Source: Clostridiales bacterium
GTDB taxonomy: Bacteria; Bacillota; Clostridia; Oscillospirales; CAG-272
DNA length: 64,000 bases
Reading direction: 5' to 3'
Assembly (NCBI GenBank): GCA_012519315.1
Contig: JAAYQM010000082.1
Coordinates: 14,488 to 78,487, forward strand
Both the position numbers and the translations under genes were made by a program. A model generated the notes under the pieces. It did not search any database. It saw nothing but the letters and a program-made list of their open reading frames with translations, and had not been told where the DNA came from. Positions within the stretch are counted from its first letter, which is position 1; every line of letters starts with the position of its first letter. Shown piece after piece: positions 1-64,000 of this stretch.

Positions 1-1239
1 ATACGAAGGCGCAGGGCGCCCAATGTTTTGCAGACGGCAGCCTCTTTGTCGGCGCCAAAGAGGATAAAGTCCCCCGGCTTTCCGTCAAGAGCGGTGATTA
101 TGGCGTCGAGCTCTTCCTCTGAAAAATATTTTGTCAGGATAGAATATAGTTCTCCGTTCTGGCGAATGGCGATCCAAGCCATGCCCTTTGCACCGGTTTG
201 TATCGCAAATTTCGTTAAATCCTCAATTTCACTCCTGGTAAATTCGGTGTTTTTAACATTTATTGCACGTACGACGCCTCCCGACTGCACAGCTTTACGG
301 AAAACCTCAAAATTACAGGTTTTTGCGATATCGGTTATATCTCTGATTTCAAGACCGAAGCGGATATCCGGCTTATCTGTGCCGTATTTGAGCATAGACT
401 CATGCCAGGTAATGCGGGGAAAAGGCTCTTTAATATCAACATTCATCATCTTTTGCATAAGATGTTTAAAGAGCGATTCAAGATGGCCGAGAATGTCCTC
501 CTGCTCAATAAAGGACATTTCCATATCAACCTGGGTAAATTCGGGCTGTCTGTCCGCTCTCAGGTCCTCATCTCTGAAGCAGCGGGCGATTTGATAATAC
601 TTATCAACGCCGCCCACCATCAAAAGCTGCTTAAAAATTTGAGGGGACTGGGGCAATGCGTAAAAACTGCCCGGATGCACACGGCTAGGGACAAGATAAT
701 CACGCGCCCCCTCCGGTGTGCTTTTGGTCAGAATAGGTGTTTCAATCTCGATAAAATCCTTTGATTCAAGGTATTCTCGGATTACACCAGACAGCTTGTG
801 ACGAAACTTTAAATTATTAATAATTTCGGGGCGGCGAATATCCAGATAACGATATTTCAGCCGGACCTCCTCACGAACAGCGCTCCCCTCCTCAATAGGG
901 AAAGGAAGGGGCTCCGCTGACGAAAGCAGATATAGCTTGCTTGCCCTCAATTCAATTGTGCCGGTGGGGATTTTTTCGTTACGGGTTTCTTCGTCTCTGA
1001 GGCAAATCTCACCGGACACCTCGATGACCGATTGGTTCCGCAGGGTCTCAGCGCGAGAAAAATCCTCGGCAGAAAGGTTGCGGGCATCGAAAACAACCTG
1101 AAGAATTCCTTCCCGGTCGCGCAGGTCAACGAAAATAACACCGCCCATATCCCTCTTTGACAGCACCCAGCCGCAGGCTGTCCCTTTTTTGCCGACCTCG
1201 GCCTCGGAGAAACGGCCGCAGTAATTTGTACGTTTCATA
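1..1239 (-). CDS. aspS: aspartyl-tRNA synthetase, N-terminal ~413 codons (3' end lies beyond the window start)
   Basis: Own translation of the minus strand from ATG at 1239: MKRTNYCGRFSEAEVGKKGTACGWVLSKRDMGGVIFVDLRDREGILQVVF. Class II motifs FYALPQSPQIFKQLLM and YYQIARCFRDEDLRADRQPEFTQVD. Absent from the ORF track because it is open at the window edge. Confidence 0.9.
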
Positions 1240-1288
1240 GAACCTCCATTTCATAGAAAAACACATTATAAGAATATTTATCAAAGTT

Positions 1289-1564
1289 AAAAAGAAAAAC
1301 AAAAAGCCCTCGTCCCCATGGGACGAAGGCATAAAGACCTCCGCGGTGCCACCCAAATAGATTGACAAAGCAATCCACTTTGATTTCTGCAGACAAGCTG
1401 CAGAACGGCTGTAACGTGCCGAACACGTCCGGATCTACTCACTTTTAATAAAAGCTTTCTGCCGGCGACTCCGGGTTGTTTTTCACTTAAAAATCCGTAC
1501 CGCGTTCCACCATAACCGCGGCTCTCTGTAACGACCCTTTTAAGCTACTCTTCCCATCACAGTC
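1289..1564 (-). promoter_or_regulatory. T-box leader (tRNA-sensing riboswitch) with terminator, upstream of aspS
   Basis: The minus-strand leader shows an AGTA box (GGGAAGAGTAGC), an AG bulge (ACAGAGAGCC) and a distal loop (TGGTGGAA). The T-box core TTTGGGTGGCACCGCGG is the reverse complement of 1338-1354. It is followed by hairpin GCCTTCGTCCCATGGGGACGAGGGC (1306-1330) and a U-run. Confidence 0.85.
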
Positions 1565-1593
1565 TTTGTCATTGTTGTTTATTATATAAAATT

Positions 1594-1622
1594 AGTATAA
1601 CCTAATATTTTTTTATTGTCAA
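1594..1622 (-). promoter_or_regulatory. sigma-A-type promoter for the aspS T-box leader
   Basis: On the minus strand: TTGACA (rc of 1617-1622), 17-nt spacer, TATACT (rc of 1594-1599). Confidence 0.55.
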
Positions 1623-1779
1623 TGATTCGATTAAATAAAAAATTAATATTTTGTAAATTGTCGGTGTTCGCCTAAACTCGCAAAGGGGAAAACGGCTAAT
1701 TTGCAAATAAAAATTGCTTTTTTTCAAACAAAATGGTATATTAAAAGTGTACTTATAAAAAACACCCCAAATATTAACA

Positions 1780-4700
1780 TTGTTAGGTAAATTGTTTATG
1801 GCAATTAAAATTACTTATAAAAAAAATGTTCTCGTGGCTTTGTTCCTTTTGATCGCCCTTTTACTTTGTGTAGGAATACAAGCCGGTGAAGGGATTTTTG
1901 CTTCGGACAGCAGGACGATGACTATCGACGATTTCCTTTCCGATCTTCACTGGACTGCAAAGGGGAGCGCAAAATCTCCTACCCTTCGTACCCTTCATAC
2001 AGATAAACCTGAAGGTTATTTGTCTTTTTCAGGCACCTTTGGCGGAGCAAGCGAGCCTGCCGCTGTGTCCCGATACTTTGATCCGCCGCTGGATCTGTAT
2101 TACTACCCCGGTCTTAGCATAGATGTTGAAATCATAACCGATAAAAAAGCAAATATCCGCTATTATGTCGAGCTTATACTCTATAGCGGGGAGACGGCGG
2201 AAAGCTCAAGGGTTCAATTCATGTCAGGGGAAAGGACATCTGTCGATTTTAACCTCACGACATACACAAACCGAGACTCTGTTGATGAGATGGAGATTCG
2301 CTTATATGAGGTGGTGGACAGTGAGTCAAGTCAGGCTTTTACCTGCAATATATACAAAATCGAAGCCTTCGGTGGAATAGACAGGCAATTGTCCGAGCGG
2401 TTTATGGCTGAGACATACTTTCCTATCGGCGCTTCGGCAGAGTTTTCTGCAGACAATACGTCCCTTGTCATTGTATCCACTCAAAACGATTCTTCAATCG
2501 AAGGGAGGGTTACGGTAAAGCCTGCTTTAGAATATACAAATGCACTCCGAATTGTAATGTCAAATGATACAAAAGCCACCTCGATGCGAGTTTATTATAC
2601 CTACAGCGAAGGCGAGGACTATTCCGACGCTCGTTCTGTTGCCGTTGATATTAAGCGGACTGCCGATTTTGTCTCCTATATAGCTCCCGTAAAGGAAGCC
2701 GAAAGCATAAAAAAGCTGAAAATTGTCTTTTCGGGCAACTCAAAGGGAACTATCGTGATATCCTCCGTTTCGGCGGTCTGCGCCTATACCGATCGCACCG
2801 AGAAAATAGGGGCAATCAATACCTGTGCCGTTTCTGAGGACGGCAAATACATTATTATAAAAGGAACTGTCAAAAATGAGAATACTACCGCATATCGAAA
2901 TTGTACCTTAGCCCTTTATGAGCTCTCCTCTTTTGAGGAAACTGATGCGGTTTTAAAAAGGACGACGCTTCCCACGTCCACCCACCCTATCTCTACAAAA
3001 TTTGAATTTAAGCTTCCTTTGAGCGAGGCGAATTATAGCTCTGTTCTGTCAAAATATGCAATCGTTCTCTATAGAAACGGCTCCATTCTTCAACCTCTGA
3101 TTCTGGTGGACGATCCTAAATACGTCTCAAATACAGCAAACCTTGCCCCGGAAACCCTCAACACAAAACCGCTCAACAACTTTTATAAGGGGGTACAAAC
3201 CGTCTATCTCTCAGGCGTCCAGGAGGCGGGGGCGGGTCAGGTTGTTATCGATGTGGAGATAAACCGGCTGCTAAGCTCTCAAAATAGCGGATATCTTCAT
3301 CTGATTTCCGGGAAATACATTTACTTCGATTCTGCCTATGTTGATTCCCTTGACAGGGAAATTCGTGCTTATACAGCAAGCGGTACCGAGGTTTTACTAA
3401 ACCTTGTCATTACTGAAAGTGATGAAAAAATGCAATATGCCTATGCCGGCAACCGCCCCGATGTGAAATATTACGCCCTTAATGTTTCGAATCTCCAGGG
3501 CGAGCTTTATGCCAACGCGGTGGCTGATTTCCTTTCTCTTAGATATAACGGAACAAACAATATGGCTATCGGCGGCTTTATCCTCGGCAAAAAGATCGAT
3601 CTCGCTACCGAATACAACTATATGGGCGAGAATGTCCGGCTGGATGTTTACGCAAAAAACTATATAAGAGCCCTGCGGCTTGTTTATACAACGGCACAAA
3701 TCCGCAATCCCAATCTGCGTGTCTATGCATCAATCAGCGACGCATGGAGGCAGGATGTTATATACGGCACTCTCTCAGAACAATATGATAGCACCCTTCT
3801 GGTTGAAGCGATGACCGCCCTTATGTCTGCCGAGGGGGCGGTTGAATGGCGGCTACTCTGCCATTCTGAACGCAATGCATTTGGATTATACGAAGGGGAC
3901 AGCATCAATATAAAAAACGACCGAAAGTCAAGAAATACCGCTTCAATGGGCTATATAGGAACAGACAGTATCGAAGTTCTTGCCGGCTTTATCGACGGAC
4001 TGGGGGAGAAATATCCTGCCACACCAAGGGCAATACTCTACTTTTGGCAACCGGATATCGCAAAAACAGGCTCATTGCTCCCCCCTCTCTATGCCTATAA
4101 TTATTATAAGCTACTCTTTGCTAACCGAGTTGAGGGATTTGTCACTTCCTTTAGCGTTTTCGGATCTCCCAGCGGAGACGGGCATGGTTTCCTTTCCCTT
4201 AAAGAACAGATTAAATATATAGATACCGAGCGATCTGTTGATTTCACCAATGATTATTTATCGACCTTCGGTGTGGCAAGCTGGGAGGAGGTTTTCCCCG
4301 ATTTTCGCCACGATCGGGTAGTTTTAAGAACACTCTCGGAGGTGAGCTTGTCAAAAGATATGCCCACCGGAATAAAGGGAAGCTTTGATTACTGGGATTT
4401 TTCCGGAACCGGAAATTCAGAGGGATGGATGCAGGGTGAATATTGCGATTCGCTGACAATTGCAACCACCGAACTTGGTGAGAAGGCGTTAATCTGCGCT
4501 CTTAACGGCGGCGCGTCCGAGTATAGGGAATTTATGGGAACCTATCATATCTATCCCTATACAGAAGACCTGTCCCTTACCCCATGGCTGACTCTAGACC
4601 TTCGTGCTATTTGCACCGACGGTTCGGAGAACAAACTGGAGGTTGTTATTGCAATAGGAGCGGGTTCTGACAGAATTCAGGCTAATACAATTGTAACCAG

Positions 4701-5031
4701 CGGTGAAAAGGTCACCCTTACCATGGATTTAAGCTCATTCACCTCAAAGAAAACTGCAAAATATATAAAAATTTGGGTTAGAGGTGCCGGGTCGGGGCTG
4801 GAAAACGCCACCCTTGAGCTTTATAAAGTAACCGGTCATAGCAAGAATTATGACAGCAGCTCACTTGCAAAGGCTATTGCGGAAGCAAGAAAGAAAGCGT
4901 CCGAAAACAATCCCCTGCCCGCAAATAACGGCATATTATGGGGCGCTGTCATCGGTGGCGCGGTAATTATCTCGGCAATCAGCCTTATTGCTCTTGGTAA
5001 AAAAAGGAATGTCACCATAAATAAAGAGTAA
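1780..5031 (+). CDS. large membrane-anchored extracellular protein, function unknown (possible glycoside-hydrolase-like TIM-barrel core flanked by beta-sandwich modules)
   Basis: ORF track. N-terminal hydrophobic signal/anchor VLVALFLLIALLLCVGIQA. C-terminal TM ILWGAVIGGAVIISAISLIAL followed by GKKR. ATG at 1798 is a more likely start than TTG at 1780. No family recognised with certainty. Confidence 0.6.
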   Translation: MLGKLFMAIKITYKKNVLVALFLLIALLLCVGIQAGEGIFASDSRTMTIDDFLSDLHWTAKGSAKSPTLRTLHTDKPEGYLSFSGTFGGASEPAAVSRYFDPPLDLYYYPGLSIDVEIITDKKANIRYYVELILYSGETAESSRVQFMSGERTSVDFNLTTYTNRDSVDEMEIRLYEVVDSESSQAFTCNIYKIEAFGGIDRQLSERFMAETYFPIGASAEFSADNTSLVIVSTQNDSSIEGRVTVKPALEYTNALRIVMSNDTKATSMRVYYTYSEGEDYSDARSVAVDIKRTADFVSYIAPVKEAESIKKLKIVFSGNSKGTIVISSVSAVCAYTDRTEKIGAINTCAVSEDGKYIIIKGTVKNENTTAYRNCTLALYELSSFEETDAVLKRTTLPTSTHPISTKFEFKLPLSEANYSSVLSKYAIVLYRNGSILQPLILVDDPKYVSNTANLAPETLNTKPLNNFYKGVQTVYLSGVQEAGAGQVVIDVEINRLLSSQNSGYLHLISGKYIYFDSAYVDSLDREIRAYTASGTEVLLNLVITESDEKMQYAYAGNRPDVKYYALNVSNLQGELYANAVADFLSLRYNGTNNMAIGGFILGKKIDLATEYNYMGENVRLDVYAKNYIRALRLVYTTAQIRNPNLRVYASISDAWRQDVIYGTLSEQYDSTLLVEAMTALMSAEGAVEWRLLCHSERNAFGLYEGDSINIKNDRKSRNTASMGYIGTDSIEVLAGFIDGLGEKYPATPRAILYFWQPDIAKTGSLLPPLYAYNYYKLLFANRVEGFVTSFSVFGSPSGDGHGFLSLKEQIKYIDTERSVDFTNDYLSTFGVASWEEVFPDFRHDRVVLRTLSEVSLSKDMPTGIKGSFDYWDFSGTGNSEGWMQGEYCDSLTIATTELGEKALICALNGGASEYREFMGTYHIYPYTEDLSLTPWLTLDLRAICTDGSENKLEVVIAIGAGSDRIQANTIVTSGEKVTLTMDLSSFTSKKTAKYIKIWVRGAGSGLENATLELYKVTGHSKNYDSSSLAKAIAEARKKASENNPLPANNGILWGAVIGGAVIISAISLIALGKKRNVTINKE

Positions 5032-5074
5032 CATATGCCGTATATCTGATTTTGGACTATATTCCATATAAAGC

Positions 5075-5110
5075 AAAACTCCTTGACAGCTTTGTCTGTC
5101 AAGGAGTTTT
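5075..5110. terminator. bidirectional intrinsic terminator between convergent genes
   Basis: AAAACTCCTTGACAG-CTTTGT-CTGTCAAGGAGTTTT, flanked by an A-run and a T-run. Confidence 0.7.
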
Positions 5111-5122
5111 TGATTTTGAGAT

Positions 5123-5845
5123 TTATATTGATTCAAGCAAAATTTCCGCTTCAACATTGACGGCACCGTTACTTTTCACTGTGCGCATGAAATATGTTCC
5201 GTCGTACTCGGCGCAATACACCTTAAGAGTCTCGCCGAGCATAGCCTCGGACAAGAAGTTTATACGCATTGAAATAACCCTTTTCCCGGACATATCAGGT
5301 AAAAAGTCGCATAGAAGATCCGGATAGTTGGTGTTGTTAATATGATTGTTAAGATCAAGATCGCTATACACTACGGTACGCTCCCCGACAAGTATCATCA
5401 AGGCGCCGTCGGGTATTTTCAGCCGACGCGGCATATCAAGCTCAAGGGCAGGGTCGGTATCAAAATTTAGAACAACGTCTCCAACCCGCATAATTCGTCG
5501 GTCTGAGATCCTTAACAGTCCCCAAACAGATGCCGCCTCTGCTACAATCATGCCATCACGCAGGATACGATAACATCTGTTAAACGAGGAGCCTTTGCTC
5601 TCGCATGCCCAGCTTTGGACTTCAATAGTTTCATAGGCATATACCGGCTTGTAAAAACTCATGGACAATCGGCTAAGTATAAATGCATAGCCCATTTCCC
5701 TTAGCTGACTGTTGCTCGGACCCAACGTACGCATCTGATGAAGATTAGCTGTTTCCTGCATATATCTTAGCAGGGAGGATACCCTCACAATACTATCCGC
5801 GTCGGTAAAATGAGAATTAACTTTAAAGGTTTCTGTCCATTTCAT
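5123..5845 (-). CDS. acyl-ACP thioesterase (FatA/FatB-like, double hot-dog)
   Basis: MKWTETFKVNSHFTDADSIVRVSSLLRYMQETANLH...NNHINNTNYPDLLCDF is typical of bacterial acyl-ACP thioesterases. Start moved to the ATG at 5845, which has a GGAGTG SD 8 nt upstream. The track ORF extends to 5962. Confidence 0.8.
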   Translation of the reverse strand: MKWTETFKVNSHFTDADSIVRVSSLLRYMQETANLHQMRTLGPSNSQLREMGYAFILSRLSMSFYKPVYAYETIEVQSWACESKGSSFNRCYRILRDGMIVAEAASVWGLLRISDRRIMRVGDVVLNFDTDPALELDMPRRLKIPDGALMILVGERTVVYSDLDLNNHINNTNYPDLLCDFLPDMSGKRVISMRINFLSEAMLGETLKVYCAEYDGTYFMRTVKSNGAVNVEAEILLESI

Positions 5846-6064
5846 ATTTGATATCACTCCGTTAACAATGACGTCAGCCCTACAGATATACATAGGTCTG
5901 ATAAAATAATGCAATATAAAAACATCGGGGAAAGGCGTAATAGTTAAGAAATTAGAAAACATCGTAGCAGTGCTGCATAAAGCCCGGAATCAGGCTTTAT
6001 GCAGGCACCGATCAGCTTGTTTTAAAATTATTCTCAGACTAAACCTTTCCCCGCCGTACTTGCT

Positions 6065-6992
6065 TTAGAGTTTTCCCCCTGAACCGAGTACGGTATGGAT
6101 TTTATGTTTTATCATCTTCTTGACCTCTTCGCGGCCGACGGATAAATAGCCTCTCGGATCGAAAACCTCGGGTGATGCAGTCAAAACACGTCTTATACCG
6201 GCTGTCATAGCAAGCCTTATATCTGAATCGATGTTTATTTTACATACAGCTGAGGCTGCGGCACGACGAAGCATCTCCTCTGGTACGCCGCTGGCACCGG
6301 AAAGTGCTCCGCCACAGGCATTTATCTCATCAACAAGCTCGGGTATTACCGAAGATGCACCGTGCAGTACAATCGGGAATCCCGGAAGACGTCTTGCTAT
6401 TTCATCAAGAATATCGAAACGAAGCTTTGCTTCCCCCTTAAATTTAAATGCGCCATGACTTTCCGATAGCAATAGCCAGAGAGTCGACGCCGGTCCTCTC
6501 AACAAACTCTTCTACCTCGTCAGGATCTGTGAACATCGCATCCTCTTCGGAAACATTGACATCGTCCTCAATGCCTGCCAGTTTCCCCAGTTCCCCTTCG
6601 ACGACAACGCCGCGCTCGTGCGCATAGTCGCAAACCTTTTTTGTAAGCTCGATGTTTTCCTCAAAGCTGAGTCTTGAACCGTCAATCATGACCGATGTAA
6701 AGCCGCCATCAATGCAAGCTTTGCAGATCTCAAAATCCTCACCGTGATCAAGATGAAGTGCCACATCTATCCCGGTATCCTCAATCGCCGCACGGGTCAG
6801 AGCCATTAGATAGGCATGCTTGGCATATTTGCGGGCGCCTGCCGACACCTGCAAAATAACCGGAGATTTTTCCTCGGCTGCCGCTTCGGTAATAGCCTGA
6901 ATAATCTCCATATTATTTATGTTGAATGCCCCTATGGCATATCCGCCCGCATATGCGGCCTTGAACATTTCCTTAGTTGTAACTAAAGCCAT
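6065..6992 (-). pseudogene. fba: class II fructose-1,6-bisphosphate aldolase, interrupted by a frameshift near 6458-6464
   Basis: Two track ORFs (6444..6992 and 6065..6505) together make one FBA. The first ends ...GVDSLAIAIGKSWRI* and the second continues SHGAFKFKGEAKLRF...IVLHGASS. DNA at the junction reads ATCGGAAAGTCATGGCGCA where G-T-S-H-G is expected. Confidence 0.8.
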
Positions 6993-7139
6993 TATTTTAC
7001 GCTCCTGTCATCTTTTTATTCCATTTAATTATTGTACCCCGAAAACGAAATAAAATCAAGAGCAGATCACTAATTTTATGTTAATTAAATATAAATAATG
7101 AACAGAAAACAATATATAGAAAAAATTACAGCTTTTATT

Positions 7140-7568
7140 TTATCCTTGAGCCTGAGGAGCGGGATTTATCGCGATAGATTGCTTTTTGCGTGCGCCTTGT
7201 GCGTTATATGCCGTCTCCGCCGATTCACCAAGGCCGAAGCTAATGCTGATTGCATCATTGACGGCATTCATAATCGAATCATCCAAATGTCCCATTTTCT
7301 CCTTAAGTCTTTTTTTATCTATAGTACGTATCTGCTCCAAAAGGATTACCGAATCCTTTGCAAGCCCAACCTTATCGGCGTATATATCAATATGTGTAGG
7401 CAATCGACTCTTGCCCATTTTGCTTGTAATTGCAGCCGCAATCACTGTTGGACTGTATTTGTTGCCAATGTCGTTTTGAACAATAAGAACCGGTCTAAGA
7501 CCGCCTTGTTCGGATCCGATTACCGGACTTAAATCCGCATAATAAATATCTCCGCGTTTTATGCTCAT
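7140..7568 (-). CDS. mazF: MazF/EndoA(NdoA)-type mRNA interferase toxin with ~25-aa C-terminal extension
   Basis: [49 protein letters not shown]...[17 protein letters not shown] is close to my recollection of B. subtilis EndoA. GGAGTG SD lies upstream of the ATG. Confidence 0.9.
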
Positions 7569-7808
7569 TTTTGTTCACACTCCATTTTTTTAGACTACGA
7601 AAAAAGTTGTTTTTTCAAAACCTTTTCGGTCTATCTTGTCTTGGTATTATTTTTGCCTCAAACAGGCAATTTTTAAACATACCAATATATTTATTTGTTG
7701 GAAAAATTTGTGCATTTAATGACAATATTCGCATGAAAGCTAAAGAGTATTGTACATAAAGGGCACATTATTATCATATTATGAGCAGGGAATAAGGGTG
7801 CAACCGAA

Positions 7809-7863
7809 CAAAAAAATCAGCCGTTGTAAAAACCAATGGCTGTTGGCTTTTACAACGGCTGAT
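7809..7863 (-). terminator. intrinsic terminator downstream of pyrG
   Basis: ATCAGCCGTTGTAAAA...TTTTACAACGGCTGAT hairpin, followed on the minus strand by TTTTTTTG. Confidence 0.8.
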
Positions 7864-7934
7864 TCGCGGAAATATTATATTTATTTGAGGAAGTGTTTAG
7901 GGAAGGTTGAATTATTTATTCTTTTTCAGTCAAT

Positions 7935-9569
<1,635 letters not shown>

Positions 9570-9598
9570 TTATTTTATATTATTTTAAAGTTTACAGA

Positions 9599-12500
9599 TT
9601 AAACCTCTACGAACCCTTCAAAGGTCTTTTCTGCGTTACCGGACAGATAAATAGTTTCTCCGGTGTATTTAACACGCAAATCGCCGCCGGGCAATCGTAC
9701 CGTAATGTCCTTCCCTTTGTCGCAATAGCCGTTTTCGACAGCTGCAACAGCCGCGGCACAGGCTCCTGTTCCGCAGGCAAGGGTTTCTCCGTTGCCCCGC
9801 TCCCAGACTCGAACCTTCAGCACATTGCGTTTAATAACGGTTGCAAATTCGGCGTTGACCCGTTGCGGAAATACTTGATGACGCTCGAAAAGAGGACCGA
9901 TGGTCTCGATGTCGAGGCTGCTCAGCTCATCAAGAAAGGTAACACAATGAGGATTACCGAGGGAAAGCGCCGTTACCCGATATTCCTTATCTCCGATAAC
10001 AAGAGGGGAGTTGATCATTTGAGCCCCGTCATAAAGAACGGGAATTGCCGCCGGTGAAAATTCGGGAGCGCCCATATTCGTTGTGGCGGCAATAACTTCG
10101 CCGTGCAGAATATGCAGCTCGACCTCTTTTATGCCACTGAGGGTTTCTATGGTAACAATGTTGCTGCGTGTAAAACCTTGATCATAGAGATATTTTGCAA
10201 CGCACCGGGTAGCGTTTCCGGCCATTCTGCCTTCGCTGCCGTCCCGATTGTAAATTCGCATCCCCACATCGGCAACCTTTGAATCGGTAATCAGCACGAC
10301 ACCGTCCGCTCCGATTGAGAAATGGCGATTTGATAAGCGAATGGCAAGTGCCTCGGGACTTGAAATTTTCAATTTGTCGTCCCGGCAGTCAAAGTATATA
10401 TAGTCATTGCCAATACCGCTGTATTTAATGAAGGGCAGCTTTCTGCGCTTCTCTCTCATGTTGTTGATATCCACAAGCTCGACGCTGGAGGGGGAATAAC
10501 GTGAGAGCAGGCTGTCGGCAACAGCATTCGCCGTATCAATGGAGGTCAGACAGGGAATGCTGTGCTCAAGGGCCTTACGACGTATTTTCACACTGTCGGC
10601 TGTCGGCAATCGTCCCCGCGCCGAGGTGGAGATTACATAAGAAAGCTTTCCGCTTTCAATCAGTCGGAGGATGTTGTCCTCCCCCTCATGAAGCTTTTTC
10701 ACCGTTTTAACAATCAGCCCGGCGCCGCGCAGCTCCTGTGCTGTGCCCGCCGTTGCATACAGATCAAAGCCGAGAGCCGCATATTTGCGTGCCAGATCGG
10801 CAACCTCGCTTTTGTCAAGATTGCGGACGGTGAAGAGCACCCCGCCCCGTCGGTTAAGATTGCACCCCGCGGCAACAAGCCCCTTATATAGAGCCTCCTC
10901 AAAGACAGATCCGATCCCTAAAACCTCTCCGGTTGACTTCATTTCCGGTCCGAGATGGGCATCAACGCCAACCAATTTTTCAAAGGAGAAGACAGGAACC
11001 TTAACCGCGGTATAGGGCGGCGTTTTGGCAAGACCGGTTCCGTATCCCATATCGGTAAGCTTCTCGCCAAGACAAGCTCGCACCGCAAGATCTACCATTG
11101 GAATTTTTGTAACCTTGCTGATATAAGGAACCGTCCTTGAGGCGCGTGGATTGACCTCAATCACATATAGCTCACTGTCATAAACAAGATACTGAATGTT
11201 GACAAGACCTCGCACCTTTAGAGCCGTTGCTATTTTTGCCGTTTGGTTTACAATGGTATCTATCATGCGCGGATCAATGTTGTATGGAGGATAAACGGCA
11301 ATCGAGTCACCTGAGTGAATACCCGCGCGCTCAATATGCTCCATAATACCCGGAATGAGGATATCCTCTCCGTCGCAAATGGCGTCGATATCAAGCTCAA
11401 TGCCCGACATATACTTGTCAATCAGAATCGGGTTGTCAATCTTGCTTGCGAGGATAATATCGAGATACTCCTCAATATCGCTGTCGCTCCAGGCAATAAT
11501 CATGTTTTGCCCGCCAAGAACATAGGAGGGACGAATCAGCACAGGGTATCCCAATGTGTTGGCGGCGGTCAGCGCCTCTGGCTTTGTGCGGACATTGAGT
11601 CCTTTCGGCCGCTTAATATTAAGGCTTTCGAGCAGGGCATCGAATCTTTCTCTATCCTCGGCGGCGTCAATACTATCAGCCGAGGTGCCGAGGATATTCA
11701 CACCCTGTTTTGCCAGGAAATTGGTTAATTTTATCGCCGTCTGCCCGCCGAAGGCTACAACAACACCGATTGGCTTTTCGGTATTGATGATGTGCATAAC
11801 ATCTTCGTTTGTCAACGGCTCAAAATAAAGCCGGTCGGCAGTATCATAGTCGGTGGAAACGGTCTCAGGGTTGTTGTTTACAATAACCGTTTCATAGCCG
11901 AGGCGGCGCAAGGTACGCACGCAATGAACGGCCGAATAGTCAAACTCGATGCCCTGTCCGATGCGTATCGGACCGGAACCAAAGACAACAACCGTTTTTT
12001 TGCCTGTTTTATAGTTAAGGGCCTCGTTTTCGCCCATAAACGATCCGTAGAAATAGGGGGTTGTTGCGGAAAATTCGGCGGCACAGGTATCAACCGTCCG
12101 GTAAACCCCATGGGCAGGATTCTTAATTTTCTGCCCGGACAAGCGCTCGATTGTGCTGTCAAGATATCCGAGACGCTTTGCACGCATATACAGGTCGTCG
12201 TCAAGGGGGCTCGACTCAAGCTCCCTCTCAATCGAAATAAGGCGATTTAACTTTGACAAAAACCAACGATCGATTTTGGTTATTTCGTATATTTCATCGG
12301 TGGAAAAGTCCCGGCGAAGGGCTTCAAAGATATAAAATAGGCGCATATCGGTAGGCTTTGAAATTGATTCGAGAAGCTGCTGATCATCAAGCTTTTGGAC
12401 AGAGCTGCTACGCAGGCAGTCCAGCGAAATCTCGGCGCCGCGAACCGCCTTCATCAATGCCTCCTCAAAGGAAGCGCCAATAGCCATAACCTCACCGGTA

Positions 12501-13633
12501 GCCTTCATTTGCGTGCCAAGCTGTTTTGAGGCATATACAAATTTATCAAAGGGCCATTTCGGGAATTTAACCACGGCATAATCGACTACCGGCTCGAAAA
12601 ATGCACAGGTTTTTCCGGTTATTTCATTCTTTATTTCACCAAGGTTGTATCCGACAGCAATTTTTGCCGCAATTCTAGCAATGGGATAGCCGGTCGCCTT
12701 AGAAGCGAGAGCGGAGGAACGGGATACCCTAGGGTTAACCTCGATAACGGCATACTCAAAGTTGTCCGGGTTTAAGGCAAACTGACAGTTGCATCCCCCT
12801 TTAATATCAAGCTTTGTAATAATCCTCAGCGCAGACGAACGCAGCATCTGATATTCCACATCGGAAAGGGTCATAGCCGGTGCAACAACAATGCTGTCCC
12901 CGGTATGCACCCCCACCGGGTCAAAGTTTTCCATTGAGCAAACGGTAAGCACATTACCGAGATTGTCACGGACAACCTCAAACTCAATTTCCTTCCATCC
13001 CGCAACACTTCGTTCTGCCAGTATCTGATGAATCGGGGAGAGGCGAATGCCGTTTGATGCAATCAGACGCAATTCCTCTTCGTTTGATGCAATACCCCCG
13101 CCCGTGCCGCCAAGGGTGAAGGCGGGACGTATTATAATCGGATAGCCAACCGCCTCGGCAAAGTCAAGAGCCTCCTCGACGGTAGTGGCGATAACAGAAG
13201 GAATGCAGGGCTCTCCGATGCTCTCCATAGCCTCTTTAAATAGCTTTCGATCCTCCGCCATATCGATGGTTTCAGGGGAGGTTGAGAGCAGTCGAACTCC
13301 TTGCTCGGCAAGAAATCTGCTTTTCGCAAGCTCCATTGAAAGATTAAGACCCGTTTGTCCGCCGAAGGAGGGAAGGATGCTGTCCGGACGCTCCTTAATG
13401 ATAATGCGCTTGATTATATCAAGATCCAGGGGTTCGATGTAAATATGGTCGGCAAGCTCGCTGTCCGTCATGATGGTAGCAGGATTTGAGTTGATCAAAA
13501 CCACCTCGATACCCTCCTCCCGCATGGCACGGCAGGCCTGGGTTCCGGCATAATCAAACTCTGCTGCCTGTCCGATAACAATCGGACCGGAGCCGATAAT
13601 AAGAACTTTCTTTATACTTTTATCGAGCGGCAT
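9599..13633 (-). CDS. carB: carbamoyl-phosphate synthase large subunit fused in frame to a C-terminal diaminopimelate-epimerase-like domain
   Basis: 1344 aa against ~1060-1070 for ordinary CarB. Residues 1-1058 are a complete CarB: two ATP-grasp halves plus an MGS-like domain ending ...SPSSVELVDINN. Residues ~1059-1344 (coordinates 9599-10459) read MREKRRKLPFIKYSGIGNDYIYFD...SLGNPHCVTF...WERGNGETLACGTGACAAAVAAV, i.e. DapF-like. Confidence 0.9.
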   Translation of the reverse strand: MPLDKSIKKVLIIGSGPIVIGQAAEFDYAGTQACRAMREEGIEVVLINSNPATIMTDSELADHIYIEPLDLDIIKRIIIKERPDSILPSFGGQTGLNLSMELAKSRFLAEQGVRLLSTSPETIDMAEDRKLFKEAMESIGEPCIPSVIATTVEEALDFAEAVGYPIIIRPAFTLGGTGGGIASNEEELRLIASNGIRLSPIHQILAERSVAGWKEIEFEVVRDNLGNVLTVCSMENFDPVGVHTGDSIVVAPAMTLSDVEYQMLRSSALRIITKLDIKGGCNCQFALNPDNFEYAVIEVNPRVSRSSALASKATGYPIARIAAKIAVGYNLGEIKNEITGKTCAFFEPVVDYAVVKFPKWPFDKFVYASKQLGTQMKATGEVMAIGASFEEALMKAVRGAEISLDCLRSSSVQKLDDQQLLESISKPTDMRLFYIFEALRRDFSTDEIYEITKIDRWFLSKLNRLISIERELESSPLDDDLYMRAKRLGYLDSTIERLSGQKIKNPAHGVYRTVDTCAAEFSATTPYFYGSFMGENEALNYKTGKKTVVVFGSGPIRIGQGIEFDYSAVHCVRTLRRLGYETVIVNNNPETVSTDYDTADRLYFEPLTNEDVMHIINTEKPIGVVVAFGGQTAIKLTNFLAKQGVNILGTSADSIDAAEDRERFDALLESLNIKRPKGLNVRTKPEALTAANTLGYPVLIRPSYVLGGQNMIIAWSDSDIEEYLDIILASKIDNPILIDKYMSGIELDIDAICDGEDILIPGIMEHIERAGIHSGDSIAVYPPYNIDPRMIDTIVNQTAKIATALKVRGLVNIQYLVYDSELYVIEVNPRASRTVPYISKVTKIPMVDLAVRACLGEKLTDMGYGTGLAKTPPYTAVKVPVFSFEKLVGVDAHLGPEMKSTGEVLGIGSVFEEALYKGLVAAGCNLNRRGGVLFTVRNLDKSEVADLARKYAALGFDLYATAGTAQELRGAGLIVKTVKKLHEGEDNILRLIESGKLSYVISTSARGRLPTADSVKIRRKALEHSIPCLTSIDTANAVADSLLSRYSPSSVELVDINNMREKRRKLPFIKYSGIGNDYIYFDCRDDKLKISSPEALAIRLSNRHFSIGADGVVLITDSKVADVGMRIYNRDGSEGRMAGNATRCVAKYLYDQGFTRSNIVTIETLSGIKEVELHILHGEVIAATTNMGAPEFSPAAIPVLYDGAQMINSPLVIGDKEYRVTALSLGNPHCVTFLDELSSLDIETIGPLFERHQVFPQRVNAEFATVIKRNVLKVRVWERGNGETLACGTGACAAAVAAVENGYCDKGKDITVRLPGGDLRVKYTGETIYLSGNAEKTFEGFVEV

Positions 13634-14717
13634 TCTTTTTGCCCTCCTTCATTAAACCGATAAAACGATCAAAAAGAAAACGTGTGTCATGAGGGCCTGC
13701 CGCCGCTTCAGGATGAAATTGAACGGTGAAAGCATTATATGCAGGATAGTCGATTCCCTCGCAGGTTTTATCGTTTGCGTTAATGAAGCTCACCTGCATA
13801 TCGGAGCTTGTGGGAATTGAATTGTTAATAACGGCATAGCCGTGGTTTTGGCTTGTTATATATAATTTCCCAGTTTTGATGTCCTCAACCGGCTGATTTG
13901 TCCCTCGATGACCATATTTTAATTTTTCCGTCTTTGCGCCCATGGTAAGTGCTAACAGCTGATGACCAAGACAAATGCCAAAGGTGGGGATCCGATGCTT
14001 GATAAGGTGACGCAGCTGCTCTATGCACTCGGTATTATCCGCCGGATTGCCGGGACCGTTGGATAATAAAATGCCGTCAGGATTCAGTGCAAGGATTTCC
14101 TCGGCGGTGGTGCTGGCAGGCAGAACAATCACCTCGCATCCCCTTTCACAAAGGCAACGGCTTATGGCTCTCTTTGCACCGTAGTCAATCAAGGCTACTT
14201 TAAACTGCGCATCCTTGCTTTTGCAGGTATACGCCTGTGTGCAGGAAACCGCCTCAGCCGCTTTTGTGATTTTATGCTGTTTTAGAGCCGCAAGCTCATT
14301 TTCGGAAAGATAAGGAACATATGATATTCTGCCGTTCATCACCCCGTGCTCGCGTACAAGCTTTGTTATAGAGCGAGTATCCGCTCCGCTGATGCCAACA
14401 ATCCCGTGGGTCTTGAGATAATCCTCAAGCTTTCCCTCGCAGCGAAAATTAGAGGGCTCATCACACAGATCATAGACAACATAGGCTTTCAGGCGGGGAT
14501 GGCGGCTCTCCGCATCCTCGCTGATGAGACCGTAATTGCCGATCTGGGGAAAGGTTTGTACAACGATTTGACCGTAATAGCTCGGGTCGGTCAGAGTTTC
14601 CATATATCCGGTCATGCCGGTTGTAAAAACAACCTCTCCGGTTACCTCTGCACGAGCGCCAATGCTTTTACCGCCAAAAACCGCACCGTTTTCGAGTATC
14701 AGGAAGATATTATTCAT
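13620..14717 (-). CDS. carA: carbamoyl-phosphate synthase small (glutaminase) subunit
   Basis: GMTGYMETLTDPSYYGQIV, GICLGHQLL, NHGYAV. The stop overlaps the carB start by 14 nt. Confidence 0.95.
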   Translation of the reverse strand: MNNIFLILENGAVFGGKSIGARAEVTGEVVFTTGMTGYMETLTDPSYYGQIVVQTFPQIGNYGLISEDAESRHPRLKAYVVYDLCDEPSNFRCEGKLEDYLKTHGIVGISGADTRSITKLVREHGVMNGRISYVPYLSENELAALKQHKITKAAEAVSCTQAYTCKSKDAQFKVALIDYGAKRAISRCLCERGCEVIVLPASTTAEEILALNPDGILLSNGPGNPADNTECIEQLRHLIKHRIPTFGICLGHQLLALTMGAKTEKLKYGHRGTNQPVEDIKTGKLYITSQNHGYAVINNSIPTSSDMQVSFINANDKTCEGIDYPAYNAFTVQFHPEAAAGPHDTRFLFDRFIGLMKEGKKNAAR

Positions 14718-14953
14718 ATAAAAGTGCCTTTCCGGTATCCAAAATACATAATTTTCAGCAAAGAAGGTTTAACTGTCCTCAGATAAACCTTCTTTGCGTT
14801 ATCTTAATCCTTATCAATTATCCATTATACCATAAGCAAGCTTCGAAAGAAAGTAAAATTGCAAAAAAATAAGGATTATTTTCTTAATTTGTCGCAGCTT
14901 ACTGTAATTGTTACAATTAAAAAACGTGTTTTTATAAAAAAGCACCTATGAGA

Positions 14954-15532
14954 TCACATCTCATAGGTGCGGAGAATGTCCTCGGCAATGCGGCGTTTGG
15001 AAACGCGCATATCCATTGCCTGCTTTTCGATATGCCGATGTGCCATAGGTTCGGTCATGCCAAGATATTGAATCAACACGCATTTTGCACGATCTACCAT
15101 GCGGATTTCATCTATCTTGCTTTTTAATGTATTGTTTTCAAAACGAAGATTGTTCAGCCGGTTATGCAGAGCTGTCATAAGCCGCAATGTATGCAAGAAG
15201 GCTTGACGGGAAAGGGGTTTTTCCAAAACCGCGATCCCCTTTTCTTCATATCTATATAAAATCTCATCATACCGCTCTGTATGGACAATCAAAATCACAC
15301 AAGCGCCCGTTTCGGCAACAATCTTCTCGGAAAGCTCAAGCCCAGATTCGTCGGAAAGAGGCATGTTGATGACGATGATATCATAGTCCTCCGTGAAGAC
15401 AATCTGACGTGCCTCTCCCCCGCTCAGTGCGGTAATGATCTCATAATTTGAAGTTGACTCGATCAAATTGTACAACAAATCACAGCCCTTGCCCGCCTCT
15501 GATACGATTAACACCCGTTTCAAAGATATCAC
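14954..15532 (-). CDS. ANTAR-domain antiterminator with an atypical (probably non-phosphorylatable) receiver domain
   Basis: N-terminal REC-like fold plus C-terminal ANTAR pattern VDRAKCVLIQYLGMTEPMAHRHIEKQAMDMRVSKRRIAEDIL. The acidic pocket is SE rather than DD. The segment DIIVINMPLSDESG has no Asp at the expected acceptor position. Confidence 0.8.
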   Translation of the reverse strand: MISLKRVLIVSEAGKGCDLLYNLIESTSNYEIITALSGGEARQIVFTEDYDIIVINMPLSDESGLELSEKIVAETGACVILIVHTERYDEILYRYEEKGIAVLEKPLSRQAFLHTLRLMTALHNRLNNLRFENNTLKSKIDEIRMVDRAKCVLIQYLGMTEPMAHRHIEKQAMDMRVSKRRIAEDILRTYEM

Positions 15533-15759
15533 CCGCCTTACAAATAATATGATCTCTCGTCCTTGTCTCTGCTGCTTTACTCGATTGTGCCTTCAAAATT
15601 CCTTTATATATCTTTGCAACTATATTGTACCATTCCCTCGCGTCATAATCAAGTTAATTTGTCAGCATTCTGCGACAAACTTGTCGCCCGTCTTTTGTCG
15701 AACGTATAGTTCTTTAATAAATAGGCAGATATTTTTTCAAAAAAAATGAAAACAAACTC

Positions 15760-15788
15760 TTGACAAAAAACACACAAATGTGTATAAT
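15760..15788 (+). promoter_or_regulatory. consensus sigma-A promoter of glnA
   Basis: TTGACA (15760-15765), 17-nt spacer, TG-extended TATAAT (15783-15788). Confidence 0.7.
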
Positions 15789-15796
15789 TCTCATAT

Positions 15797-15837
15797 CAGC
15801 AACGGCGCTGCAGTAAAGGGATCTGCGGCGCTTTTTT
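15797..15837 (+). promoter_or_regulatory. ANTAR-type dual hexaloop hairpins overlapping an intrinsic terminator in the glnA leader
   Basis: P1 is CAGC-[AACGGC]-GCTG (15797-15810). P2 is CAGT-[AAAGGG]-A(T)CTG (15811-15825). Both loops have A at position 1 and G at position 4. The competing terminator is GCGCTGCAG (15805-15813) / CTGCGGCGC (15823-15831) plus TTTTTT. Confidence 0.65.
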
Positions 15838-15880
15838 GTATTGATGCACACTTTAATCAATAAGGAGATAGAAAAACCCA

Positions 15881-17977
15881 ATGTCTGTTTATGCAAAAAA
15901 CATACCGGAGATATTTGGCAGCATGGTTTTCAGCGACAAAGTCATGCGTGAAAAGTTGCCAAGAGATACTTACAAAGCGCTGAAAAAAACAATTGAAAAA
16001 GGCTCCCTTCTTACAACTGAGGTAGCCAACGCCGTTGCCGCCGCCATGAAGGAATGGGCGCTCGAAAAGGGCGCAACCCATTTTACACACTGGTTTCAGC
16101 CCTTGACCGGCATCACCGCCGAAAAGCATGACAGCTTTATCGAACAGTCGAACGGATCTGTTATTATGGAGTTTACTGGCAAGGCGCTGATTCAGGGAGA
16201 GCCTGACGCCTCCTCCTTCCCATCAGGCGGATTGAGAGCCACCTTTGAAGCAAGAGGATACACTACCTGGGACCCCTCATCCTATGCCTTTATTAAAGAA
16301 AAAACACTTTACATTCCTACAGCCTTTTGCTCCTACAGCGGTCAGGTTCTTGACAAAAAAACCCCTCTTCTCCGCTCGATGGAGGCACTTGAGAGGCAGG
16401 TGCTCAGAATATTGGCATTGTTTGGCAGTGTTGAGGGAGTTTCTGTAAAAACAACGGTGGGCGCCGAGCAGGAGTATTTCCTTATTGACAAGAGCATGTA
16501 TGAAAAGCGCAAGGATCTGAGAATGTGCGGCAGAACACTCTTTGGCGCCAAGCCACCTAAGGGGCAGGAGCTTGAGGACCATTATTTCGGCTCCATCAAA
16601 ACCCGGGTGAAAAATTTTATGGAAGATCTGAATCAGGAGCTATGGAAGCTTGGAATCGCCACAAAAACAGAACATAACGAAGTCGCCCCCGGTCAGCATG
16701 AGCTGGCGCCGATCTTCACCACCACCAATATTGCGTGCGACCACAATCAGCTTACCATGGAAATGATGAAGAAGGTCGCTGCAAGACACGACCTTGTCTG
16801 TCTCTTGCATGAAAAGCCCTTTGCCGGCGTCAACGGAAGCGGCAAGCACAACAACTGGTCGATCTCAAGCTCAGCGAACGGTAATCTGTTTGAGCCGGGA
16901 GACTCCCCGGAGAAGAACGCACAGTTTCTCCTCTTTTTGTCGGCGGTTATTAAGGCGGTTGACAATTATGCCGATCTTTTGCGTGTGTCGGTATCGACGG
17001 CGAGCAATGATCACCGTCTGGGCGCCAGTGAGGCACCTCCCGCCATTGTTTCCATCTTCCTCGGCACAGAGCTGACAGCTATTCTCGAGTCTATTGAAAA
17101 CGGCAATTGCTATGATAAAAAATGCGAATCGGTGATGGATATCGGCGTTTCTGTTCTTCCCCATTTCCCTAAAGACAATACCGACCGCAACCGGACCTCC
17201 CCGTTTGCCTTCACCGGTAATAAATTCGAATTTAGAATGGTTGGGTCCTCCCTTTCCATTGCCGATGCAAACATTGTAATAAATACCATTGTTGCAGAGG
17301 AGCTTTCGAAGTTTGCCGACATTTTGGAGAAGACCGACGATTTGAATGCCGCTATTACCGAAATTGTGCGTACCACCTATAAAAACCATAAACGCATTAT
17401 TTTCAACGGAGATGGTTATTCTGCCGAATGGCAGGAGGAGGCGGAACGGCGCAATTTATGCAATTTTAAAACGGCCTATGAAGCCATTCCCCGTTTTAAG
17501 GATGAGAAAAACATTGCTTTGTTTACAAAGCATATGATTTTTACCAAGGAGGAAATAGAATCCCGCTGCGAGGTCATGCTTGAGAATTATATCAAAACGA
17601 TTAACATAGAGGCATTGACCATGCTGGATATGGTAAAGAAGGATATTCTTCCGGCGGCCGCCGCCTATGTCGGTGATCTTACCGATAATGTCTTGAAGAA
17701 AAAAACTCTCGGCATCGGCACATGCGAGTATGAAAGCAGTCTTATTTCCAAGCTTTCCGGTCTATCCGACCTTCTGTACCGCAAGAGCGGGGAGCTTGAT
17801 CTTCTGCTTATCGAGGCGAGGAGTATTGAACAGACAGAGGCGAAGGCTCAATATTACGGGAAAACAATATTTGAAAAAATGTGCGAAATACGCATGGCCG
17901 CCGACGAAATTGAGTCGTTGACCGCTTCAAAATACTGGCCTTATCCGGTTTACAGCGACATTCTTTTCAGTGTCTGA
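15881..17977 (+). CDS. glnA: glutamine synthetase, type III
   Basis: 698 aa. N-terminus MSVYAKNIPEIFGSMVFSDKVMREKLPRDTYKALKKTIEKG and EHNEVAPGQHELAPIF are typical of GSIII. AAGGAG SD present. Confidence 0.92.
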   Translation: MSVYAKNIPEIFGSMVFSDKVMREKLPRDTYKALKKTIEKGSLLTTEVANAVAAAMKEWALEKGATHFTHWFQPLTGITAEKHDSFIEQSNGSVIMEFTGKALIQGEPDASSFPSGGLRATFEARGYTTWDPSSYAFIKEKTLYIPTAFCSYSGQVLDKKTPLLRSMEALERQVLRILALFGSVEGVSVKTTVGAEQEYFLIDKSMYEKRKDLRMCGRTLFGAKPPKGQELEDHYFGSIKTRVKNFMEDLNQELWKLGIATKTEHNEVAPGQHELAPIFTTTNIACDHNQLTMEMMKKVAARHDLVCLLHEKPFAGVNGSGKHNNWSISSSANGNLFEPGDSPEKNAQFLLFLSAVIKAVDNYADLLRVSVSTASNDHRLGASEAPPAIVSIFLGTELTAILESIENGNCYDKKCESVMDIGVSVLPHFPKDNTDRNRTSPFAFTGNKFEFRMVGSSLSIADANIVINTIVAEELSKFADILEKTDDLNAAITEIVRTTYKNHKRIIFNGDGYSAEWQEEAERRNLCNFKTAYEAIPRFKDEKNIALFTKHMIFTKEEIESRCEVMLENYIKTINIEALTMLDMVKKDILPAAAAYVGDLTDNVLKKKTLGIGTCEYESSLISKLSGLSDLLYRKSGELDLLLIEARSIEQTEAKAQYYGKTIFEKMCEIRMAADEIESLTASKYWPYPVYSDILFSV

Positions 17978-18147
17978 TCCGACCGTACATATGTTCTATT
18001 GCATTTTTAATATTAATTTGATATAATATAAAAAATGTACTTGATTTTGAAGATTTTCGCTCAGCTTGACATTATAATTTTTATGTCATTCTGGGCGAAA
18101 ACTAATCATATCCGCATTAATCTCTGAAAAAGGACTTTGGTGATACT

Positions 18148-19095
18148 ATGCCTATTAAAATACCCCTTGCACTGCCTGCGCGCGAAACGCTTGAGAGTGA
18201 GTATATATTTGTTATGGATGAGCTTCGCGCCCTTCATCAGGACATTCGTCCTCTTAAGATTGCCATCCTTAACCTGATGCCAACAAAAATAACGACCGAA
18301 ACACAGCTTATCAGACTTTTGTCAAACACTCCTCTGCAGATAGACCTGACCCTTCTTCACACCGAAACATATCGCGGAAAAAACACCTCGGTTGAGCATA
18401 TGGAGGCCTTTTACAAAAGCTACAGCGATGTGAAAAAAATGAAGTTTGATGGGTTGATTATCACCGGTGCGCCGGTGGAAAACCTTGATTATACCGAAGT
18501 AAGCTACTGGGATGAGCTGTGCGAGATTATGAACTGGACAAAGACCAATGTCTACTCCACCTTTTATATCTGCTGGGCGGCACAGGCCGGGCTTTACTAT
18601 CACTATGGCGTGGAAAAACACAGCCTGCCCAAAAAGATTTTCGGAGTTTTTGAGCATCGGGTTTTAAACTTTAAGCATCCCCTTCTGCGCGGATTTGACG
18701 AGATTTTCATGGCGCCCCATTCCCGCCATACCGAAATACGCTCAGAGGATCTGCTGGCCACCGGTCAGATCGACATCCTGTCCGACTCTCCCCACGCCGG
18801 CGTATATATTGCCGCATCCAAGGATTGCCGCCAGTTTTTTGTAACCGGTCACTCTGAATATGATTATGACACCCTTTCTCACGAGTATTTTCGCGATTTG
18901 AATCGGGGGCTTGATATTGAAATGCCATACAACTATTTCCCGGACAATGACCCCACAAAGAAACCGATCAATATCTGGCGAGGACACGCGAACCTGTTGT
19001 TCTCAAACTGGCTTAATTATTTCGTTTATCAAAGAACGCCTTATGATATTGAAAAAATCGGGGAAAAAAACAATGATTGTCCTTTCTTTGGTTGA
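18148..19095 (+). CDS. metA: homoserine O-acyltransferase (MetA family)
   Basis: [23 protein letters not shown]...[26 protein letters not shown], plus the CWAAQ and HSRHTE motifs. Confidence 0.92.
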
Positions 19096-19111
19096 TCGGC
19101 AGAATATCTGC

Positions 19112-19140
19112 TTGACCTGTGACGAAAAAAAACGTATAAT
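19112..19140 (+). promoter_or_regulatory. candidate sigma-A promoter upstream of the M23 peptidase gene
   Basis: TTGACC (19112-19117), 17-nt spacer, TATAAT (19135-19140). The -10 element lies inside the palindrome. Confidence 0.5.
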
Positions 19141-19174
19141 GTATCTGTGATATATCACAGATACATTATACGTT
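19131..19174. repeat. perfect 44-bp palindrome (22+22, no spacer)
   Basis: AACGTATAATGTATCTGTGATA|TATCACAGATACATTATACGTT, preceded by an A8 run. Confidence 0.95.
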
Positions 19175-19273
19175 AAATCTTGCTGACTCAATTGTTTGCG
19201 CAAGGCTGTGAGCTTTCGGGCAATTTTCACATATTTTAAATTTGCCAGAAGTAATTGAAAGGAATGTCAAAAA

Positions 19274-20893
19274 ATGAAAAGCAGATTCATTGCTGTTTTA
19301 TGTATATTGGCGCTGTTTATCCCCACATATGTCGCAGTTGTCGCCTATATATCCGAGCAAAACGCTCCTCTTGATATCAAAAAAATCGATAGAATTGAAA
19401 TCAATGATCTTCATCAGAATGTGTTTGAGTATACGCTGGACACGGACGGCAAGGAAATGATAGACTTTATGCACCGGCTGAACGAACAGGCAACCGTTGT
19501 TTCAGCCCTGCCCGATCAGCTGACGGGTAGCAATTTCTTTAAAATTTCCTATTTTAGCGGGAATAAAGAGGCAATTTATAAATACTACCTTTCCCTTTCC
19601 ACTACCGAATCTTATTTTCTTGACGACAAGGGAACAGTTTATAGAATCAATGCCGAGGATGCCGCTCAGCTTGTTACTTTAGAGTGTATGCAGAGTCTTT
19701 ATTCCGCCTCTGTCCCTCCTGTTTTATTTACCTCGGAGGATACGCAGATTACCCCGAAATCGATCGGTTGGAATTATAGGAATCTATCCGATGATTATAC
19801 CCCCTCTGCCAAGCTCAAAACAGAATCCTCTGTTTCAACCTATACTATGCTGGGGGATATCGATTTTGACTTTTCTATTGAGCCGGATATGCTTACCGCC
19901 AAGATTTATAAGGGGGATGAGCTTATCTATGACGGCATTTACAGCGACTTTACAGGGTTTTCGATCTCCGAACGCTCCTCCTACAACATCCTTTTGAATG
20001 CCAAATGGTATCAGGACGCAACCCGTGACTATTACGGTCAGGCAACCTATGAATTTATAGCCGATATCTCGGCGCCGGCCACCTTCCATTTGGGTAAAAC
20101 GTCTATCGAGCCGGGAGAGTTCGTTGTTCTTACCGGTCTTAACGTAACCGACATATCAAAGTTAAAATTTACCGCAAATCCGCCGATAACCCATGAATCA
20201 AAAACCTTTGAGCCGGTCTTTTTCACCGATGGGAAATATGTTCGCGCCCTTATTCCCACCACCTATGAAAGCACGGAGTCAAGCTATGAGCTAACTGTTG
20301 AATATGGCGCCATCAAGCAAACCCTTACCTTAAACATGGAGCCGAGAACTTTTGGATCAAGCATTATTTCCCCCACTACCGATATACTTAACAAAACCCG
20401 TACTCCCCAGACAATAGCTGCCTTTGAGCAGGCAATGGCGTCGATTGTCTCTACCGGAGAGGGAACACGTTATTGGGACGGTAAATTCATAGAGGCATTG
20501 AAAAACGGTGTAATCAGAGCCGGATACGGTCGTTATCGCACCATTACCACAAACAATGATGTTTATCGCCATAACGGCGTTGATTATGCCGTCAATGTCG
20601 GAACAGATGTTTTTGCAGTTAATGACGGAAAGGTTGTTTATACCGGCGTATTCGATTATACCGGAAATATTGTGGTGATTGAGCATGGCTACGGACTCAA
20701 GAGCTGGTACGCTCATCTCAGCAAAATATCTGTTAACGTTGGAGACATTGTTAAAAAAGGCGATGTTATCGGAAAGAGCGGGGATACCGGATTTGTCGAT
20801 TTTCCTGTTGCTCATATTGGTCTGTCCGTCCTTGATTTCCCTGTTTGTCAATATGCTCTTTGGGAAGAAGAGATACCCTTTCTTAATGACTGA
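19274..20893 (+). CDS. membrane-anchored M23/LytM-domain protein (HxH motif degenerate)
   Basis: N-terminal TM FIAVLCILALFIPTYVAVVAYI. C-terminal LytM domain RHNGVDYAV (HxxxD) ... GDTGFVDFPVAHIGLSV, with HIG in place of HxH. Confidence 0.8.
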   Translation: MKSRFIAVLCILALFIPTYVAVVAYISEQNAPLDIKKIDRIEINDLHQNVFEYTLDTDGKEMIDFMHRLNEQATVVSALPDQLTGSNFFKISYFSGNKEAIYKYYLSLSTTESYFLDDKGTVYRINAEDAAQLVTLECMQSLYSASVPPVLFTSEDTQITPKSIGWNYRNLSDDYTPSAKLKTESSVSTYTMLGDIDFDFSIEPDMLTAKIYKGDELIYDGIYSDFTGFSISERSSYNILLNAKWYQDATRDYYGQATYEFIADISAPATFHLGKTSIEPGEFVVLTGLNVTDISKLKFTANPPITHESKTFEPVFFTDGKYVRALIPTTYESTESSYELTVEYGAIKQTLTLNMEPRTFGSSIISPTTDILNKTRTPQTIAAFEQAMASIVSTGEGTRYWDGKFIEALKNGVIRAGYGRYRTITTNNDVYRHNGVDYAVNVGTDVFAVNDGKVVYTGVFDYTGNIVVIEHGYGLKSWYAHLSKISVNVGDIVKKGDVIGKSGDTGFVDFPVAHIGLSVLDFPVCQYALWEEEIPFLND

Positions 20894-20909
20894 TAGTATT
20901 CGATGATTG

Positions 20910-20958
20910 CACCCCCGCAAAGGACCTTAAGCGGTCTTTTGCGGGGGTGTCTGTTTTG
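20910..20958 (+). terminator. intrinsic terminator after the M23 gene
   Basis: CACCCCCGCAAAGGACC...GGTCTTTTGCGGGGGTG followed by TCTGTTTTG. Confidence 0.8.
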
Positions 20959-20988
20959 CTTTCGCTTCCGCATAAAGCGGTGTCCTCA

Positions 20989-21025
20989 CAAAAAATGAGC
21001 ACACAAACCGCGTTTGTGTGCTCAT
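20989..21025 (-). terminator. intrinsic terminator after cysS
   Basis: ATGAGCACACAAAC-CGC-GTTTGTGTGCTCAT, with a U-run on the minus strand (A-run 20990-20995). Confidence 0.8.
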
Positions 21026-21057
21026 ATAAATCTGTTGGTCTTTAGTAAAATGGTGTC

Positions 21058-22461
21058 TTATGACTCGATACGATATTTGGTTCCCTGAGGGGTATCCTCA
21101 AGAATTACTCCCTTAGCGGCAAGCTCCGCTCGGATACGGTCGGCCTCGGCGTAATTTTTGTTTTTCTTTGCGGCGGTGCGAGCTTCAATAGCAGCCTCAA
21201 TTTCGGCTATAAGGTCGCTGCTTTCCTCTTTGGGTTTTTCAAACCCCATAAGCTTGATCAAGGGATCATAAATTGCCTTAGCGGCAAGAACGGCCTCTGC
21301 CGATGGGTTGCCCTTGTTGATCATCGAGTTTAGCTCACGAATCATCTCATAGATGACCGCCATCCCTTCTCCGGTGTTGAAATCGTCGTCCATCACCTCA
21401 ACAAATCGCTGATGATACCCGTCAAGCTTTGTAATAAGGTCCCGTTCGCTATCGGTCATAGGCGTTTTGGGAGCGTTCTTCAGATAGAAATCAAGGCTCT
21501 CGGAACAGTTATAAATTCTTTCCACCGCAGCCGCAGACTGTTCGATTATTTCCTCGGAGAAATTAACAGGTGTGCGATAATGTGCGCTGAGGAGAAAATG
21601 GCGAATCGGTGCGTAGCCATACTTTGCGGCTACATCTCGAACGGTAAAAAAGCTTCCCGACTTTGACATCTTGCTGTTGTTGATATTGATAAATCCGTTG
21701 TGCAGCCAATAACGGGCAAAATGCTTGCCGGTGGCGCACTCCGACTGGGCCTTTTCATTTTCATGATGGGGGAAGGCAAGGTCCTGCCCGCCGCAATGAA
21801 TGTCAATCGTCTCGCCAAGGTATTTGCGCACCATGGCTGAACATTCAATATGCCAACCCGGACGACCGCGCCCCCACGGGCTTTCCCACTCGGGTTCCCC
21901 CGGTTTTGCTGCCTTCCAGAGAGCAAAGTCCAGCGGATTTTCCTTTTGCTCTGAGATGTCTATTCTGGCGCCAGACTCGAGATCTTCAATGGGCATATGG
22001 GACAGGGCGCCGTATTCTTCATAGTTTACGGTACGAAAATAAACGTCTCCGTTTGAAGGATAGGCATAACCACGCTCAATCAAGAGCTTAATAATCTCAA
22101 TAATGGTATCGATATTCTCGGTCGCCTTCGGATGAATTGTCGCCGAGCGTATCCCCAGTCCCTGAGCGTCAACAAAATATTCGTCAATATATTTTTGAGC
22201 AAGCTCAGAGAAGGTTATACCCTCTTCCGCGGCGCGGCGAATAACTTTATCGTCAATATCGGTGAAATTCTGCACAAAGGTCACTTCATATCCCCGGTAT
22301 TCGAGGTAACGGCGCAGCATATCGAAGACAACAAAGCAACGGGCGTTCCCGACATGGAAATAATTGTATACTGTGGGACCGCAAACATACATTCTCACCT
22401 TTCCCGGTGTTAGGGGGATGAATTTTTCTTTTGATCTGGTTAATGTATTGTAAAATTGCAT
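21058..22461 (-). CDS. cysS: cysteinyl-tRNA synthetase
   Basis: MQFYNTLTRSKEKFIPL...MYVCGPTVYNYFHVGNAR (HIGH-type) and KMSKSGSF (KMSKS). Start set at the ATG at 22461 with a GAGG SD. The track ORF runs on to 22716, inside cysE. Confidence 0.93.
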   Translation of the reverse strand: MQFYNTLTRSKEKFIPLTPGKVRMYVCGPTVYNYFHVGNARCFVVFDMLRRYLEYRGYEVTFVQNFTDIDDKVIRRAAEEGITFSELAQKYIDEYFVDAQGLGIRSATIHPKATENIDTIIEIIKLLIERGYAYPSNGDVYFRTVNYEEYGALSHMPIEDLESGARIDISEQKENPLDFALWKAAKPGEPEWESPWGRGRPGWHIECSAMVRKYLGETIDIHCGGQDLAFPHHENEKAQSECATGKHFARYWLHNGFININNSKMSKSGSFFTVRDVAAKYGYAPIRHFLLSAHYRTPVNFSEEIIEQSAAAVERIYNCSESLDFYLKNAPKTPMTDSERDLITKLDGYHQRFVEVMDDDFNTGEGMAVIYEMIRELNSMINKGNPSAEAVLAAKAIYDPLIKLMGFEKPKEESSDLIAEIEAAIEARTAAKKNKNYAEADRIRAELAAKGVILEDTPQGTKYRIES

Positions 22462-22471
22462 GAAAACCTCA

Positions 22472-23218
22472 TTAAACGTCATTTGTTTCTTTATTTTTGG
22501 ATTTCTTCTGTGTTTGCAGGGTCTGCAGAGCCTTTTCAAGATCCCGAATTTTGAGATCAAGCTTGCATAACTCCTGCGCAACAGGGTCTGGAACATGAAT
22601 CTGATCAAGCTCGGTGCTTGGTTTTGATACGACCCTGGAATTATTGCGCTTGACAACCCTTGCCGGAATGCCGACAGCAGTCGAGTTGTCCGGGATTTCC
22701 TCAAGAACAACGGCATTGGCGGCGATCTTTACATTATTGCCGACATTAAAGGGGCCTAGCACCTTTGCGCCCGCGCCTACCAGCACATTGTCGCCAAGAG
22801 TAGGATGGCGCTTTCCCGTTTCTTTGCCTGTGCCGCCGAGGGTAACCCCCTGATAGATGGTGCAGTTGTTTCCGATTTCCGCAGTTTCCCCGATAACAAC
22901 ACCGCTGCCATGATCGATAAAGAGTCCTTTGCCGATCTTTGCCCCCGGATGGATCTCAATACCCGTAAGGAAACGCGCCGCCTGGCTAATTGTGCGAGCG
23001 GTTAATTTATACCCCTTTTTATGCAGCTTGTGGGCGACACGGTGGGCAAGCAACGCATGAACGCCCGAATACAAAAGCAAAACCTCAATATCAGACTGTG
23101 CGGCAGGGTCTCTCTCCCTAACCGCCGAAATATCATTCTTAACATCGGCGACAATCTTTTTTGCTTTTGAAAAGATGTCTGGGAAATCTATATCAATTTT
23201 GAACTTTATTTCGTTCAT
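22472..23218 (-). CDS. cysE: serine O-acetyltransferase
   Basis: Hexapeptide-repeat core IHPGAKIGKGLFIDHGSGVVIGETAEIGNNCTIYQGVTLGG, located immediately upstream of cysS. Confidence 0.9.
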   Translation of the reverse strand: MNEIKFKIDIDFPDIFSKAKKIVADVKNDISAVRERDPAAQSDIEVLLLYSGVHALLAHRVAHKLHKKGYKLTARTISQAARFLTGIEIHPGAKIGKGLFIDHGSGVVIGETAEIGNNCTIYQGVTLGGTGKETGKRHPTLGDNVLVGAGAKVLGPFNVGNNVKIAANAVVLEEIPDNSTAVGIPARVVKRNNSRVVSKPSTELDQIHVPDPVAQELCKLDLKIRDLEKALQTLQTQKKSKNKETNDV

Positions 23219-23345
23219 GTTTTCCCGCCTTTCTTAAAAAAGTTGGTAGCTGTGAAAAATGCGTCGGTCGCAAAATCAACTTTTCTGTATAGTATACATT
23301 ATTATATAATATGCTAACCTGATTGTAAAGGGGAGAATGGGGAAA

Positions 23346-23942
23346 TTATTTATTTGCTTTCTTTTTCTCTTGAGTTTTGTTCCGTATTGGAACCGAGAAT
23401 TCCCGATATTTTCTGTCCTTTGCCGGATTTGTAAAAATTACAGCTTTATTTTCCCGGAGATAAAATCCGGCTTCCTTTTCTTTTAAAGCCTTTTTTGTCC
23501 TTTTATCCGAATCGGCGAACAGGAAAAGTGGGCAAAGCCGACCCGACTGAAGGTCAAAGGTATGGGCAATTCGCTTGAAACGAAGCCTCCTGCCGCCGTG
23601 GAGCAGCGCTACATCGATAATCAGCGATAAAATATTCCCCGCCTTGTGGGTCAGCTTATAATTTAAGGTATAAATATAGCGGCGATTGGTAAATCTTTTG
23701 CGGGGGTTCGGATTGTTTTCATACTCGGTCTCTGCATGGGGTAAAAGCTTGTTTTTAGCGTAATCAAAGCAATGCTGCGTGATTTTTTCATAAAACTTGT
23801 TTGTTTTCTTTATTCCCTTCAAGGTTCTCGGCTTTTCTTTTTCGTCAGAAAAAGAGGGATATTTTATGTTGATTTCCAAAAGCTCGATGCCCTCTCGGGT
23901 AAACAGCTCCTTTTTTATCTGTTCCTCAACCATAATTTCCAT
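23346..23942 (-). CDS. hypothetical protein
   Basis: ORF track. Start moved to the ATG at 23942 (MEIMVEEQIKKELF...), which has an AGGAGG SD. No family recognised. Confidence 0.5.
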   Translation of the reverse strand: MEIMVEEQIKKELFTREGIELLEINIKYPSFSDEKEKPRTLKGIKKTNKFYEKITQHCFDYAKNKLLPHAETEYENNPNPRKRFTNRRYIYTLNYKLTHKAGNILSLIIDVALLHGGRRLRFKRIAHTFDLQSGRLCPLFLFADSDKRTKKALKEKEAGFYLRENKAVIFTNPAKDRKYREFSVPIRNKTQEKKKANK

Positions 23943-24061
23943 AGCAATCCCTCCTGATTTCTGCTTTATCACAATATTATATAAAATTTTGCAATTGAAT
24001 ATGACAGAACAAAGAGAGAGCATCGGGCAAGCCGGATGCTCTCTCTTTATAATGCAATTTG

Positions 24062-24775
24062 TTATTTAGTGAAAATCGGCAGATTGTAACGACAGTAAAT
24101 AAAAGCGGCAAGGCTGGCAGCGGACAAGATCAGGGACACAATAACAAAGGTAGGGGTCAGTTTCACCCCTTCAATTTTGGGTATGATCTTCTTTTTTGAA
24201 AGGAAAGGAATCACCGCTCCGATAATAAGGGTTAGCAGCGTTACCTCAAGAGGCAAAAGAAGCAAATTTTTGATACCGCTTGTTGCAACGTAGATTGAAT
24301 AGCCCTTACTTCCGGTGGAGCCCATTACCACACGCCATAAAGAACCAAGCAGGGTATTGATAAAAACATTGATAATAAATTTTGGGGCGATTATGCGAAG
24401 GGGGGATATTTTTGTCCGATATAAAAATAACGCAAAAACAAGTCCGGCAAGCAGAGCGCTGAGGGTATAGCCGGGGAAGAACGGACCTGAAGCAAATAGG
24501 AGATATGTAACAATATCCGATATGACACCCCCGATCATTGCAATAACCGGACCATAGATCATAGCCCCCAGACCGGTTATCAAAAAGGAAATTTGAACAC
24601 GAATTAAAGGAGTAATGTAGATCTGAAGGGTACCTAATACCGAAGCGAGAGCGATAAGCATACTTGCAAGAACAATGATCTTCAGGTTGTTCAGCTCACT
24701 TGCCGCCGTTTTCCAATATGCAAGAGAAAAGGGATGGGGAAAAACTCTGTCATTTTTTTGAAACAAATTTTTCAT
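24062..24775 (-). CDS. folT: ECF-transporter S component, folate family (predicted)
   Basis: Polytopic membrane protein (…GPFFPGYTLSALLAGLVFALFLYR…) directly downstream of a THF riboswitch. Start set at the ATG at 24775 (MKNLFQ), with a GGAGG upstream. Confidence 0.7.
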   Translation of the reverse strand: MKNLFQKNDRVFPHPFSLAYWKTAASELNNLKIIVLASMLIALASVLGTLQIYITPLIRVQISFLITGLGAMIYGPVIAMIGGVISDIVTYLLFASGPFFPGYTLSALLAGLVFALFLYRTKISPLRIIAPKFIINVFINTLLGSLWRVVMGSTGSKGYSIYVATSGIKNLLLLPLEVTLLTLIIGAVIPFLSKKKIIPKIEGVKLTPTFVIVSLILSAASLAAFIYCRYNLPIFTK

Positions 24776-24921
24776 GTCTGCTATGTAACCTCCAATAAAT
24801 ACATACACATTCCACTCTGTGTACATCCGGGCGGCTACAAGATAAGGAGCAACACACAACAAGGCCGGTTGATTATAACCTGCGCTTTGCATATTGCTCC
24901 CACTAAAAGACACCGTATGCA

Positions 24922-25030
24922 ACAGCGGGATGCGATATATACACCGCAGCTATCCGAATTTTTCGGATGCTTTCGTCCGCGAAGCAACTCCCCGTCTTCG
25001 CAGCACTTGACGCGCATATATCTACTCTGT
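24922..25030 (-). promoter_or_regulatory. THF (tetrahydrofolate) riboswitch aptamer
   Basis: The minus strand reads ACAGAGTAGATATATGCGCGTCAAGTGCTGCGAAGACGGGGAGTTGC...GGACGAAAGC...GCTGCGGTG...CGCATCCCGCTGT. These blocks match the conserved THF blocks AGAGUAG / CGCGUUAAGUG / GGGAUG / ACGAAGC / GCGCGGUG / GCAUCCGCU as I recall them from the E. siraeum aptamer. Confidence 0.85.
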
Positions 25031-25404
25031 GTTTTGAGCCATTATAGCACATTCATAACAGCATCGCAATGCATTGTTAATATAATTCAAAATTCGTTTA
25101 CAATAAATGTCGAACAGGGAACAATCATACAAACAGCTCCCGGCGGGATGACATATTGTACTGAAAACTGCACAAAGTGCGTAATATTCTATAGAAACAA
25201 TAAAAAAGGACGTGCAACCACAAAGGATCAACTATTCGGCAGAGAAGAGAACGGCGGCGACGGACAAGGACAGCCGGGTGAACAACAGATAGGGGGGATG
25301 GTGCGAACCGTCTTTATCTATGCGACTTATTACAAACTTTACAGGAAAAGGGCTATAATATTTATAAAACAAGAAAACGGTTGACTTTATCAACCGAAAA
25401 TCTG

Positions 25405-25433
25405 TTTACAAAGTCGTGCTTGTCTGATATAAT
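25405..25433 (+). promoter_or_regulatory. candidate sigma-A promoter of the yybS-gdpP-rplI-dnaB block
   Basis: TTTACA, 17-nt spacer, TATAAT. Confidence 0.5.
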
Positions 25434-25497
25434 ATTATAATATAATGTACAATAGCGGTATTCTATCCACTTTCTATTCCGAAGGGAGCAGCATAAA

Positions 25498-26547
25498 TTG
25501 AGCAATATTTTAAATGACAGCAACAAAACAGATATTAATCCTTGGATTGACCGGACGCAATTGCCAAAATTGTCCATTGTATCGGCGATTTCGTTATCCA
25601 TTGCGGCTGTTGTTTTTTCGCTATGGACCACCTTTGGTTTTTATGATATTACCGCTTTTGCTTATTTAATCATCTCCTGTTCCAGTGCCGCAACCGTCCT
25701 GATATTGACCCGTTCTCCCTTAGTTATTCTCATGCCGATAACATCCTACGGTCTGGCGCTACTTCTTTCAAGATCTTTGGTGGATTCCATCGCTTCTCTG
25801 CTGTATTTTCCTGCTGCCGCTGTAATTGCCCTTTGTATTTACCGTTTCAAATCTCGCAATTCAACCGTTTGCGCAGCTTCCCTAACCCTTGCTCTCACTT
25901 TTGCAATCTTTTTTTCTATCGCGATCTACAAGGAATACGGCTCGCTGGATATAACCACGCTTGAAAAATTGTGGCAAACCATAAAAGATGAAACGCGGAC
26001 ATTTTTAGAATCGGCACGTCGCATTGACGAAAACGGCCAGTCTGTTCGTCTGTATAGCGACGAGTTGATCTCTACCATGTTCAGTCTTTTCCTTAACCTC
26101 TCCCCCGCAATCATCATTTTTATTTTCAATGCGCTCTCCTTTGCCGCTGTCAAGATAGTGCAGCTGTTGTTTCATGTGTTTAAAGTTTCGCAGATGCTCC
26201 CTTCGCAAAATTGGAAGTTTTCGATCAGCGCAGCGGGAGCCATTATCTATCTTGCCGCCTATGTAGCCTCCCTCATTTTTACCGCAGATAATATATCTGT
26301 TCTCTGGGCGGTTGTCGCTAATATTGTCTATATCCTCACTCCCGGTCTGTTTCTTGTCGGAATAAACCGTCTTTCGGCAATTGTCAAGCAAAAGAAGATG
26401 TACTTTGACAGCATCATAATTATATTCGTAATTATTATGGCTTTGCTCTTTATGAATTCTTTGTTCATAACTGCCCTTTCCTTTTTGGGGGCTTTTCATA
26501 GCATCAAGGATAGCGGGATTATCCGTTTCCCCTCAAAAAAAGCATAG
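25498..26547 (+). CDS. YybS-like polytopic membrane protein (DUF2232-like)
   Basis: Multi-TM protein. Its position directly upstream of gdpP-rplI-dnaB mirrors B. subtilis yybS-yybT-rplI-dnaC. TTG start. Confidence 0.6.
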   Translation: MSNILNDSNKTDINPWIDRTQLPKLSIVSAISLSIAAVVFSLWTTFGFYDITAFAYLIISCSSAATVLILTRSPLVILMPITSYGLALLLSRSLVDSIASLLYFPAAAVIALCIYRFKSRNSTVCAASLTLALTFAIFFSIAIYKEYGSLDITTLEKLWQTIKDETRTFLESARRIDENGQSVRLYSDELISTMFSLFLNLSPAIIIFIFNALSFAAVKIVQLLFHVFKVSQMLPSQNWKFSISAAGAIIYLAAYVASLIFTADNISVLWAVVANIVYILTPGLFLVGINRLSAIVKQKKMYFDSIIIIFVIIMALLFMNSLFITALSFLGAFHSIKDSGIIRFPSKKA

Positions 26548-26605
26548 CCTTAACCGGTTTCATCCGTTGTTTTTCGGATAAATATATTGATAAGGATTTA
26601 CTTCA

Positions 26606-28615
26606 ATGAAAAAAAACAAAAAAGCCAAAGCAAATAAGATTTTACCGATGAGCATCGTCGGATGTATTATGCTTGCCGTTGCTTTGCTTGTCGTCTATGT
26701 TTTTGTATCCTCCTTTACCGAGATTAGCCCTCTTGGCTCAGGCATCGCCGTTATACTGATTTATCTGCTTTCGGTCTTTGCCATTCTGACTGTTTATTTG
26801 CGCAAAATGAGAATAGACACCGACGAAAAGCTTGCCCCCGCTCTTGGCAGTATTATGCTGGATATTGTAACAAAGATGCACTTTCCCATGCTGATTTGCG
26901 ACGAGTCCGGCAAGGTTGTTTGGTATAACAAAAATCTCTCTTACGCGGCCGGCCGCACATCTCCCCTTCACGGAATGAACATAGAGCAGCTTTGTGCGGT
27001 CAGGATTAGCCAAATTGTTGAGGGCGGAGAGGACGGTAAGGATGTTCCGATTACGATCGGTGAGCGATTTTTCCTGGCTAAACATTATAAAATAAGGACA
27101 GCTAAAAAGGGATATTGGCTTATAACCCTTACCGACAACACCGAGCTTCAACAGCTGCTCGCGCGCTTTGATTCTGAGAAAACAGTGATCGCATATATTG
27201 TTATCGACAATATTGAGGAGCTGTCTCGGCAGCTTCAGGAGCGATATCATTCGGCAGGCTCCGGAATAGATGCTGTCCTAAAAAAATGGGCAAAGGAAAC
27301 CGGCGGCGTTCTTAAAGAATACGAGCGTGACAAATATCTTTTGATTTTCGAGGCACGCCATCTGGAGCAGTGTATTGCCCACCGTTTTGATATTCTGGAT
27401 GAAATCCGGGATGTGCGCATTGATGACCAGGGCACCCCTATCACCGTTTCGATCGGTATTGCAAAAATTGACGGAGCCCTTGCCGAACGGGAGCAAACAG
27501 CGCGTTCTGCTTTGGAGATGGCTCTTCAGCGTGGGGGAGATCAGGTTGTGATCAAAACCGCCGAGGGTGTTGAATTTTACGGCGGCCGTACAAAAACGGT
27601 GCAAAAACGCACAAAAGTACGTGCCCGTGTGGTCGCCAATCAATTAACTGCGTTAATCAAGCGGTCGGACAATGTTCTCATCATGGGACATCGCTATGCC
27701 GATTTTGACTCCATAGGATCGGCTGTCGGACTTGCGCGGCTGGCAATGTTTTGCGGTGTTAAGGTTAATATCGTGACCGATTTGAGTGACCCTAATCTTG
27801 CCGGCGTTCTTGAGAAGCTGCAAAAGCTCCCTGATTATCGTGGAGTTGTTATCGACAGAGCGACAGGGCTTGATATGATCCGTTCAAACACCCTCTTGAT
27901 TGTTGCAGATGTCAATAATACCGACCATTTTGAGTCCCCGGACATTGCAAAGAATGTTTATAAAACGGTTATTATCGATCATCATCGCAAGACTGCCGAA
28001 TTTGAGGTTGAGCCTGAAATTTCCTATATCGAGCCCTCCGCCTCCTCAGCCTCCGAGCTTGTGGCTGAAATATTGGAGCAGTGCCTGCCGCCGGGCGCCT
28101 TGCTTAGGGAGGAGGCAGAGCTGCTCTTTGCCGGCATTTTGCTGGATACCAAGCAGTTTTCACGCAATACCTCAACACGGACCTTCAGCTCGGCGCTCTA
28201 TTTGCGCGGCGCCGGTGCGAATCCCACCGAGGCACAGGCCTTTTTCAAGACGGCTCTTGACGATTTTGTGCGTGAGGCAAAGTTTGAAAACAATGTGGTA
28301 ATATACCGTACCATTATTGCCATCGCCCTCAGTGAGGGAGACGGCAACCCCGCCGATCGCATAGCGGCTGCGAAGGCCGCTGACAAGCTGCTCACCATCA
28401 ACAATGTTGTGGCGGCATTTGCCCTTGTTCGTATCGGGAACACCGTCCATATATCGGCACGGTCCAACGGGTCGGTCAATGTTCAGCTCATTCTTGAAAA
28501 GCTAGAGGGGGGCGGACATTACGATGTAGCCGGCGCCCAGGTCGAGAACATGACCATGAACGATACATTAGTTCTTCTTAAGCGGGCTATTGATGAATAT
28601 TTAGACAATAATTAA
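26606..28615 (+). CDS. gdpP: cyclic-di-AMP phosphodiesterase GdpP (TM-PAS-degenerate GGDEF-DHH/DHHA1)
   Basis: Two N-terminal TMs, DHH motifs (GHRYADFDSIGS, IIDHHRK) and DHHA1 (EGGGH). 669 aa, with conserved synteny. Confidence 0.9.
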   Translation: MKKNKKAKANKILPMSIVGCIMLAVALLVVYVFVSSFTEISPLGSGIAVILIYLLSVFAILTVYLRKMRIDTDEKLAPALGSIMLDIVTKMHFPMLICDESGKVVWYNKNLSYAAGRTSPLHGMNIEQLCAVRISQIVEGGEDGKDVPITIGERFFLAKHYKIRTAKKGYWLITLTDNTELQQLLARFDSEKTVIAYIVIDNIEELSRQLQERYHSAGSGIDAVLKKWAKETGGVLKEYERDKYLLIFEARHLEQCIAHRFDILDEIRDVRIDDQGTPITVSIGIAKIDGALAEREQTARSALEMALQRGGDQVVIKTAEGVEFYGGRTKTVQKRTKVRARVVANQLTALIKRSDNVLIMGHRYADFDSIGSAVGLARLAMFCGVKVNIVTDLSDPNLAGVLEKLQKLPDYRGVVIDRATGLDMIRSNTLLIVADVNNTDHFESPDIAKNVYKTVIIDHHRKTAEFEVEPEISYIEPSASSASELVAEILEQCLPPGALLREEAELLFAGILLDTKQFSRNTSTRTFSSALYLRGAGANPTEAQAFFKTALDDFVREAKFENNVVIYRTIIAIALSEGDGNPADRIAAAKAADKLLTINNVVAAFALVRIGNTVHISARSNGSVNVQLILEKLEGGGHYDVAGAQVENMTMNDTLVLLKRAIDEYLDNN

Positions 28616-28633
28616 CAACGGAGGAAACAGATT

Positions 28634-29080
28634 ATGAAGGTTATTTTGCTAGCAGATATAAAGGGAAAAGGAAAAAAAGATCAGGTGATCGAGGTACCGG
28701 ACGGATATGCGAGAAACTATCTTCTTCCTAAAAAACTGGCGGTTATTGCCGATGCCAAGGCAATGAATGAAGCTAAAAACAAAGAGGAATCCCGGCTTCA
28801 CAGACTTGAGGTTGAGAAAAAGGAAGCGACCGATCTTGCGGCACGCCTCTCAAGCATTACTATAAAAATAACCGCCCAAGCCGGAACCGACGGTCGCCTT
28901 TACGGCTCGGTAACATCCAAGGATATTGCGGAGGAGCTGAAGCGCGCGCACGGCATTGAGTTGGACAAGCGAAAAATTGTTATTCCCGCTCCCCTTAAAG
29001 CCTTTGGCACCTATACTATTGAAGCGAAAATCTATCCGGAAATCACCGGGAAATTTACCCTTATTCTGTCAGATAAATAG
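28634..29080 (+). CDS. rplI: 50S ribosomal protein L9
   Basis: MKVILLADIKGKGKKDQVIEVPDGYARNYLLPKKLA. Confidence 0.97.
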   Translation: MKVILLADIKGKGKKDQVIEVPDGYARNYLLPKKLAVIADAKAMNEAKNKEESRLHRLEVEKKEATDLAARLSSITIKITAQAGTDGRLYGSVTSKDIAEELKRAHGIELDKRKIVIPAPLKAFGTYTIEAKIYPEITGKFTLILSDK

Positions 29081-29122
29081 ACCGGGCTGGGGACACGGTC
29101 GGAAAGGCATATCATTTTTGTT

Positions 29123-30469
29123 ATGAATGATAATCCCATCAAAAAACTACCGTTTGCTCTTGAGGCCGAGCAATCGGTTCTCGGTTCGATTTTAATCGAT
29201 CCCGAGAGCTTTACATATATTGCGGACATTGTTTCGGGAGAAGACTTTTATCTTGAAGAGCACCGCCAGATTTTCGACGCAATGAAGCGGCTTTTTATCC
29301 AAAATCGAGAGATTGACATAGTTACATTGATCGATACCCTTGTAAAAGAGGGAGTTTATGATGAGGCCGGCGGCACGCAGTATATCCGTCTTATAGCCGA
29401 AGTGGTGCCCTCTGCCGCCAACATCCGCGATTATGCAAACATAGTCAAGGATAAAAGCACCCTGCGCCGACTGATCGAGGTGTGCGAGGAGATCACCGGA
29501 ATTGCCTATTCCGAGCAAGGTGCGGTTGAATATGTCCTTGATTCGGCTGAGCAAAAAATCTTTGCCATTGCCGAAAAACGGGAGACAAAGAGTTTTGACC
29601 ATATTCGCAACATTATGCTGAGGGTCTATGAGCAGCTTGAGCTGCTCAGCCGTGATAAAGGTGCGGCAAGGGGAACGCCTACAGGCTTTTCCAGCGTTGA
29701 CAGACTTCTTGTAGGTCTTGGGAAGGGCGATCTTGTTTTAGTGGGAGCCCGCCCCGGCATGGGTAAGACCAGTTTTTGTATGAATATCGCAACAAATGTT
29801 GCCAAACAGACTAAAAAAGCAGTTTGCGTTTTTTCTCTGGAAATGTCGGCAGAGCAGCTTGTTTCACGAATGCTTTCAAGCGAGGCTCTTGTGGACAGCT
29901 ATAGCTTAAGAAGCGGGAGTATTGCAGAAGAGGACTGGGCAAAGCTTGCCCATGCGGCGGCCGAGCTTTCGGATACCGATATTCTTGTGGATGATACGAC
30001 GGGCATCACTATTACAGGGATGAAGGCAAAGCTCCGGCGGGTTAAAAATCTTGGATTGGTTATAATAGATTATCTGCAACTTATGCAAAGTGATCGCAGG
30101 ATTGACAACCGTGTTCAGGAGGTTGCCGATATCTCAAGAAATTTGAAGATTATGGCGAAGGAGCTTGCCGTGCCGGTTATTTGCTGTGCACAGCTTTCCC
30201 GTGGTCCTGAATCCAGATCGGACAAAAAGCCGATGCTTTCTGACCTTCGTGATTCCGGAGCCATAGAGCAGGATGCGGATATTGTCATGTTCCTGTATCG
30301 AAGTGAATATTATAAATCTGACGACAACTCTGCACATGAGCAGGATGCAAATGTCGCCGAGGTCATTATTGCAAAAAACCGACACGGCTCTACCGGAACC
30401 GTAAAAATGGGATGGATCTGTCAGTATACAAAGTTCCTTTCTATCGACGATAACTACCAGGGCGGCTGA
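29123..30469 (+). CDS. dnaB: replicative DNA helicase (DnaB family)
   Basis: LPFALEAEQSVLGSILIDPE N-terminus, Walker A GARPGMGKTSF, and IAKNRHGSTG. Confidence 0.96.
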   Translation: MNDNPIKKLPFALEAEQSVLGSILIDPESFTYIADIVSGEDFYLEEHRQIFDAMKRLFIQNREIDIVTLIDTLVKEGVYDEAGGTQYIRLIAEVVPSAANIRDYANIVKDKSTLRRLIEVCEEITGIAYSEQGAVEYVLDSAEQKIFAIAEKRETKSFDHIRNIMLRVYEQLELLSRDKGAARGTPTGFSSVDRLLVGLGKGDLVLVGARPGMGKTSFCMNIATNVAKQTKKAVCVFSLEMSAEQLVSRMLSSEALVDSYSLRSGSIAEEDWAKLAHAAAELSDTDILVDDTTGITITGMKAKLRRVKNLGLVIIDYLQLMQSDRRIDNRVQEVADISRNLKIMAKELAVPVICCAQLSRGPESRSDKKPMLSDLRDSGAIEQDADIVMFLYRSEYYKSDDNSAHEQDANVAEVIIAKNRHGSTGTVKMGWICQYTKFLSIDDNYQGG

Positions 30470-30492
30470 TTTAATACAGGTGAGATGATTTT

Positions 30493-31935
30493 ATGAAACC
30501 GAATTGCTCTATCGACCAAATCGAAGAAAAAATCGAGCAGGCTATATCCAGCCACAAAATGGAGATAAGGGGTGGCGTGCTTTTAGCTCTGTCTGGCGGG
30601 GCAGACTCGTGCGCGCTTCTCTATTACCTGCATAAAAGAGCGGAAACCGAGGGCTTTTATTTATCTGCCGCTCACTTAAATCACAAGATCAGAGGAGAAG
30701 AGGCAGACCGGGACCAACGCTTTTGCGAAGAAATATGTACCGAACTTTCGATTCCCCTTTATTGCCGAGTCGTGGACATTCCCGCCCTTTCTGCCAAAAC
30801 AGGAAGGGGAATCGAGGAGGTAGCCCGCTCTGAAAGATATCGTTTTTTTGATGATATTTTAGCTGAAAACAAAAATCTCGTTTGTGTTGCAACGGCCCAC
30901 ACCGCCAGCGATAATGCCGAAACGGTTCTTTTCAATTTGGTGCGTGGGAGCGGGACACGTGGTTTATCCGGTATTCCTCCTGTACGGGATCGAAAGATTA
31001 TCCGCCCTCTGATTAATTTGACAAGAGAGGAAATCCTTTTTTATTGTAGGGCAAATAATATCCGATTTATAAACGACAGTACAAATCTCGATACTCACTA
31101 TACTCGAAACTACATTAGAAGTGAGATTATTCCTCGTCTCACGCGCATTAACCCTTACCCCGAAAGGGCAATTGCCCGCACTTGTGCCGCTGCCCGACAG
31201 GATAATGAGTTTATCGAAGAATATGCAGCCGATTTTATGCAAAAGCACGGCATTCAGACCGAAGCTGCAATAGAATCTCTTGCCGCCCTTCATCCTGCCC
31301 CTTTGACAAGAGTTTTGGTGAAAATGCATGAAAAGGCTTGTCAGAGCTTATCCTCGGGAGGATGGGCAGATGCAAACAGTCCTCCTTCTTTAGAACAAAA
31401 GCATATAACAGCGTTGCTTGATTTATTGAAGCTAGCCCCTGACAGCTGCGGAATGCGGCGCATATCACTGCCGGGAGGAATATTTGCCCTTTGCGAGAGG
31501 GGACTTTTCTTCTTTGCCCCTGATGAGAGATTTTTTGAAAAAGATCAATTTCAACCTTTTTATCTTGAGTTCGGGCGTAATGATTTAGGGTCTTCGGGGG
31601 CAGCCTTATATTTGATAAGGCAGGATCACCCGGAAATTAAAAAAGAAATCGAAAATATTTACAAATTATTTATACACATTATTTTAAATTTTGATAGAAT
31701 AAATGGAAAGCTTTTTGTCCGTCGCCGGAAAAACGGAGACAGCTACCGTTTCGGCGGAAGGACACGGAAACTGAAAAAGCTGTTCAACGATGCCAAGATT
31801 CCCTTAGCCAAAAGGGATAATCTGCCTGTCCTTTGCGATGAGAGCGGGATTGTATGGGTGCCCGGTTTTGGTGTTCGAGACGATTGCACAATACAGGACG
31901 GCTGTGAACAGCTCCATATATATTATGTCTGCTGA
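30493..31935 (+). CDS. tilS: tRNA(Ile)-lysidine synthetase
   Basis: PP-loop LALSGGADSCALL, plus HLNHKIRGEEADRD. Confidence 0.9.
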   Translation: MKPNCSIDQIEEKIEQAISSHKMEIRGGVLLALSGGADSCALLYYLHKRAETEGFYLSAAHLNHKIRGEEADRDQRFCEEICTELSIPLYCRVVDIPALSAKTGRGIEEVARSERYRFFDDILAENKNLVCVATAHTASDNAETVLFNLVRGSGTRGLSGIPPVRDRKIIRPLINLTREEILFYCRANNIRFINDSTNLDTHYTRNYIRSEIIPRLTRINPYPERAIARTCAAARQDNEFIEEYAADFMQKHGIQTEAAIESLAALHPAPLTRVLVKMHEKACQSLSSGGWADANSPPSLEQKHITALLDLLKLAPDSCGMRRISLPGGIFALCERGLFFFAPDERFFEKDQFQPFYLEFGRNDLGSSGAALYLIRQDHPEIKKEIENIYKLFIHIILNFDRINGKLFVRRRKNGDSYRFGGRTRKLKKLFNDAKIPLAKRDNLPVLCDESGIVWVPGFGVRDDCTIQDGCEQLHIYYVC

Positions 31936-31972
31936 AAAGTTCAAATAAAAATATAACAAGGATTGTAGACAG

Positions 31973-32524
31973 ATGACGAACAAAGATGTTAAAAAAATTC
32001 TTGTAGGCAAAGCAGAGATTGATGCGATAACCACAAGAATAGCAGAGGAAATAGATAGAGACTATGCCGACAACAATAAAAAGCTCTTACTGCTCGGCAT
32101 ACTGAAGGGTTCAGTTGTTTTTATGGGCGACCTTATGAAGAAGCTCACAATCCCTGTGGAGATAGACTTTATGAAGGTATCCTCTTACGGGGCGGGGACG
32201 AAATCAAGCGGTCATGTCAATATTCTTCTTGACCTGCAGCGACCCGATATTAACACCTGCGATATCCTTATCGTTGAGGATATCATAGACAGCGGAAGGA
32301 CCCTTTCCTATCTTACCGACTATCTTACGCTTAAGGGGGCAAAAAGCGTTCGTACCTGTACGCTGCTTGACAAGCCGTCACGCCGCGAGGTTGACTTTAA
32401 CCCTGACTATGTCGGCGTTGAGATTCCTGATGAATTTGTTGTCGGATATGGTCTTGATTATAATGAAAAGTATCGCGCGCTTCCCTATGTCGGAGTTCTT
32501 GAGCCGCATGCTTATAACGATTAA
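31973..32524 (+). CDS. hpt: hypoxanthine phosphoribosyltransferase
   Basis: PRPP motif ILIVEDIIDSGRTLS. Sits in the tilS-hpt-ftsH synteny. Confidence 0.93.
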   Translation: MTNKDVKKILVGKAEIDAITTRIAEEIDRDYADNNKKLLLLGILKGSVVFMGDLMKKLTIPVEIDFMKVSSYGAGTKSSGHVNILLDLQRPDINTCDILIVEDIIDSGRTLSYLTDYLTLKGAKSVRTCTLLDKPSRREVDFNPDYVGVEIPDEFVVGYGLDYNEKYRALPYVGVLEPHAYND

Positions 32525-32689
32525 AGCTGTAAACTAGTGGTAAATAGACAGATTATAAATAGAGTAAATAAATTTACCGCAATATATATAATACTATATA
32601 GAATTAAGCAAATGACGGCAGCTCTGCCGATCACATAATGGCAAACCTGTGTGCCCGGCAGACGGCACGGAAAGGCATGGTTCTTTTTA

Positions 32690-34738
32690 ATGAAGAATAA
32701 TTTTAAAATTATTATCTTTTATATTGTTTTTATAGGTATCATTCTAGTTGTAACGGCAACCCTTTTCAACCAGATGGATGTTGAAGAGTTCACATATAGC
32801 GATATTCCACAGCTATTTAAAGAAGAAAAGGTCAAATCTTTTGAAATAGATAAAAAATACTACCTTATCTTAAACGTCCGAACGGTCAATTCTGACGGCA
32901 GTGAGGGCGAAAAGACCATTCAATACCGGCTTAGCGAAGTTAGTCTTTCGGTGTTCTGGAATGAGTGCGGCGAGCTTATTCGTGAGCAATATGATGCCGG
33001 AATAATCGAAAAATACGATTTTGCCGAACCGGTTGACCTTCCTTGGTGGATCAGCTTTTTGCCTTATGCCATATTAATAATTCTTTTCGTTGTCCTATGG
33101 TTCTATGTAATGAATCAGGCTGCCGGAAAGGGCGGAAAAATGACCTCCTTCGGCCGTGCGCGGGCGAAGCTTGGCTCAAATGAAAAGAAAAAGGTCTTCT
33201 TTCGTGATGTGGCAGGCGCTGAAGAAGAAAAGGAAGAGCTTAAGGAAGTTGTTGAGTTCTTGCGCAATCCCGATCATTTTCTCAAGCTGGGCGCCCGAAT
33301 TCCCCGCGGTGTGCTGCTTGTAGGTCCTCCCGGCACAGGAAAGACCCTGCTTGCAAAAGCAGTCGCCGGAGAGGCAGGAGTACCCTTCTATTCGATATCC
33401 GGTTCCGACTTTGTTGAGATGTATGTCGGTGTCGGCGCTTCCCGTGTGAGAGACTTGTTCGACACGGCAAAGAAAAATCCGGCCAGCATCATTTTTATTG
33501 ACGAAATAGACGCTGTGGGACGCCACAGAGGTGCCGGACTCGGCGGCGGTCACGACGAGAGGGAGCAGACCCTTAACCAGCTGCTTGTAGAGATGGACGG
33601 CTTTGGCAACAATGAGGGGGTTATAGTCATGGCAGCCACCAACCGCCCTGACATTCTCGACCCTGCATTGCTCCGCCCCGGGCGCTTTGATAGGCAAATT
33701 ACCGTTAATTATCCTGATATAAAAGGGCGAGAAGAAATCCTGAAGGTCCATGCAAAGGGCAAGCCTTTTGAAGAGGATGTCGATTTGTCCGTTGTTGCAA
33801 AATCTACAGTCGGTTTTACCGGCGCCGATCTTGCGAATCTACTCAATGAGGCTGCTATCCTTGCAGCCCGCAAGCGTAAGCACCTTATTGGAATGAATGA
33901 TTTAGAAGAGGCTATGATCAAGGTCATCGTCGGTCCGCAAAAGCGCTCTAAGGTGGTTAACGAAAAAGAGAAAAAGCTTACTGCTTATCACGAGGCCGGT
34001 CACGCCATTGTTACAAAATTGATTAAGAGCGATGACCCTGTGCATCAGATCTCAATTATTCCAAGCGGACGCGCAGGAGGATATACCCTATCTCTGCCGA
34101 AGGAGGATCGCTCTTATATATCCAAGATTGATATGCAAAAGGAGATCGTCACACTCCTCGGTGGTCGCACTGCCGAGATGCTGATTCTTGGCGACATCTC
34201 CACCGGTGCATCAAATGACATTCAACGTGCTACCTCTATTGCACGCAATATGGTTACAAAATACGGTATGAGCGATAAGCTCGGTCCGATCGTATACGGC
34301 ACCGAACATCCCGGTGACGAGGTATTCCTCGGACGTGATTTCTCCTCTACGCGCAACTACTCCGAAGTTACAGCATCAGAGATTGACGCCGAGATTCGCG
34401 CTATAATTGATGATGCTTGCAGCACCGCAAAAACTCTCCTTGAAGAAAATATTGATAAGCTTCACTTTATCGCTGAATTCCTGATGAAAAACGAGACTAT
34501 GGACGAGGCGCAATTTGAGGCTGCCATGGGCGGAAACCCAACCTTTGAGGAGCTTGAGAATCTTGTTGCGGAAAAGAAGCGCAAGAGCGAGGAGGAAAAC
34601 AGGATTCGCGCCGAGTATGAGAAGAAGGAACTTGCCCGCAGGGAAAAGGAGGCGCGTAAAATATTCGAGGAAACTCACAACCTGCCTCCCCAGGATCAGC
34701 CTGACAAAAAAGATCCTCCACCGGAAATTAAAGATTAA
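32690..34738 (+). CDS. ftsH: ATP-dependent zinc metalloprotease FtsH
   Basis: Walker [17 protein letters not shown] region, and HEAGHA zinc motif. ATG at 32690 is preferred over the GTG at 32651. Confidence 0.96.
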
Positions 34739-34790
34739 TGCATTTTACCGCAAAAGGCTCCGATTATTGAATTTCAATAATCGGAGCCTT

Positions 34791-34826
34791 GACCGCTGAC
34801 AGAGTTTTGTCAGCGGTCATTTTTTA
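34791..34826 (+). terminator. intrinsic terminator after ftsH
   Basis: GACCGCTGACAGAGTTTTGTCAGCGGTC followed by ATTTTTT. It is preceded by a second hairpin at 34756-34788. Confidence 0.85.
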
Positions 34827-34987
34827 TAGATAATCGAAGGATCTGTATTTTTATGACCGTCCTTATTCTCAAGATAATTCCGCATTATGCGGTTGATCGA
34901 ATATCACCTCCCGATTGCGGATCAAAAAGACACCTTTTTAATTATTATAAATATAATTATATTATAGTATTGTTTTGGGAGGATTAT

Positions 34988-35527
34988 ATGGATAAAAATG
35001 AAATTTCTCAGGAAATGGTTTATCGGTTGTTATCAGAAATGGTAGCAGAGCTTCAATATTTATTTGACGAGTCTTTATTAGTCAGATATCGTGCAATGCG
35101 CCGTCTTAGCGAAAAATTCAACATTTTGCGCAGCTATTCGGACGTTATCCGAAGGATGAATCAAAGCTATTTTGAGGACCATTACGGACAAATCCAAATG
35201 ACACAAATGCAGATGCCGGGCAACCCGGAGATAAATGAGAACCAACCGGAGTTTATTCCTGAGAAACCGTCGAATGGGGAAAAAACATTTACCTTAACCG
35301 AGCTTTCTCATTATAACGGAAAGGACGGAATGCCTGCCTATGTGGCCTATAGAAATGTTGTCTATGATTTAACCAATTTGCCAAGATGGATTTTCGGGCG
35401 GCATTTTGGATTGGTTGCCGGGCGTGATCTTACGATACAATATGATGCCTGCCATGTAGGGCGACCTACTCTTGATCGAGTGCCCGTTGTCGGGAGGCTT
35501 GTTCCTGATTTTCCGGAGATAGAATAA
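34988..35527 (+). CDS. cytochrome b5-like heme/steroid-binding domain protein
   Basis: C-terminal FTLTELSHYNGKDGMPAYVAYRNVVYDLTN...GRHFGLVAGRDLT. Start at the ATG at 34988 with a GGGAGG SD. Confidence 0.65.
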   Translation: MDKNEISQEMVYRLLSEMVAELQYLFDESLLVRYRAMRRLSEKFNILRSYSDVIRRMNQSYFEDHYGQIQMTQMQMPGNPEINENQPEFIPEKPSNGEKTFTLTELSHYNGKDGMPAYVAYRNVVYDLTNLPRWIFGRHFGLVAGRDLTIQYDACHVGRPTLDRVPVVGRLVPDFPEIE

Positions 35528-37240
35528 TCAGAACTCACGCATCAGATTAAAGGATTGAATGAGATTTAACCGTCCGTATCCCCATTGATTGTTCGGATAA
35601 ATCACATTGTCGCTGCGGGAGCAGCCCCGAATCAAGAAGGCTTTTATCTGATAGGTTCCGATTGTAAGATCGTTCCCCTCCACAATACCCCATTGCAGCA
35701 TCAGTGCACCGGCGCCGGCTGTTATTGCAGCCGCAACGCTGGTGCCGCTCATTACTCCTGTCTCCGCAGGAAATGGCACGGCACCGGTGACATTAACGCC
35801 GGGCGCCGTCAGGTCCGGCGACATTTCAGGCAGCCTTGTCGGTCCCCAGGATGAATCGCTAAAGAGGCTGTTGTTTAACGAGTTGTATGCTCCACAGGTG
35901 ATAACTCCCACCGCTGTGGCAGGAACAACGATGGTGTAATTTGGTGTTGGAGTGAGAAATTCCACATTGGGGGAGACAAATCCCGTTATAGGGAGCCATG
36001 CATGGTAGGTTCCGTTCAATACAATATCGCCAAAGACGTTGATCGTCCATATGCCGGGCGTTGCATTCAAAATCTTTACGGTAGTCTCCTGTCCGCCGCT
36101 CCCCTCAAGGGGGAAAAAATATTCCACTATAACTGTTGCTCTCTCAAGAACCAGCCTTGATTGGAGGGTTGATCCCGGCTTTGCCGGAACCCGTCCTATT
36201 GTTTCGCCGGTAGGGGATCTTATTGAAACGGATATGCGGTCGGAGGCTGAGTTTATTATTGTTATCAAAACATTTCCGGCATTCTCTCCCATTCTGATGT
36301 CAATGCTCTGCACATCCCCGGTATTCTCAAGGACACCCTGGGTATGATGTCTTGCCCGGCTTTCGTTTCCTGCTGCGGCTGTCAGGCATAGTCCTCGCAA
36401 ATTGGAAATGGAGCTGAGATATTCCTCAAACACACTAAATCCATCATGCCCACCGAGATTAGTTCCAAGCCCGATACAGACAGAGACCGGACGGCCAAGT
36501 TCGGTCGCTTTTCTCAATATGTACTCAATTCCGATCATAACCGATGTGGATTCGAAGGCATTTTCCTGTTCAGGCGGTATCAGATATTTTTCAAGATAAT
36601 AGGATCGTGCTTTTCGCAGCTTTACTACTATTAATTCTGCATCGGGCGCGGCTCCGATATTTGTGCCGATCTCCCTTCCGGCCGCCACCGAGGCTAAAAA
36701 GGTGCCGTGCCCGACGGTGTCGCGATGAGGAACGATTTCATAAGGATCGGGGGCTTGAAGCGCTTGGTTAATCTGTTCGTTGGTATACTCTGTTCCCTCA
36801 AAAAAACCCTCAGGAATATTATCGTTAATTGTCTGGTCGAAAATATACAGTATCTTACTCGTTCCGTCCTCATAGATAAAGGAAGGATTGGTATAATCTA
36901 TTCCGGTATCGACAATACCTACAATGGTTCCTCGTCCGCGCAGATCGAGAAAGGGCTGCTCCTGAACCTGTGTAATACCCGCTGATTCAAGGTTAGCCTT
37001 ATCCATCAGACCAAGCACCACCGGAGCGGTTCTTAAAACACCGGCCCCGAGCTCTCGGACAAAAGTATCAACAAGATTTCTTGGAAGATAGCCGACAACA
37101 AATCTTCCGTACAACGTTTCCGCTAAGCGGATACCGGGAAACCTCCTCATTATTACATCAAGCCGCTCGCTGCGTCTTGTGATAAAATCTATCGTATTCG
37201 GATCAAGAATAAAATCTAAAAACTCATTACCGTTATTCAT
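35528..37240 (-). CDS. Csp-type germination subtilisin (S8), third of three tandem copies
   Basis: No signal peptide and an N-terminal prodomain. Catalytic triad is intact: GIVDTGIDYTNP (D), VGHGTFLASVAAG (H), MSGTSVAAAITAG (S). Long identical runs with the 37305..39005 copy. Confidence 0.8.
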   Translation of the reverse strand: MNNGNEFLDFILDPNTIDFITRRSERLDVIMRRFPGIRLAETLYGRFVVGYLPRNLVDTFVRELGAGVLRTAPVVLGLMDKANLESAGITQVQEQPFLDLRGRGTIVGIVDTGIDYTNPSFIYEDGTSKILYIFDQTINDNIPEGFFEGTEYTNEQINQALQAPDPYEIVPHRDTVGHGTFLASVAAGREIGTNIGAAPDAELIVVKLRKARSYYLEKYLIPPEQENAFESTSVMIGIEYILRKATELGRPVSVCIGLGTNLGGHDGFSVFEEYLSSISNLRGLCLTAAAGNESRARHHTQGVLENTGDVQSIDIRMGENAGNVLITIINSASDRISVSIRSPTGETIGRVPAKPGSTLQSRLVLERATVIVEYFFPLEGSGGQETTVKILNATPGIWTINVFGDIVLNGTYHAWLPITGFVSPNVEFLTPTPNYTIVVPATAVGVITCGAYNSLNNSLFSDSSWGPTRLPEMSPDLTAPGVNVTGAVPFPAETGVMSGTSVAAAITAGAGALMLQWGIVEGNDLTIGTYQIKAFLIRGCSRSDNVIYPNNQWGYGRLNLIQSFNLMREF

Positions 37241-37304
37241 AGAAAGTTCAACATATTATTCAGATGATGAATAATCCCTCCGTGATTTATTGGCAGTATT
37301 CTTC

Positions 37305-39005
37305 TTATCCTATCGTACTCATTAAAACAAAGGTTTGAATCAGGTTTAATCGCCCATATCCCCATTGTGTGTTAGGATAATTGATTGTCACATCGCGATT
37401 GCAGCCCCTGATCATATAAGCTTTAATCTGGTAGGTGCTTATAAGAGGCTCGTTCCCTTCAACAATTCCCCATTGCAGCATGAGAGCAGCGGCGCCCGCC
37501 GTAATTGCTGCGGCGACGCTGGTTCCGCTCATATCCCCGGGTCCGGTAGGAAACTCTCCTGTTACATCAACGCCCGGAGCGGTAAAATCGGGCAGTATCG
37601 CCGGCAGCCTTGAAGGTCCCCATGATGTATCGGAATAAAGGCTGTTGTTTGCGCTGTTGTAAGCACCAACGGTAATAACTCCCACCGCTGTACCGGGTAC
37701 TACTATCGTATAGTTTGGGGTAGGGGATGTAAACTCCACATTCGGCGACACAAAGCCGGTAATGGGCAGCCATGCATGATAGGTGCCGTCCAGCACAATA
37801 TCCCCATATACAGTTATCGTCCAAAGCCCGGGTGTCGCATTTAAAAGCTTAACGATGCTCAACTGTCCGCCGCTGCCGTCCAGTGGGAAATAATATTCAA
37901 CAATCACTGTTGCTCGTTCAAGGACAAGCCTCGACAGATAGACCGTTTCGGTTTTTGAGGGCACACGACCGACCGCTTCTCCCGCGGGAGATCGTATTGA
38001 CAGTGACAGCTTATCCGAACCTCCGTTTACAATCGAAACAAATATATCGCCGGCATTTTCTCCAACACGAATATCGATATTTTGCGTGTCTCCCTCCCTT
38101 TCTAAAAAGCCTTGGGTATGATGTCTTGCCTGGCTTTCGTTTCCGGCAGCTACAACAAGGCTGACACCAGAAAGGTTGCTCAATGATGTCAGATATTCCT
38201 CAAATATGCTAAAACCGTCATGAGTCCCGAAATTGGTCCCAAGTCCAAGACAGATTGATACCGGGCGGCGAAGCTCTTGCGCTCTTCTTAAAATATATTC
38301 AAGCCCCATCATCACCGAGCTTGATTCATAAGCGTTTTCCTGATCGGGCGGTATTAGATATTTTTCGAGATAATAAGGTCTGGCCTTTCGCAGTTTAACT
38401 ACAATTAAATCGGCATCGGGCGCCGCTCCGACCCGATCATCCTGCGGACGCCCCGCCGCTACAGAGGCTAAAAAGGTTCCGTGACCGACATTGTCTCTAT
38501 GGGGAACGATTTCATACGGATTGGGAGATCGCAAAGCTTCGTTGATTTGCTCATTTGAATATTCTCTGCCAAAGATAAATGATGCTTCCTGATCGCCTCT
38601 TTCTGTTTGGTCTAATATGTATTGAATCTTGCTTGTTCCATCCTCTCTGATAAAAGCAGGATTGGTGTAATCGATACCGGTATCTACGATGCCTACCAAG
38701 GTATTGGTGCCCCGAAGATTCAAAAAGGTCTGTTCCTGAACGCTGATGATCCCCGCCGACTCAAGATCCCCTCTGTCGGTAAGCCCTAAGACAACAGGCT
38801 CAATATCAACAAGACCCCCGATATTCTGAATCAAATCCTCGACATCCTGTCTTCGAACAAAGCCGAGAAAAAACCTTTCGTATATGGACGGAACAACAAA
38901 CACATCGGGAACCAGACGTTGAAAATCCTGATAAATCCTGCTGCTTCTTGCAATGAAATCCACATAATCGGGGTCGAAAAAGAAATCATGGTTTTGAGTG
39001 TTCAT
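37305..39005 (-). CDS. Csp-type germination subtilisin (S8), second copy
   Basis: Triad GIVDTGIDYTNP / VGHGTFLASVAAG / MSGTSVAAAITAG. AGGAGGG SD present. Confidence 0.8.
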   Translation of the reverse strand: MNTQNHDFFFDPDYVDFIARSSRIYQDFQRLVPDVFVVPSIYERFFLGFVRRQDVEDLIQNIGGLVDIEPVVLGLTDRGDLESAGIISVQEQTFLNLRGTNTLVGIVDTGIDYTNPAFIREDGTSKIQYILDQTERGDQEASFIFGREYSNEQINEALRSPNPYEIVPHRDNVGHGTFLASVAAGRPQDDRVGAAPDADLIVVKLRKARPYYLEKYLIPPDQENAYESSSVMMGLEYILRRAQELRRPVSICLGLGTNFGTHDGFSIFEEYLTSLSNLSGVSLVVAAGNESQARHHTQGFLEREGDTQNIDIRVGENAGDIFVSIVNGGSDKLSLSIRSPAGEAVGRVPSKTETVYLSRLVLERATVIVEYYFPLDGSGGQLSIVKLLNATPGLWTITVYGDIVLDGTYHAWLPITGFVSPNVEFTSPTPNYTIVVPGTAVGVITVGAYNSANNSLYSDTSWGPSRLPAILPDFTAPGVDVTGEFPTGPGDMSGTSVAAAITAGAAALMLQWGIVEGNEPLISTYQIKAYMIRGCNRDVTINYPNTQWGYGRLNLIQTFVLMSTIG

Positions 39006-39082
39006 AGATCACCCTCCTGATGCTTCAACATCAACAGATTTGCCCTGATAAATCATACAATTCGGCTGTATTGAGTCTGCCG

Positions 39083-40789
39083 TCAAATGCTCAACCCACC
39101 GCGGACGTATGCAATCAGATATTGCATAGACCTATTTAAGCACAGCCTGCCATAGCCCCAAATCGGATTTGGATATTGTATGCCGGCTGTGCGGGTTGCC
39201 CCCTTGCGAAGGAAGGCCTTTAAACGCTGACCGTATAAGAAAGGGTCGTTCCCCCTGACAATTCCCCATTCCATCATGAGAGCCGCTGCTCCGGTGACAA
39301 AAGGAGCCGCCATGCTTGTGCCGCTGAAGGTGTCATATCCTCCGCCGGCTCTTGTTGTAAGCACCCCCACCGCGGGGGCAACAATATCGGGCTTGACATA
39401 AATATTGCTACGGGTATATCCTCTGCCGGTAAACTCGGCACTGGTACCAAGGAGGGCATTATATCCCCCTACCGAAATAACCCTCATAGCGGTTGAGGGC
39501 AGAGTCAGGGTTACATCTACGCTTGGAACCAAAAATGAGGTTTCTCTTGTTATATCTTCAATGGTCTGCATCCACACATCAAAACGACCGTCGACAATAT
39601 TCTCTCCACGAACGATCAGATTCCATATTCCGTTTATAACAGGTTCTCCATCTCCCTCAAGCAAAATAAATATTTCCTGATTAAAGTTATAATGGGTTGG
39701 CTGCCCGTATATAACGGTTATATTAACCCCGTCAACAAAGGCTCTTGTCAACCTTTGTGTCGCGCGTATGGTTCCCGTGGATCTGCCGCTGGGGGCCACA
39801 AGCTCCAGCGTAAAGGTGTCCACGAAGTTTTTCCACATGACAAGATACAGATGGGGCAAATTTTGTGTGGTGACAAATTCCACATTAACAACTTGACCCT
39901 GCTGGACAACATCAGAAAAATGATGTGCAGCGGCTCCTTCGTTGCCTGTCGCTACACAGATGACATTTTTCCAGACCTCTGACATTGCATCGATGTATGT
40001 TTCAAACAGGGAATCTCCGTCATGAGAGCCGTTATTTGTACCGTAACTGAGATTCATGCATACCGGCATATTGAGTGCCAAGGCCTTATCCACGATATAT
40101 TTTATTCCGCGCATAACTTCGGTTGTGCGGGAGAAATTGATATTCCCTGTGTTACCGAGCTTTACAACAATGATTGACGCCTCAGGTGCGACGCCTACCT
40201 CCCGTCTCGCACTTGATCTCCCGTTTCCGGCAGCAATTCCGGTAACCGCCGTTCCGTGGCCGACAGGGTCAATGCTCGGTACAATTCTGCTGGGCTGAAT
40301 AGAGGCAAGTGCCTCATTAATCTGACTGTTTGTGTATTCGGTACCGCTTCTGAAGCCTGCAGGCGGCGCACCCGGAATAGTCTGATCCCAAATATAAAGA
40401 ATGCGGCTGGTTCCGTCATCATTTCTAAAATCCCAATGTGTGTAGTCAATGCCGGAATCTATAATTCCAACAATGACGCCGGAACCGCTTAACCCAAGAC
40501 CGCTTGCACTCTGCACTTGCGGAATGCAGACTCTGGTTAAGCTCTCTGTAAGAAAATATTTCAATGTTTTGGGAAGCTCTATGTATTCAATCTCTCTATA
40601 ATCAAACAATTGCTGAACCTTCTCGACTGTCAATGTCAAAATAGCATATCCCTCGCCCAGAATCTCAACATCGACCCCGAGGTCGACTCCTACTATCATA
40701 ATATCTCCGCTATATTTTACAATAACCTCAAGCAGATTCTCGCCAATTTGAACACCGGGCTCTATGCTGCGAAGCAATATATTGTCCAC
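39083..40789 (-). CDS. Csp-type germination subtilisin (S8), first and most divergent copy
   Basis: Triad GIIDSGIDYTHWDF / VGHGTAVTGIAAG / FSGTSMAAPFVTG. AGGAGGAG SD. No signal peptide. Confidence 0.8.
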   Translation of the reverse strand: MDNILLRSIEPGVQIGENLLEVIVKYSGDIMIVGVDLGVDVEILGEGYAILTLTVEKVQQLFDYREIEYIELPKTLKYFLTESLTRVCIPQVQSASGLGLSGSGVIVGIIDSGIDYTHWDFRNDDGTSRILYIWDQTIPGAPPAGFRSGTEYTNSQINEALASIQPSRIVPSIDPVGHGTAVTGIAAGNGRSSARREVGVAPEASIIVVKLGNTGNINFSRTTEVMRGIKYIVDKALALNMPVCMNLSYGTNNGSHDGDSLFETYIDAMSEVWKNVICVATGNEGAAAHHFSDVVQQGQVVNVEFVTTQNLPHLYLVMWKNFVDTFTLELVAPSGRSTGTIRATQRLTRAFVDGVNITVIYGQPTHYNFNQEIFILLEGDGEPVINGIWNLIVRGENIVDGRFDVWMQTIEDITRETSFLVPSVDVTLTLPSTAMRVISVGGYNALLGTSAEFTGRGYTRSNIYVKPDIVAPAVGVLTTRAGGGYDTFSGTSMAAPFVTGAAALMMEWGIVRGNDPFLYGQRLKAFLRKGATRTAGIQYPNPIWGYGRLCLNRSMQYLIAYVRGGLSI

Positions 40790-40798
40790 ATTCTCCTC

Positions 40799-41077
40799 CT
40801 AAACTATGCAATCGATTGATTCTGCAGAAAAACTCGTATATTTCCATCCATAATCGATCCACATATACCCGGAAACAATGCCCGACGAATATTCGGTGGG
40901 GTACATCCAGAAAGCGGGTCCGCTTTTAATCCAGACATAGATATAATATCCGATATACTGCCGGATCAATGAAGACCCCGTGTCCGCAAGACAGGGACAA
41001 TAGGAAGGTGTTGACCGCGGAGGAGGAGTGGCAGGCTTTGACTTGTTTGGGTTCCTTCTGGTATTGTTAAAAAGCAT
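40799..41077 (-). CDS. small Trp/Tyr-rich hypothetical protein leading the csp operon
   Basis: 92 aa. AAGGAG SD 8 nt upstream of the ATG. The stop lies 9 nt before the first csp start. Basic Pro-rich N-terminus, then YIYVWIKSGPAFWMYPTEY...GYMWIDYGWKY. Confidence 0.6.
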   Translation of the reverse strand: MLFNNTRRNPNKSKPATPPPRSTPSYCPCLADTGSSLIRQYIGYYIYVWIKSGPAFWMYPTEYSSGIVSGYMWIDYGWKYTSFSAESIDCIV

Positions 41078-41367
41078 TCAAGCATCTCCTTGCAAGCTTA
41101 TGAAATTGATATTAGGAAAATCTGCATATATTTTCATTATATGAATTAAGTGAAATAAAATGACATTGAAAAAAGTGCAAACTTAAATAATATGCAAAAT
41201 TCAAGCGATTAAATCTTGTACATATAAATAAATTTACATTATTTAGAAAAACAGCGGTTTTTTGTATCAATTTTTACAGGTAAAAACATATAATGTATAA
41301 TAAATGACTTAAATTTGAGTGGGGCAGGCATCTGTTTTCCTGCCGTGTATATATAAGGAGGAGAGGA

Positions 41368-42630
41368 TTGCATATGCAGAATCAAAATATTCCTGAATTA
41401 CAAAGAACAGACCCCGGTCGCCTTAGGGTTACGGTTTATGCAAATGATATCGGCAGACCTATCGATAATGCCCGTATTCGAATAACGCGTCGCAGCGAGG
41501 AGAGCAGCATAGAGGAGTTGACAAGCGATCTGTCCGGACAATCTCCGATTGTTGATCTTCCCGCGCCGCCTTTTGACTATTCCCAGGCGCCTGATTCACC
41601 AAAGCCCTATGCTGAATATGACGTTCATGTAACAATGGAGGGGTATGAGCCAAAACGAATAGAAGGAGTCCAGATTCTGCCTAGCGTCACCGCTTTGCAG
41701 GATGTTAATTTAGAGCCGATCATACCTGCTCAAGCGGAACAAAGCATTTTCATAAAACCTCATACTCTGTGGGGCTTCTTTCCGCCCAAAATTCCGGAGG
41801 ATCCTATAAAGCCCCTGCCTCCGTCTCTCGGCTTTGTCGTTCTTCCTGATCCTGTTATCCCTGAGTATGTCATTGTCCATGAAGGAGTGCCTTCCGATAC
41901 CACGGCAAGAAACTTATATATTCCCTTTAAGGATTACATAAAAAATGTTGCAAGCTGTGAAATTTATTCCACGTGGCCGGCGAACACTATACGGGCTAAT
42001 ATTCTTGCAATTCTCTCGTTTACTCTGAACAGGATTTATACCGAATGGTACCGCGGCAAGGGTTATGACTTTACCATCACAAATTCTACGGCTTTTGATC
42101 AGGCCTTTGTCTATCAAAGGAACATTTATGAAGAAATATCGGTGCTGGTTGACGAGTTGTTTACCAATTTTATAACAAAGCCGGACATACGCCAGCCTTT
42201 GCTTACTCAATATTGCGACGGAACAAGGACAACATGCCCCGGATGGTTGAGCCAATGGGGTTCAAAGACCCTTGGCGATCAGGGATATGACGCTGTTTCG
42301 ATTTTGAGGAACTACTACGGTCAGGATATCTTTCTGATGCAGGCTCAAAAGGTGTCCGGAGTTCCTATTTCCTACCCCGGCATTCCTTTGCAGACAGGAT
42401 CTACCGGACAATATGTCCGTACGATACAGGAACAGCTCAATACTATTTCGAATAACTATCCCGCCATTCCAAAAATACGAGTGGACGGCATTTTTGGCAG
42501 TCAAACACGTGCCGCCGTCGAAAAATTTCAAGAAATATTCGGGCTGCCTGCATCGGGTATTGTTGACTTTGCTACCTGGTATCAGATTTCAAACATCTAT
42601 GTTGCGGTTGCCAAATTGGCAGAGCTTTAA
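41368..42630 (+). CDS. sleC: SleC-like spore cortex-lytic enzyme (pro-form) with C-terminal peptidoglycan-binding domain
   Basis: The core YIKNVASCEIYSTWPANTIRANILAILSFTLNRIYTEWYRGKGYDFTITNST resembles C. perfringens/C. difficile SleC. C-terminus GSTGQYVRTIQEQLN...VDGIFGSQTRAAVEKFQEIFGL is PG_binding_1-like. ATG at 41374 is an alternative start. Confidence 0.8.
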   Translation: MHMQNQNIPELQRTDPGRLRVTVYANDIGRPIDNARIRITRRSEESSIEELTSDLSGQSPIVDLPAPPFDYSQAPDSPKPYAEYDVHVTMEGYEPKRIEGVQILPSVTALQDVNLEPIIPAQAEQSIFIKPHTLWGFFPPKIPEDPIKPLPPSLGFVVLPDPVIPEYVIVHEGVPSDTTARNLYIPFKDYIKNVASCEIYSTWPANTIRANILAILSFTLNRIYTEWYRGKGYDFTITNSTAFDQAFVYQRNIYEEISVLVDELFTNFITKPDIRQPLLTQYCDGTRTTCPGWLSQWGSKTLGDQGYDAVSILRNYYGQDIFLMQAQKVSGVPISYPGIPLQTGSTGQYVRTIQEQLNTISNNYPAIPKIRVDGIFGSQTRAAVEKFQEIFGLPASGIVDFATWYQISNIYVAVAKLAEL

Positions 42631-42654
42631 AATCCTCACTCCTCCCTTTTTCCA

Positions 42655-42694
42655 TAAAAAAAGTGGTAGCTTTTCTAAAGCCACCACTTTTTTT
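42655..42694. terminator. bidirectional terminator between sleC and the convergent operon
   Basis: A-run, GTGGTAGC...GCCACCAC hairpin, T-run. Confidence 0.7.
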
Positions 42695-43996
42695 CTATTT
42701 TCTAATTGATGCAAGAGACTTAAAGTGCTTAATGCGATTGCTTAAATCGGGAATTCGCTTTATTGTACGCTCTGAGAACATACCCTCCAATACATTATTG
42801 GTAGCGGCGATTTCATGACCGATTAACGCAAGAGCTGCATCCTGCAAATGAGCAAATTCGGGATCCCTCTGAGCGAGGCAGATAAACGATTGCCGAGGAG
42901 AATTTATATCCTCTCCGCTAATCTGGAACAGACCGTATTGATCGCAGAGATTGCGTACCGCCCTCAGCTGCTTCTTTGTGTTTCGGGAAGGCATGTAGGT
43001 TACCGCATTAAAACCAAGGGTCTTCAATGTCTCAAAAAGCAGATCGAGATAGCCGTCTTCAAAGGTCTGCGTTTTTTTATCTCCGGTCACCGACTGGGAA
43101 ACATCCCCGAGATAGGCATAGGCGCTTATTGCTCCGATTTCTCGCGAAAGGGCTAAAACCTCCTTAACATCGGGACATTCGGTATCCGCATCGATGTAGA
43201 TCTTTTCAACCAGATCGCTTTTTAACGCTCCAAGAAGGTCATAGTCATACATCGTATTGCCTTTGTCCGAGAGCCATGACCGAACCTTTGATGAAATCGG
43301 GATTATCAGATCCTTTTCAAGGAAATTCAGAACCGCCTCGCCCTTTCCGAATCGCTCTATGATTTTTCTGCTTAGAGCAAAAAGAATGTGCCGTTCGGTC
43401 ACACTGCCGCTGTCATGTGCCATCGAAAGGGGGAGGATGTCATCATCAAAATCAAGGGAAATGTCAAAGTCAGCCATTAAATCATTTATTCTTTCGGTCA
43501 TTCTTCGACCGCGCTCAATCCTTGCAGCCGTATAAGGGGTAAAGAAGTCTCTTACCTGCCCCACATACTGATGAGGGATGCCATGCAGCGCAATATAGGC
43601 AATGCTCTTTTGGTCGGGATTGTTAATTCTCTTTCCTGCGAGGGGGGTGTTATGCATCTTAACCCGACATTCAACACCAATCGTTGTCATAATCCCGACT
43701 GTTTTGCCGGCCTCGGTGAATTCATCAACCCCTCCTACCGAGTCATGGTCCATAATTCCCGCCGTCTTAAGTCCGGCGTTATACGCCATCCAAACGGCCT
43801 TTGTCGGGGAATAAGGGGAAAAAGAATAGGTTGTATGAATATGGTTGTTTACATCGTCGGCTGTGTCGGGGCGTTTAATCTCTCCGTTATCAAAAAGACG
43901 ACAGAGCTCAGACAAGGCGGACAGCCTATCCTTTTTGTCAGGAGCATTAAGACGATCGACCAAATTTTCAATCCTGCTCATATTTAACTCCTTCAA
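42695..43996 (-). CDS. PHP-domain (polymerase/histidinol-phosphatase-like) metal-dependent phosphoesterase
   Basis: NNHIHTTYSFSPYSP...GIMDHDSVGG motifs. Last gene of the DeoR-headed operon. Confidence 0.7.
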   Translation of the reverse strand: MKELNMSRIENLVDRLNAPDKKDRLSALSELCRLFDNGEIKRPDTADDVNNHIHTTYSFSPYSPTKAVWMAYNAGLKTAGIMDHDSVGGVDEFTEAGKTVGIMTTIGVECRVKMHNTPLAGKRINNPDQKSIAYIALHGIPHQYVGQVRDFFTPYTAARIERGRRMTERINDLMADFDISLDFDDDILPLSMAHDSGSVTERHILFALSRKIIERFGKGEAVLNFLEKDLIIPISSKVRSWLSDKGNTMYDYDLLGALKSDLVEKIYIDADTECPDVKEVLALSREIGAISAYAYLGDVSQSVTGDKKTQTFEDGYLDLLFETLKTLGFNAVTYMPSRNTKKQLRAVRNLCDQYGLFQISGEDINSPRQSFICLAQRDPEFAHLQDAALALIGHEIAATNNVLEGMFSERTIKRIPDLSNRIKHFKSLASIRK

Positions 43997-44000
43997 AATT

Positions 44001-45971
44001 CTATTTTAGCATACATTGCCCGCCGGTTACGGGTATCGCCTGTCCGGTTTCATACTCCTGCTCAACAACATAAAGTACCGCACGAAGCACATCGACAATC
44101 TCACATCCTCGCCCCATCGGAACCTTTAGCTCATAATGGCGGCGAACATCTTCCACCGTTTTGGCACCCGGCACCTTGCCCGCCTTCAGATACTGCACAA
44201 AAAGACCGCGCTCAGGGTCGCTCCATAGAGGTCCGGTCAATAGATTCCCGGGACAGATGGCGTTCACTTTAATATTATATGAGCATAGTTCAAGGGCAAA
44301 GCTTTGTACAAGTCCTATGCCGCCGAATTTTCCGCCGGCATAGGCGAAATTCTTATTGCTGCCCTCAAGACCGGATTTTGAATTAATCTGAACAATATCG
44401 CTCATATAGCTGTTGTCAAATTTATGCTGAATCTTCATTATCCGGCTGGCATATTTTACGCAGAGGAAAAAGGCAGTATAATTTATTTTGGTTACAAACT
44501 CAAAGTTTTTCAAGGTCATTTCCTCAAGAGATCCGGCCTTTACAACGCCTGCGTTGCTGACAAACAAATCAAGCCCGCCATAGCACAGAACAGTGTCCCA
44601 AATCATCTGCTGTACCGATTTTTCGTCTGATACATCAACCTTAAGGGGGAGTGCGCTTCCTTTTCCGTTTGTGCTTTCCAGTTCGGAGGCACGGACGGCG
44701 GCAGTATCATAGTTAAGGTCGGCCATAACGACATTAGCGCCATGTGAGCATAGTCCCTCGGCGATACCGAGGCCGAAGCCCTGGGCACTGCCGGTGACAA
44801 TAGCAATTTTTTCATCCAGCCGACGACTCAGGTCAAGGGTAAGACTTACCTTTGAGCGGTATGCCTCCACCTCCCAATTAACAATAAAATCGATCATATC
44901 CTCGGTCATAAAAAGAGGACCGCCGAAAGAGTTGGTGTAGCAGCCGATCTTCACCGTGTCCAGAAAAACATCGGCACAGATATCGGCCTGCTTCTTGCCG
45001 GCGCCATGGGCAAAAATGCCAAGACCCTGTATGGCGACAATACGCGGCAGAAAACCATGCTTTTCTTTATAATCGGCAATGCCTGCCTGAATTAATTGAT
45101 ATTGCTCATCAATATTGTCAGCCGACTTAACAAACAGAGGCCACGGACGGCAGTATACAATATGATCGGGGGTATATGCCGAGCTTACAGGATAAAAGCT
45201 CTCCTCGTCCTTGACAAAATCCGCAATCTGCTTATTAGTTCTGAAGGTAACTGACGAAGTGGGGCCATCCTTCAAAAGCATACGCAGGGCCGGCGCCACA
45301 AGGGCTGCCCGTTCTTTGTCAACGGTAACCTCGCTGAAATCCGGCTTTGAAGTAAGTGCATTGTCAAGAGTGGAAAAAAGAAAATCATAAATCGAATCGA
45401 TCTCTGCTTCATCATCACCTGCCACAAAAATTCCATGATTCTGCAGAATGACAATATCAGCATCTTTGCCATGCTTTGATTTATGCAGGCGCATGGCCTC
45501 CCCGACGGCAAGCGCCAGGATATACCCCGGCTTTGTAATCGGAACCCAAACAGCGCGGGAACCGAAAAGACGCCGAGTCTCCGCCTCCCCGTTTACGCCG
45601 CAACACAAGCCGTTTGACAGCGCCGGATGGAGATGGACAACATAGGTTTTTGAAAAAAGATTATGTAGTAAGGTTTCTACCGACGGACGCTTATGCTCCT
45701 CGCCACGACAGCGGGCCTCCATCAAATCGGCAAGAACCTCACGTTCGCGCTCAACCTCGTCCTCAGAATATTTCCGGTCAAGCATAGCACTGAGCATTGC
45801 ACGATCCATGCGGACAAATCCGTCTGCCTTGATGGTTGCAAGAGTTGTGCCCGACCCCTTGATATAGAGATACTGATCGTCTTTATAAGACGTGTTTCCT
45901 CCGCCGGCAAGCACATAATCAGGATTCGCCCCGTATTTATTCGATATTTTAACGATTGTTTCCAATGACAT
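44001..45971 (-). CDS. bifunctional class II aldolase/adducin-domain + short-chain dehydrogenase fusion (RhaEW/YuxG-like)
   Basis: 656 aa. The C-terminal SDR has TGSAQGFGLGIA and YAGGK. The N-terminal ~400 aa are aldolase-like, as in rhamnulose-1-phosphate aldolase/alcohol dehydrogenase fusions. Confidence 0.75.
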   Translation of the reverse strand: MSLETIVKISNKYGANPDYVLAGGGNTSYKDDQYLYIKGSGTTLATIKADGFVRMDRAMLSAMLDRKYSEDEVEREREVLADLMEARCRGEEHKRPSVETLLHNLFSKTYVVHLHPALSNGLCCGVNGEAETRRLFGSRAVWVPITKPGYILALAVGEAMRLHKSKHGKDADIVILQNHGIFVAGDDEAEIDSIYDFLFSTLDNALTSKPDFSEVTVDKERAALVAPALRMLLKDGPTSSVTFRTNKQIADFVKDEESFYPVSSAYTPDHIVYCRPWPLFVKSADNIDEQYQLIQAGIADYKEKHGFLPRIVAIQGLGIFAHGAGKKQADICADVFLDTVKIGCYTNSFGGPLFMTEDMIDFIVNWEVEAYRSKVSLTLDLSRRLDEKIAIVTGSAQGFGLGIAEGLCSHGANVVMADLNYDTAAVRASELESTNGKGSALPLKVDVSDEKSVQQMIWDTVLCYGGLDLFVSNAGVVKAGSLEEMTLKNFEFVTKINYTAFFLCVKYASRIMKIQHKFDNSYMSDIVQINSKSGLEGSNKNFAYAGGKFGGIGLVQSFALELCSYNIKVNAICPGNLLTGPLWSDPERGLFVQYLKAGKVPGAKTVEDVRRHYELKVPMGRGCEIVDVLRAVLYVVEQEYETGQAIPVTGGQCMLK

Positions 45972-46012
45972 ATGTTCTCCTTTGGAACAGACTTAAATGT
46001 TCTGTTTCTCCG

Positions 46013-46993
46013 TTAATAATAAAGTGCTGCAACAATATCCCTTCGTGTTGCTCCCAGAAAATATTTGTTAATATCAATATTCTGTAAAGCAAGACTCATT
46101 TCATCCGGATTATGCTTCACTCCTATAAGGAGAGTCTCTAATTCTCCGATGTCCCGTTCGCCGAAATAATCTCCAAAAAGACGCGCATTGGTGATTATTC
46201 CATTTTCTACTTGCAAAAATGCTTCCATTCCCCCGCTGGGGAGGCGCATTTTTTTCTTAAAATTATATTTGGGAGATTGTCCGTAATTCCATTCCCACGT
46301 GCGATATTTTTCGTCAGCAAGCCGATTTATACCCTCAATATCCTGTGCGGTCAACCGGTATTCATAGAAATCCTGTCCTGTTTTTCGAATATAATCGGTT
46401 ATTATCCTGACGAACTGAGGGATATCCAAGGGTGCCTGCAGATGCTCATTGATGTTGGTTACCCGGCTCCTTACCGATTTTATCGCCTTGCTTTGGATTT
46501 TTTCGGAATCAACGTTTAATGCCTTCGCAAGGCGATCTAGGGTAATGTTCAGCATCAGGGTGCCGTGATGTAGCAGTCGGTCTTTATAGACGCACTGAGC
46601 ATTGCCCGAAAACTTTTTCCCGTCAATGGTCAAATCATTTCGTCCAGAAAGCTGCGCATTGACTCCTATTTCATTAAGAGCCCCGATAATCGGCGCCGCA
46701 AAGCGGGAAAAATCAGAAAAGTCTGCCTTGTTATCCCTGATAAAGGTAAAATTCAGATTACCTTTATCATGAAACACTGCCCCTCCGCCGGTCAAGCGTC
46801 TGACAACGGCAATGCCTTCTCTGCTAACATATTCGCTGTTGATCTCCGAGACGGTATTTTGATTGCGACCGACAACAATGACATCACGGTTTACCCAAAG
46901 CATGAAAACATCGTCCTTAAAGTTTTCAAGCGCATATTCCTCTGCCGCGAGATTGAAATACGGATCTGTTGATGTATTATAAATATATCTCAC
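46013..46993 (-). CDS. lplA: lipoate-protein ligase A
   Basis: MRYIYNTSTDPYFNLAAEEYAL...RRLTGGGAVFHDKGNLNFTFI. Confidence 0.9.
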   Translation of the reverse strand: MRYIYNTSTDPYFNLAAEEYALENFKDDVFMLWVNRDVIVVGRNQNTVSEINSEYVSREGIAVVRRLTGGGAVFHDKGNLNFTFIRDNKADFSDFSRFAAPIIGALNEIGVNAQLSGRNDLTIDGKKFSGNAQCVYKDRLLHHGTLMLNITLDRLAKALNVDSEKIQSKAIKSVRSRVTNINEHLQAPLDIPQFVRIITDYIRKTGQDFYEYRLTAQDIEGINRLADEKYRTWEWNYGQSPKYNFKKKMRLPSGGMEAFLQVENGIITNARLFGDYFGERDIGELETLLIGVKHNPDEMSLALQNIDINKYFLGATRRDIVAALYY

Positions 46994-47058
46994 TCAATAT
47001 CTCCCAAATATTCAAATAGCTGAAATGAAAATCACAAACGTGACATTTTTATAAAACC

Positions 47059-49530
47059 TTATACTCCCAGCTTATTGCGCCGGATCTGCTCAAGCTCTGT
47101 GAAATTCTGAACAGGGAAGTAGCCCGGCAGTGGCTGGATTTTCTGATGAATAGCATCAAGGAACCATGTTGCATGGGGGAAGAAGTGCTCCTCCAGCTCG
47201 AAACAAGGGGTTATCCAATTGCGCGCGCCGATAACAACAGGCGGAGCATCCAGATAATCAAAGGCAAGCTCACTGATTGTTTGAGCCATTTCTTTAAGTG
47301 CCGAGCCACGGGCGCAGGCATCACTCGCAAGAACGATGCGACCGGTTTTCTTCACCGATTCGATTACCTTTTCATAGTTGAAGGGGGTGATAGAACGCGC
47401 ATCTATAACCTCTGCGCTCATGTTATACTTTGTTTCAAGCTCATTGGCTGCTTTCAACGCCTCGTAGAGTGACGTTCCGATAGTAAGGAAGGTAATATCC
47501 TTTCCTTCGCGTTTTATATCCGGTTCGCCGATTTCGATTTCGTAATAGTCCTCCGGTACCCCTTCCTTATGGAACTGTTCGCCGATATCATAGATTCTCT
47601 GGCTTTCACAGAAAACAACAGGATCGGTGCCGGCAAGGGCGCTGTTCATCAGACCCTTTGCATCATAGGGGGTTACGGGGAACACAACCTTAAGTCCCGG
47701 GATGTGCGCCATCAGCGCCGTCCAGTCCTGTGAGTGCTGGGCGCCGTATTTTGAACCGATAGAAACCCTGAGAACAACCGGCATCTTGATAACTCCGGCG
47801 CTCATTGCCTGCCATTTTGCCAGCTGATTAAATATTTCATCTCCGGCACGACCGATAAAGTCGCAATACATCAGCTCAACAATCGCACGCCCGCCGGACA
47901 TGGCATATCCGACGCCGGAGCCAACAATCGCAGCCTCGGAAATAGGGGAGTTAAAGAGACGATGGTAGGGAACGGCCTCGGTTAGGCCACGATAGACCGC
48001 AAAAGCACCGCCCCAATCGCGTACATCCTCTCCATATGAAATCAGGGTAGGATCGGTGTAATATTTATCACGAATTGCTTCGAATATAGCATCACGGAGC
48101 TGGAACACCCTGTTTTTTGAAACCGGCTTGCCGTCTGCATCATATGCGTAGCGGATTTTCTTTGCAATCTGCTTAGAGCGTGGATCCTCGCCGCGGGGAA
48201 GGAGCATTTCAGGCTCTCTGTCCTCCATCTTCTCTATTTTTTGATTGGAGAACATAAGGGACTCGATTGCAAGGGGATTCTTATATAAATCCATACGCGG
48301 GGAAATCTTTTCGTCAATAGCAAGTCCGCAGACCTTTGTGATTAATGCTTTAATTTCCTCTCGAATGGCCGCAAACTCCTCGGGTGTTGCAAGCTTTGCC
48401 TCCACCATCTGCCGCTCAAAGCCCTGAAGCACGTCATGCTTTTCCCAAGCCTCGATCTCTTCCTTTGAACGATAGGTTGAGGCATCCGAGGGAGAGTGAC
48501 CGGATATGCGATAGGTCAACACATCGAGAAGGACCGGACCGCCCTCTTTGTTGATAATTTCCTTCTTGCGGCGCATGGCATCAATAACGGCTAAGGGATT
48601 GTATCCATCTACACGTTCGGCATACATTTGATTCGGTGTTATGCCGGCGCCGGCGCGGGCAAGGAAGTCATAGCCCATGGTCTCGCCTCGGGTCTGTCCG
48701 CCCATACCGTAGTTGTTGTTAAAGAAATTAAAGATCAGGGGCAATCCCTTATTGTAGCCCTCGCCCCACAGCTGCTTAATCTGATCCATTACCGACATCA
48801 TCATCGCTTCCCAGACAGGTCCGCATCCCATTGATCCGTCCCCGATGTTACAGATAACAATGCCCGGCTTTTTATTTGCTCTCTTATAAAGAGCGGAGCC
48901 AAGGGCAATAGTGGCGGAGCCGCCGACGATGGCATTGTTCGGGTAAATGCCGAAGGGGGTAAAGAAGGCATGCATTGAGCCGCCCAGCCCCTTGTTGAAG
49001 CCGGTTTCCCGAGCAAATATTTCGGCAAGTGCGCCATAAACAAGGAACTCACGGGCAAGCTTTTTAATATCGCTCTTGTCGGCGGTAGGCTCTATTGCCT
49101 TCAGTACAGCCCCGTCAAAAAAGCTTTCCATTATTTCTACAAGTTCATTTTCGCTTAGCTTCTCAATAGCAGACAGTCCTTTCGCAAGGATCTCGCCGTG
49201 GCTTCTGTGTGAGCCGAATATGTAATCGTCGGTGTCCAGCAAATAGGTCTGACCGACCGCTGATGCCTCTTGCCCGATTGAAAGATGGGCAGGTCCCGGG
49301 TTGTTATACTCCAATCCGTTGTAGCTGTTGGTGGTCTTAATTGAGTAGAGCATCGTTTCAAACTCGCGGATCAGAGCCATGTCGTGGTAGATACGCATAA
49401 AATCCGCTTTGGTATATATGGCGCTCTCCTCTTGAACGGTCTTGTTGTATGCATTAACATCGATGTCGGTAAAGGTAATTTTTGATGGTTTTCTTAATAT
49501 ATCAGGATCGACAAATTGTGACTTAGGCAT
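47059..49530 (-). CDS. 2-oxoacid/acetoin dehydrogenase E1 component, alpha and beta subunits fused
   Basis: TPP motif GDGSMGCGPVWEAMMMS...NNNYGMGG in the N-terminal half. E1-beta/transketolase-like C-terminal half. ATG at 49530 with an AAGGGA SD is preferred over the TTG at 49548. Confidence 0.85.
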   Translation of the reverse strand: MPKSQFVDPDILRKPSKITFTDIDVNAYNKTVQEESAIYTKADFMRIYHDMALIREFETMLYSIKTTNSYNGLEYNNPGPAHLSIGQEASAVGQTYLLDTDDYIFGSHRSHGEILAKGLSAIEKLSENELVEIMESFFDGAVLKAIEPTADKSDIKKLAREFLVYGALAEIFARETGFNKGLGGSMHAFFTPFGIYPNNAIVGGSATIALGSALYKRANKKPGIVICNIGDGSMGCGPVWEAMMMSVMDQIKQLWGEGYNKGLPLIFNFFNNNYGMGGQTRGETMGYDFLARAGAGITPNQMYAERVDGYNPLAVIDAMRRKKEIINKEGGPVLLDVLTYRISGHSPSDASTYRSKEEIEAWEKHDVLQGFERQMVEAKLATPEEFAAIREEIKALITKVCGLAIDEKISPRMDLYKNPLAIESLMFSNQKIEKMEDREPEMLLPRGEDPRSKQIAKKIRYAYDADGKPVSKNRVFQLRDAIFEAIRDKYYTDPTLISYGEDVRDWGGAFAVYRGLTEAVPYHRLFNSPISEAAIVGSGVGYAMSGGRAIVELMYCDFIGRAGDEIFNQLAKWQAMSAGVIKMPVVLRVSIGSKYGAQHSQDWTALMAHIPGLKVVFPVTPYDAKGLMNSALAGTDPVVFCESQRIYDIGEQFHKEGVPEDYYEIEIGEPDIKREGKDITFLTIGTSLYEALKAANELETKYNMSAEVIDARSITPFNYEKVIESVKKTGRIVLASDACARGSALKEMAQTISELAFDYLDAPPVVIGARNWITPCFELEEHFFPHATWFLDAIHQKIQPLPGYFPVQNFTELEQIRRNKLGV

Positions 49531-49568
49531 AATATTTATCCCTTTCAATTGATAGAATTTACAAATTA

Positions 49569-50933
49569 TTATATAGCAAATATTGCTTCACGCAGAATTT
49601 CGCTGACCGTTGGGTGAGGGAATACAATTTCCTTAGCGTCCGAGAGGGTCATCTCTGTTTCGACCATCATTCCGGCCGCAATAATAAATTCTGAAACATA
49701 GGCGCCGAGCATATGGGCGCCGATAATTCGACCGCTGTCCTTTTCTGCAAGGATCTTGCAAATGCCGTTGCCCCCTTCATTTTCGGCAAGGAATCTGCCT
49801 GAATAAAGCATAGAAACCTTACCGACAACATAGGAGATACCCTTGGCTTTGGCACTTTCCTCAGTCTCGCCGACGCCGGCCATCTCCGGATTTGTATATA
49901 TCACAGAGGGAATGGCATTGTAACGCATAATATCACGCTTGCCTATGATGCTGTTGACAGCAACCTCAGCCTCCCTATAGGCGGTATGTGCCAGCATCGA
50001 AACACCGTTAACATCCCCGACGGCGTACACATTGGGAATGCTTGTCAGGCAGGTGCGGTCTGTTTTAATGGCGCCCTTTTCGGTGAGCACACCCAGACGC
50101 TCCAGCCCGAATCCGCTTATTACCGGTCGGCGCCCGATGGAGAGAAGAACCTTGTCGGCTTGAACCGTTTCTGTTTTTCCGTTTTCTTCATAGCTTACAG
50201 AAGAGGTGCCTATGGCGGTTACCTTTGAGTTTAGCTTAAAGGTGACACCCTTTTTTTCGTACACCTTTTGAAGCATTGTTGACACTTCTCGATCGGTGGG
50301 TCCGGCGATGTGATCCAGCATCTCGATCACCGTAACCTTTGATCCGACAGAATTATAGTAAGCTGCCATCTCAAGTCCGATAACCCCGCCGCCAATCACA
50401 ACAAGGGATTGGGGGATGGTTTCAAGGTCAAGAATTTCGCGGTTTGTAAGGACAAAGCCGGAGGCAATGCCCTCCTTAACTCCGGGAATAGGGGGTATGG
50501 CAGGGGAGGAGCCGGTAGCTATGATAAGATTGGTGCTTTTGAACATCTCTCCCGCAACCGAAACGGTAAAACCATCCTTGTCTCGACCGATAATCTCGCA
50601 GAAACCTTCAACCATCTTGACTTTGTGTGTCCTAAGGGTAGATTTTACCCCTGAAACAAGGGTTGTGACCACCTTGTTTTTTCTTTCGACAACCGTTTTT
50701 TGGTCAATCGTGACCCCGGCGGTCGTCACACCGTATTTTGCGCCGTTAAGGGCATATTCGTAAATCTTTGCTGAGTTAAGCAATGTTTTTGACGGAATAC
50801 ATCCTTCGTTGAGACAAACACCGCCAAAGGCTCTTGCCTCAATACATACAGTTTTGAGGCCGGACTGTGCGGCGCGCTCGGCGGCAAGATAACCGCCCGG
50901 TCCTCCTCCCAAAACAATCAGATCATAACTCAT
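49569..50933 (-). CDS. lpdA: dihydrolipoyl dehydrogenase (E3)
   Basis: GGGPGGY FAD motif and redox-active GGVCLNEGCIPSK. Confidence 0.93.
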   Translation of the reverse strand: MSYDLIVLGGGPGGYLAAERAAQSGLKTVCIEARAFGGVCLNEGCIPSKTLLNSAKIYEYALNGAKYGVTTAGVTIDQKTVVERKNKVVTTLVSGVKSTLRTHKVKMVEGFCEIIGRDKDGFTVSVAGEMFKSTNLIIATGSSPAIPPIPGVKEGIASGFVLTNREILDLETIPQSLVVIGGGVIGLEMAAYYNSVGSKVTVIEMLDHIAGPTDREVSTMLQKVYEKKGVTFKLNSKVTAIGTSSVSYEENGKTETVQADKVLLSIGRRPVISGFGLERLGVLTEKGAIKTDRTCLTSIPNVYAVGDVNGVSMLAHTAYREAEVAVNSIIGKRDIMRYNAIPSVIYTNPEMAGVGETEESAKAKGISYVVGKVSMLYSGRFLAENEGGNGICKILAEKDSGRIIGAHMLGAYVSEFIIAAGMMVETEMTLSDAKEIVFPHPTVSEILREAIFAI

Positions 50934-50981
50934 GGCGTTTCCTTTCTGAATGCTGTAAATACGAATTTTCTATCTCTCACA

Positions 50982-52349
50982 CTACCGTGCTAGCAATGCG
51001 GAAAAATTTTCAAGATTGACCACAAGGGCCTTAAGGAATCTGGCAGCCGGAGCCCCGTCAAGGGCACGGTGATCAAAGGTCAGTGACAAGGTCATCGCCG
51101 GATAGGGCTTTAGCTCGCTGCCTGCCATTTTAACCTTTGTTTCGATAGTGTTTACCCCTAAAATACAGGTTTGCGGCGGGTTGATGACAGGAGTAAAGGA
51201 TTCGATACCTAATGTGCCGAGATTAGTAACGGTGAAGGTACCACCCTTCAAGGAATCAGGCAGAATCGTTCCGTTGCGGCAGGCCTCTCCCAGTGATTTA
51301 GAGGTTGTCGAAATCTCGCTCAGGGACATACGATTGGCATTGAACAAGGTTGGCACCATCAAGCCGCGGGGGGTATCAACGGCAACGCCAAGGTGTACAT
51401 TCTTAAAGAGCAGAGTCTTGTCATCGTAATAATGGGCGTTGCAATATGGGTGATCCAGAATTGTACGGGAAACGGCATATAGTATTATGTCGTTGATTGT
51501 GATATTCGGCAGATCCAGCGTCTCCTTCGATGCCTTGATCTTAGCGCGGAATTCGTTGATCTCGGTCATGTCAAAGGAAGAGTTAAGGGTAAGCTGCGCC
51601 ATATTTGAGAGGGAGGCGTGCATAGCCTTTGCAATGGTCTTGCGAATAGTCGGATTTGCAACCTCTTCATAATCAGGTCCTGTCTCCGCAGCCTTTGTTG
51701 TCGCTACGGATGCCATGCTTTCAAGGGCGCCGGGCGCGGCAAGGTCGGACATAGTGATTCGTCCGCCGATACCGCTTCCTGTAACGTCGAGAGCCTTGCC
51801 CTGATAGTCTTTAAAGGCAGCCGCGGTTGCAACCTTGCCTTTTTCGATCATCCCCGCAACATCTCGCTCGATAATGCGGCCGTTTGGACCGGTTCCCGGT
51901 GTGCTGAGAATATCAACACCCGCTTTTTCGGCTAGGTGTCTTGCGCGGGGGGATATAAAGATGCGTTCCCCCTCTTTTCTGCTGATGATTGCGGCTTGCT
52001 CCTCCTTAACCGGTGCGGTCGGGCTCTCGCCCTCTGCCTGCTTTGCCTGGGTTGTCTCGGGAGTTTTTTCTTCCTCTTTTTTATTTGGATTGAATTCGTC
52101 GGTAGATTCACCGGCATCGCCTATGACACAGACATTAGTCAGACAGGGAACATCGTCCCCTTCCTCGAAAAATATGTCCAGCAAAATGCCGCCAACCTTT
52201 GCTTCTTCATCAAAAGTTGACTTGTCCGTTTCATAGGTGAAAAGCAGATCCCCAGGAGAGACGGGGTCGCCTTTTTTCTTGTGCCATTTGCCTATGATAC
52301 AGCTTTCGACTGATTGACCTTGGCGTGGCATAATAACGGGAGTAGCCAT
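50982..52349 (-). CDS. dihydrolipoamide acyltransferase (E2)
   Basis: Lipoyl domain (ETDKSTFDEEA), subunit-binding domain (ISPRARHLAEKAGVD), and catalytic domain ending DHRALDGAPAARFL. Confidence 0.9.
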   Translation of the reverse strand: MATPVIMPRQGQSVESCIIGKWHKKKGDPVSPGDLLFTYETDKSTFDEEAKVGGILLDIFFEEGDDVPCLTNVCVIGDAGESTDEFNPNKKEEEKTPETTQAKQAEGESPTAPVKEEQAAIISRKEGERIFISPRARHLAEKAGVDILSTPGTGPNGRIIERDVAGMIEKGKVATAAAFKDYQGKALDVTGSGIGGRITMSDLAAPGALESMASVATTKAAETGPDYEEVANPTIRKTIAKAMHASLSNMAQLTLNSSFDMTEINEFRAKIKASKETLDLPNITINDIILYAVSRTILDHPYCNAHYYDDKTLLFKNVHLGVAVDTPRGLMVPTLFNANRMSLSEISTTSKSLGEACRNGTILPDSLKGGTFTVTNLGTLGIESFTPVINPPQTCILGVNTIETKVKMAGSELKPYPAMTLSLTFDHRALDGAPAARFLKALVVNLENFSALLAR

Positions 52350-52435
52350 ATTACCTCCAAAATTTTATAATTAATATATTTAAGCATATAAAACCAAATG
52401 CCGTATTGTAAGACAGCATTTGGTTTTATAGCAAA

Positions 52436-53692
52436 TCAAACGCCGTAATGCTCCAGCAGGACTTTTTCCGCCTCGGCGGACCAAAGTCCGTTGCTCCGCT
52501 TAACAATTTCCGCAAGGCGAGCGTAGAGAGGATTGTCAGCCCCCAGCTGCTCAAAGTCGCTTATTGCAACAAGAGGCATATCAATATGGTTATAGATCAG
52601 CTTTTTCCCTCCGGACAGCTTCGGAAGATTGATAACAGTGTCTATAACCGCATTCATCCCGCCAATATGCGTAATCATCGCAGAAGGATTGATCAATCCT
52701 TTAGTCATAAGGTCGATTGATTCAATCATATCATCGGTGTTGCCTCCTGATGTTCCCACGATGTGGGTAGAGGCATAGTGAACATTGTAAAAATTGAACA
52801 TTGCAGAAAAGTCGGCATTAGTCGGACCGGCAAAGAAATTGAGGCAGCCGTCTCTTCCCAGAAGCTTGTCACCCTGCTCAACAAGGGAACGAACCGGAGC
52901 AAAGACAAAGACATCGTCATATCCAGCCCCGTCGGTTAAGCCGAGAAGGTGGGCTTCTGCATCAATATTGGCAGTGTTGACATAAATAAGCTCAACACCA
53001 CGCTCAGCTGCCGTCTCAGGGGTGATTAGGGTTGCCGCTCTTGCAAGTCTTGCTTCATCGATATCGGTAACCACCAACAGCTTCGGCTGACGAGGTCCGT
53101 TTATCGCATAGTCAATGGCGCCGAGCCCCATAGGTCCTGCCCCGGCAAGAATAATGCAGTTGCCCCCTTCAACAATCCCCATATGATGCACATAGGAGCC
53201 GCTTTTCGTATGATAGTTGGCATGGAAGGCACCTACAATGCAGGAAACCGGCTCGGCTAAGGAGCCGTAAAAATATGTATCGCTGTTGTAGGGTAAAAGG
53301 CATCCTGTCTCCATTACCTCGTTTGGAATGATACCGTAGGTCATATTACCGCCGAGATGCTGATAGGAATATCCCGGAGCGTCAAGCTTTCCCTGATAAT
53401 TCATCGCCGGCTGAATCGAGAACTTTTGTCCGGGAGAAAACTGATGTTTCCACTTGTTTCCCACCTCAAGAATATCCCCGCAAAACTCATGACCAACGAC
53501 AATAGGGTTTTCGGCGATGTCCTTGGGCACTCTTTTGTGATCCTCTCCTTGAATAGCCGCTTTGTGAGAGGACATGCAGATCGAGTCCGAAACAATTCTA
53601 ACAAGGATCTGATCCTCCTTGATAGGGGGCAGCTCAAATTCTTCTAAGCGCAAATCGCTTTTTCCATAAAGGCGTACAGCTCTGGTTTTCAT
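52436..53692 (-). CDS. long (418 aa) zinc-dependent MDR dehydrogenase, sorbose-1-phosphate-reductase-like
   Basis: DSICMSSHKA, GHEFCG and GAGPMGLG motifs. Length and motifs recall SorE-type ketose-phosphate reductases; this is from memory, not searched. Confidence 0.65.
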   Translation of the reverse strand: MKTRAVRLYGKSDLRLEEFELPPIKEDQILVRIVSDSICMSSHKAAIQGEDHKRVPKDIAENPIVVGHEFCGDILEVGNKWKHQFSPGQKFSIQPAMNYQGKLDAPGYSYQHLGGNMTYGIIPNEVMETGCLLPYNSDTYFYGSLAEPVSCIVGAFHANYHTKSGSYVHHMGIVEGGNCIILAGAGPMGLGAIDYAINGPRQPKLLVVTDIDEARLARAATLITPETAAERGVELIYVNTANIDAEAHLLGLTDGAGYDDVFVFAPVRSLVEQGDKLLGRDGCLNFFAGPTNADFSAMFNFYNVHYASTHIVGTSGGNTDDMIESIDLMTKGLINPSAMITHIGGMNAVIDTVINLPKLSGGKKLIYNHIDMPLVAISDFEQLGADNPLYARLAEIVKRSNGLWSAEAEKVLLEHYGV

Positions 53693-53714
53693 TTTATCTC
53701 CTTATAAATATAAT

Positions 53715-54473
53715 TTATAAAACATTAGTATTATGCTTCTTTGCCAAATCGATAATAGATTTAGGCAGGGCAGAGTCGGAGATTAAATAATCAATTTCCC
53801 CGATCTCAGCAAAAGTAAAGGGTAATATGCGGTCATATTTGCTGGAATCCATTAAAAGAACCGACTGCTTAGCTCTGGAAATGATAGTTCTTTTCAGCTC
53901 AGATTCGTTGTAGTTCCCGTTTGTAAAGCCGCTTTGCTCAGAAAAACCGGAAGCGGCAATAAAGGCCACGTCAATATTAATGCTTTTAATCTGCTCCACG
54001 GCACTGGCGCCGGAAACCGAATAATGCTCACGATTGAGATTGCCGCCCAGCAAGAGAATATTGGCAGAGGGGTTGCGTGTCAACTCAAGGGCAATGTTCG
54101 GAGCGTTGGTAACAATAAAACAAGGCTCTTCCGGCAGCAGCTTCGACAGGTGCATCATAGTCGTTCCGGCATCAATGTAATAACAGGTCGCATTGCCGAA
54201 AAATTTCAATGCCTTCCGACCGATCTCGATTTTTTTATCAGCATTTTCGATGCTGCGCTTTGAATAGGCATCTTCCTCTATCTGTGTCAGACGGCGAATC
54301 GACTTCGCTCCCCCCCTCGTCCGCACAACATAACCCTGACTTTCAAGATAATCTATGTCTCTTCTCAAGGTCATCTCAGATAGATTAGGATATAATTTCA
54401 TCAAATCCTTGAGATGAACCTCACCGTGTATCTGTATGTATGAATTGATAGCCCAAATGCGTTCGGCTTTCAT
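53715..54473 (-). CDS. DeoR-family transcriptional regulator
   Basis: N-terminal HTH (LMKLYPNLSEMTLRRDIDYLESQGYVVRTRGGA) plus a C-terminal sugar-phosphate sensor domain. Start at the ATG at 54473 with a GAGGAG SD. Confidence 0.88.
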   Translation of the reverse strand: MKAERIWAINSYIQIHGEVHLKDLMKLYPNLSEMTLRRDIDYLESQGYVVRTRGGAKSIRRLTQIEEDAYSKRSIENADKKIEIGRKALKFFGNATCYYIDAGTTMMHLSKLLPEEPCFIVTNAPNIALELTRNPSANILLLGGNLNREHYSVSGASAVEQIKSINIDVAFIAASGFSEQSGFTNGNYNESELKRTIISRAKQSVLLMDSSKYDRILPFTFAEIGEIDYLISDSALPKSIIDLAKKHNTNVL

Positions 54474-54597
54474 TTTTATCTCCTCAACTTTCATGTTACT
54501 TACAATTATACTTCAATATTAACATAAAGTCAACACAAAAATGTTAAGAACTATCAAACAAAATGTTAGAAACTAACACTGATGAATAATAAGAGAG

Positions 54598-54632
54598 AAA
54601 TCCCCCGCTGTTTTGTCAGCGAGGGATTTTTT
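54598..54632. terminator. hairpin terminator between the hypothetical gene and the deoR operon
   Basis: AAATCCCCCGCTG-TTTTGT-CAGCGAGGGATTT with flanking A/T runs. Confidence 0.6.
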
Positions 54633-55129
54633 CACGGTTGTTTACACAGAACGATAATTTGGTTCGGGTTCGTGATTGCAGGAATGCTTCGCGTCGTTGC
54701 ACCATAAATAACAATGAGATAATGGCTTGCGGGGTTTTGTGTAAAAGGCTGTCCGTTTCTTAGAATTATCTTGGTTGAGGGTGAGACTATCAGCTTAAGC
54801 CTTCCTTTGCTGTCCACAAGATCGGTATCAAAAAAGTCGACTGTTACATTTCTTTTTCTATTCTCGTGTGCGACAACAATCGCACGATATTGTGGCGGGT
54901 AGATCAGAATAGTTGGGACATCGGTGTCATAAAAAACCGCAATCCTGCTTCCGAGGCTGATTCTGAATCCGTCCACAAAATAAGTATAGGGAGAGGTGAT
55001 AAATCTGGTGATCTGCGCATCGTCGCTTCGTAGCGTGATAATTTTATAGCAGCCGAGAGCGGCGGCATCCCCCACAGGAAAATCCTCATAAGCAATGACC
55101 TTCCCGGAGATCGATTGATAATTTGGCAT
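54632..55129 (-). CDS. hypothetical protein
   Basis: ORF track, 165 aa. No recognisable motif. Confidence 0.5.
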   Translation of the reverse strand: MPNYQSISGKVIAYEDFPVGDAAALGCYKIITLRSDDAQITRFITSPYTYFVDGFRISLGSRIAVFYDTDVPTILIYPPQYRAIVVAHENRKRNVTVDFFDTDLVDSKGRLKLIVSPSTKIILRNGQPFTQNPASHYLIVIYGATTRSIPAITNPNQIIVLCKQP

Positions 55130-55329
55130 ATTAATCAGTCCTTTTCAAGAGCAGACATCTGCTTTCTAAATGTCACGGATCTTAGGCGGCAAACAATGGT
55201 CGGTTTCACATAACCGCACTTTCGGTTGAGAGGTAATGACTTGATCCGTATTCGTTATAGCATATGCTCGAATATCCGTTATGTTGAAAAGGGGGGAGTA
55301 TGTTCATAGCACCGGGGGATTATGCTTGC

Positions 55330-56142
55330 TTATTCGACAAGGCTGCCATTGACTGAAATTACTTTAACCTGCCATGGGATCATTTTTCCGCTCTTTATAA
55401 TGGCTTCCTTAGCGGCGTGCTCAATGCCGGAGCAACAGGGTACCTCCATCCGTACGACGGTCAGGCTTTTTATATTGTTTAATCTGATTATATCAGCAAG
55501 CTTTTCCGAATAATCGGAGGCATCGAGCTTTGGGCAGCCAATCAGGGTTATATGATTTTTTATAAAGTCCTTGTGAAAATCGGCATAGGCAAAGGCGGTA
55601 CAGTCGGCGGCAACCAAAAGCTTTGCGTTATGGAAATAGGGTGCGTTCACCGGCACCAGCTTAATCTGTACCGGCCACTGCATCAGCTCGCTTTCCGGCT
55701 TTTGCCCGGCAATCTCCCGCTGCGGTCGAGACTTTAATTCGCTTTCCCTTGCAATTGTTTTCGCAGAGCTGCCGGGACATCCTCCGGAAACACAGCCCCC
55801 TCTTGCTCTTGCTGGTATGGTATCGTTTTCTGACGGTTTTACTATAGTGCGTGCTTGGCTTCCGGGACATCCGGCCGCCTGAGCTGCTTTTATATGGGCA
55901 TCGGTGGGTTTTCCGGCCTCCTCCTCGTTAAAGGGCAAAGCCTCTCTCTCCTCAAAGGAAATTGCGCCCGTAGGACAAACAGGCAGACAGTTTCCGAGAC
56001 CGTCGCAATAATCTTCCCGCACAAGCTTTGCCTTTCCGTCAATCAGCTTAATTGCGCCTTCATAGCAAGCTTCTATACACAATCCGCATCCGTTGCAAAG
56101 CTCCTCGTCAATTTTAATTATCTGGCGTTTAATAGGCTTCAT
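55330..56142 (-). CDS. 4Fe-4S dicluster domain protein
   Basis: CNGCGLCIEACYEG and CDGLGNCLPVCPTG ferredoxin motifs. Start at the ATG at 56142 (MKPIKRQIIKIDEELC). Confidence 0.8.
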   Translation of the reverse strand: MKPIKRQIIKIDEELCNGCGLCIEACYEGAIKLIDGKAKLVREDYCDGLGNCLPVCPTGAISFEEREALPFNEEEAGKPTDAHIKAAQAAGCPGSQARTIVKPSENDTIPARARGGCVSGGCPGSSAKTIARESELKSRPQREIAGQKPESELMQWPVQIKLVPVNAPYFHNAKLLVAADCTAFAYADFHKDFIKNHITLIGCPKLDASDYSEKLADIIRLNNIKSLTVVRMEVPCCSGIEHAAKEAIIKSGKMIPWQVKVISVNGSLVE

Positions 56143-56300
56143 AGTAAGTATTTTCCTATCCTTTCTTATAAATGTTGTTTGTTGTTGAAAAATCAATTTA
56201 TTTTGAGAATAATCTTGCTTTTGCAGATTAATTATACTATAATATAGTTAGTAAATATGTTGTTTTTACAACAATTATAAATTTTTTCGGAAGTTATGTG

Positions 56301-56990
56301 ATGGAACAAAGACATATTGATGAACTCATGAATATAGAGCTGTTTAAGGGTATCGATCGGAGCGATCTTGGAAAGCTGCTTGTTTGTCTGCAGCCTAAGG
56401 TCAGAAAATATGAAAAGGATGAAACTATTTACCACGCCGGAGAGCATGTGTCCGCCTTTGGTGTTGTACTGTCTGGGTTTGTTCAAATCATATCCGAGGA
56501 CATCTTTGGAAACAGAAATATTCTATCCGGTGTTGGCAAATTGCATCTTTTCGCAGAATCCTTCGCCTGTGCAAAATCGATGATCCTTCCTGTGTCCGTT
56601 GTTTCTGCAACCGACAGCGAGGTTATGCTCCTTGAATACAACCGGGTTGTGGGAAAGTGCTCCTCCGTCTGCAGCTTTCATGCTACACTTATTGAAAATA
56701 TGCTTGAGATTCTGGCGAGCAAAAACATTTATCTGAACAGGAAGCTTAATGTTCTCTCCAGGCGATCGACTAGAGAGAAGGTGCTTGCTTATCTCGGTGA
56801 GGAAGCAAAAAAACAAGGGAGCACTTCTATACAAATAGATTTTAACCGACAGGAGCTGGCCGATTATTTATATGTGGATCGAAGCGCATTGTCCGCCGAG
56901 CTGTCCCGTATGCGAGGAAAAGGGGTGCTCGATTTCAATCGCAACAGATTTATTTTGTACAAAGATTCGGATGACGATATTTTGTTTTGA
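56301..56990 (+). CDS. Crp/Fnr-family transcriptional regulator
   Basis: cNMP-binding-like N-terminus (LFKGIDRSDLGKLL) and C-terminal HTH (NRQELADYLYVDRSALSAELSRMRGKG). Confidence 0.88.
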   Translation: MEQRHIDELMNIELFKGIDRSDLGKLLVCLQPKVRKYEKDETIYHAGEHVSAFGVVLSGFVQIISEDIFGNRNILSGVGKLHLFAESFACAKSMILPVSVVSATDSEVMLLEYNRVVGKCSSVCSFHATLIENMLEILASKNIYLNRKLNVLSRRSTREKVLAYLGEEAKKQGSTSIQIDFNRQELADYLYVDRSALSAELSRMRGKGVLDFNRNRFILYKDSDDDILF

Positions 56991-57088
56991 TATTAATATA
57001 TTAATAATGAAGGGTTAATTAAGACAAAAATGCATATAATAATTTCATGATATTCGAAGAATAGCTGAAAAACAGGGGGTGCAAGCTC

Positions 57089-57244
57089 ATGAAAAGCAAA
57101 AAGCGGCAACCAAAGAGTGAACGAACCGCAATCGAACAACAGGAGGCGGCCATACGTGCCAACGCAAAAATGAGGCTGCGCTTTACAAATGCAAAAATAC
57201 AGAATGACGAGGATAAAACCAACGAGCAGAATCAATATCGGTAA
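57089..57244 (+). CDS. small (51 aa) highly charged hypothetical protein, below the ORF-track cutoff
   Basis: Own translation: MKSKKRQPKSERTAIEQQEAAIRANAKMRLRFTNAKIQNDEDKTNEQNQYR*. GGGGGTG SD 7 nt upstream of the ATG. Confidence 0.4.
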   Translation: MKSKKRQPKSERTAIEQQEAAIRANAKMRLRFTNAKIQNDEDKTNEQNQYR

Positions 57245-57382
57245 AAACGATATTTTCTAAATCCATCTATTTTAGTGAAATATCAGTTTCTCTATCGGGA
57301 TTTTTTTCGGTAAATTCAATATTTTGGCAAATTTTACATAAAAGAGCCTAAAATTATTTAAAAATATATGAAGTAATACCCA

Positions 57383-57411
57383 TTGACAAATCGCATATTA
57401 CTTCATATAAT
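57383..57411 (+). promoter_or_regulatory. consensus sigma-A promoter of riboswitch unit A
   Basis: TTGACA, 17-nt spacer, TATAAT. Confidence 0.65.
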
Positions 57412-57437
57412 AGGGTATAACAAAGTGAATACAAGAT

Positions 57438-57562
57438 AATATCAGAAAGCATGAAAAGGCAAAGTAAGTGAAAGCTTACGGCGCAAAGCTATAGGGTCTG
57501 TGTCCTTTTTGGGATATGACGGCCAGTTGCCACTGCAAATTTATTTGCAGTGGCATTTTTTA
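57438..57562 (+). promoter_or_regulatory. c-di-GMP-I (GEMM-I)-like riboswitch, copy A, with intrinsic terminator
   Basis: AAAAGGCAAAG-UAAGU-GAAA-GCUUAC-GGCGCAAAGCUAUAGGGUC...GACGGCCAGUUGCC matches the GEMM-I hallmarks GGCAAA / GNRA tetraloop hairpin / (A)CGCAAAGC / GGGUC / closing UUGCC. The terminator GCCACTGCAAAT-TT-ATTTGCAGTGGC plus T6 is at 57529-57561. Confidence 0.8.
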
Positions 57563-57692
57563 TTCTCGTTTTAATCTGATATAAAAATGAGGATGACAGA
57601 CCGATTGTTTCCTCTGCCCTGTAAAATCGCGATTTGTATGATATTACATATATCATACTAAAACCGTCCGGAATTATGTTAGTTTTTTCCTA

Positions 57693-57721
57693 TTGACAAA
57701 ATCAACAGAATGAAATATACT
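57693..57721 (+). promoter_or_regulatory. sigma-A promoter of riboswitch unit B
   Basis: TTGACA, 17-nt spacer, TATACT. Confidence 0.6.
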
Positions 57722-57737
57722 AGAGAACAATAAGTAA

Positions 57738-57862
57738 TATCAAAAAGCAATGAAAAGGCAAAGTAAGCGAAAGCTTATGGCGCAAAACTATAGGGTCTGA
57801 GTCCTTTTTGGGATATGACAGCCAGTTGCCACTGCAAATTTATTTGCACGTGACTTTTTTTA
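57738..57862 (+). promoter_or_regulatory. c-di-GMP-I (GEMM-I)-like riboswitch, copy B, with imperfect terminator, directly upstream of the first fibre-subunit gene
   Basis: Near-identical to copy A. The two changes in the tetraloop hairpin (GUAAGU/GCUUAC to GUAAGC/GCUUAU) preserve pairing. The core reads GCAAAAC instead of GCAAAGC. The terminator 3' arm is GCACGTGAC (bulged), followed by T7. Confidence 0.75.
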
Positions 57863-57903
57863 TTCCCGTTTTTGAATGACACAAAAGGAGGGTGGAGCAT
57901 TAG

Positions 57904-58947
57904 ATGAAGAAAACCGTTATCCTAACATCTCTGATCTTAGCTATTACAGCATCCTTGATTGCAGGTACGCTTGCAAGTTACAATATAACATTGGACAATG
58001 TTGCTTCGGGCAGTGTCGTTGCAAAGGAATTCGTTTTTTTGAAGGAGGGTACCGAAAATTTCGGTCAGGGCATTAAAATAGCTCCGACTGAAAAGGTTAT
58101 TTGGACCTTCTCTGTAAAGAATTATGACGGTGTTAACGTTACAGAAACCGATTTGTACTATAAGCTAATCTTTAATATCGGGCCTGATGACGGAAAGCAA
58201 GCGATTGATCCTCTGATTGTTACTATTAAGTCCTCTGATGAAACGGTGCTGAAAACTCATACCGGAACCGGAACAGTAAAGATTTTTGATTCTTTTATGC
58301 TGTCAAACGTCGGACAGAAGGACGATTACATAGTAGAAATTTTCTGGCCCAGCAATCCTGACATTGATATTGATTACGCAGGGCACCGATTCGGTACAAA
58401 GGTTGATATTTCGGCAGTCGCTTCTCAGGTTCCGTTCCCTGATGAAGACGACGATACTCCCGGCGGTGGAGATACCCCCGGCGGCGGCGATGATACTCCC
58501 GGTGGCGGAGATACTCCCGGCGGTGGCGATGATACTCCCGGTGGCGGAGACACTCCCGGCGGAGGAGATGAAGATGTCGAGTCGGATATCACCGTAAGGT
58601 ATCATGAAAGAGATCTTGCATGGCAAGGAGGCTCTTCCGGCTATTACGCCTACACCTTCGATATAGAGATTTTCAATAATTCTGATCAGCCTATTGAAAA
58701 TTGGGTTATAAAATTCACAATGGACGGTATAATTGAACATTCATGGGATGCTGTTATGGTCTCTCATAATGAGGAAACCGGTGAATATGTTTTCAGACAT
58801 CCTGATTATTACAATAAAGTCATTCGACCTGGAGAATCGCTTACCTTCAGCGGTAGGATCAATGGAGGAGATCAACCGAGCACTCCTATCTCTTCGGTAA
58901 CAGTAATGGGCATGCCGGTAGAACTCATCATTGATATTGGATCTTAA
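57904..58947 (+). CDS. secreted SipW-cognate-type (TasA/CalY-like signal) protein with DTPGGG-repeat linker and C-terminal CBM2-like beta-sandwich
   Basis: N-terminus MKKTVILTSLILAITASLIAGTLASYNITLDN recalls the GGTFAYFSD-type SipW signal. The ~170-aa core is shared with the next gene. The linker is (D)DTPGGG x6. The C-terminus ITVRYHERDLAWQGG..YAYTFDIEIFNNSDQPIENWVIKFTMDG...SWDA...YNKVIRPGESLTFSG follows the CBM2 pattern. Confidence 0.65.
   Translation: MKKTVILTSLILAITASLIAGTLASYNITLDNVASGSVVAKEFVFLKEGTENFGQGIKIAPTEKVIWTFSVKNYDGVNVTETDLYYKLIFNIGPDDGKQAIDPLIVTIKSSDETVLKTHTGTGTVKIFDSFMLSNVGQKDDYIVEIFWPSNPDIDIDYAGHRFGTKVDISAVASQVPFPDEDDDTPGGGDTPGGGDDTPGGGDTPGGGDDTPGGGDTPGGGDEDVESDITVRYHERDLAWQGGSSGYYAYTFDIEIFNNSDQPIENWVIKFTMDGIIEHSWDAVMVSHNEETGEYVFRHPDYYNKVIRPGESLTFSGRINGGDQPSTPISSVTVMGMPVELIIDIGS
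58453..58566 (+). repeat. in-frame tandem repeat encoding six DTPGGG units
   Basis: gatactcccggcggtgga / gatacccccggcggcggc units, arranged as three copies of a 39-nt (D)DTPGGGDTPGGG super-repeat. Confidence 0.9.
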
Positions 58948-59029
58948 ATAAGAATAAAGCCCTTGAAACTATCTAAGCGCTTGTTCATATAATAGAATAA
59001 ATTAATTAAAATAAATAAGGAGATTTATT

Positions 59030-59560
59030 ATGAAAAAAACACTTTTGCTTCTTTCTCTCGTTCTTGTTATTGCAGTTTCAATTATTTCGGGCACTTTAGC
59101 TATGTATACAACCACTATTGACGAGCTGGCTGTCGGTAGTGTTGTTGCAAAAGAGTTTATCCTTCTTGAAGATGGAACTGACACCTTTGTATATAATGAA
59201 CCCATCGCTCCCTCCGAAACAAAGACATGGAGTTTCGCAGTTAAGAATAATAATGGCACAGTTACATCCGAAACAGGTATGGATCTTGCTTTTACTATTG
59301 AAGTTGGAGCTGCTAACGGCAAAGCCGTTATAGAGCCCCTGAGGATAACCGTAGTCGATGACGAAACCGGAATGACTGTAGGAACAGTAGAAGGCGCCGG
59401 CACAATGGCTTACGCAAATGAGTTTTCTGCAGGAGTAGCCGAATCCCGTTCTTACACAGTTGTTATTGAATGGCCCAGCAACGATGCGGTTGATATCGAC
59501 TATGCAGGCGCCGGTTTTGGTACAGCTGTAAAAGTATCAGTAACAGGTACTCAGAAATAA
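59030..59560 (+). CDS. secreted SipW-cognate-type protein, short paralog (candidate major fibre subunit)
   Basis: MKKTLLLLSLVLVIAVSIISGTLAMYTTTIDELAVGSVVAKEF. Shares GSVVAKEF, IAPxE..W.F.VKN, WPSN..DIDYAG.(R)FGT with the 57904 gene. AAGGAG SD present. Confidence 0.65.
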   Translation: MKKTLLLLSLVLVIAVSIISGTLAMYTTTIDELAVGSVVAKEFILLEDGTDTFVYNEPIAPSETKTWSFAVKNNNGTVTSETGMDLAFTIEVGAANGKAVIEPLRITVVDDETGMTVGTVEGAGTMAYANEFSAGVAESRSYTVVIEWPSNDAVDIDYAGAGFGTAVKVSVTGTQK

Positions 59561-59581
59561 TATAAATAACAATTTACAAAT

Positions 59582-59610
59582 AAAAGCTGTTTTTCTATAA
59601 AACAGCTTTT
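59582..59610 (+). terminator. intrinsic terminator after the second subunit gene
   Basis: AAAAGCTGTTTT-TCTAT-AAAACAGCTTTT followed by ATTTG. Confidence 0.75.
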
Positions 59611-59614
59611 ATTT

Positions 59615-59836
59615 GTACAAATTTATGGTATAATGATACCACGATAAAGTAACGCAATTCGCCGCTGGCGAATTGAGAAATTTGCCGCACTGTGCAACAC
59701 AAACCGGTATGGTACTGCAAATTTATGGTATAATAACCCTAAGATGTGAGATAACGCAATTCGCCGTTGGCGAATTTAGAAATTTGCCGCACTGTGTAGC
59801 GCAAATTGGTAAGCTACTGCAAATTTATGGTATAAT
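59615..59836 (+). repeat. two and a half ~100-bp tandem direct repeats, each starting with (C)TGCAAATTTATGGTATAAT (extended -10-like)
   Basis: The 20-mer occurs at 59615, 59715 and 59817. The intervening units share TAACGCAATTCGCCG(C/T)TGGCGAATT(G/T)AGAAATTTGCCGCACTGTG, which includes an AATTCGCC/GGCGAATT hairpin. Confidence 0.9.
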
Positions 59837-59901
59837 ATAATTATCATATTTTTATAACAACAGCTTGCAAATTGCAGAATATCTAAACGGAAGGGAAGTC
59901 T

Positions 59902-60435
59902 ATGGCGAATATTCAGTACACCACGGAAGAACAGATAGCTGAAATGCGCGAGGAAATTAGACTTGCCCGTGAAAAGGCTTCAAATAAAAGGCTGACCCAT
60001 TCGATCGGTTACAAGAAAGCAACGCGATGGATAAAAAGAATCGTTAGCATTATTCTGACTCTGGTTATCCTTTTTCTTGCCTTTGTTTTAATTGGCATTT
60101 TTATAGCAAAAGGGAAAGGAGAAACCCCCAGCATCTTCGGCTATCGCCTATACATTGTAGAAACGGGCAGCATGCTTCCCACATTCAATGTCGGGAGCAT
60201 TATTATATCGAAAACACCAAAGGACCCCGCCACCCTGTCGGAGGGAGATATTGTAACCTTTTCTGTGGGCTCGGGGAATATTGTTACCCATAGAATAATA
60301 GAGGTTGTATATGATGATACCGGCTTTATCGGATACCGAACAAAGGGGGATAATCCTATAAATTCTCCTGATGTCGATCTTTTGAAGCCTGATCAGATTA
60401 TCGCCGTTTATGTTTTGAAGGTGCCGTTTACCTAA
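59902..60435 (+). CDS. sipW: signal peptidase I, SipW (archaeal/ER) type
   Basis: TM followed by IVETGSMLPTF (Ser nucleophile), IVTHRIIEV (His) and YRTKGDNPINSPD. Confidence 0.85.
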   Translation: MANIQYTTEEQIAEMREEIRLAREKASNKRLTHSIGYKKATRWIKRIVSIILTLVILFLAFVLIGIFIAKGKGETPSIFGYRLYIVETGSMLPTFNVGSIIISKTPKDPATLSEGDIVTFSVGSGNIVTHRIIEVVYDDTGFIGYRTKGDNPINSPDVDLLKPDQIIAVYVLKVPFT

Positions 60436-60469
60436 ATGCCTATAGCTATTTTGAAAGGAGGGAAGATCT

Positions 60470-61474
60470 TTGCTAATAAATAATTCGTTTCAGCAAAAAG
60501 ATTTTACAAAGGTTGTTTCAATGCAAAATTTATCTTCAAACGAAATGATAATAGCAAATGAAGATCTTCCCCGCTCCGTTTTGCATAATATCAATCTTGA
60601 GATCATGAAGGGAGAGGTATGGGGTATCAGCGGGCGCTCAGTTTTGGAAACAAAGCTTTTGCTTGAAATTATGGCAAATATCAAGCCATATAAAAACGGA
60701 AAATGTGTTCTTCTCGAACGAGGAATGATGCGCCTGAAAAGGTTTATTCTCCCTCATGTGTTTTACATAGGGACAACAAGCATGATCTACAATAACATGA
60801 ATGTGCTTGAGTTTTTGATGTTCGCAACAGGACATAAAACCTTTGATGTGATACGACAGCAAGATCGGGTTTTTGAGCAGCTGATTTCCCTTGGGCTTGG
60901 CAATGTTTCATTAACGCCAATCAGCACTCTCACGCCCGAATATAAGGTGCTGATTCTGCTTCTTACCGCTTATTATTCGACAAGTCAGCTTATCGTGTTA
61001 AATATGCAGAACCTTGAGTTTTCTGATGAGCATATCATTCCTATACGCAATATATCCAATCTTATTCAAAATGAGGACAAGACTCTTGTCTTTTCAAGTT
61101 TTGACAGTGATATGATTGAATCGGTCTGCACGCATACAGCGGTACTGGTTGATGGAACTGTGGCATATTCGGGCGATATTCGCAACTTTTGCAAAACCTA
61201 TGATCGAGTAGTCTTAACCGTACGGTATCATAATCCGGAGGAACTTATGTCGGTGCTGCAAAATCAACTGCCTCAGTTTAATTATTCTGTTGGCGCCGGC
61301 AACAGTCTGATTATCAAGGACTACAAATCGGACAACCCCAATCTGCATCTTATTTATAAAAAAATTGCAGAAGCCGGTTTTACACCCGAGCGCATAATTA
61401 TTAATCGTAAGAATTATAAAAATGCCTGTGAGGAAGTAATCAGACGATATGATTTACAAAAGCAGCTACTTTAA
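60470..61474 (+). CDS. ABC-ATPase-fold protein with all catalytic motifs degenerate (pseudo-ATPase)
   Basis: LHNINLEIMKGEVWGISGRSVLETKLLLEIM occupies the Walker A position (no GK[ST]). LTPEYKVLILLLTAYY replaces the LSGGQ signature. QLIVLNMQN replaces Walker B (hhhhDE). VFSSFDSD replaces the H-loop SSH. GGAGGG SD and TTG start. Confidence 0.7.
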   Translation: MLINNSFQQKDFTKVVSMQNLSSNEMIIANEDLPRSVLHNINLEIMKGEVWGISGRSVLETKLLLEIMANIKPYKNGKCVLLERGMMRLKRFILPHVFYIGTTSMIYNNMNVLEFLMFATGHKTFDVIRQQDRVFEQLISLGLGNVSLTPISTLTPEYKVLILLLTAYYSTSQLIVLNMQNLEFSDEHIIPIRNISNLIQNEDKTLVFSSFDSDMIESVCTHTAVLVDGTVAYSGDIRNFCKTYDRVVLTVRYHNPEELMSVLQNQLPQFNYSVGAGNSLIIKDYKSDNPNLHLIYKKIAEAGFTPERIIINRKNYKNACEEVIRRYDLQKQLL

Positions 61475-62873
61475 AAAAGAATTGCGCCAAGCCTATATAG
61501 AAAACAAAATAAGCCTGCGAAAACAATTCTTTTTAGGTCTTTTTATGGGCCTCGTTGCCATTGCTGTGCATTTTATGCTGCAAACGATGATCAAAAGCGT
61601 TTTTGGCGAACGCATGCCTCATCTCATGCAGCAAAGCTATTTTACAACCCTATATACTTTTACCTTTATCTCGCTTTTTCTGTATCTTTTATATTTTATA
61701 TTTCTATATGATACCCTTTCCTTTACCGAGATCCGAAAAAATCGATGGTATTTGCTTGTAAAAATGGGCTACAACCCTATAAGCATGATTTTTGCAAAGC
61801 TGTCAGCCTTGTTCTACTCGATGATCATAATCTACACAACCGGGTTTGCCGTAACAATGCTGATGACCGCTTTTTTGAAATATAACTTTTTTTATCTTTA
61901 TATTCCTGCCCTTTATCTCGTGGGATTACTTGATTTTTTAGTGCTGGGTATCGTTATATTAACAGCATCACTTTTTTTCAAGCAGCGGAATATGTGTCGA
62001 TATTTCGCCCTTTTTGCATATGTAATAATTATTGCTTTACGATATGCTTCAGGATATCAGAAGATTGTATCGAATCGTGTTCTAATGCAGGATTTTTATG
62101 TGCTCTTCCGATTTGACCGGTGTATATATTTGCCTGTAATTGCGGCAATAGTATTCGCCTGTCTTGTCATTTGTTTTTTAAAAGCGGGGGATATTGCAAA
62201 ATATTACAGTGTTTCCTATGAGAACTATGCCGACTTCCTTCCCGAAAATGCGCAACTCGTGACACGGGATGACAATACCGGTCGAATTCGCTCATTGATC
62301 ACGCCTGATCTGTCGGCCCGCCGTAGCAAAATATTTGATATGGTTGCCACGGCATCTTTGGCGTTGGTAGTTTGTTTGGCTGTTGCCTTTAATATTTTTG
62401 TCATACTTATCTCTACCTCACAGCCCGGCAAAGAGGTCACCATTCGCGGAACAATTCCCTATATCTTTGTTTCGGAAACGATGCAGCCTACTATAATGGA
62501 AAACGATCTTGCTTATTTCAGACGAATTGATCCATATGAAAATGTTAATGTGGGCGATATTGTACTGTTTAAAGATGAAAACACTGTTTACATTGAGCGT
62601 GTTGTAACAATAGAGGATGATAAATATATTGTAGATATTGATTATTATCCGCCGGCGGCTCAAAAGGGCGCCATGATCAAAACCGTTGACCGTGAAGATA
62701 TATACGGCATCTATAAAGGGGCTAGCCGTTGGCTCGGCGCACTCATCCTGTTTGCCAATACAATATTTGGCAGATTTGTCTTTCTGTTTGTTCCCGTATT
62801 GATGTTGTTCTATTACAAACAGGCAAAAATGATATTCATAAGTCTATTGGAAGCTACCAGTGACGACGGTTAA
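61449..62873 (+). CDS. polytopic membrane protein: ABC-2-permease-like N-terminal half fused to a catalytically dead SipW-like signal-peptidase domain
   Basis: About 6 TM segments, a linker, one TM, then IPYIFVSETMQPTIMENDLAYF...VGDIVLFKDENTVYIERVVTI and a C-terminal TM. Compared with the neighbouring sipW, Ser->Thr (SETM vs TGSM), His->Glu (YIERV vs VTHRI), and no KGDN box. Overlaps the upstream gene by 26 nt. Confidence 0.7.
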   Translation: MIYKSSYFKKELRQAYIENKISLRKQFFLGLFMGLVAIAVHFMLQTMIKSVFGERMPHLMQQSYFTTLYTFTFISLFLYLLYFIFLYDTLSFTEIRKNRWYLLVKMGYNPISMIFAKLSALFYSMIIIYTTGFAVTMLMTAFLKYNFFYLYIPALYLVGLLDFLVLGIVILTASLFFKQRNMCRYFALFAYVIIIALRYASGYQKIVSNRVLMQDFYVLFRFDRCIYLPVIAAIVFACLVICFLKAGDIAKYYSVSYENYADFLPENAQLVTRDDNTGRIRSLITPDLSARRSKIFDMVATASLALVVCLAVAFNIFVILISTSQPGKEVTIRGTIPYIFVSETMQPTIMENDLAYFRRIDPYENVNVGDIVLFKDENTVYIERVVTIEDDKYIVDIDYYPPAAQKGAMIKTVDREDIYGIYKGASRWLGALILFANTIFGRFVFLFVPVLMLFYYKQAKMIFISLLEATSDDG

Positions 62874-62890
62874 TCAATCTCATATTGTAT

Positions 62891-62938
62891 ATGGCATATA
62901 AAGGCCAATAAATTGGCTTTTATGTGCCATAATTTTTG
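62891..62938 (+). terminator. intrinsic terminator ending the fibre locus
   Basis: ATGGCATATAAAGGCCAAT / ATTGGCTTTTATGTGCCAT hairpin followed by AATTTTTG. Confidence 0.75.
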
Positions 62939-63030
62939 CAGATTTGCATCAAATGAATTTTACTATTTTTCCTCTTTACTTTTGTGAGATTTTATGATAT
63001 AATTAGCAAGTGAATTGTTCATTTACCTTT

Positions 63031-63107
63031 CCGCTCTTAGCTCAGCTGGATAGAGTACCGGATTCCGATTCCGATGGTCACAGGTTCGAATCCTGTAGAG
63101 CGGGCCA
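63031..63107 (+). tRNA. tRNA-Arg (anticodon CCG)
   Basis: Hand-folded cloverleaf. Acceptor CCGCTCT/AGAGCGG, anticodon loop TT-CCG-AT, T-arm ACAGG-TTCGAAT-CCTGT, encoded CCA. There is one C-A mismatch at the top of the anticodon stem. Confidence 0.8.
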
Positions 63108-63210
63108 AAATCTTTTTTATAATCAAATGCCATACGACAGCTCTTTCTCCCGTTAGTATTTGTATTTTTGGCTGATGTTCAGAGATGTTTTTTTAATATG
63201 CCAAATGCTA

Positions 63211-63239
63211 TTGACAATTTTGCAATTTAGTGTTATACT
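63211..63239 (+). promoter_or_regulatory. sigma-A promoter for tRNA-Leu/tRNA-fMet
   Basis: TTGACA, 17-nt spacer, TATACT. Confidence 0.6.
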
Positions 63240-63275
63240 ATTATTGTCGTCATCAAAGATCTGAATGTATGTCGA

Positions 63276-63364
63276 GCCGGAATGGCGGAACTGGCAGACG
63301 CCCGGGACTTAAAATCCCGTGAGATTCACCTCTCGTACCGGTTCGAGCCCGGTTTCCGGCACCA
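63276..63364 (+). tRNA. tRNA-Leu (anticodon TAA), long variable arm
   Basis: Acceptor GCCGGAA/TTCCGGC, anticodon loop CT-TAA-AA, long variable arm, TTCGAGC T-loop, encoded CCA. Confidence 0.9.
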
Positions 63365-63385
63365 TTTATTAATTTTATCGAATAC

Positions 63386-63462
<77 letters not shown>

Positions 63463-63465
63463 TAG

Positions 63466-63506
63466 AAAAAGCCCTGTAAACAGACGTTTACAGGGCTTTT
63501 TCTTTT
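63466..63506 (+). terminator. intrinsic terminator after the tRNA cluster
   Basis: AAAAAGCCCTGTAAAC-AGAC-GTTTACAGGGCTTTTT followed by CTTTT. Confidence 0.85.
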
Positions 63507-64000
63507 ATGCTTTTTATCCCTACAAAACTATATTTTTCTCTTGTTTTCCCACCCCCATTGTATTATTGTTGTTATTTTAAAGACAGGGCAAAAATGGGAA
63601 ACTAGTTAGCCTTCTCTTGTGCGTCGGATAAGGAACGCTTTGAAGAGTGTTTTTTTCGGACAAACCAAAGGTTGAGCATTACGGTGATTTGACAAGCACG
63701 TTCGGAGCATTATGAGCGAGGCAATGGGCGAAGTAGATGCGCAAATTAGCGATACCGTACAGGCTTAAAATAACGCACATAAAGGCATTGAAACCGAGGG
63801 GGATATTTGAAAATGCAGATTATTTAAACAACAAAGATGACAAATGTAAGAATACACAGGCTCATAAAGACGTTAGAGAGTGACATTATTATCACAAAAC
63901 AGTCCAAATTGATGGGAAAGCTTTTGATATTATAACAAACGTAAAGACAAAGGGGACGAAATATGTTTATAGTATTCAATTGAATGAAAACAAAAAATAA

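Follow-up and report, generated by a model that had tools for sequence, protein, structure and literature searches.

Why would CarB carry, at its allosteric end, a diaminopimelate (DAP) epimerase fold that lacks one of its two catalytic cysteines? The question is raised by a single gene in the 64,000-nucleotide stretch of clostridial DNA analyzed here (the window). CPSase is a textbook allosteric enzyme, and to our knowledge no characterised CarB carries a DapF-fold tail.

Structure and authenticity of the fusion gene

The gene is a continuous open reading frame in which CarB runs into a DapF-like domain with no intervening stop codon, as the original prediction had it. Its parts and its neighbors are as follows.

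13620..14717, minus strand: carA, CPSase small subunit (NF009475, 466.8 bits), its end overlapping the carB start by 14 nt
9599..13633, minus strand: complete carB::dapF fusion ORF, 1344 aa plus stop
10460..13633, minus strand: CarB portion, residues 1-1058, with two ATP-grasp halves, oligomerisation domain, allosteric domain and native C-terminal tail
10544..10804, minus strand: MGS-like allosteric domain of CarB, residues 944-1030 (Pfam PF02142, 67.6 bits)
10439..10459, minus strand: junction MREKRRK, comprising the last residues of the CarB tail and some five linker residues ahead of the first DapF strand
9602..10432, minus strand: DapF-homologous two-lobe domain, residues 1068-1344 (TIGR00652, PDB 2otn, AF2/Foldseek)
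7935..9545, minus strand: pyrG, CTP synthase (NF003792, 860.9 bits), 53 nt downstream of the fusion

The CarB portion is a full-length equivalog match to TIGR01369 (1436.4 bits; cutoff 1027), matches NF003671 over residues 1-1043 (1473.6 bits; cutoff 599), and contains the Pfam domains CPSase_L_D1 (twice), CPSase_L_D2 (twice), CPSase_L_D3 and MGS. Alignment to residues 940-1053 of E. coli CarB showed that the equivalents of K954, T974, G976, T977, K993, and T1016 are conserved. The protein resembles E. coli-type CarB (PDB 1a9x, 1jdb) in its four canonical parts, its adjacent and overlapping carA, and its conserved allosteric positions, but differs from it by a 286-residue C-terminal DapF-fold domain that starts about five residues past the native C-terminus. 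The adjacency of dapF and pyrG is conserved in relatives, even in those where dapF is unfused. A search of the carA operon for an RNA leader or riboswitch returned nothing in Rfam at the gathering threshold.

Across the junction the sequence is ...VELVDINN-MREKRRKLPFIKYSGIGNDY, its Met being encoded at 10457-10459. Whereas the sequence and codon position given in the original prediction were correct, the placement of the domain boundary at this Met was not: the residue lies within the tail conserved at the CarB C terminus (consensus ELVDINxMRxEK), DapF homology begins about eight residues beyond it, and the alignments to PDB entries start from tail residues 7-9. The predicted lack of a Shine-Dalgarno sequence ahead of the junction Met was confirmed; the carB start, by contrast, is preceded by AAGGAGG.

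A stop codon lost, or a Cys codon miscalled, during assembly or sequencing is a negligible explanation for this gene. The same 1344-aa protein is found in NCBI (NLK39919.1, on a 103-kb contig) and in ENA assembly ERZ925054, and a 99.8%-identical strain recovered from another sample with another assembler (ERZ3460576) shares both this ORF and the Ala at the catalytic position. Given that the open junction, for which a read-support check had been proposed, and the Ala are identical in these three independent assemblies, neither is an artefact. Moreover, at least 37 species carry this fusion uninterrupted, with its junction conserved, and the change from Cys (TGC) to Ala (GCC) requires two substitutions.

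Catalytic and predicted ligand-binding sites of the DapF domain

The tail matches the DapF profile TIGR00652 over residues 1068-1342 with 256-261.4 bits (cutoff 114.65), and it matches the DapF structure 2otn in the PDB (E=4.7e-74). An AF2 model of the DapF fold had a pLDDT of 90.7 and was aligned by Foldseek to 9mro_A with a TM of 0.92 and an rmsd of 1.8 Å; over MGS plus DapF the pTM was 0.77, with the fold intact. The profile for bifunctional DapF/glutamate racemases (NF038284) scored 102 bits, well below its cutoff of 350. The active-site residues are listed below, with Hi-DapF numbering in parentheses.

10220..10222, minus strand: Ala1138 (GCC), aligned with the first catalytic Cys (Cys73)
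9773..9775, minus strand: Cys1287 (TGC), the second catalytic Cys (Cys217), kept in LA-C-GTGA
9767..10408, minus strand: DAP-binding residues, all kept, namely N1076 (N11), N1129 (N64), G1139-N1140 (G74-N75), N1227 (N157), N1260 (N190), E1278-R1279 (E208-R209), and G1288-T1289 (G218-S219)

Both statements of the original prediction about the thiols held: the Ala in GRM-A-GNATRC aligns with the catalytic Cys of the solved DapF structures 2otn, 9mro, and 3ejx, and the second Cys is present. With Ala in place of the first catalytic Cys, the domain cannot work by the two-thiol mechanism, and the claim that normal two-thiol epimerisation is impossible is consistent with the finding that Cys-to-Ser DapF and its homologue PddB keep less than 0.1% of activity (PMC8225329). 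Lacking the thiol pair Cys73 and Cys217, the domain is a DapF homologue that ought not to be classed among functional epimerases. The DAP-pocket set used below comprises the Hi-DapF positions in the third line of the list, with Ser or Thr at 219 and residue roles taken from PMC8225329. The query thus shares with DapF (TIGR00652; 2otn, 9mro, 2gke) 41% identity to the B. anthracis and cyanobacterial proteins, the two-lobe fold, the DAP pocket, and the second Cys, but it differs in its first Cys position and in being a CarB tail rather than a free protein. When the window was searched by tblastn with a canonical DapF, the fused copy was the only match.

Distribution of the fusion, cysteine loss, and selection

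A search for orthologous fusions, as had been proposed, found many. In a scan of 80 related reference genomes (GTDB representatives; one locus from each of 80 assemblies, none of them of the window's species and the best identity being 58%), at least 37 carried the fusion, which in about 27 cases was an ORF of full length (roughly 1340-1377 aa). More than 120 metagenomic protein clusters also carry it, and every one of the best 120 matches to an MGS+DapF query was a fusion. The fusions are widespread in Clostridia MAGs, including many uncultured Clostridia, where databases name them only CarB or, for truncated proteins, "diaminopimelate epimerase, partial". We found no paper describing a CarB-DapF fusion, in line with the original remark that none was known; the fusion itself, however, is neither rare nor unique.

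Most fusions keep both Cys residues (22 of the 37 reference loci), and these proteins are probably bifunctional. The other 15 fused loci lack the first Cys, whereas 43 of 43 standalone loci are Cys/Cys (Fisher p=1.4e-6), a contrast that is not phylogenetically independent, because fused and standalone DapFs fall largely into separate clades (three fusion-state changes). All 36 unique DapF domains without the first Cys are CarB fusions. The lone candidate for a standalone Cys-less DapF, P0019, turned out to be a fusion cut at a contig edge. Conservation of the Cys-to-Ala change, another proposed check, gave a divided answer: loss of the first Cys recurs in fusions, but the replacement varies (Gly in 25 of the 36 domains, Ala in five, Ser in five, and Phe in one). 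The second Cys is kept in 30 of 37 Cys-less domains, and in six to seven of them it is also gone, replaced by Ser, Ala, or Thr. Neighbor-joining trees built with our own implementation indicated at least five independent losses of the first Cys in the GTDB tree and no fewer than 14 among 299 unique domains. Descent of the query's Ala from an ancestor shared with another Ala fusion (L062) was not accepted, as the two group as sisters with only 63% bootstrap support.

The pocket has not followed the thiol. N11, N64, G74, N157, N190, E208, R209, and G218 are kept in 37 of 37 Cys-less domains and N75 in 34, and old Cys-less clades (65-83% internal identity) retain the pocket, while several second-shell residues drift in parallel. 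No column near the active site of the Cys-less domains has gained a Cys, His, Tyr, or Lys that could compensate. The dN/dS of the DapF domain was 0.053-0.093 in pairs from the Gly clade, compared with 0.029-0.22 in Cys/Cys fusions, and about 0.05 in a Syntrophomonas pair without either catalytic residue; CarB gave 0.02-0.13 in fused relatives, which speaks indirectly for CPSase activity. The Cys-less domains of these other clades are under strong purifying selection, although they evolve somewhat faster relative to CarB (DapF/CarB dN/dS ratio about 2-3.7, vs about 1-2 in Cys/Cys pairs). For the query, the DapF/CarB divergence ratio was 1.33-1.65 against a baseline of 1.35. Its comparison with the 99.8%-identical strain yielded three differing codons (one synonymous, two non-synonymous), all in CarB, and is uninformative about selection on the tail. 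For the study of pseudoenzyme evolution, the fusions offer a natural experiment, in which one clade has lost the same thiol at least 5-14 times with the pocket frozen under purifying selection.

Candidate roles of the tail

The replaced L-centre thiol implies that the domain should be dead as a two-base epimerase. That it nevertheless still epimerises DAP, with water or another residue as the missing base and the protein simply bifunctional, is very improbable in our judgment. The DapF HMM score lies far above the equivalog cutoff with all binding residues intact, and E. coli without dapF still grows, so that a low epimerase flux can suffice (GapMind 2026 preprint). However, Ala and Gly offer no proton-transfer group and even Cys-to-Ser enzymes are nearly inactive (PMC8225329), no compensating column has arisen near the site, and the change is tolerated in none of the 43 standalone DapFs. 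We give about as little credence to a recently disabled, decaying remnant of an epimerase made dispensable by another dapF, dapF2, or ddh, or by an LL-DAP wall with imported lysine. The need for an epimerase can be low, as the wall of Christensenella, itself a fusion-bearing group, contains LL-DAP; alternative epimerases exist in Firmicutes (GapMind 2026 preprint); and the query's sole close relative is too similar for an estimate of selection in its lineage. Against decay, the query shows no frameshift, stop, or pocket erosion and its DapF/CarB divergence is at baseline, every Cys-less clade with measurable divergence has a dN/dS of 0.05-0.09, far from 1, and the pocket persists in the old clades. 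The second Cys retained in the query leaves room for one-base chemistry, in which this thiol would stereospecifically deprotonate one centre of DAP or an analogue, as in an eliminase, dehydratase, or isomerase. The Foldseek list includes PhzF and trans-3-hydroxy-L-proline dehydratase, which share the fold with one acid/base position (in the latter, a Cys) replaced and indicate that the scaffold can support non-racemase chemistry, and second-shell residues that changed in parallel suggest that the active site has been remodelled. These enzymes, however, are only 14-15% identical to the query and have other substrate pockets, while the query keeps the DapF-specific DAP pocket. The six to seven domains that lack the second Cys as well yet have a dN/dS of about 0.05, the predominance of Gly and Ala with no new catalytic side chain, and the lack of candidate substrate or pathway genes nearby further make a one-base enzyme improbable; none of the larger ORFs of the window, nor the 10 kb past its 3′ end, encodes DAP, lysine, or peptidoglycan-precursor functions.

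A purely structural role, with the dead DapF kept for folding, stability, or oligomerisation of CarB and no small-molecule sensing, would fit the very short linker, the confident two-part model, and the purifying selection, which is equally expected for such a role. DapF is normally a tight dimer. For the E. coli dimer the Kd is 22 nM, and activation of its partner needs no catalysis (PMC4227774, PMC6061791). We nevertheless regard a scaffold as unlikely, as it fails to explain why N11, N64, N157, N190, E208, and R209 are invariant in 37 of 37 domains in which only the thiols and second-shell residues change. Sequence alone does not separate a sensor, a one-base enzyme, and a scaffold from one another.

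On balance, we lean toward the tail being a pseudoenzyme domain, dead as an epimerase but able to bind DAP, that persists for a role linked to CarB, probably in sensing or in assembly. That Cys loss recurs only in fusions suggests that a former enzyme may now serve CarB as a ligand-binding add-on, and the idea of a ligand sensor at the allosteric end, already raised in the original prediction, is favored by the invariant pocket, the purifying selection, and the confinement of Cys loss to fusions. Ligand binding and any effect on CPSase we infer from these observations. The host, an uncultured Clostridia bacterium from a biogas reactor, carries a real and conserved fusion in the operon carA-carB::dapF-pyrG. 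In the proposed scheme, the fusion protein was probably at first a CPSase and an epimerase in one. Replacement of the thiol responsible for taking the L-centre proton, here by Ala and likewise in at least 5-14 other lineages, then left a tail that may still bind DAP in its intact pocket. Clamshell closure on the ligand, DapF-type dimerisation, or both could be relayed across the very short tether to the allosteric domain beside it, matching the activity or assembly of CPSase to the availability of precursors for the cell wall and lysine. More tentatively, the tail may be a new allosteric sensor that binds LL-/meso-DAP without turnover, its clamshell closure beside the UMP/IMP-binding domain adjusting carbamoyl-phosphate synthesis for pyrimidines and arginine to precursor supply. 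Given that most fusions keep both Cys residues, sensing may be neither the ancestral role nor a general one.

A precedent for non-catalytic partner binding is the activation of RppH by E. coli DapF (PMC6061791). There too a DapF fold binds and modulates another enzyme independently of epimerisation, as we propose for the query (PMC4227774, PMC6061791), but E. coli DapF is active and its partner is a Nudix hydrolase bound non-covalently, whereas the query has lost catalysis and is covalently joined to its proposed partner, CarB. If the sensor reading is true, an enzyme-derived ligand-binding domain at the allosteric end would be a new CPSase input, and a previously unknown regulatory link between peptidoglycan precursors and nucleotide metabolism would have evolved repeatedly through inactivation of a fused enzyme. 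The fusions also bear on annotation: an active fused dapF may go unseen by pathway tools, and a dead one may be counted as present, with consequences in both cases for the lysine and peptidoglycan predictions made for many Clostridia from gut, rumen, and digesters.

A continuous CarB-DapF reading frame

Positions 9599-13633 of the minus strand form one ORF of 1344 aa, and the ORF call, Pfam and equivalog HMMs confirmed the original prediction that it joins CarB to a DapF-like domain. A complete CarB occupies residues 1-1043 (NF003671, 1473.6 bits; cutoff 599), in which Pfam recognizes two preATP-grasp/ATP-grasp halves, an oligomerisation domain and an MGS-like allosteric domain, and the DapF equivalog model covers residues 1068-1342 (256-261 bits; cutoff 114.65). 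The junction reads VELVDINN-MREKRRKLPFIKYSGIGNDY and is open throughout, as predicted. Its placement at the Met did not stand: this Met sits in the conserved tail of CarB (ELVDINxMRxEK in the consensus of the fusions), and the actual linker from the tail to the first DapF strand has only ~5 residues. The junction Met has no Shine-Dalgarno sequence, again as predicted, whereas a strong one (AAGGAGG) precedes carB.

Alignment to the solved DapF structures 2otn, 9mro and 3ejx placed an Ala of the query (GRM-A-GNATRC) opposite the first catalytic Cys, while the second Cys is retained (A-C-GTGA). Together with the codons, this bore out the proposed loss of one thiol.

Codons at the catalytic positions of the fused DapF domain
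10220-10222, minus strand: GCC, Ala at the first-Cys position (TGC to GCC, two substitutions)
9773-9775, minus strand: TGC, second Cys, retained

An artefact, in the form of a lost stop codon or a miscalled Cys, was rejected because the same junction and Ala occur in the NCBI, ERZ925054 and ERZ3460576 assemblies. The identical protein is found as NLK39919.1 (NCBI, 103-kb contig) and, in ENA ERZ925054, on a contig from a biogas fermenter. In a strain of 99.8% identity that was sampled separately and assembled with a different assembler (ERZ3460576), the junction is open and the Ala present, with two amino-acid differences in CarB and zero in DapF. The CarB-DapF fusion is a real feature.

Spread of the fusion and recurrent loss of the first Cys

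A search for orthologous fusions and for the state of the Cys-to-Ala change, proposed with the original prediction, revealed that the fusion is widespread but unrecognised. With the MGS and DapF part as query, the best 120 clusters were all fusions, most of them incomplete ORFs labelled "diaminopimelate epimerase, partial" or "carbamoyl-phosphate synthase large subunit". Scanning the GTDB species representatives yielded 80 loci, of which 37/80 are fused; ~27 of these 37 are complete ORFs of roughly 1340-1377 aa, and the fused loci include one closed 2.85-Mb chromosome and one 2.0-Mb contig. Carriers with a taxonomic label include Christensenellales, Oscillospiraceae, Acutalibacteraceae, Ruminococcaceae and Syntrophomonas. 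Against these references, which do not include the window's species, the query reached best identities of 58% for DapF and 68-70% for CarB. The original prediction knew of no described CarB-DapF fusion, and our literature search likewise found none; full-length fusions in public databases carry the name CarB only.

Catalytic Cys residues of DapF in reference genomes
Standalone DapF: both Cys in 43/43; first Cys lost in 0
Fused DapF: both Cys in 22/37; first Cys lost in 15 (12 Gly, 2 Ser, 1 Ala)

Cys loss is recurrent and confined to fusions. Its association with fusion state (Fisher p=1.4e-6) is not phylogenetically independent because fused and standalone groups are largely separate clades. 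The two Ser cases in the reference set also lack the second Cys. Across 299 unique domains, the first Cys is absent in 36 (Gly 25, Ala 5, Ser 5, Phe 1), and six of these 36 lack the second Cys too. By parsimony, the Cys state changed at least 5 times in the reference tree and at least 14 times in the tree of all 299 domains (random tips, ~34), and the closest neighbours of most Cys-less sequences are Cys/Cys. The one protein that resembled a standalone Cys-less DapF, P0019, was rejected as a fusion cut by a contig edge; its upstream frame is open and reads ...TELVNINNMR.

A candidate DAP-binding pseudoenzyme

Residues 930-1344 were modelled by AF2 from 119 fusion sequences; the model had a pLDDT of 90.7 and a pTM of 0.77, and its DapF part superposed best on ligand-bound DapF 9mro (TM 0.92, 1.8 A). 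In the CarB allosteric domain, the residues equivalent to E. coli K954, T974, T977, K993 and T1016, which make up the UMP/IMP site in the E. coli structures, are conserved. In the H. influenzae DapF enzyme, the distal carboxylate is contacted by three hydrogen-bonding residues (Asn64, Asn157 and Asn190) and, through a salt bridge, by Arg209; the distal amine is bound by Glu208 (PMC8225329). N11, N64, G74, N157, N190, E208, R209 and G218 are each present in 37/37 Cys-less domains and N75 in 34/37, and the query retains all of them. Parallel second-shell changes accompany the Cys-less state: WERG-S-GET to N/T/I, S-M-GNPH to V/L and MR-M-FN to I.

By the Nei-Gojobori method, DapF-domain dN/dS was 0.053-0.093 (dS 0.6-1.3) among six Gly-clade species and 0.029-0.22 in Cys/Cys fusions; a Syntrophomonas pair lacking both catalytic residues gave ~0.05, with synonymous sites near saturation. 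In the query, the ratio of DapF to CarB divergence is 1.33-1.65, in line with a baseline of 1.35.

Thiol loss is restricted to fusions, the pocket is frozen and purifying selection on related Cys-less domains is strong; taken together, these observations fit a DAP-binding pseudoenzyme in a CarB-linked role. We lean toward this general reading, in which DAP binding is predicted and the favoured function is sensing or assembly control that would act through the 5-residue tether on the CarB allosteric domain. Partner binding by DapF without catalysis has a precedent in E. coli, where DapF binds and activates RppH (PMC6061791). True allosteric control of CPSase by DAP through the DapF tail is a more tentative proposal. 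A plausible logic would be that pyrimidines and DAP are both fed by aspartate, and that UTP and DAP are both required for UDP-MurNAc-peptide synthesis. Loss of the epimerase step is plausibly tolerable: LL-DAP is present in Christensenella walls, a PLP-dependent DapF2 is known from Firmicutes, and growth of E. coli delta-dapF is normal (GapMind 2026 preprint for the latter two). The clean comparative pattern and a directly testable hypothesis give the CarB-DapF feature its interest.

Among the rivals, a scaffold-only role for the domain ranks first, followed by a one-base enzyme working with the remaining thiol; no compensating Cys or other base was gained in the Cys-less domains. Residual epimerase activity comes next. 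With Ala in place of Cys73, DapF is expected to be inactive as a two-base epimerase, and the original argument that such an enzyme cannot work with one thiol agrees with the <0.1% activity left in Cys-to-Ser mutants (PMC8225329). Recent decay ranks lower still: judging from selection measured in the relatives' clades, the thiol-less domain is conserved and not decaying. Constraint on it is mildly relaxed when compared with CarB, the DapF/CarB dN/dS ratio being ~2-3.7 in Cys-less against ~1-2 in Cys/Cys pairs. An assembly artefact comes last.

Operon context and other elements

The operon order is carA-carB::dapF-pyrG, and no dapF, ddh or related gene besides the fused copy was found in the window or in the 10 kb past its 3' end. 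Free dapF in relatives lies very often directly upstream of pyrG, immediately so in at least 15 reference genomes (L012, L015, L016, L022, L023, L028, L029, L033, L037, L047, L061, L063, L067, L072 and L073), so its link to pyrimidine genes predates the fusion or extends more widely. Two loci, L065 (Fumia xinanensis NSJ-33; 4879-8462) and L030 (4880-8462), carry a carA-like gene, standalone dapF and pyrG in direct succession, lack carB within 6 kb, and may represent a fission or intermediate state of the operon.

Genes flanking the operon
6444-6992, minus strand: class II fructose-bisphosphate aldolase, 182-aa ORF with a 2-bp deletion near 6460
~7140-7568, minus strand: PemK-family toxin, flanked by pyrG and the aldolase gene (prediction made on the identical contig L001, coordinates converted)
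14954-15532, minus strand: ANTAR-type response regulator, between carA and the next gene
15881-17977, plus strand: divergent type III glutamine synthetase-like gene

Through the ANTAR regulator, antitermination linked to nitrogen may operate beside the CPSase operon; Rfam gave no hit in this region. The aldolase is 289 aa in the 99.8%-identical sister strain, against which the deletion was scored; it reflects either a frameshift at strain level or a mistake in the assembly.

Other elements of the window
1316-1569, minus strand: T-box leader, 116 bits
1780-5031, plus strand: 1083-aa ORF, TTG start codon, unmatched in NCBIfam; no recorded gene has exactly this product
24921-25031, minus strand: THF riboswitch, 81 bits, directly upstream of a 286-aa ORF (24062-24922) without a Pfam match at E<=1e-8
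57448-57534 and 57747-57833, plus strand: tandem c-di-GMP-I riboswitches
57904-62873, plus strand: five consecutive ORFs downstream of these riboswitches, no Pfam match
35528-40789, minus strand: tandem trio of subtilase genes, of which one has a CspB prodomain

The five consecutive ORFs may constitute an uncharacterised c-di-GMP-controlled operon. The subtilase trio is reminiscent of CspBAC, the proteases that spore formers use in germination.
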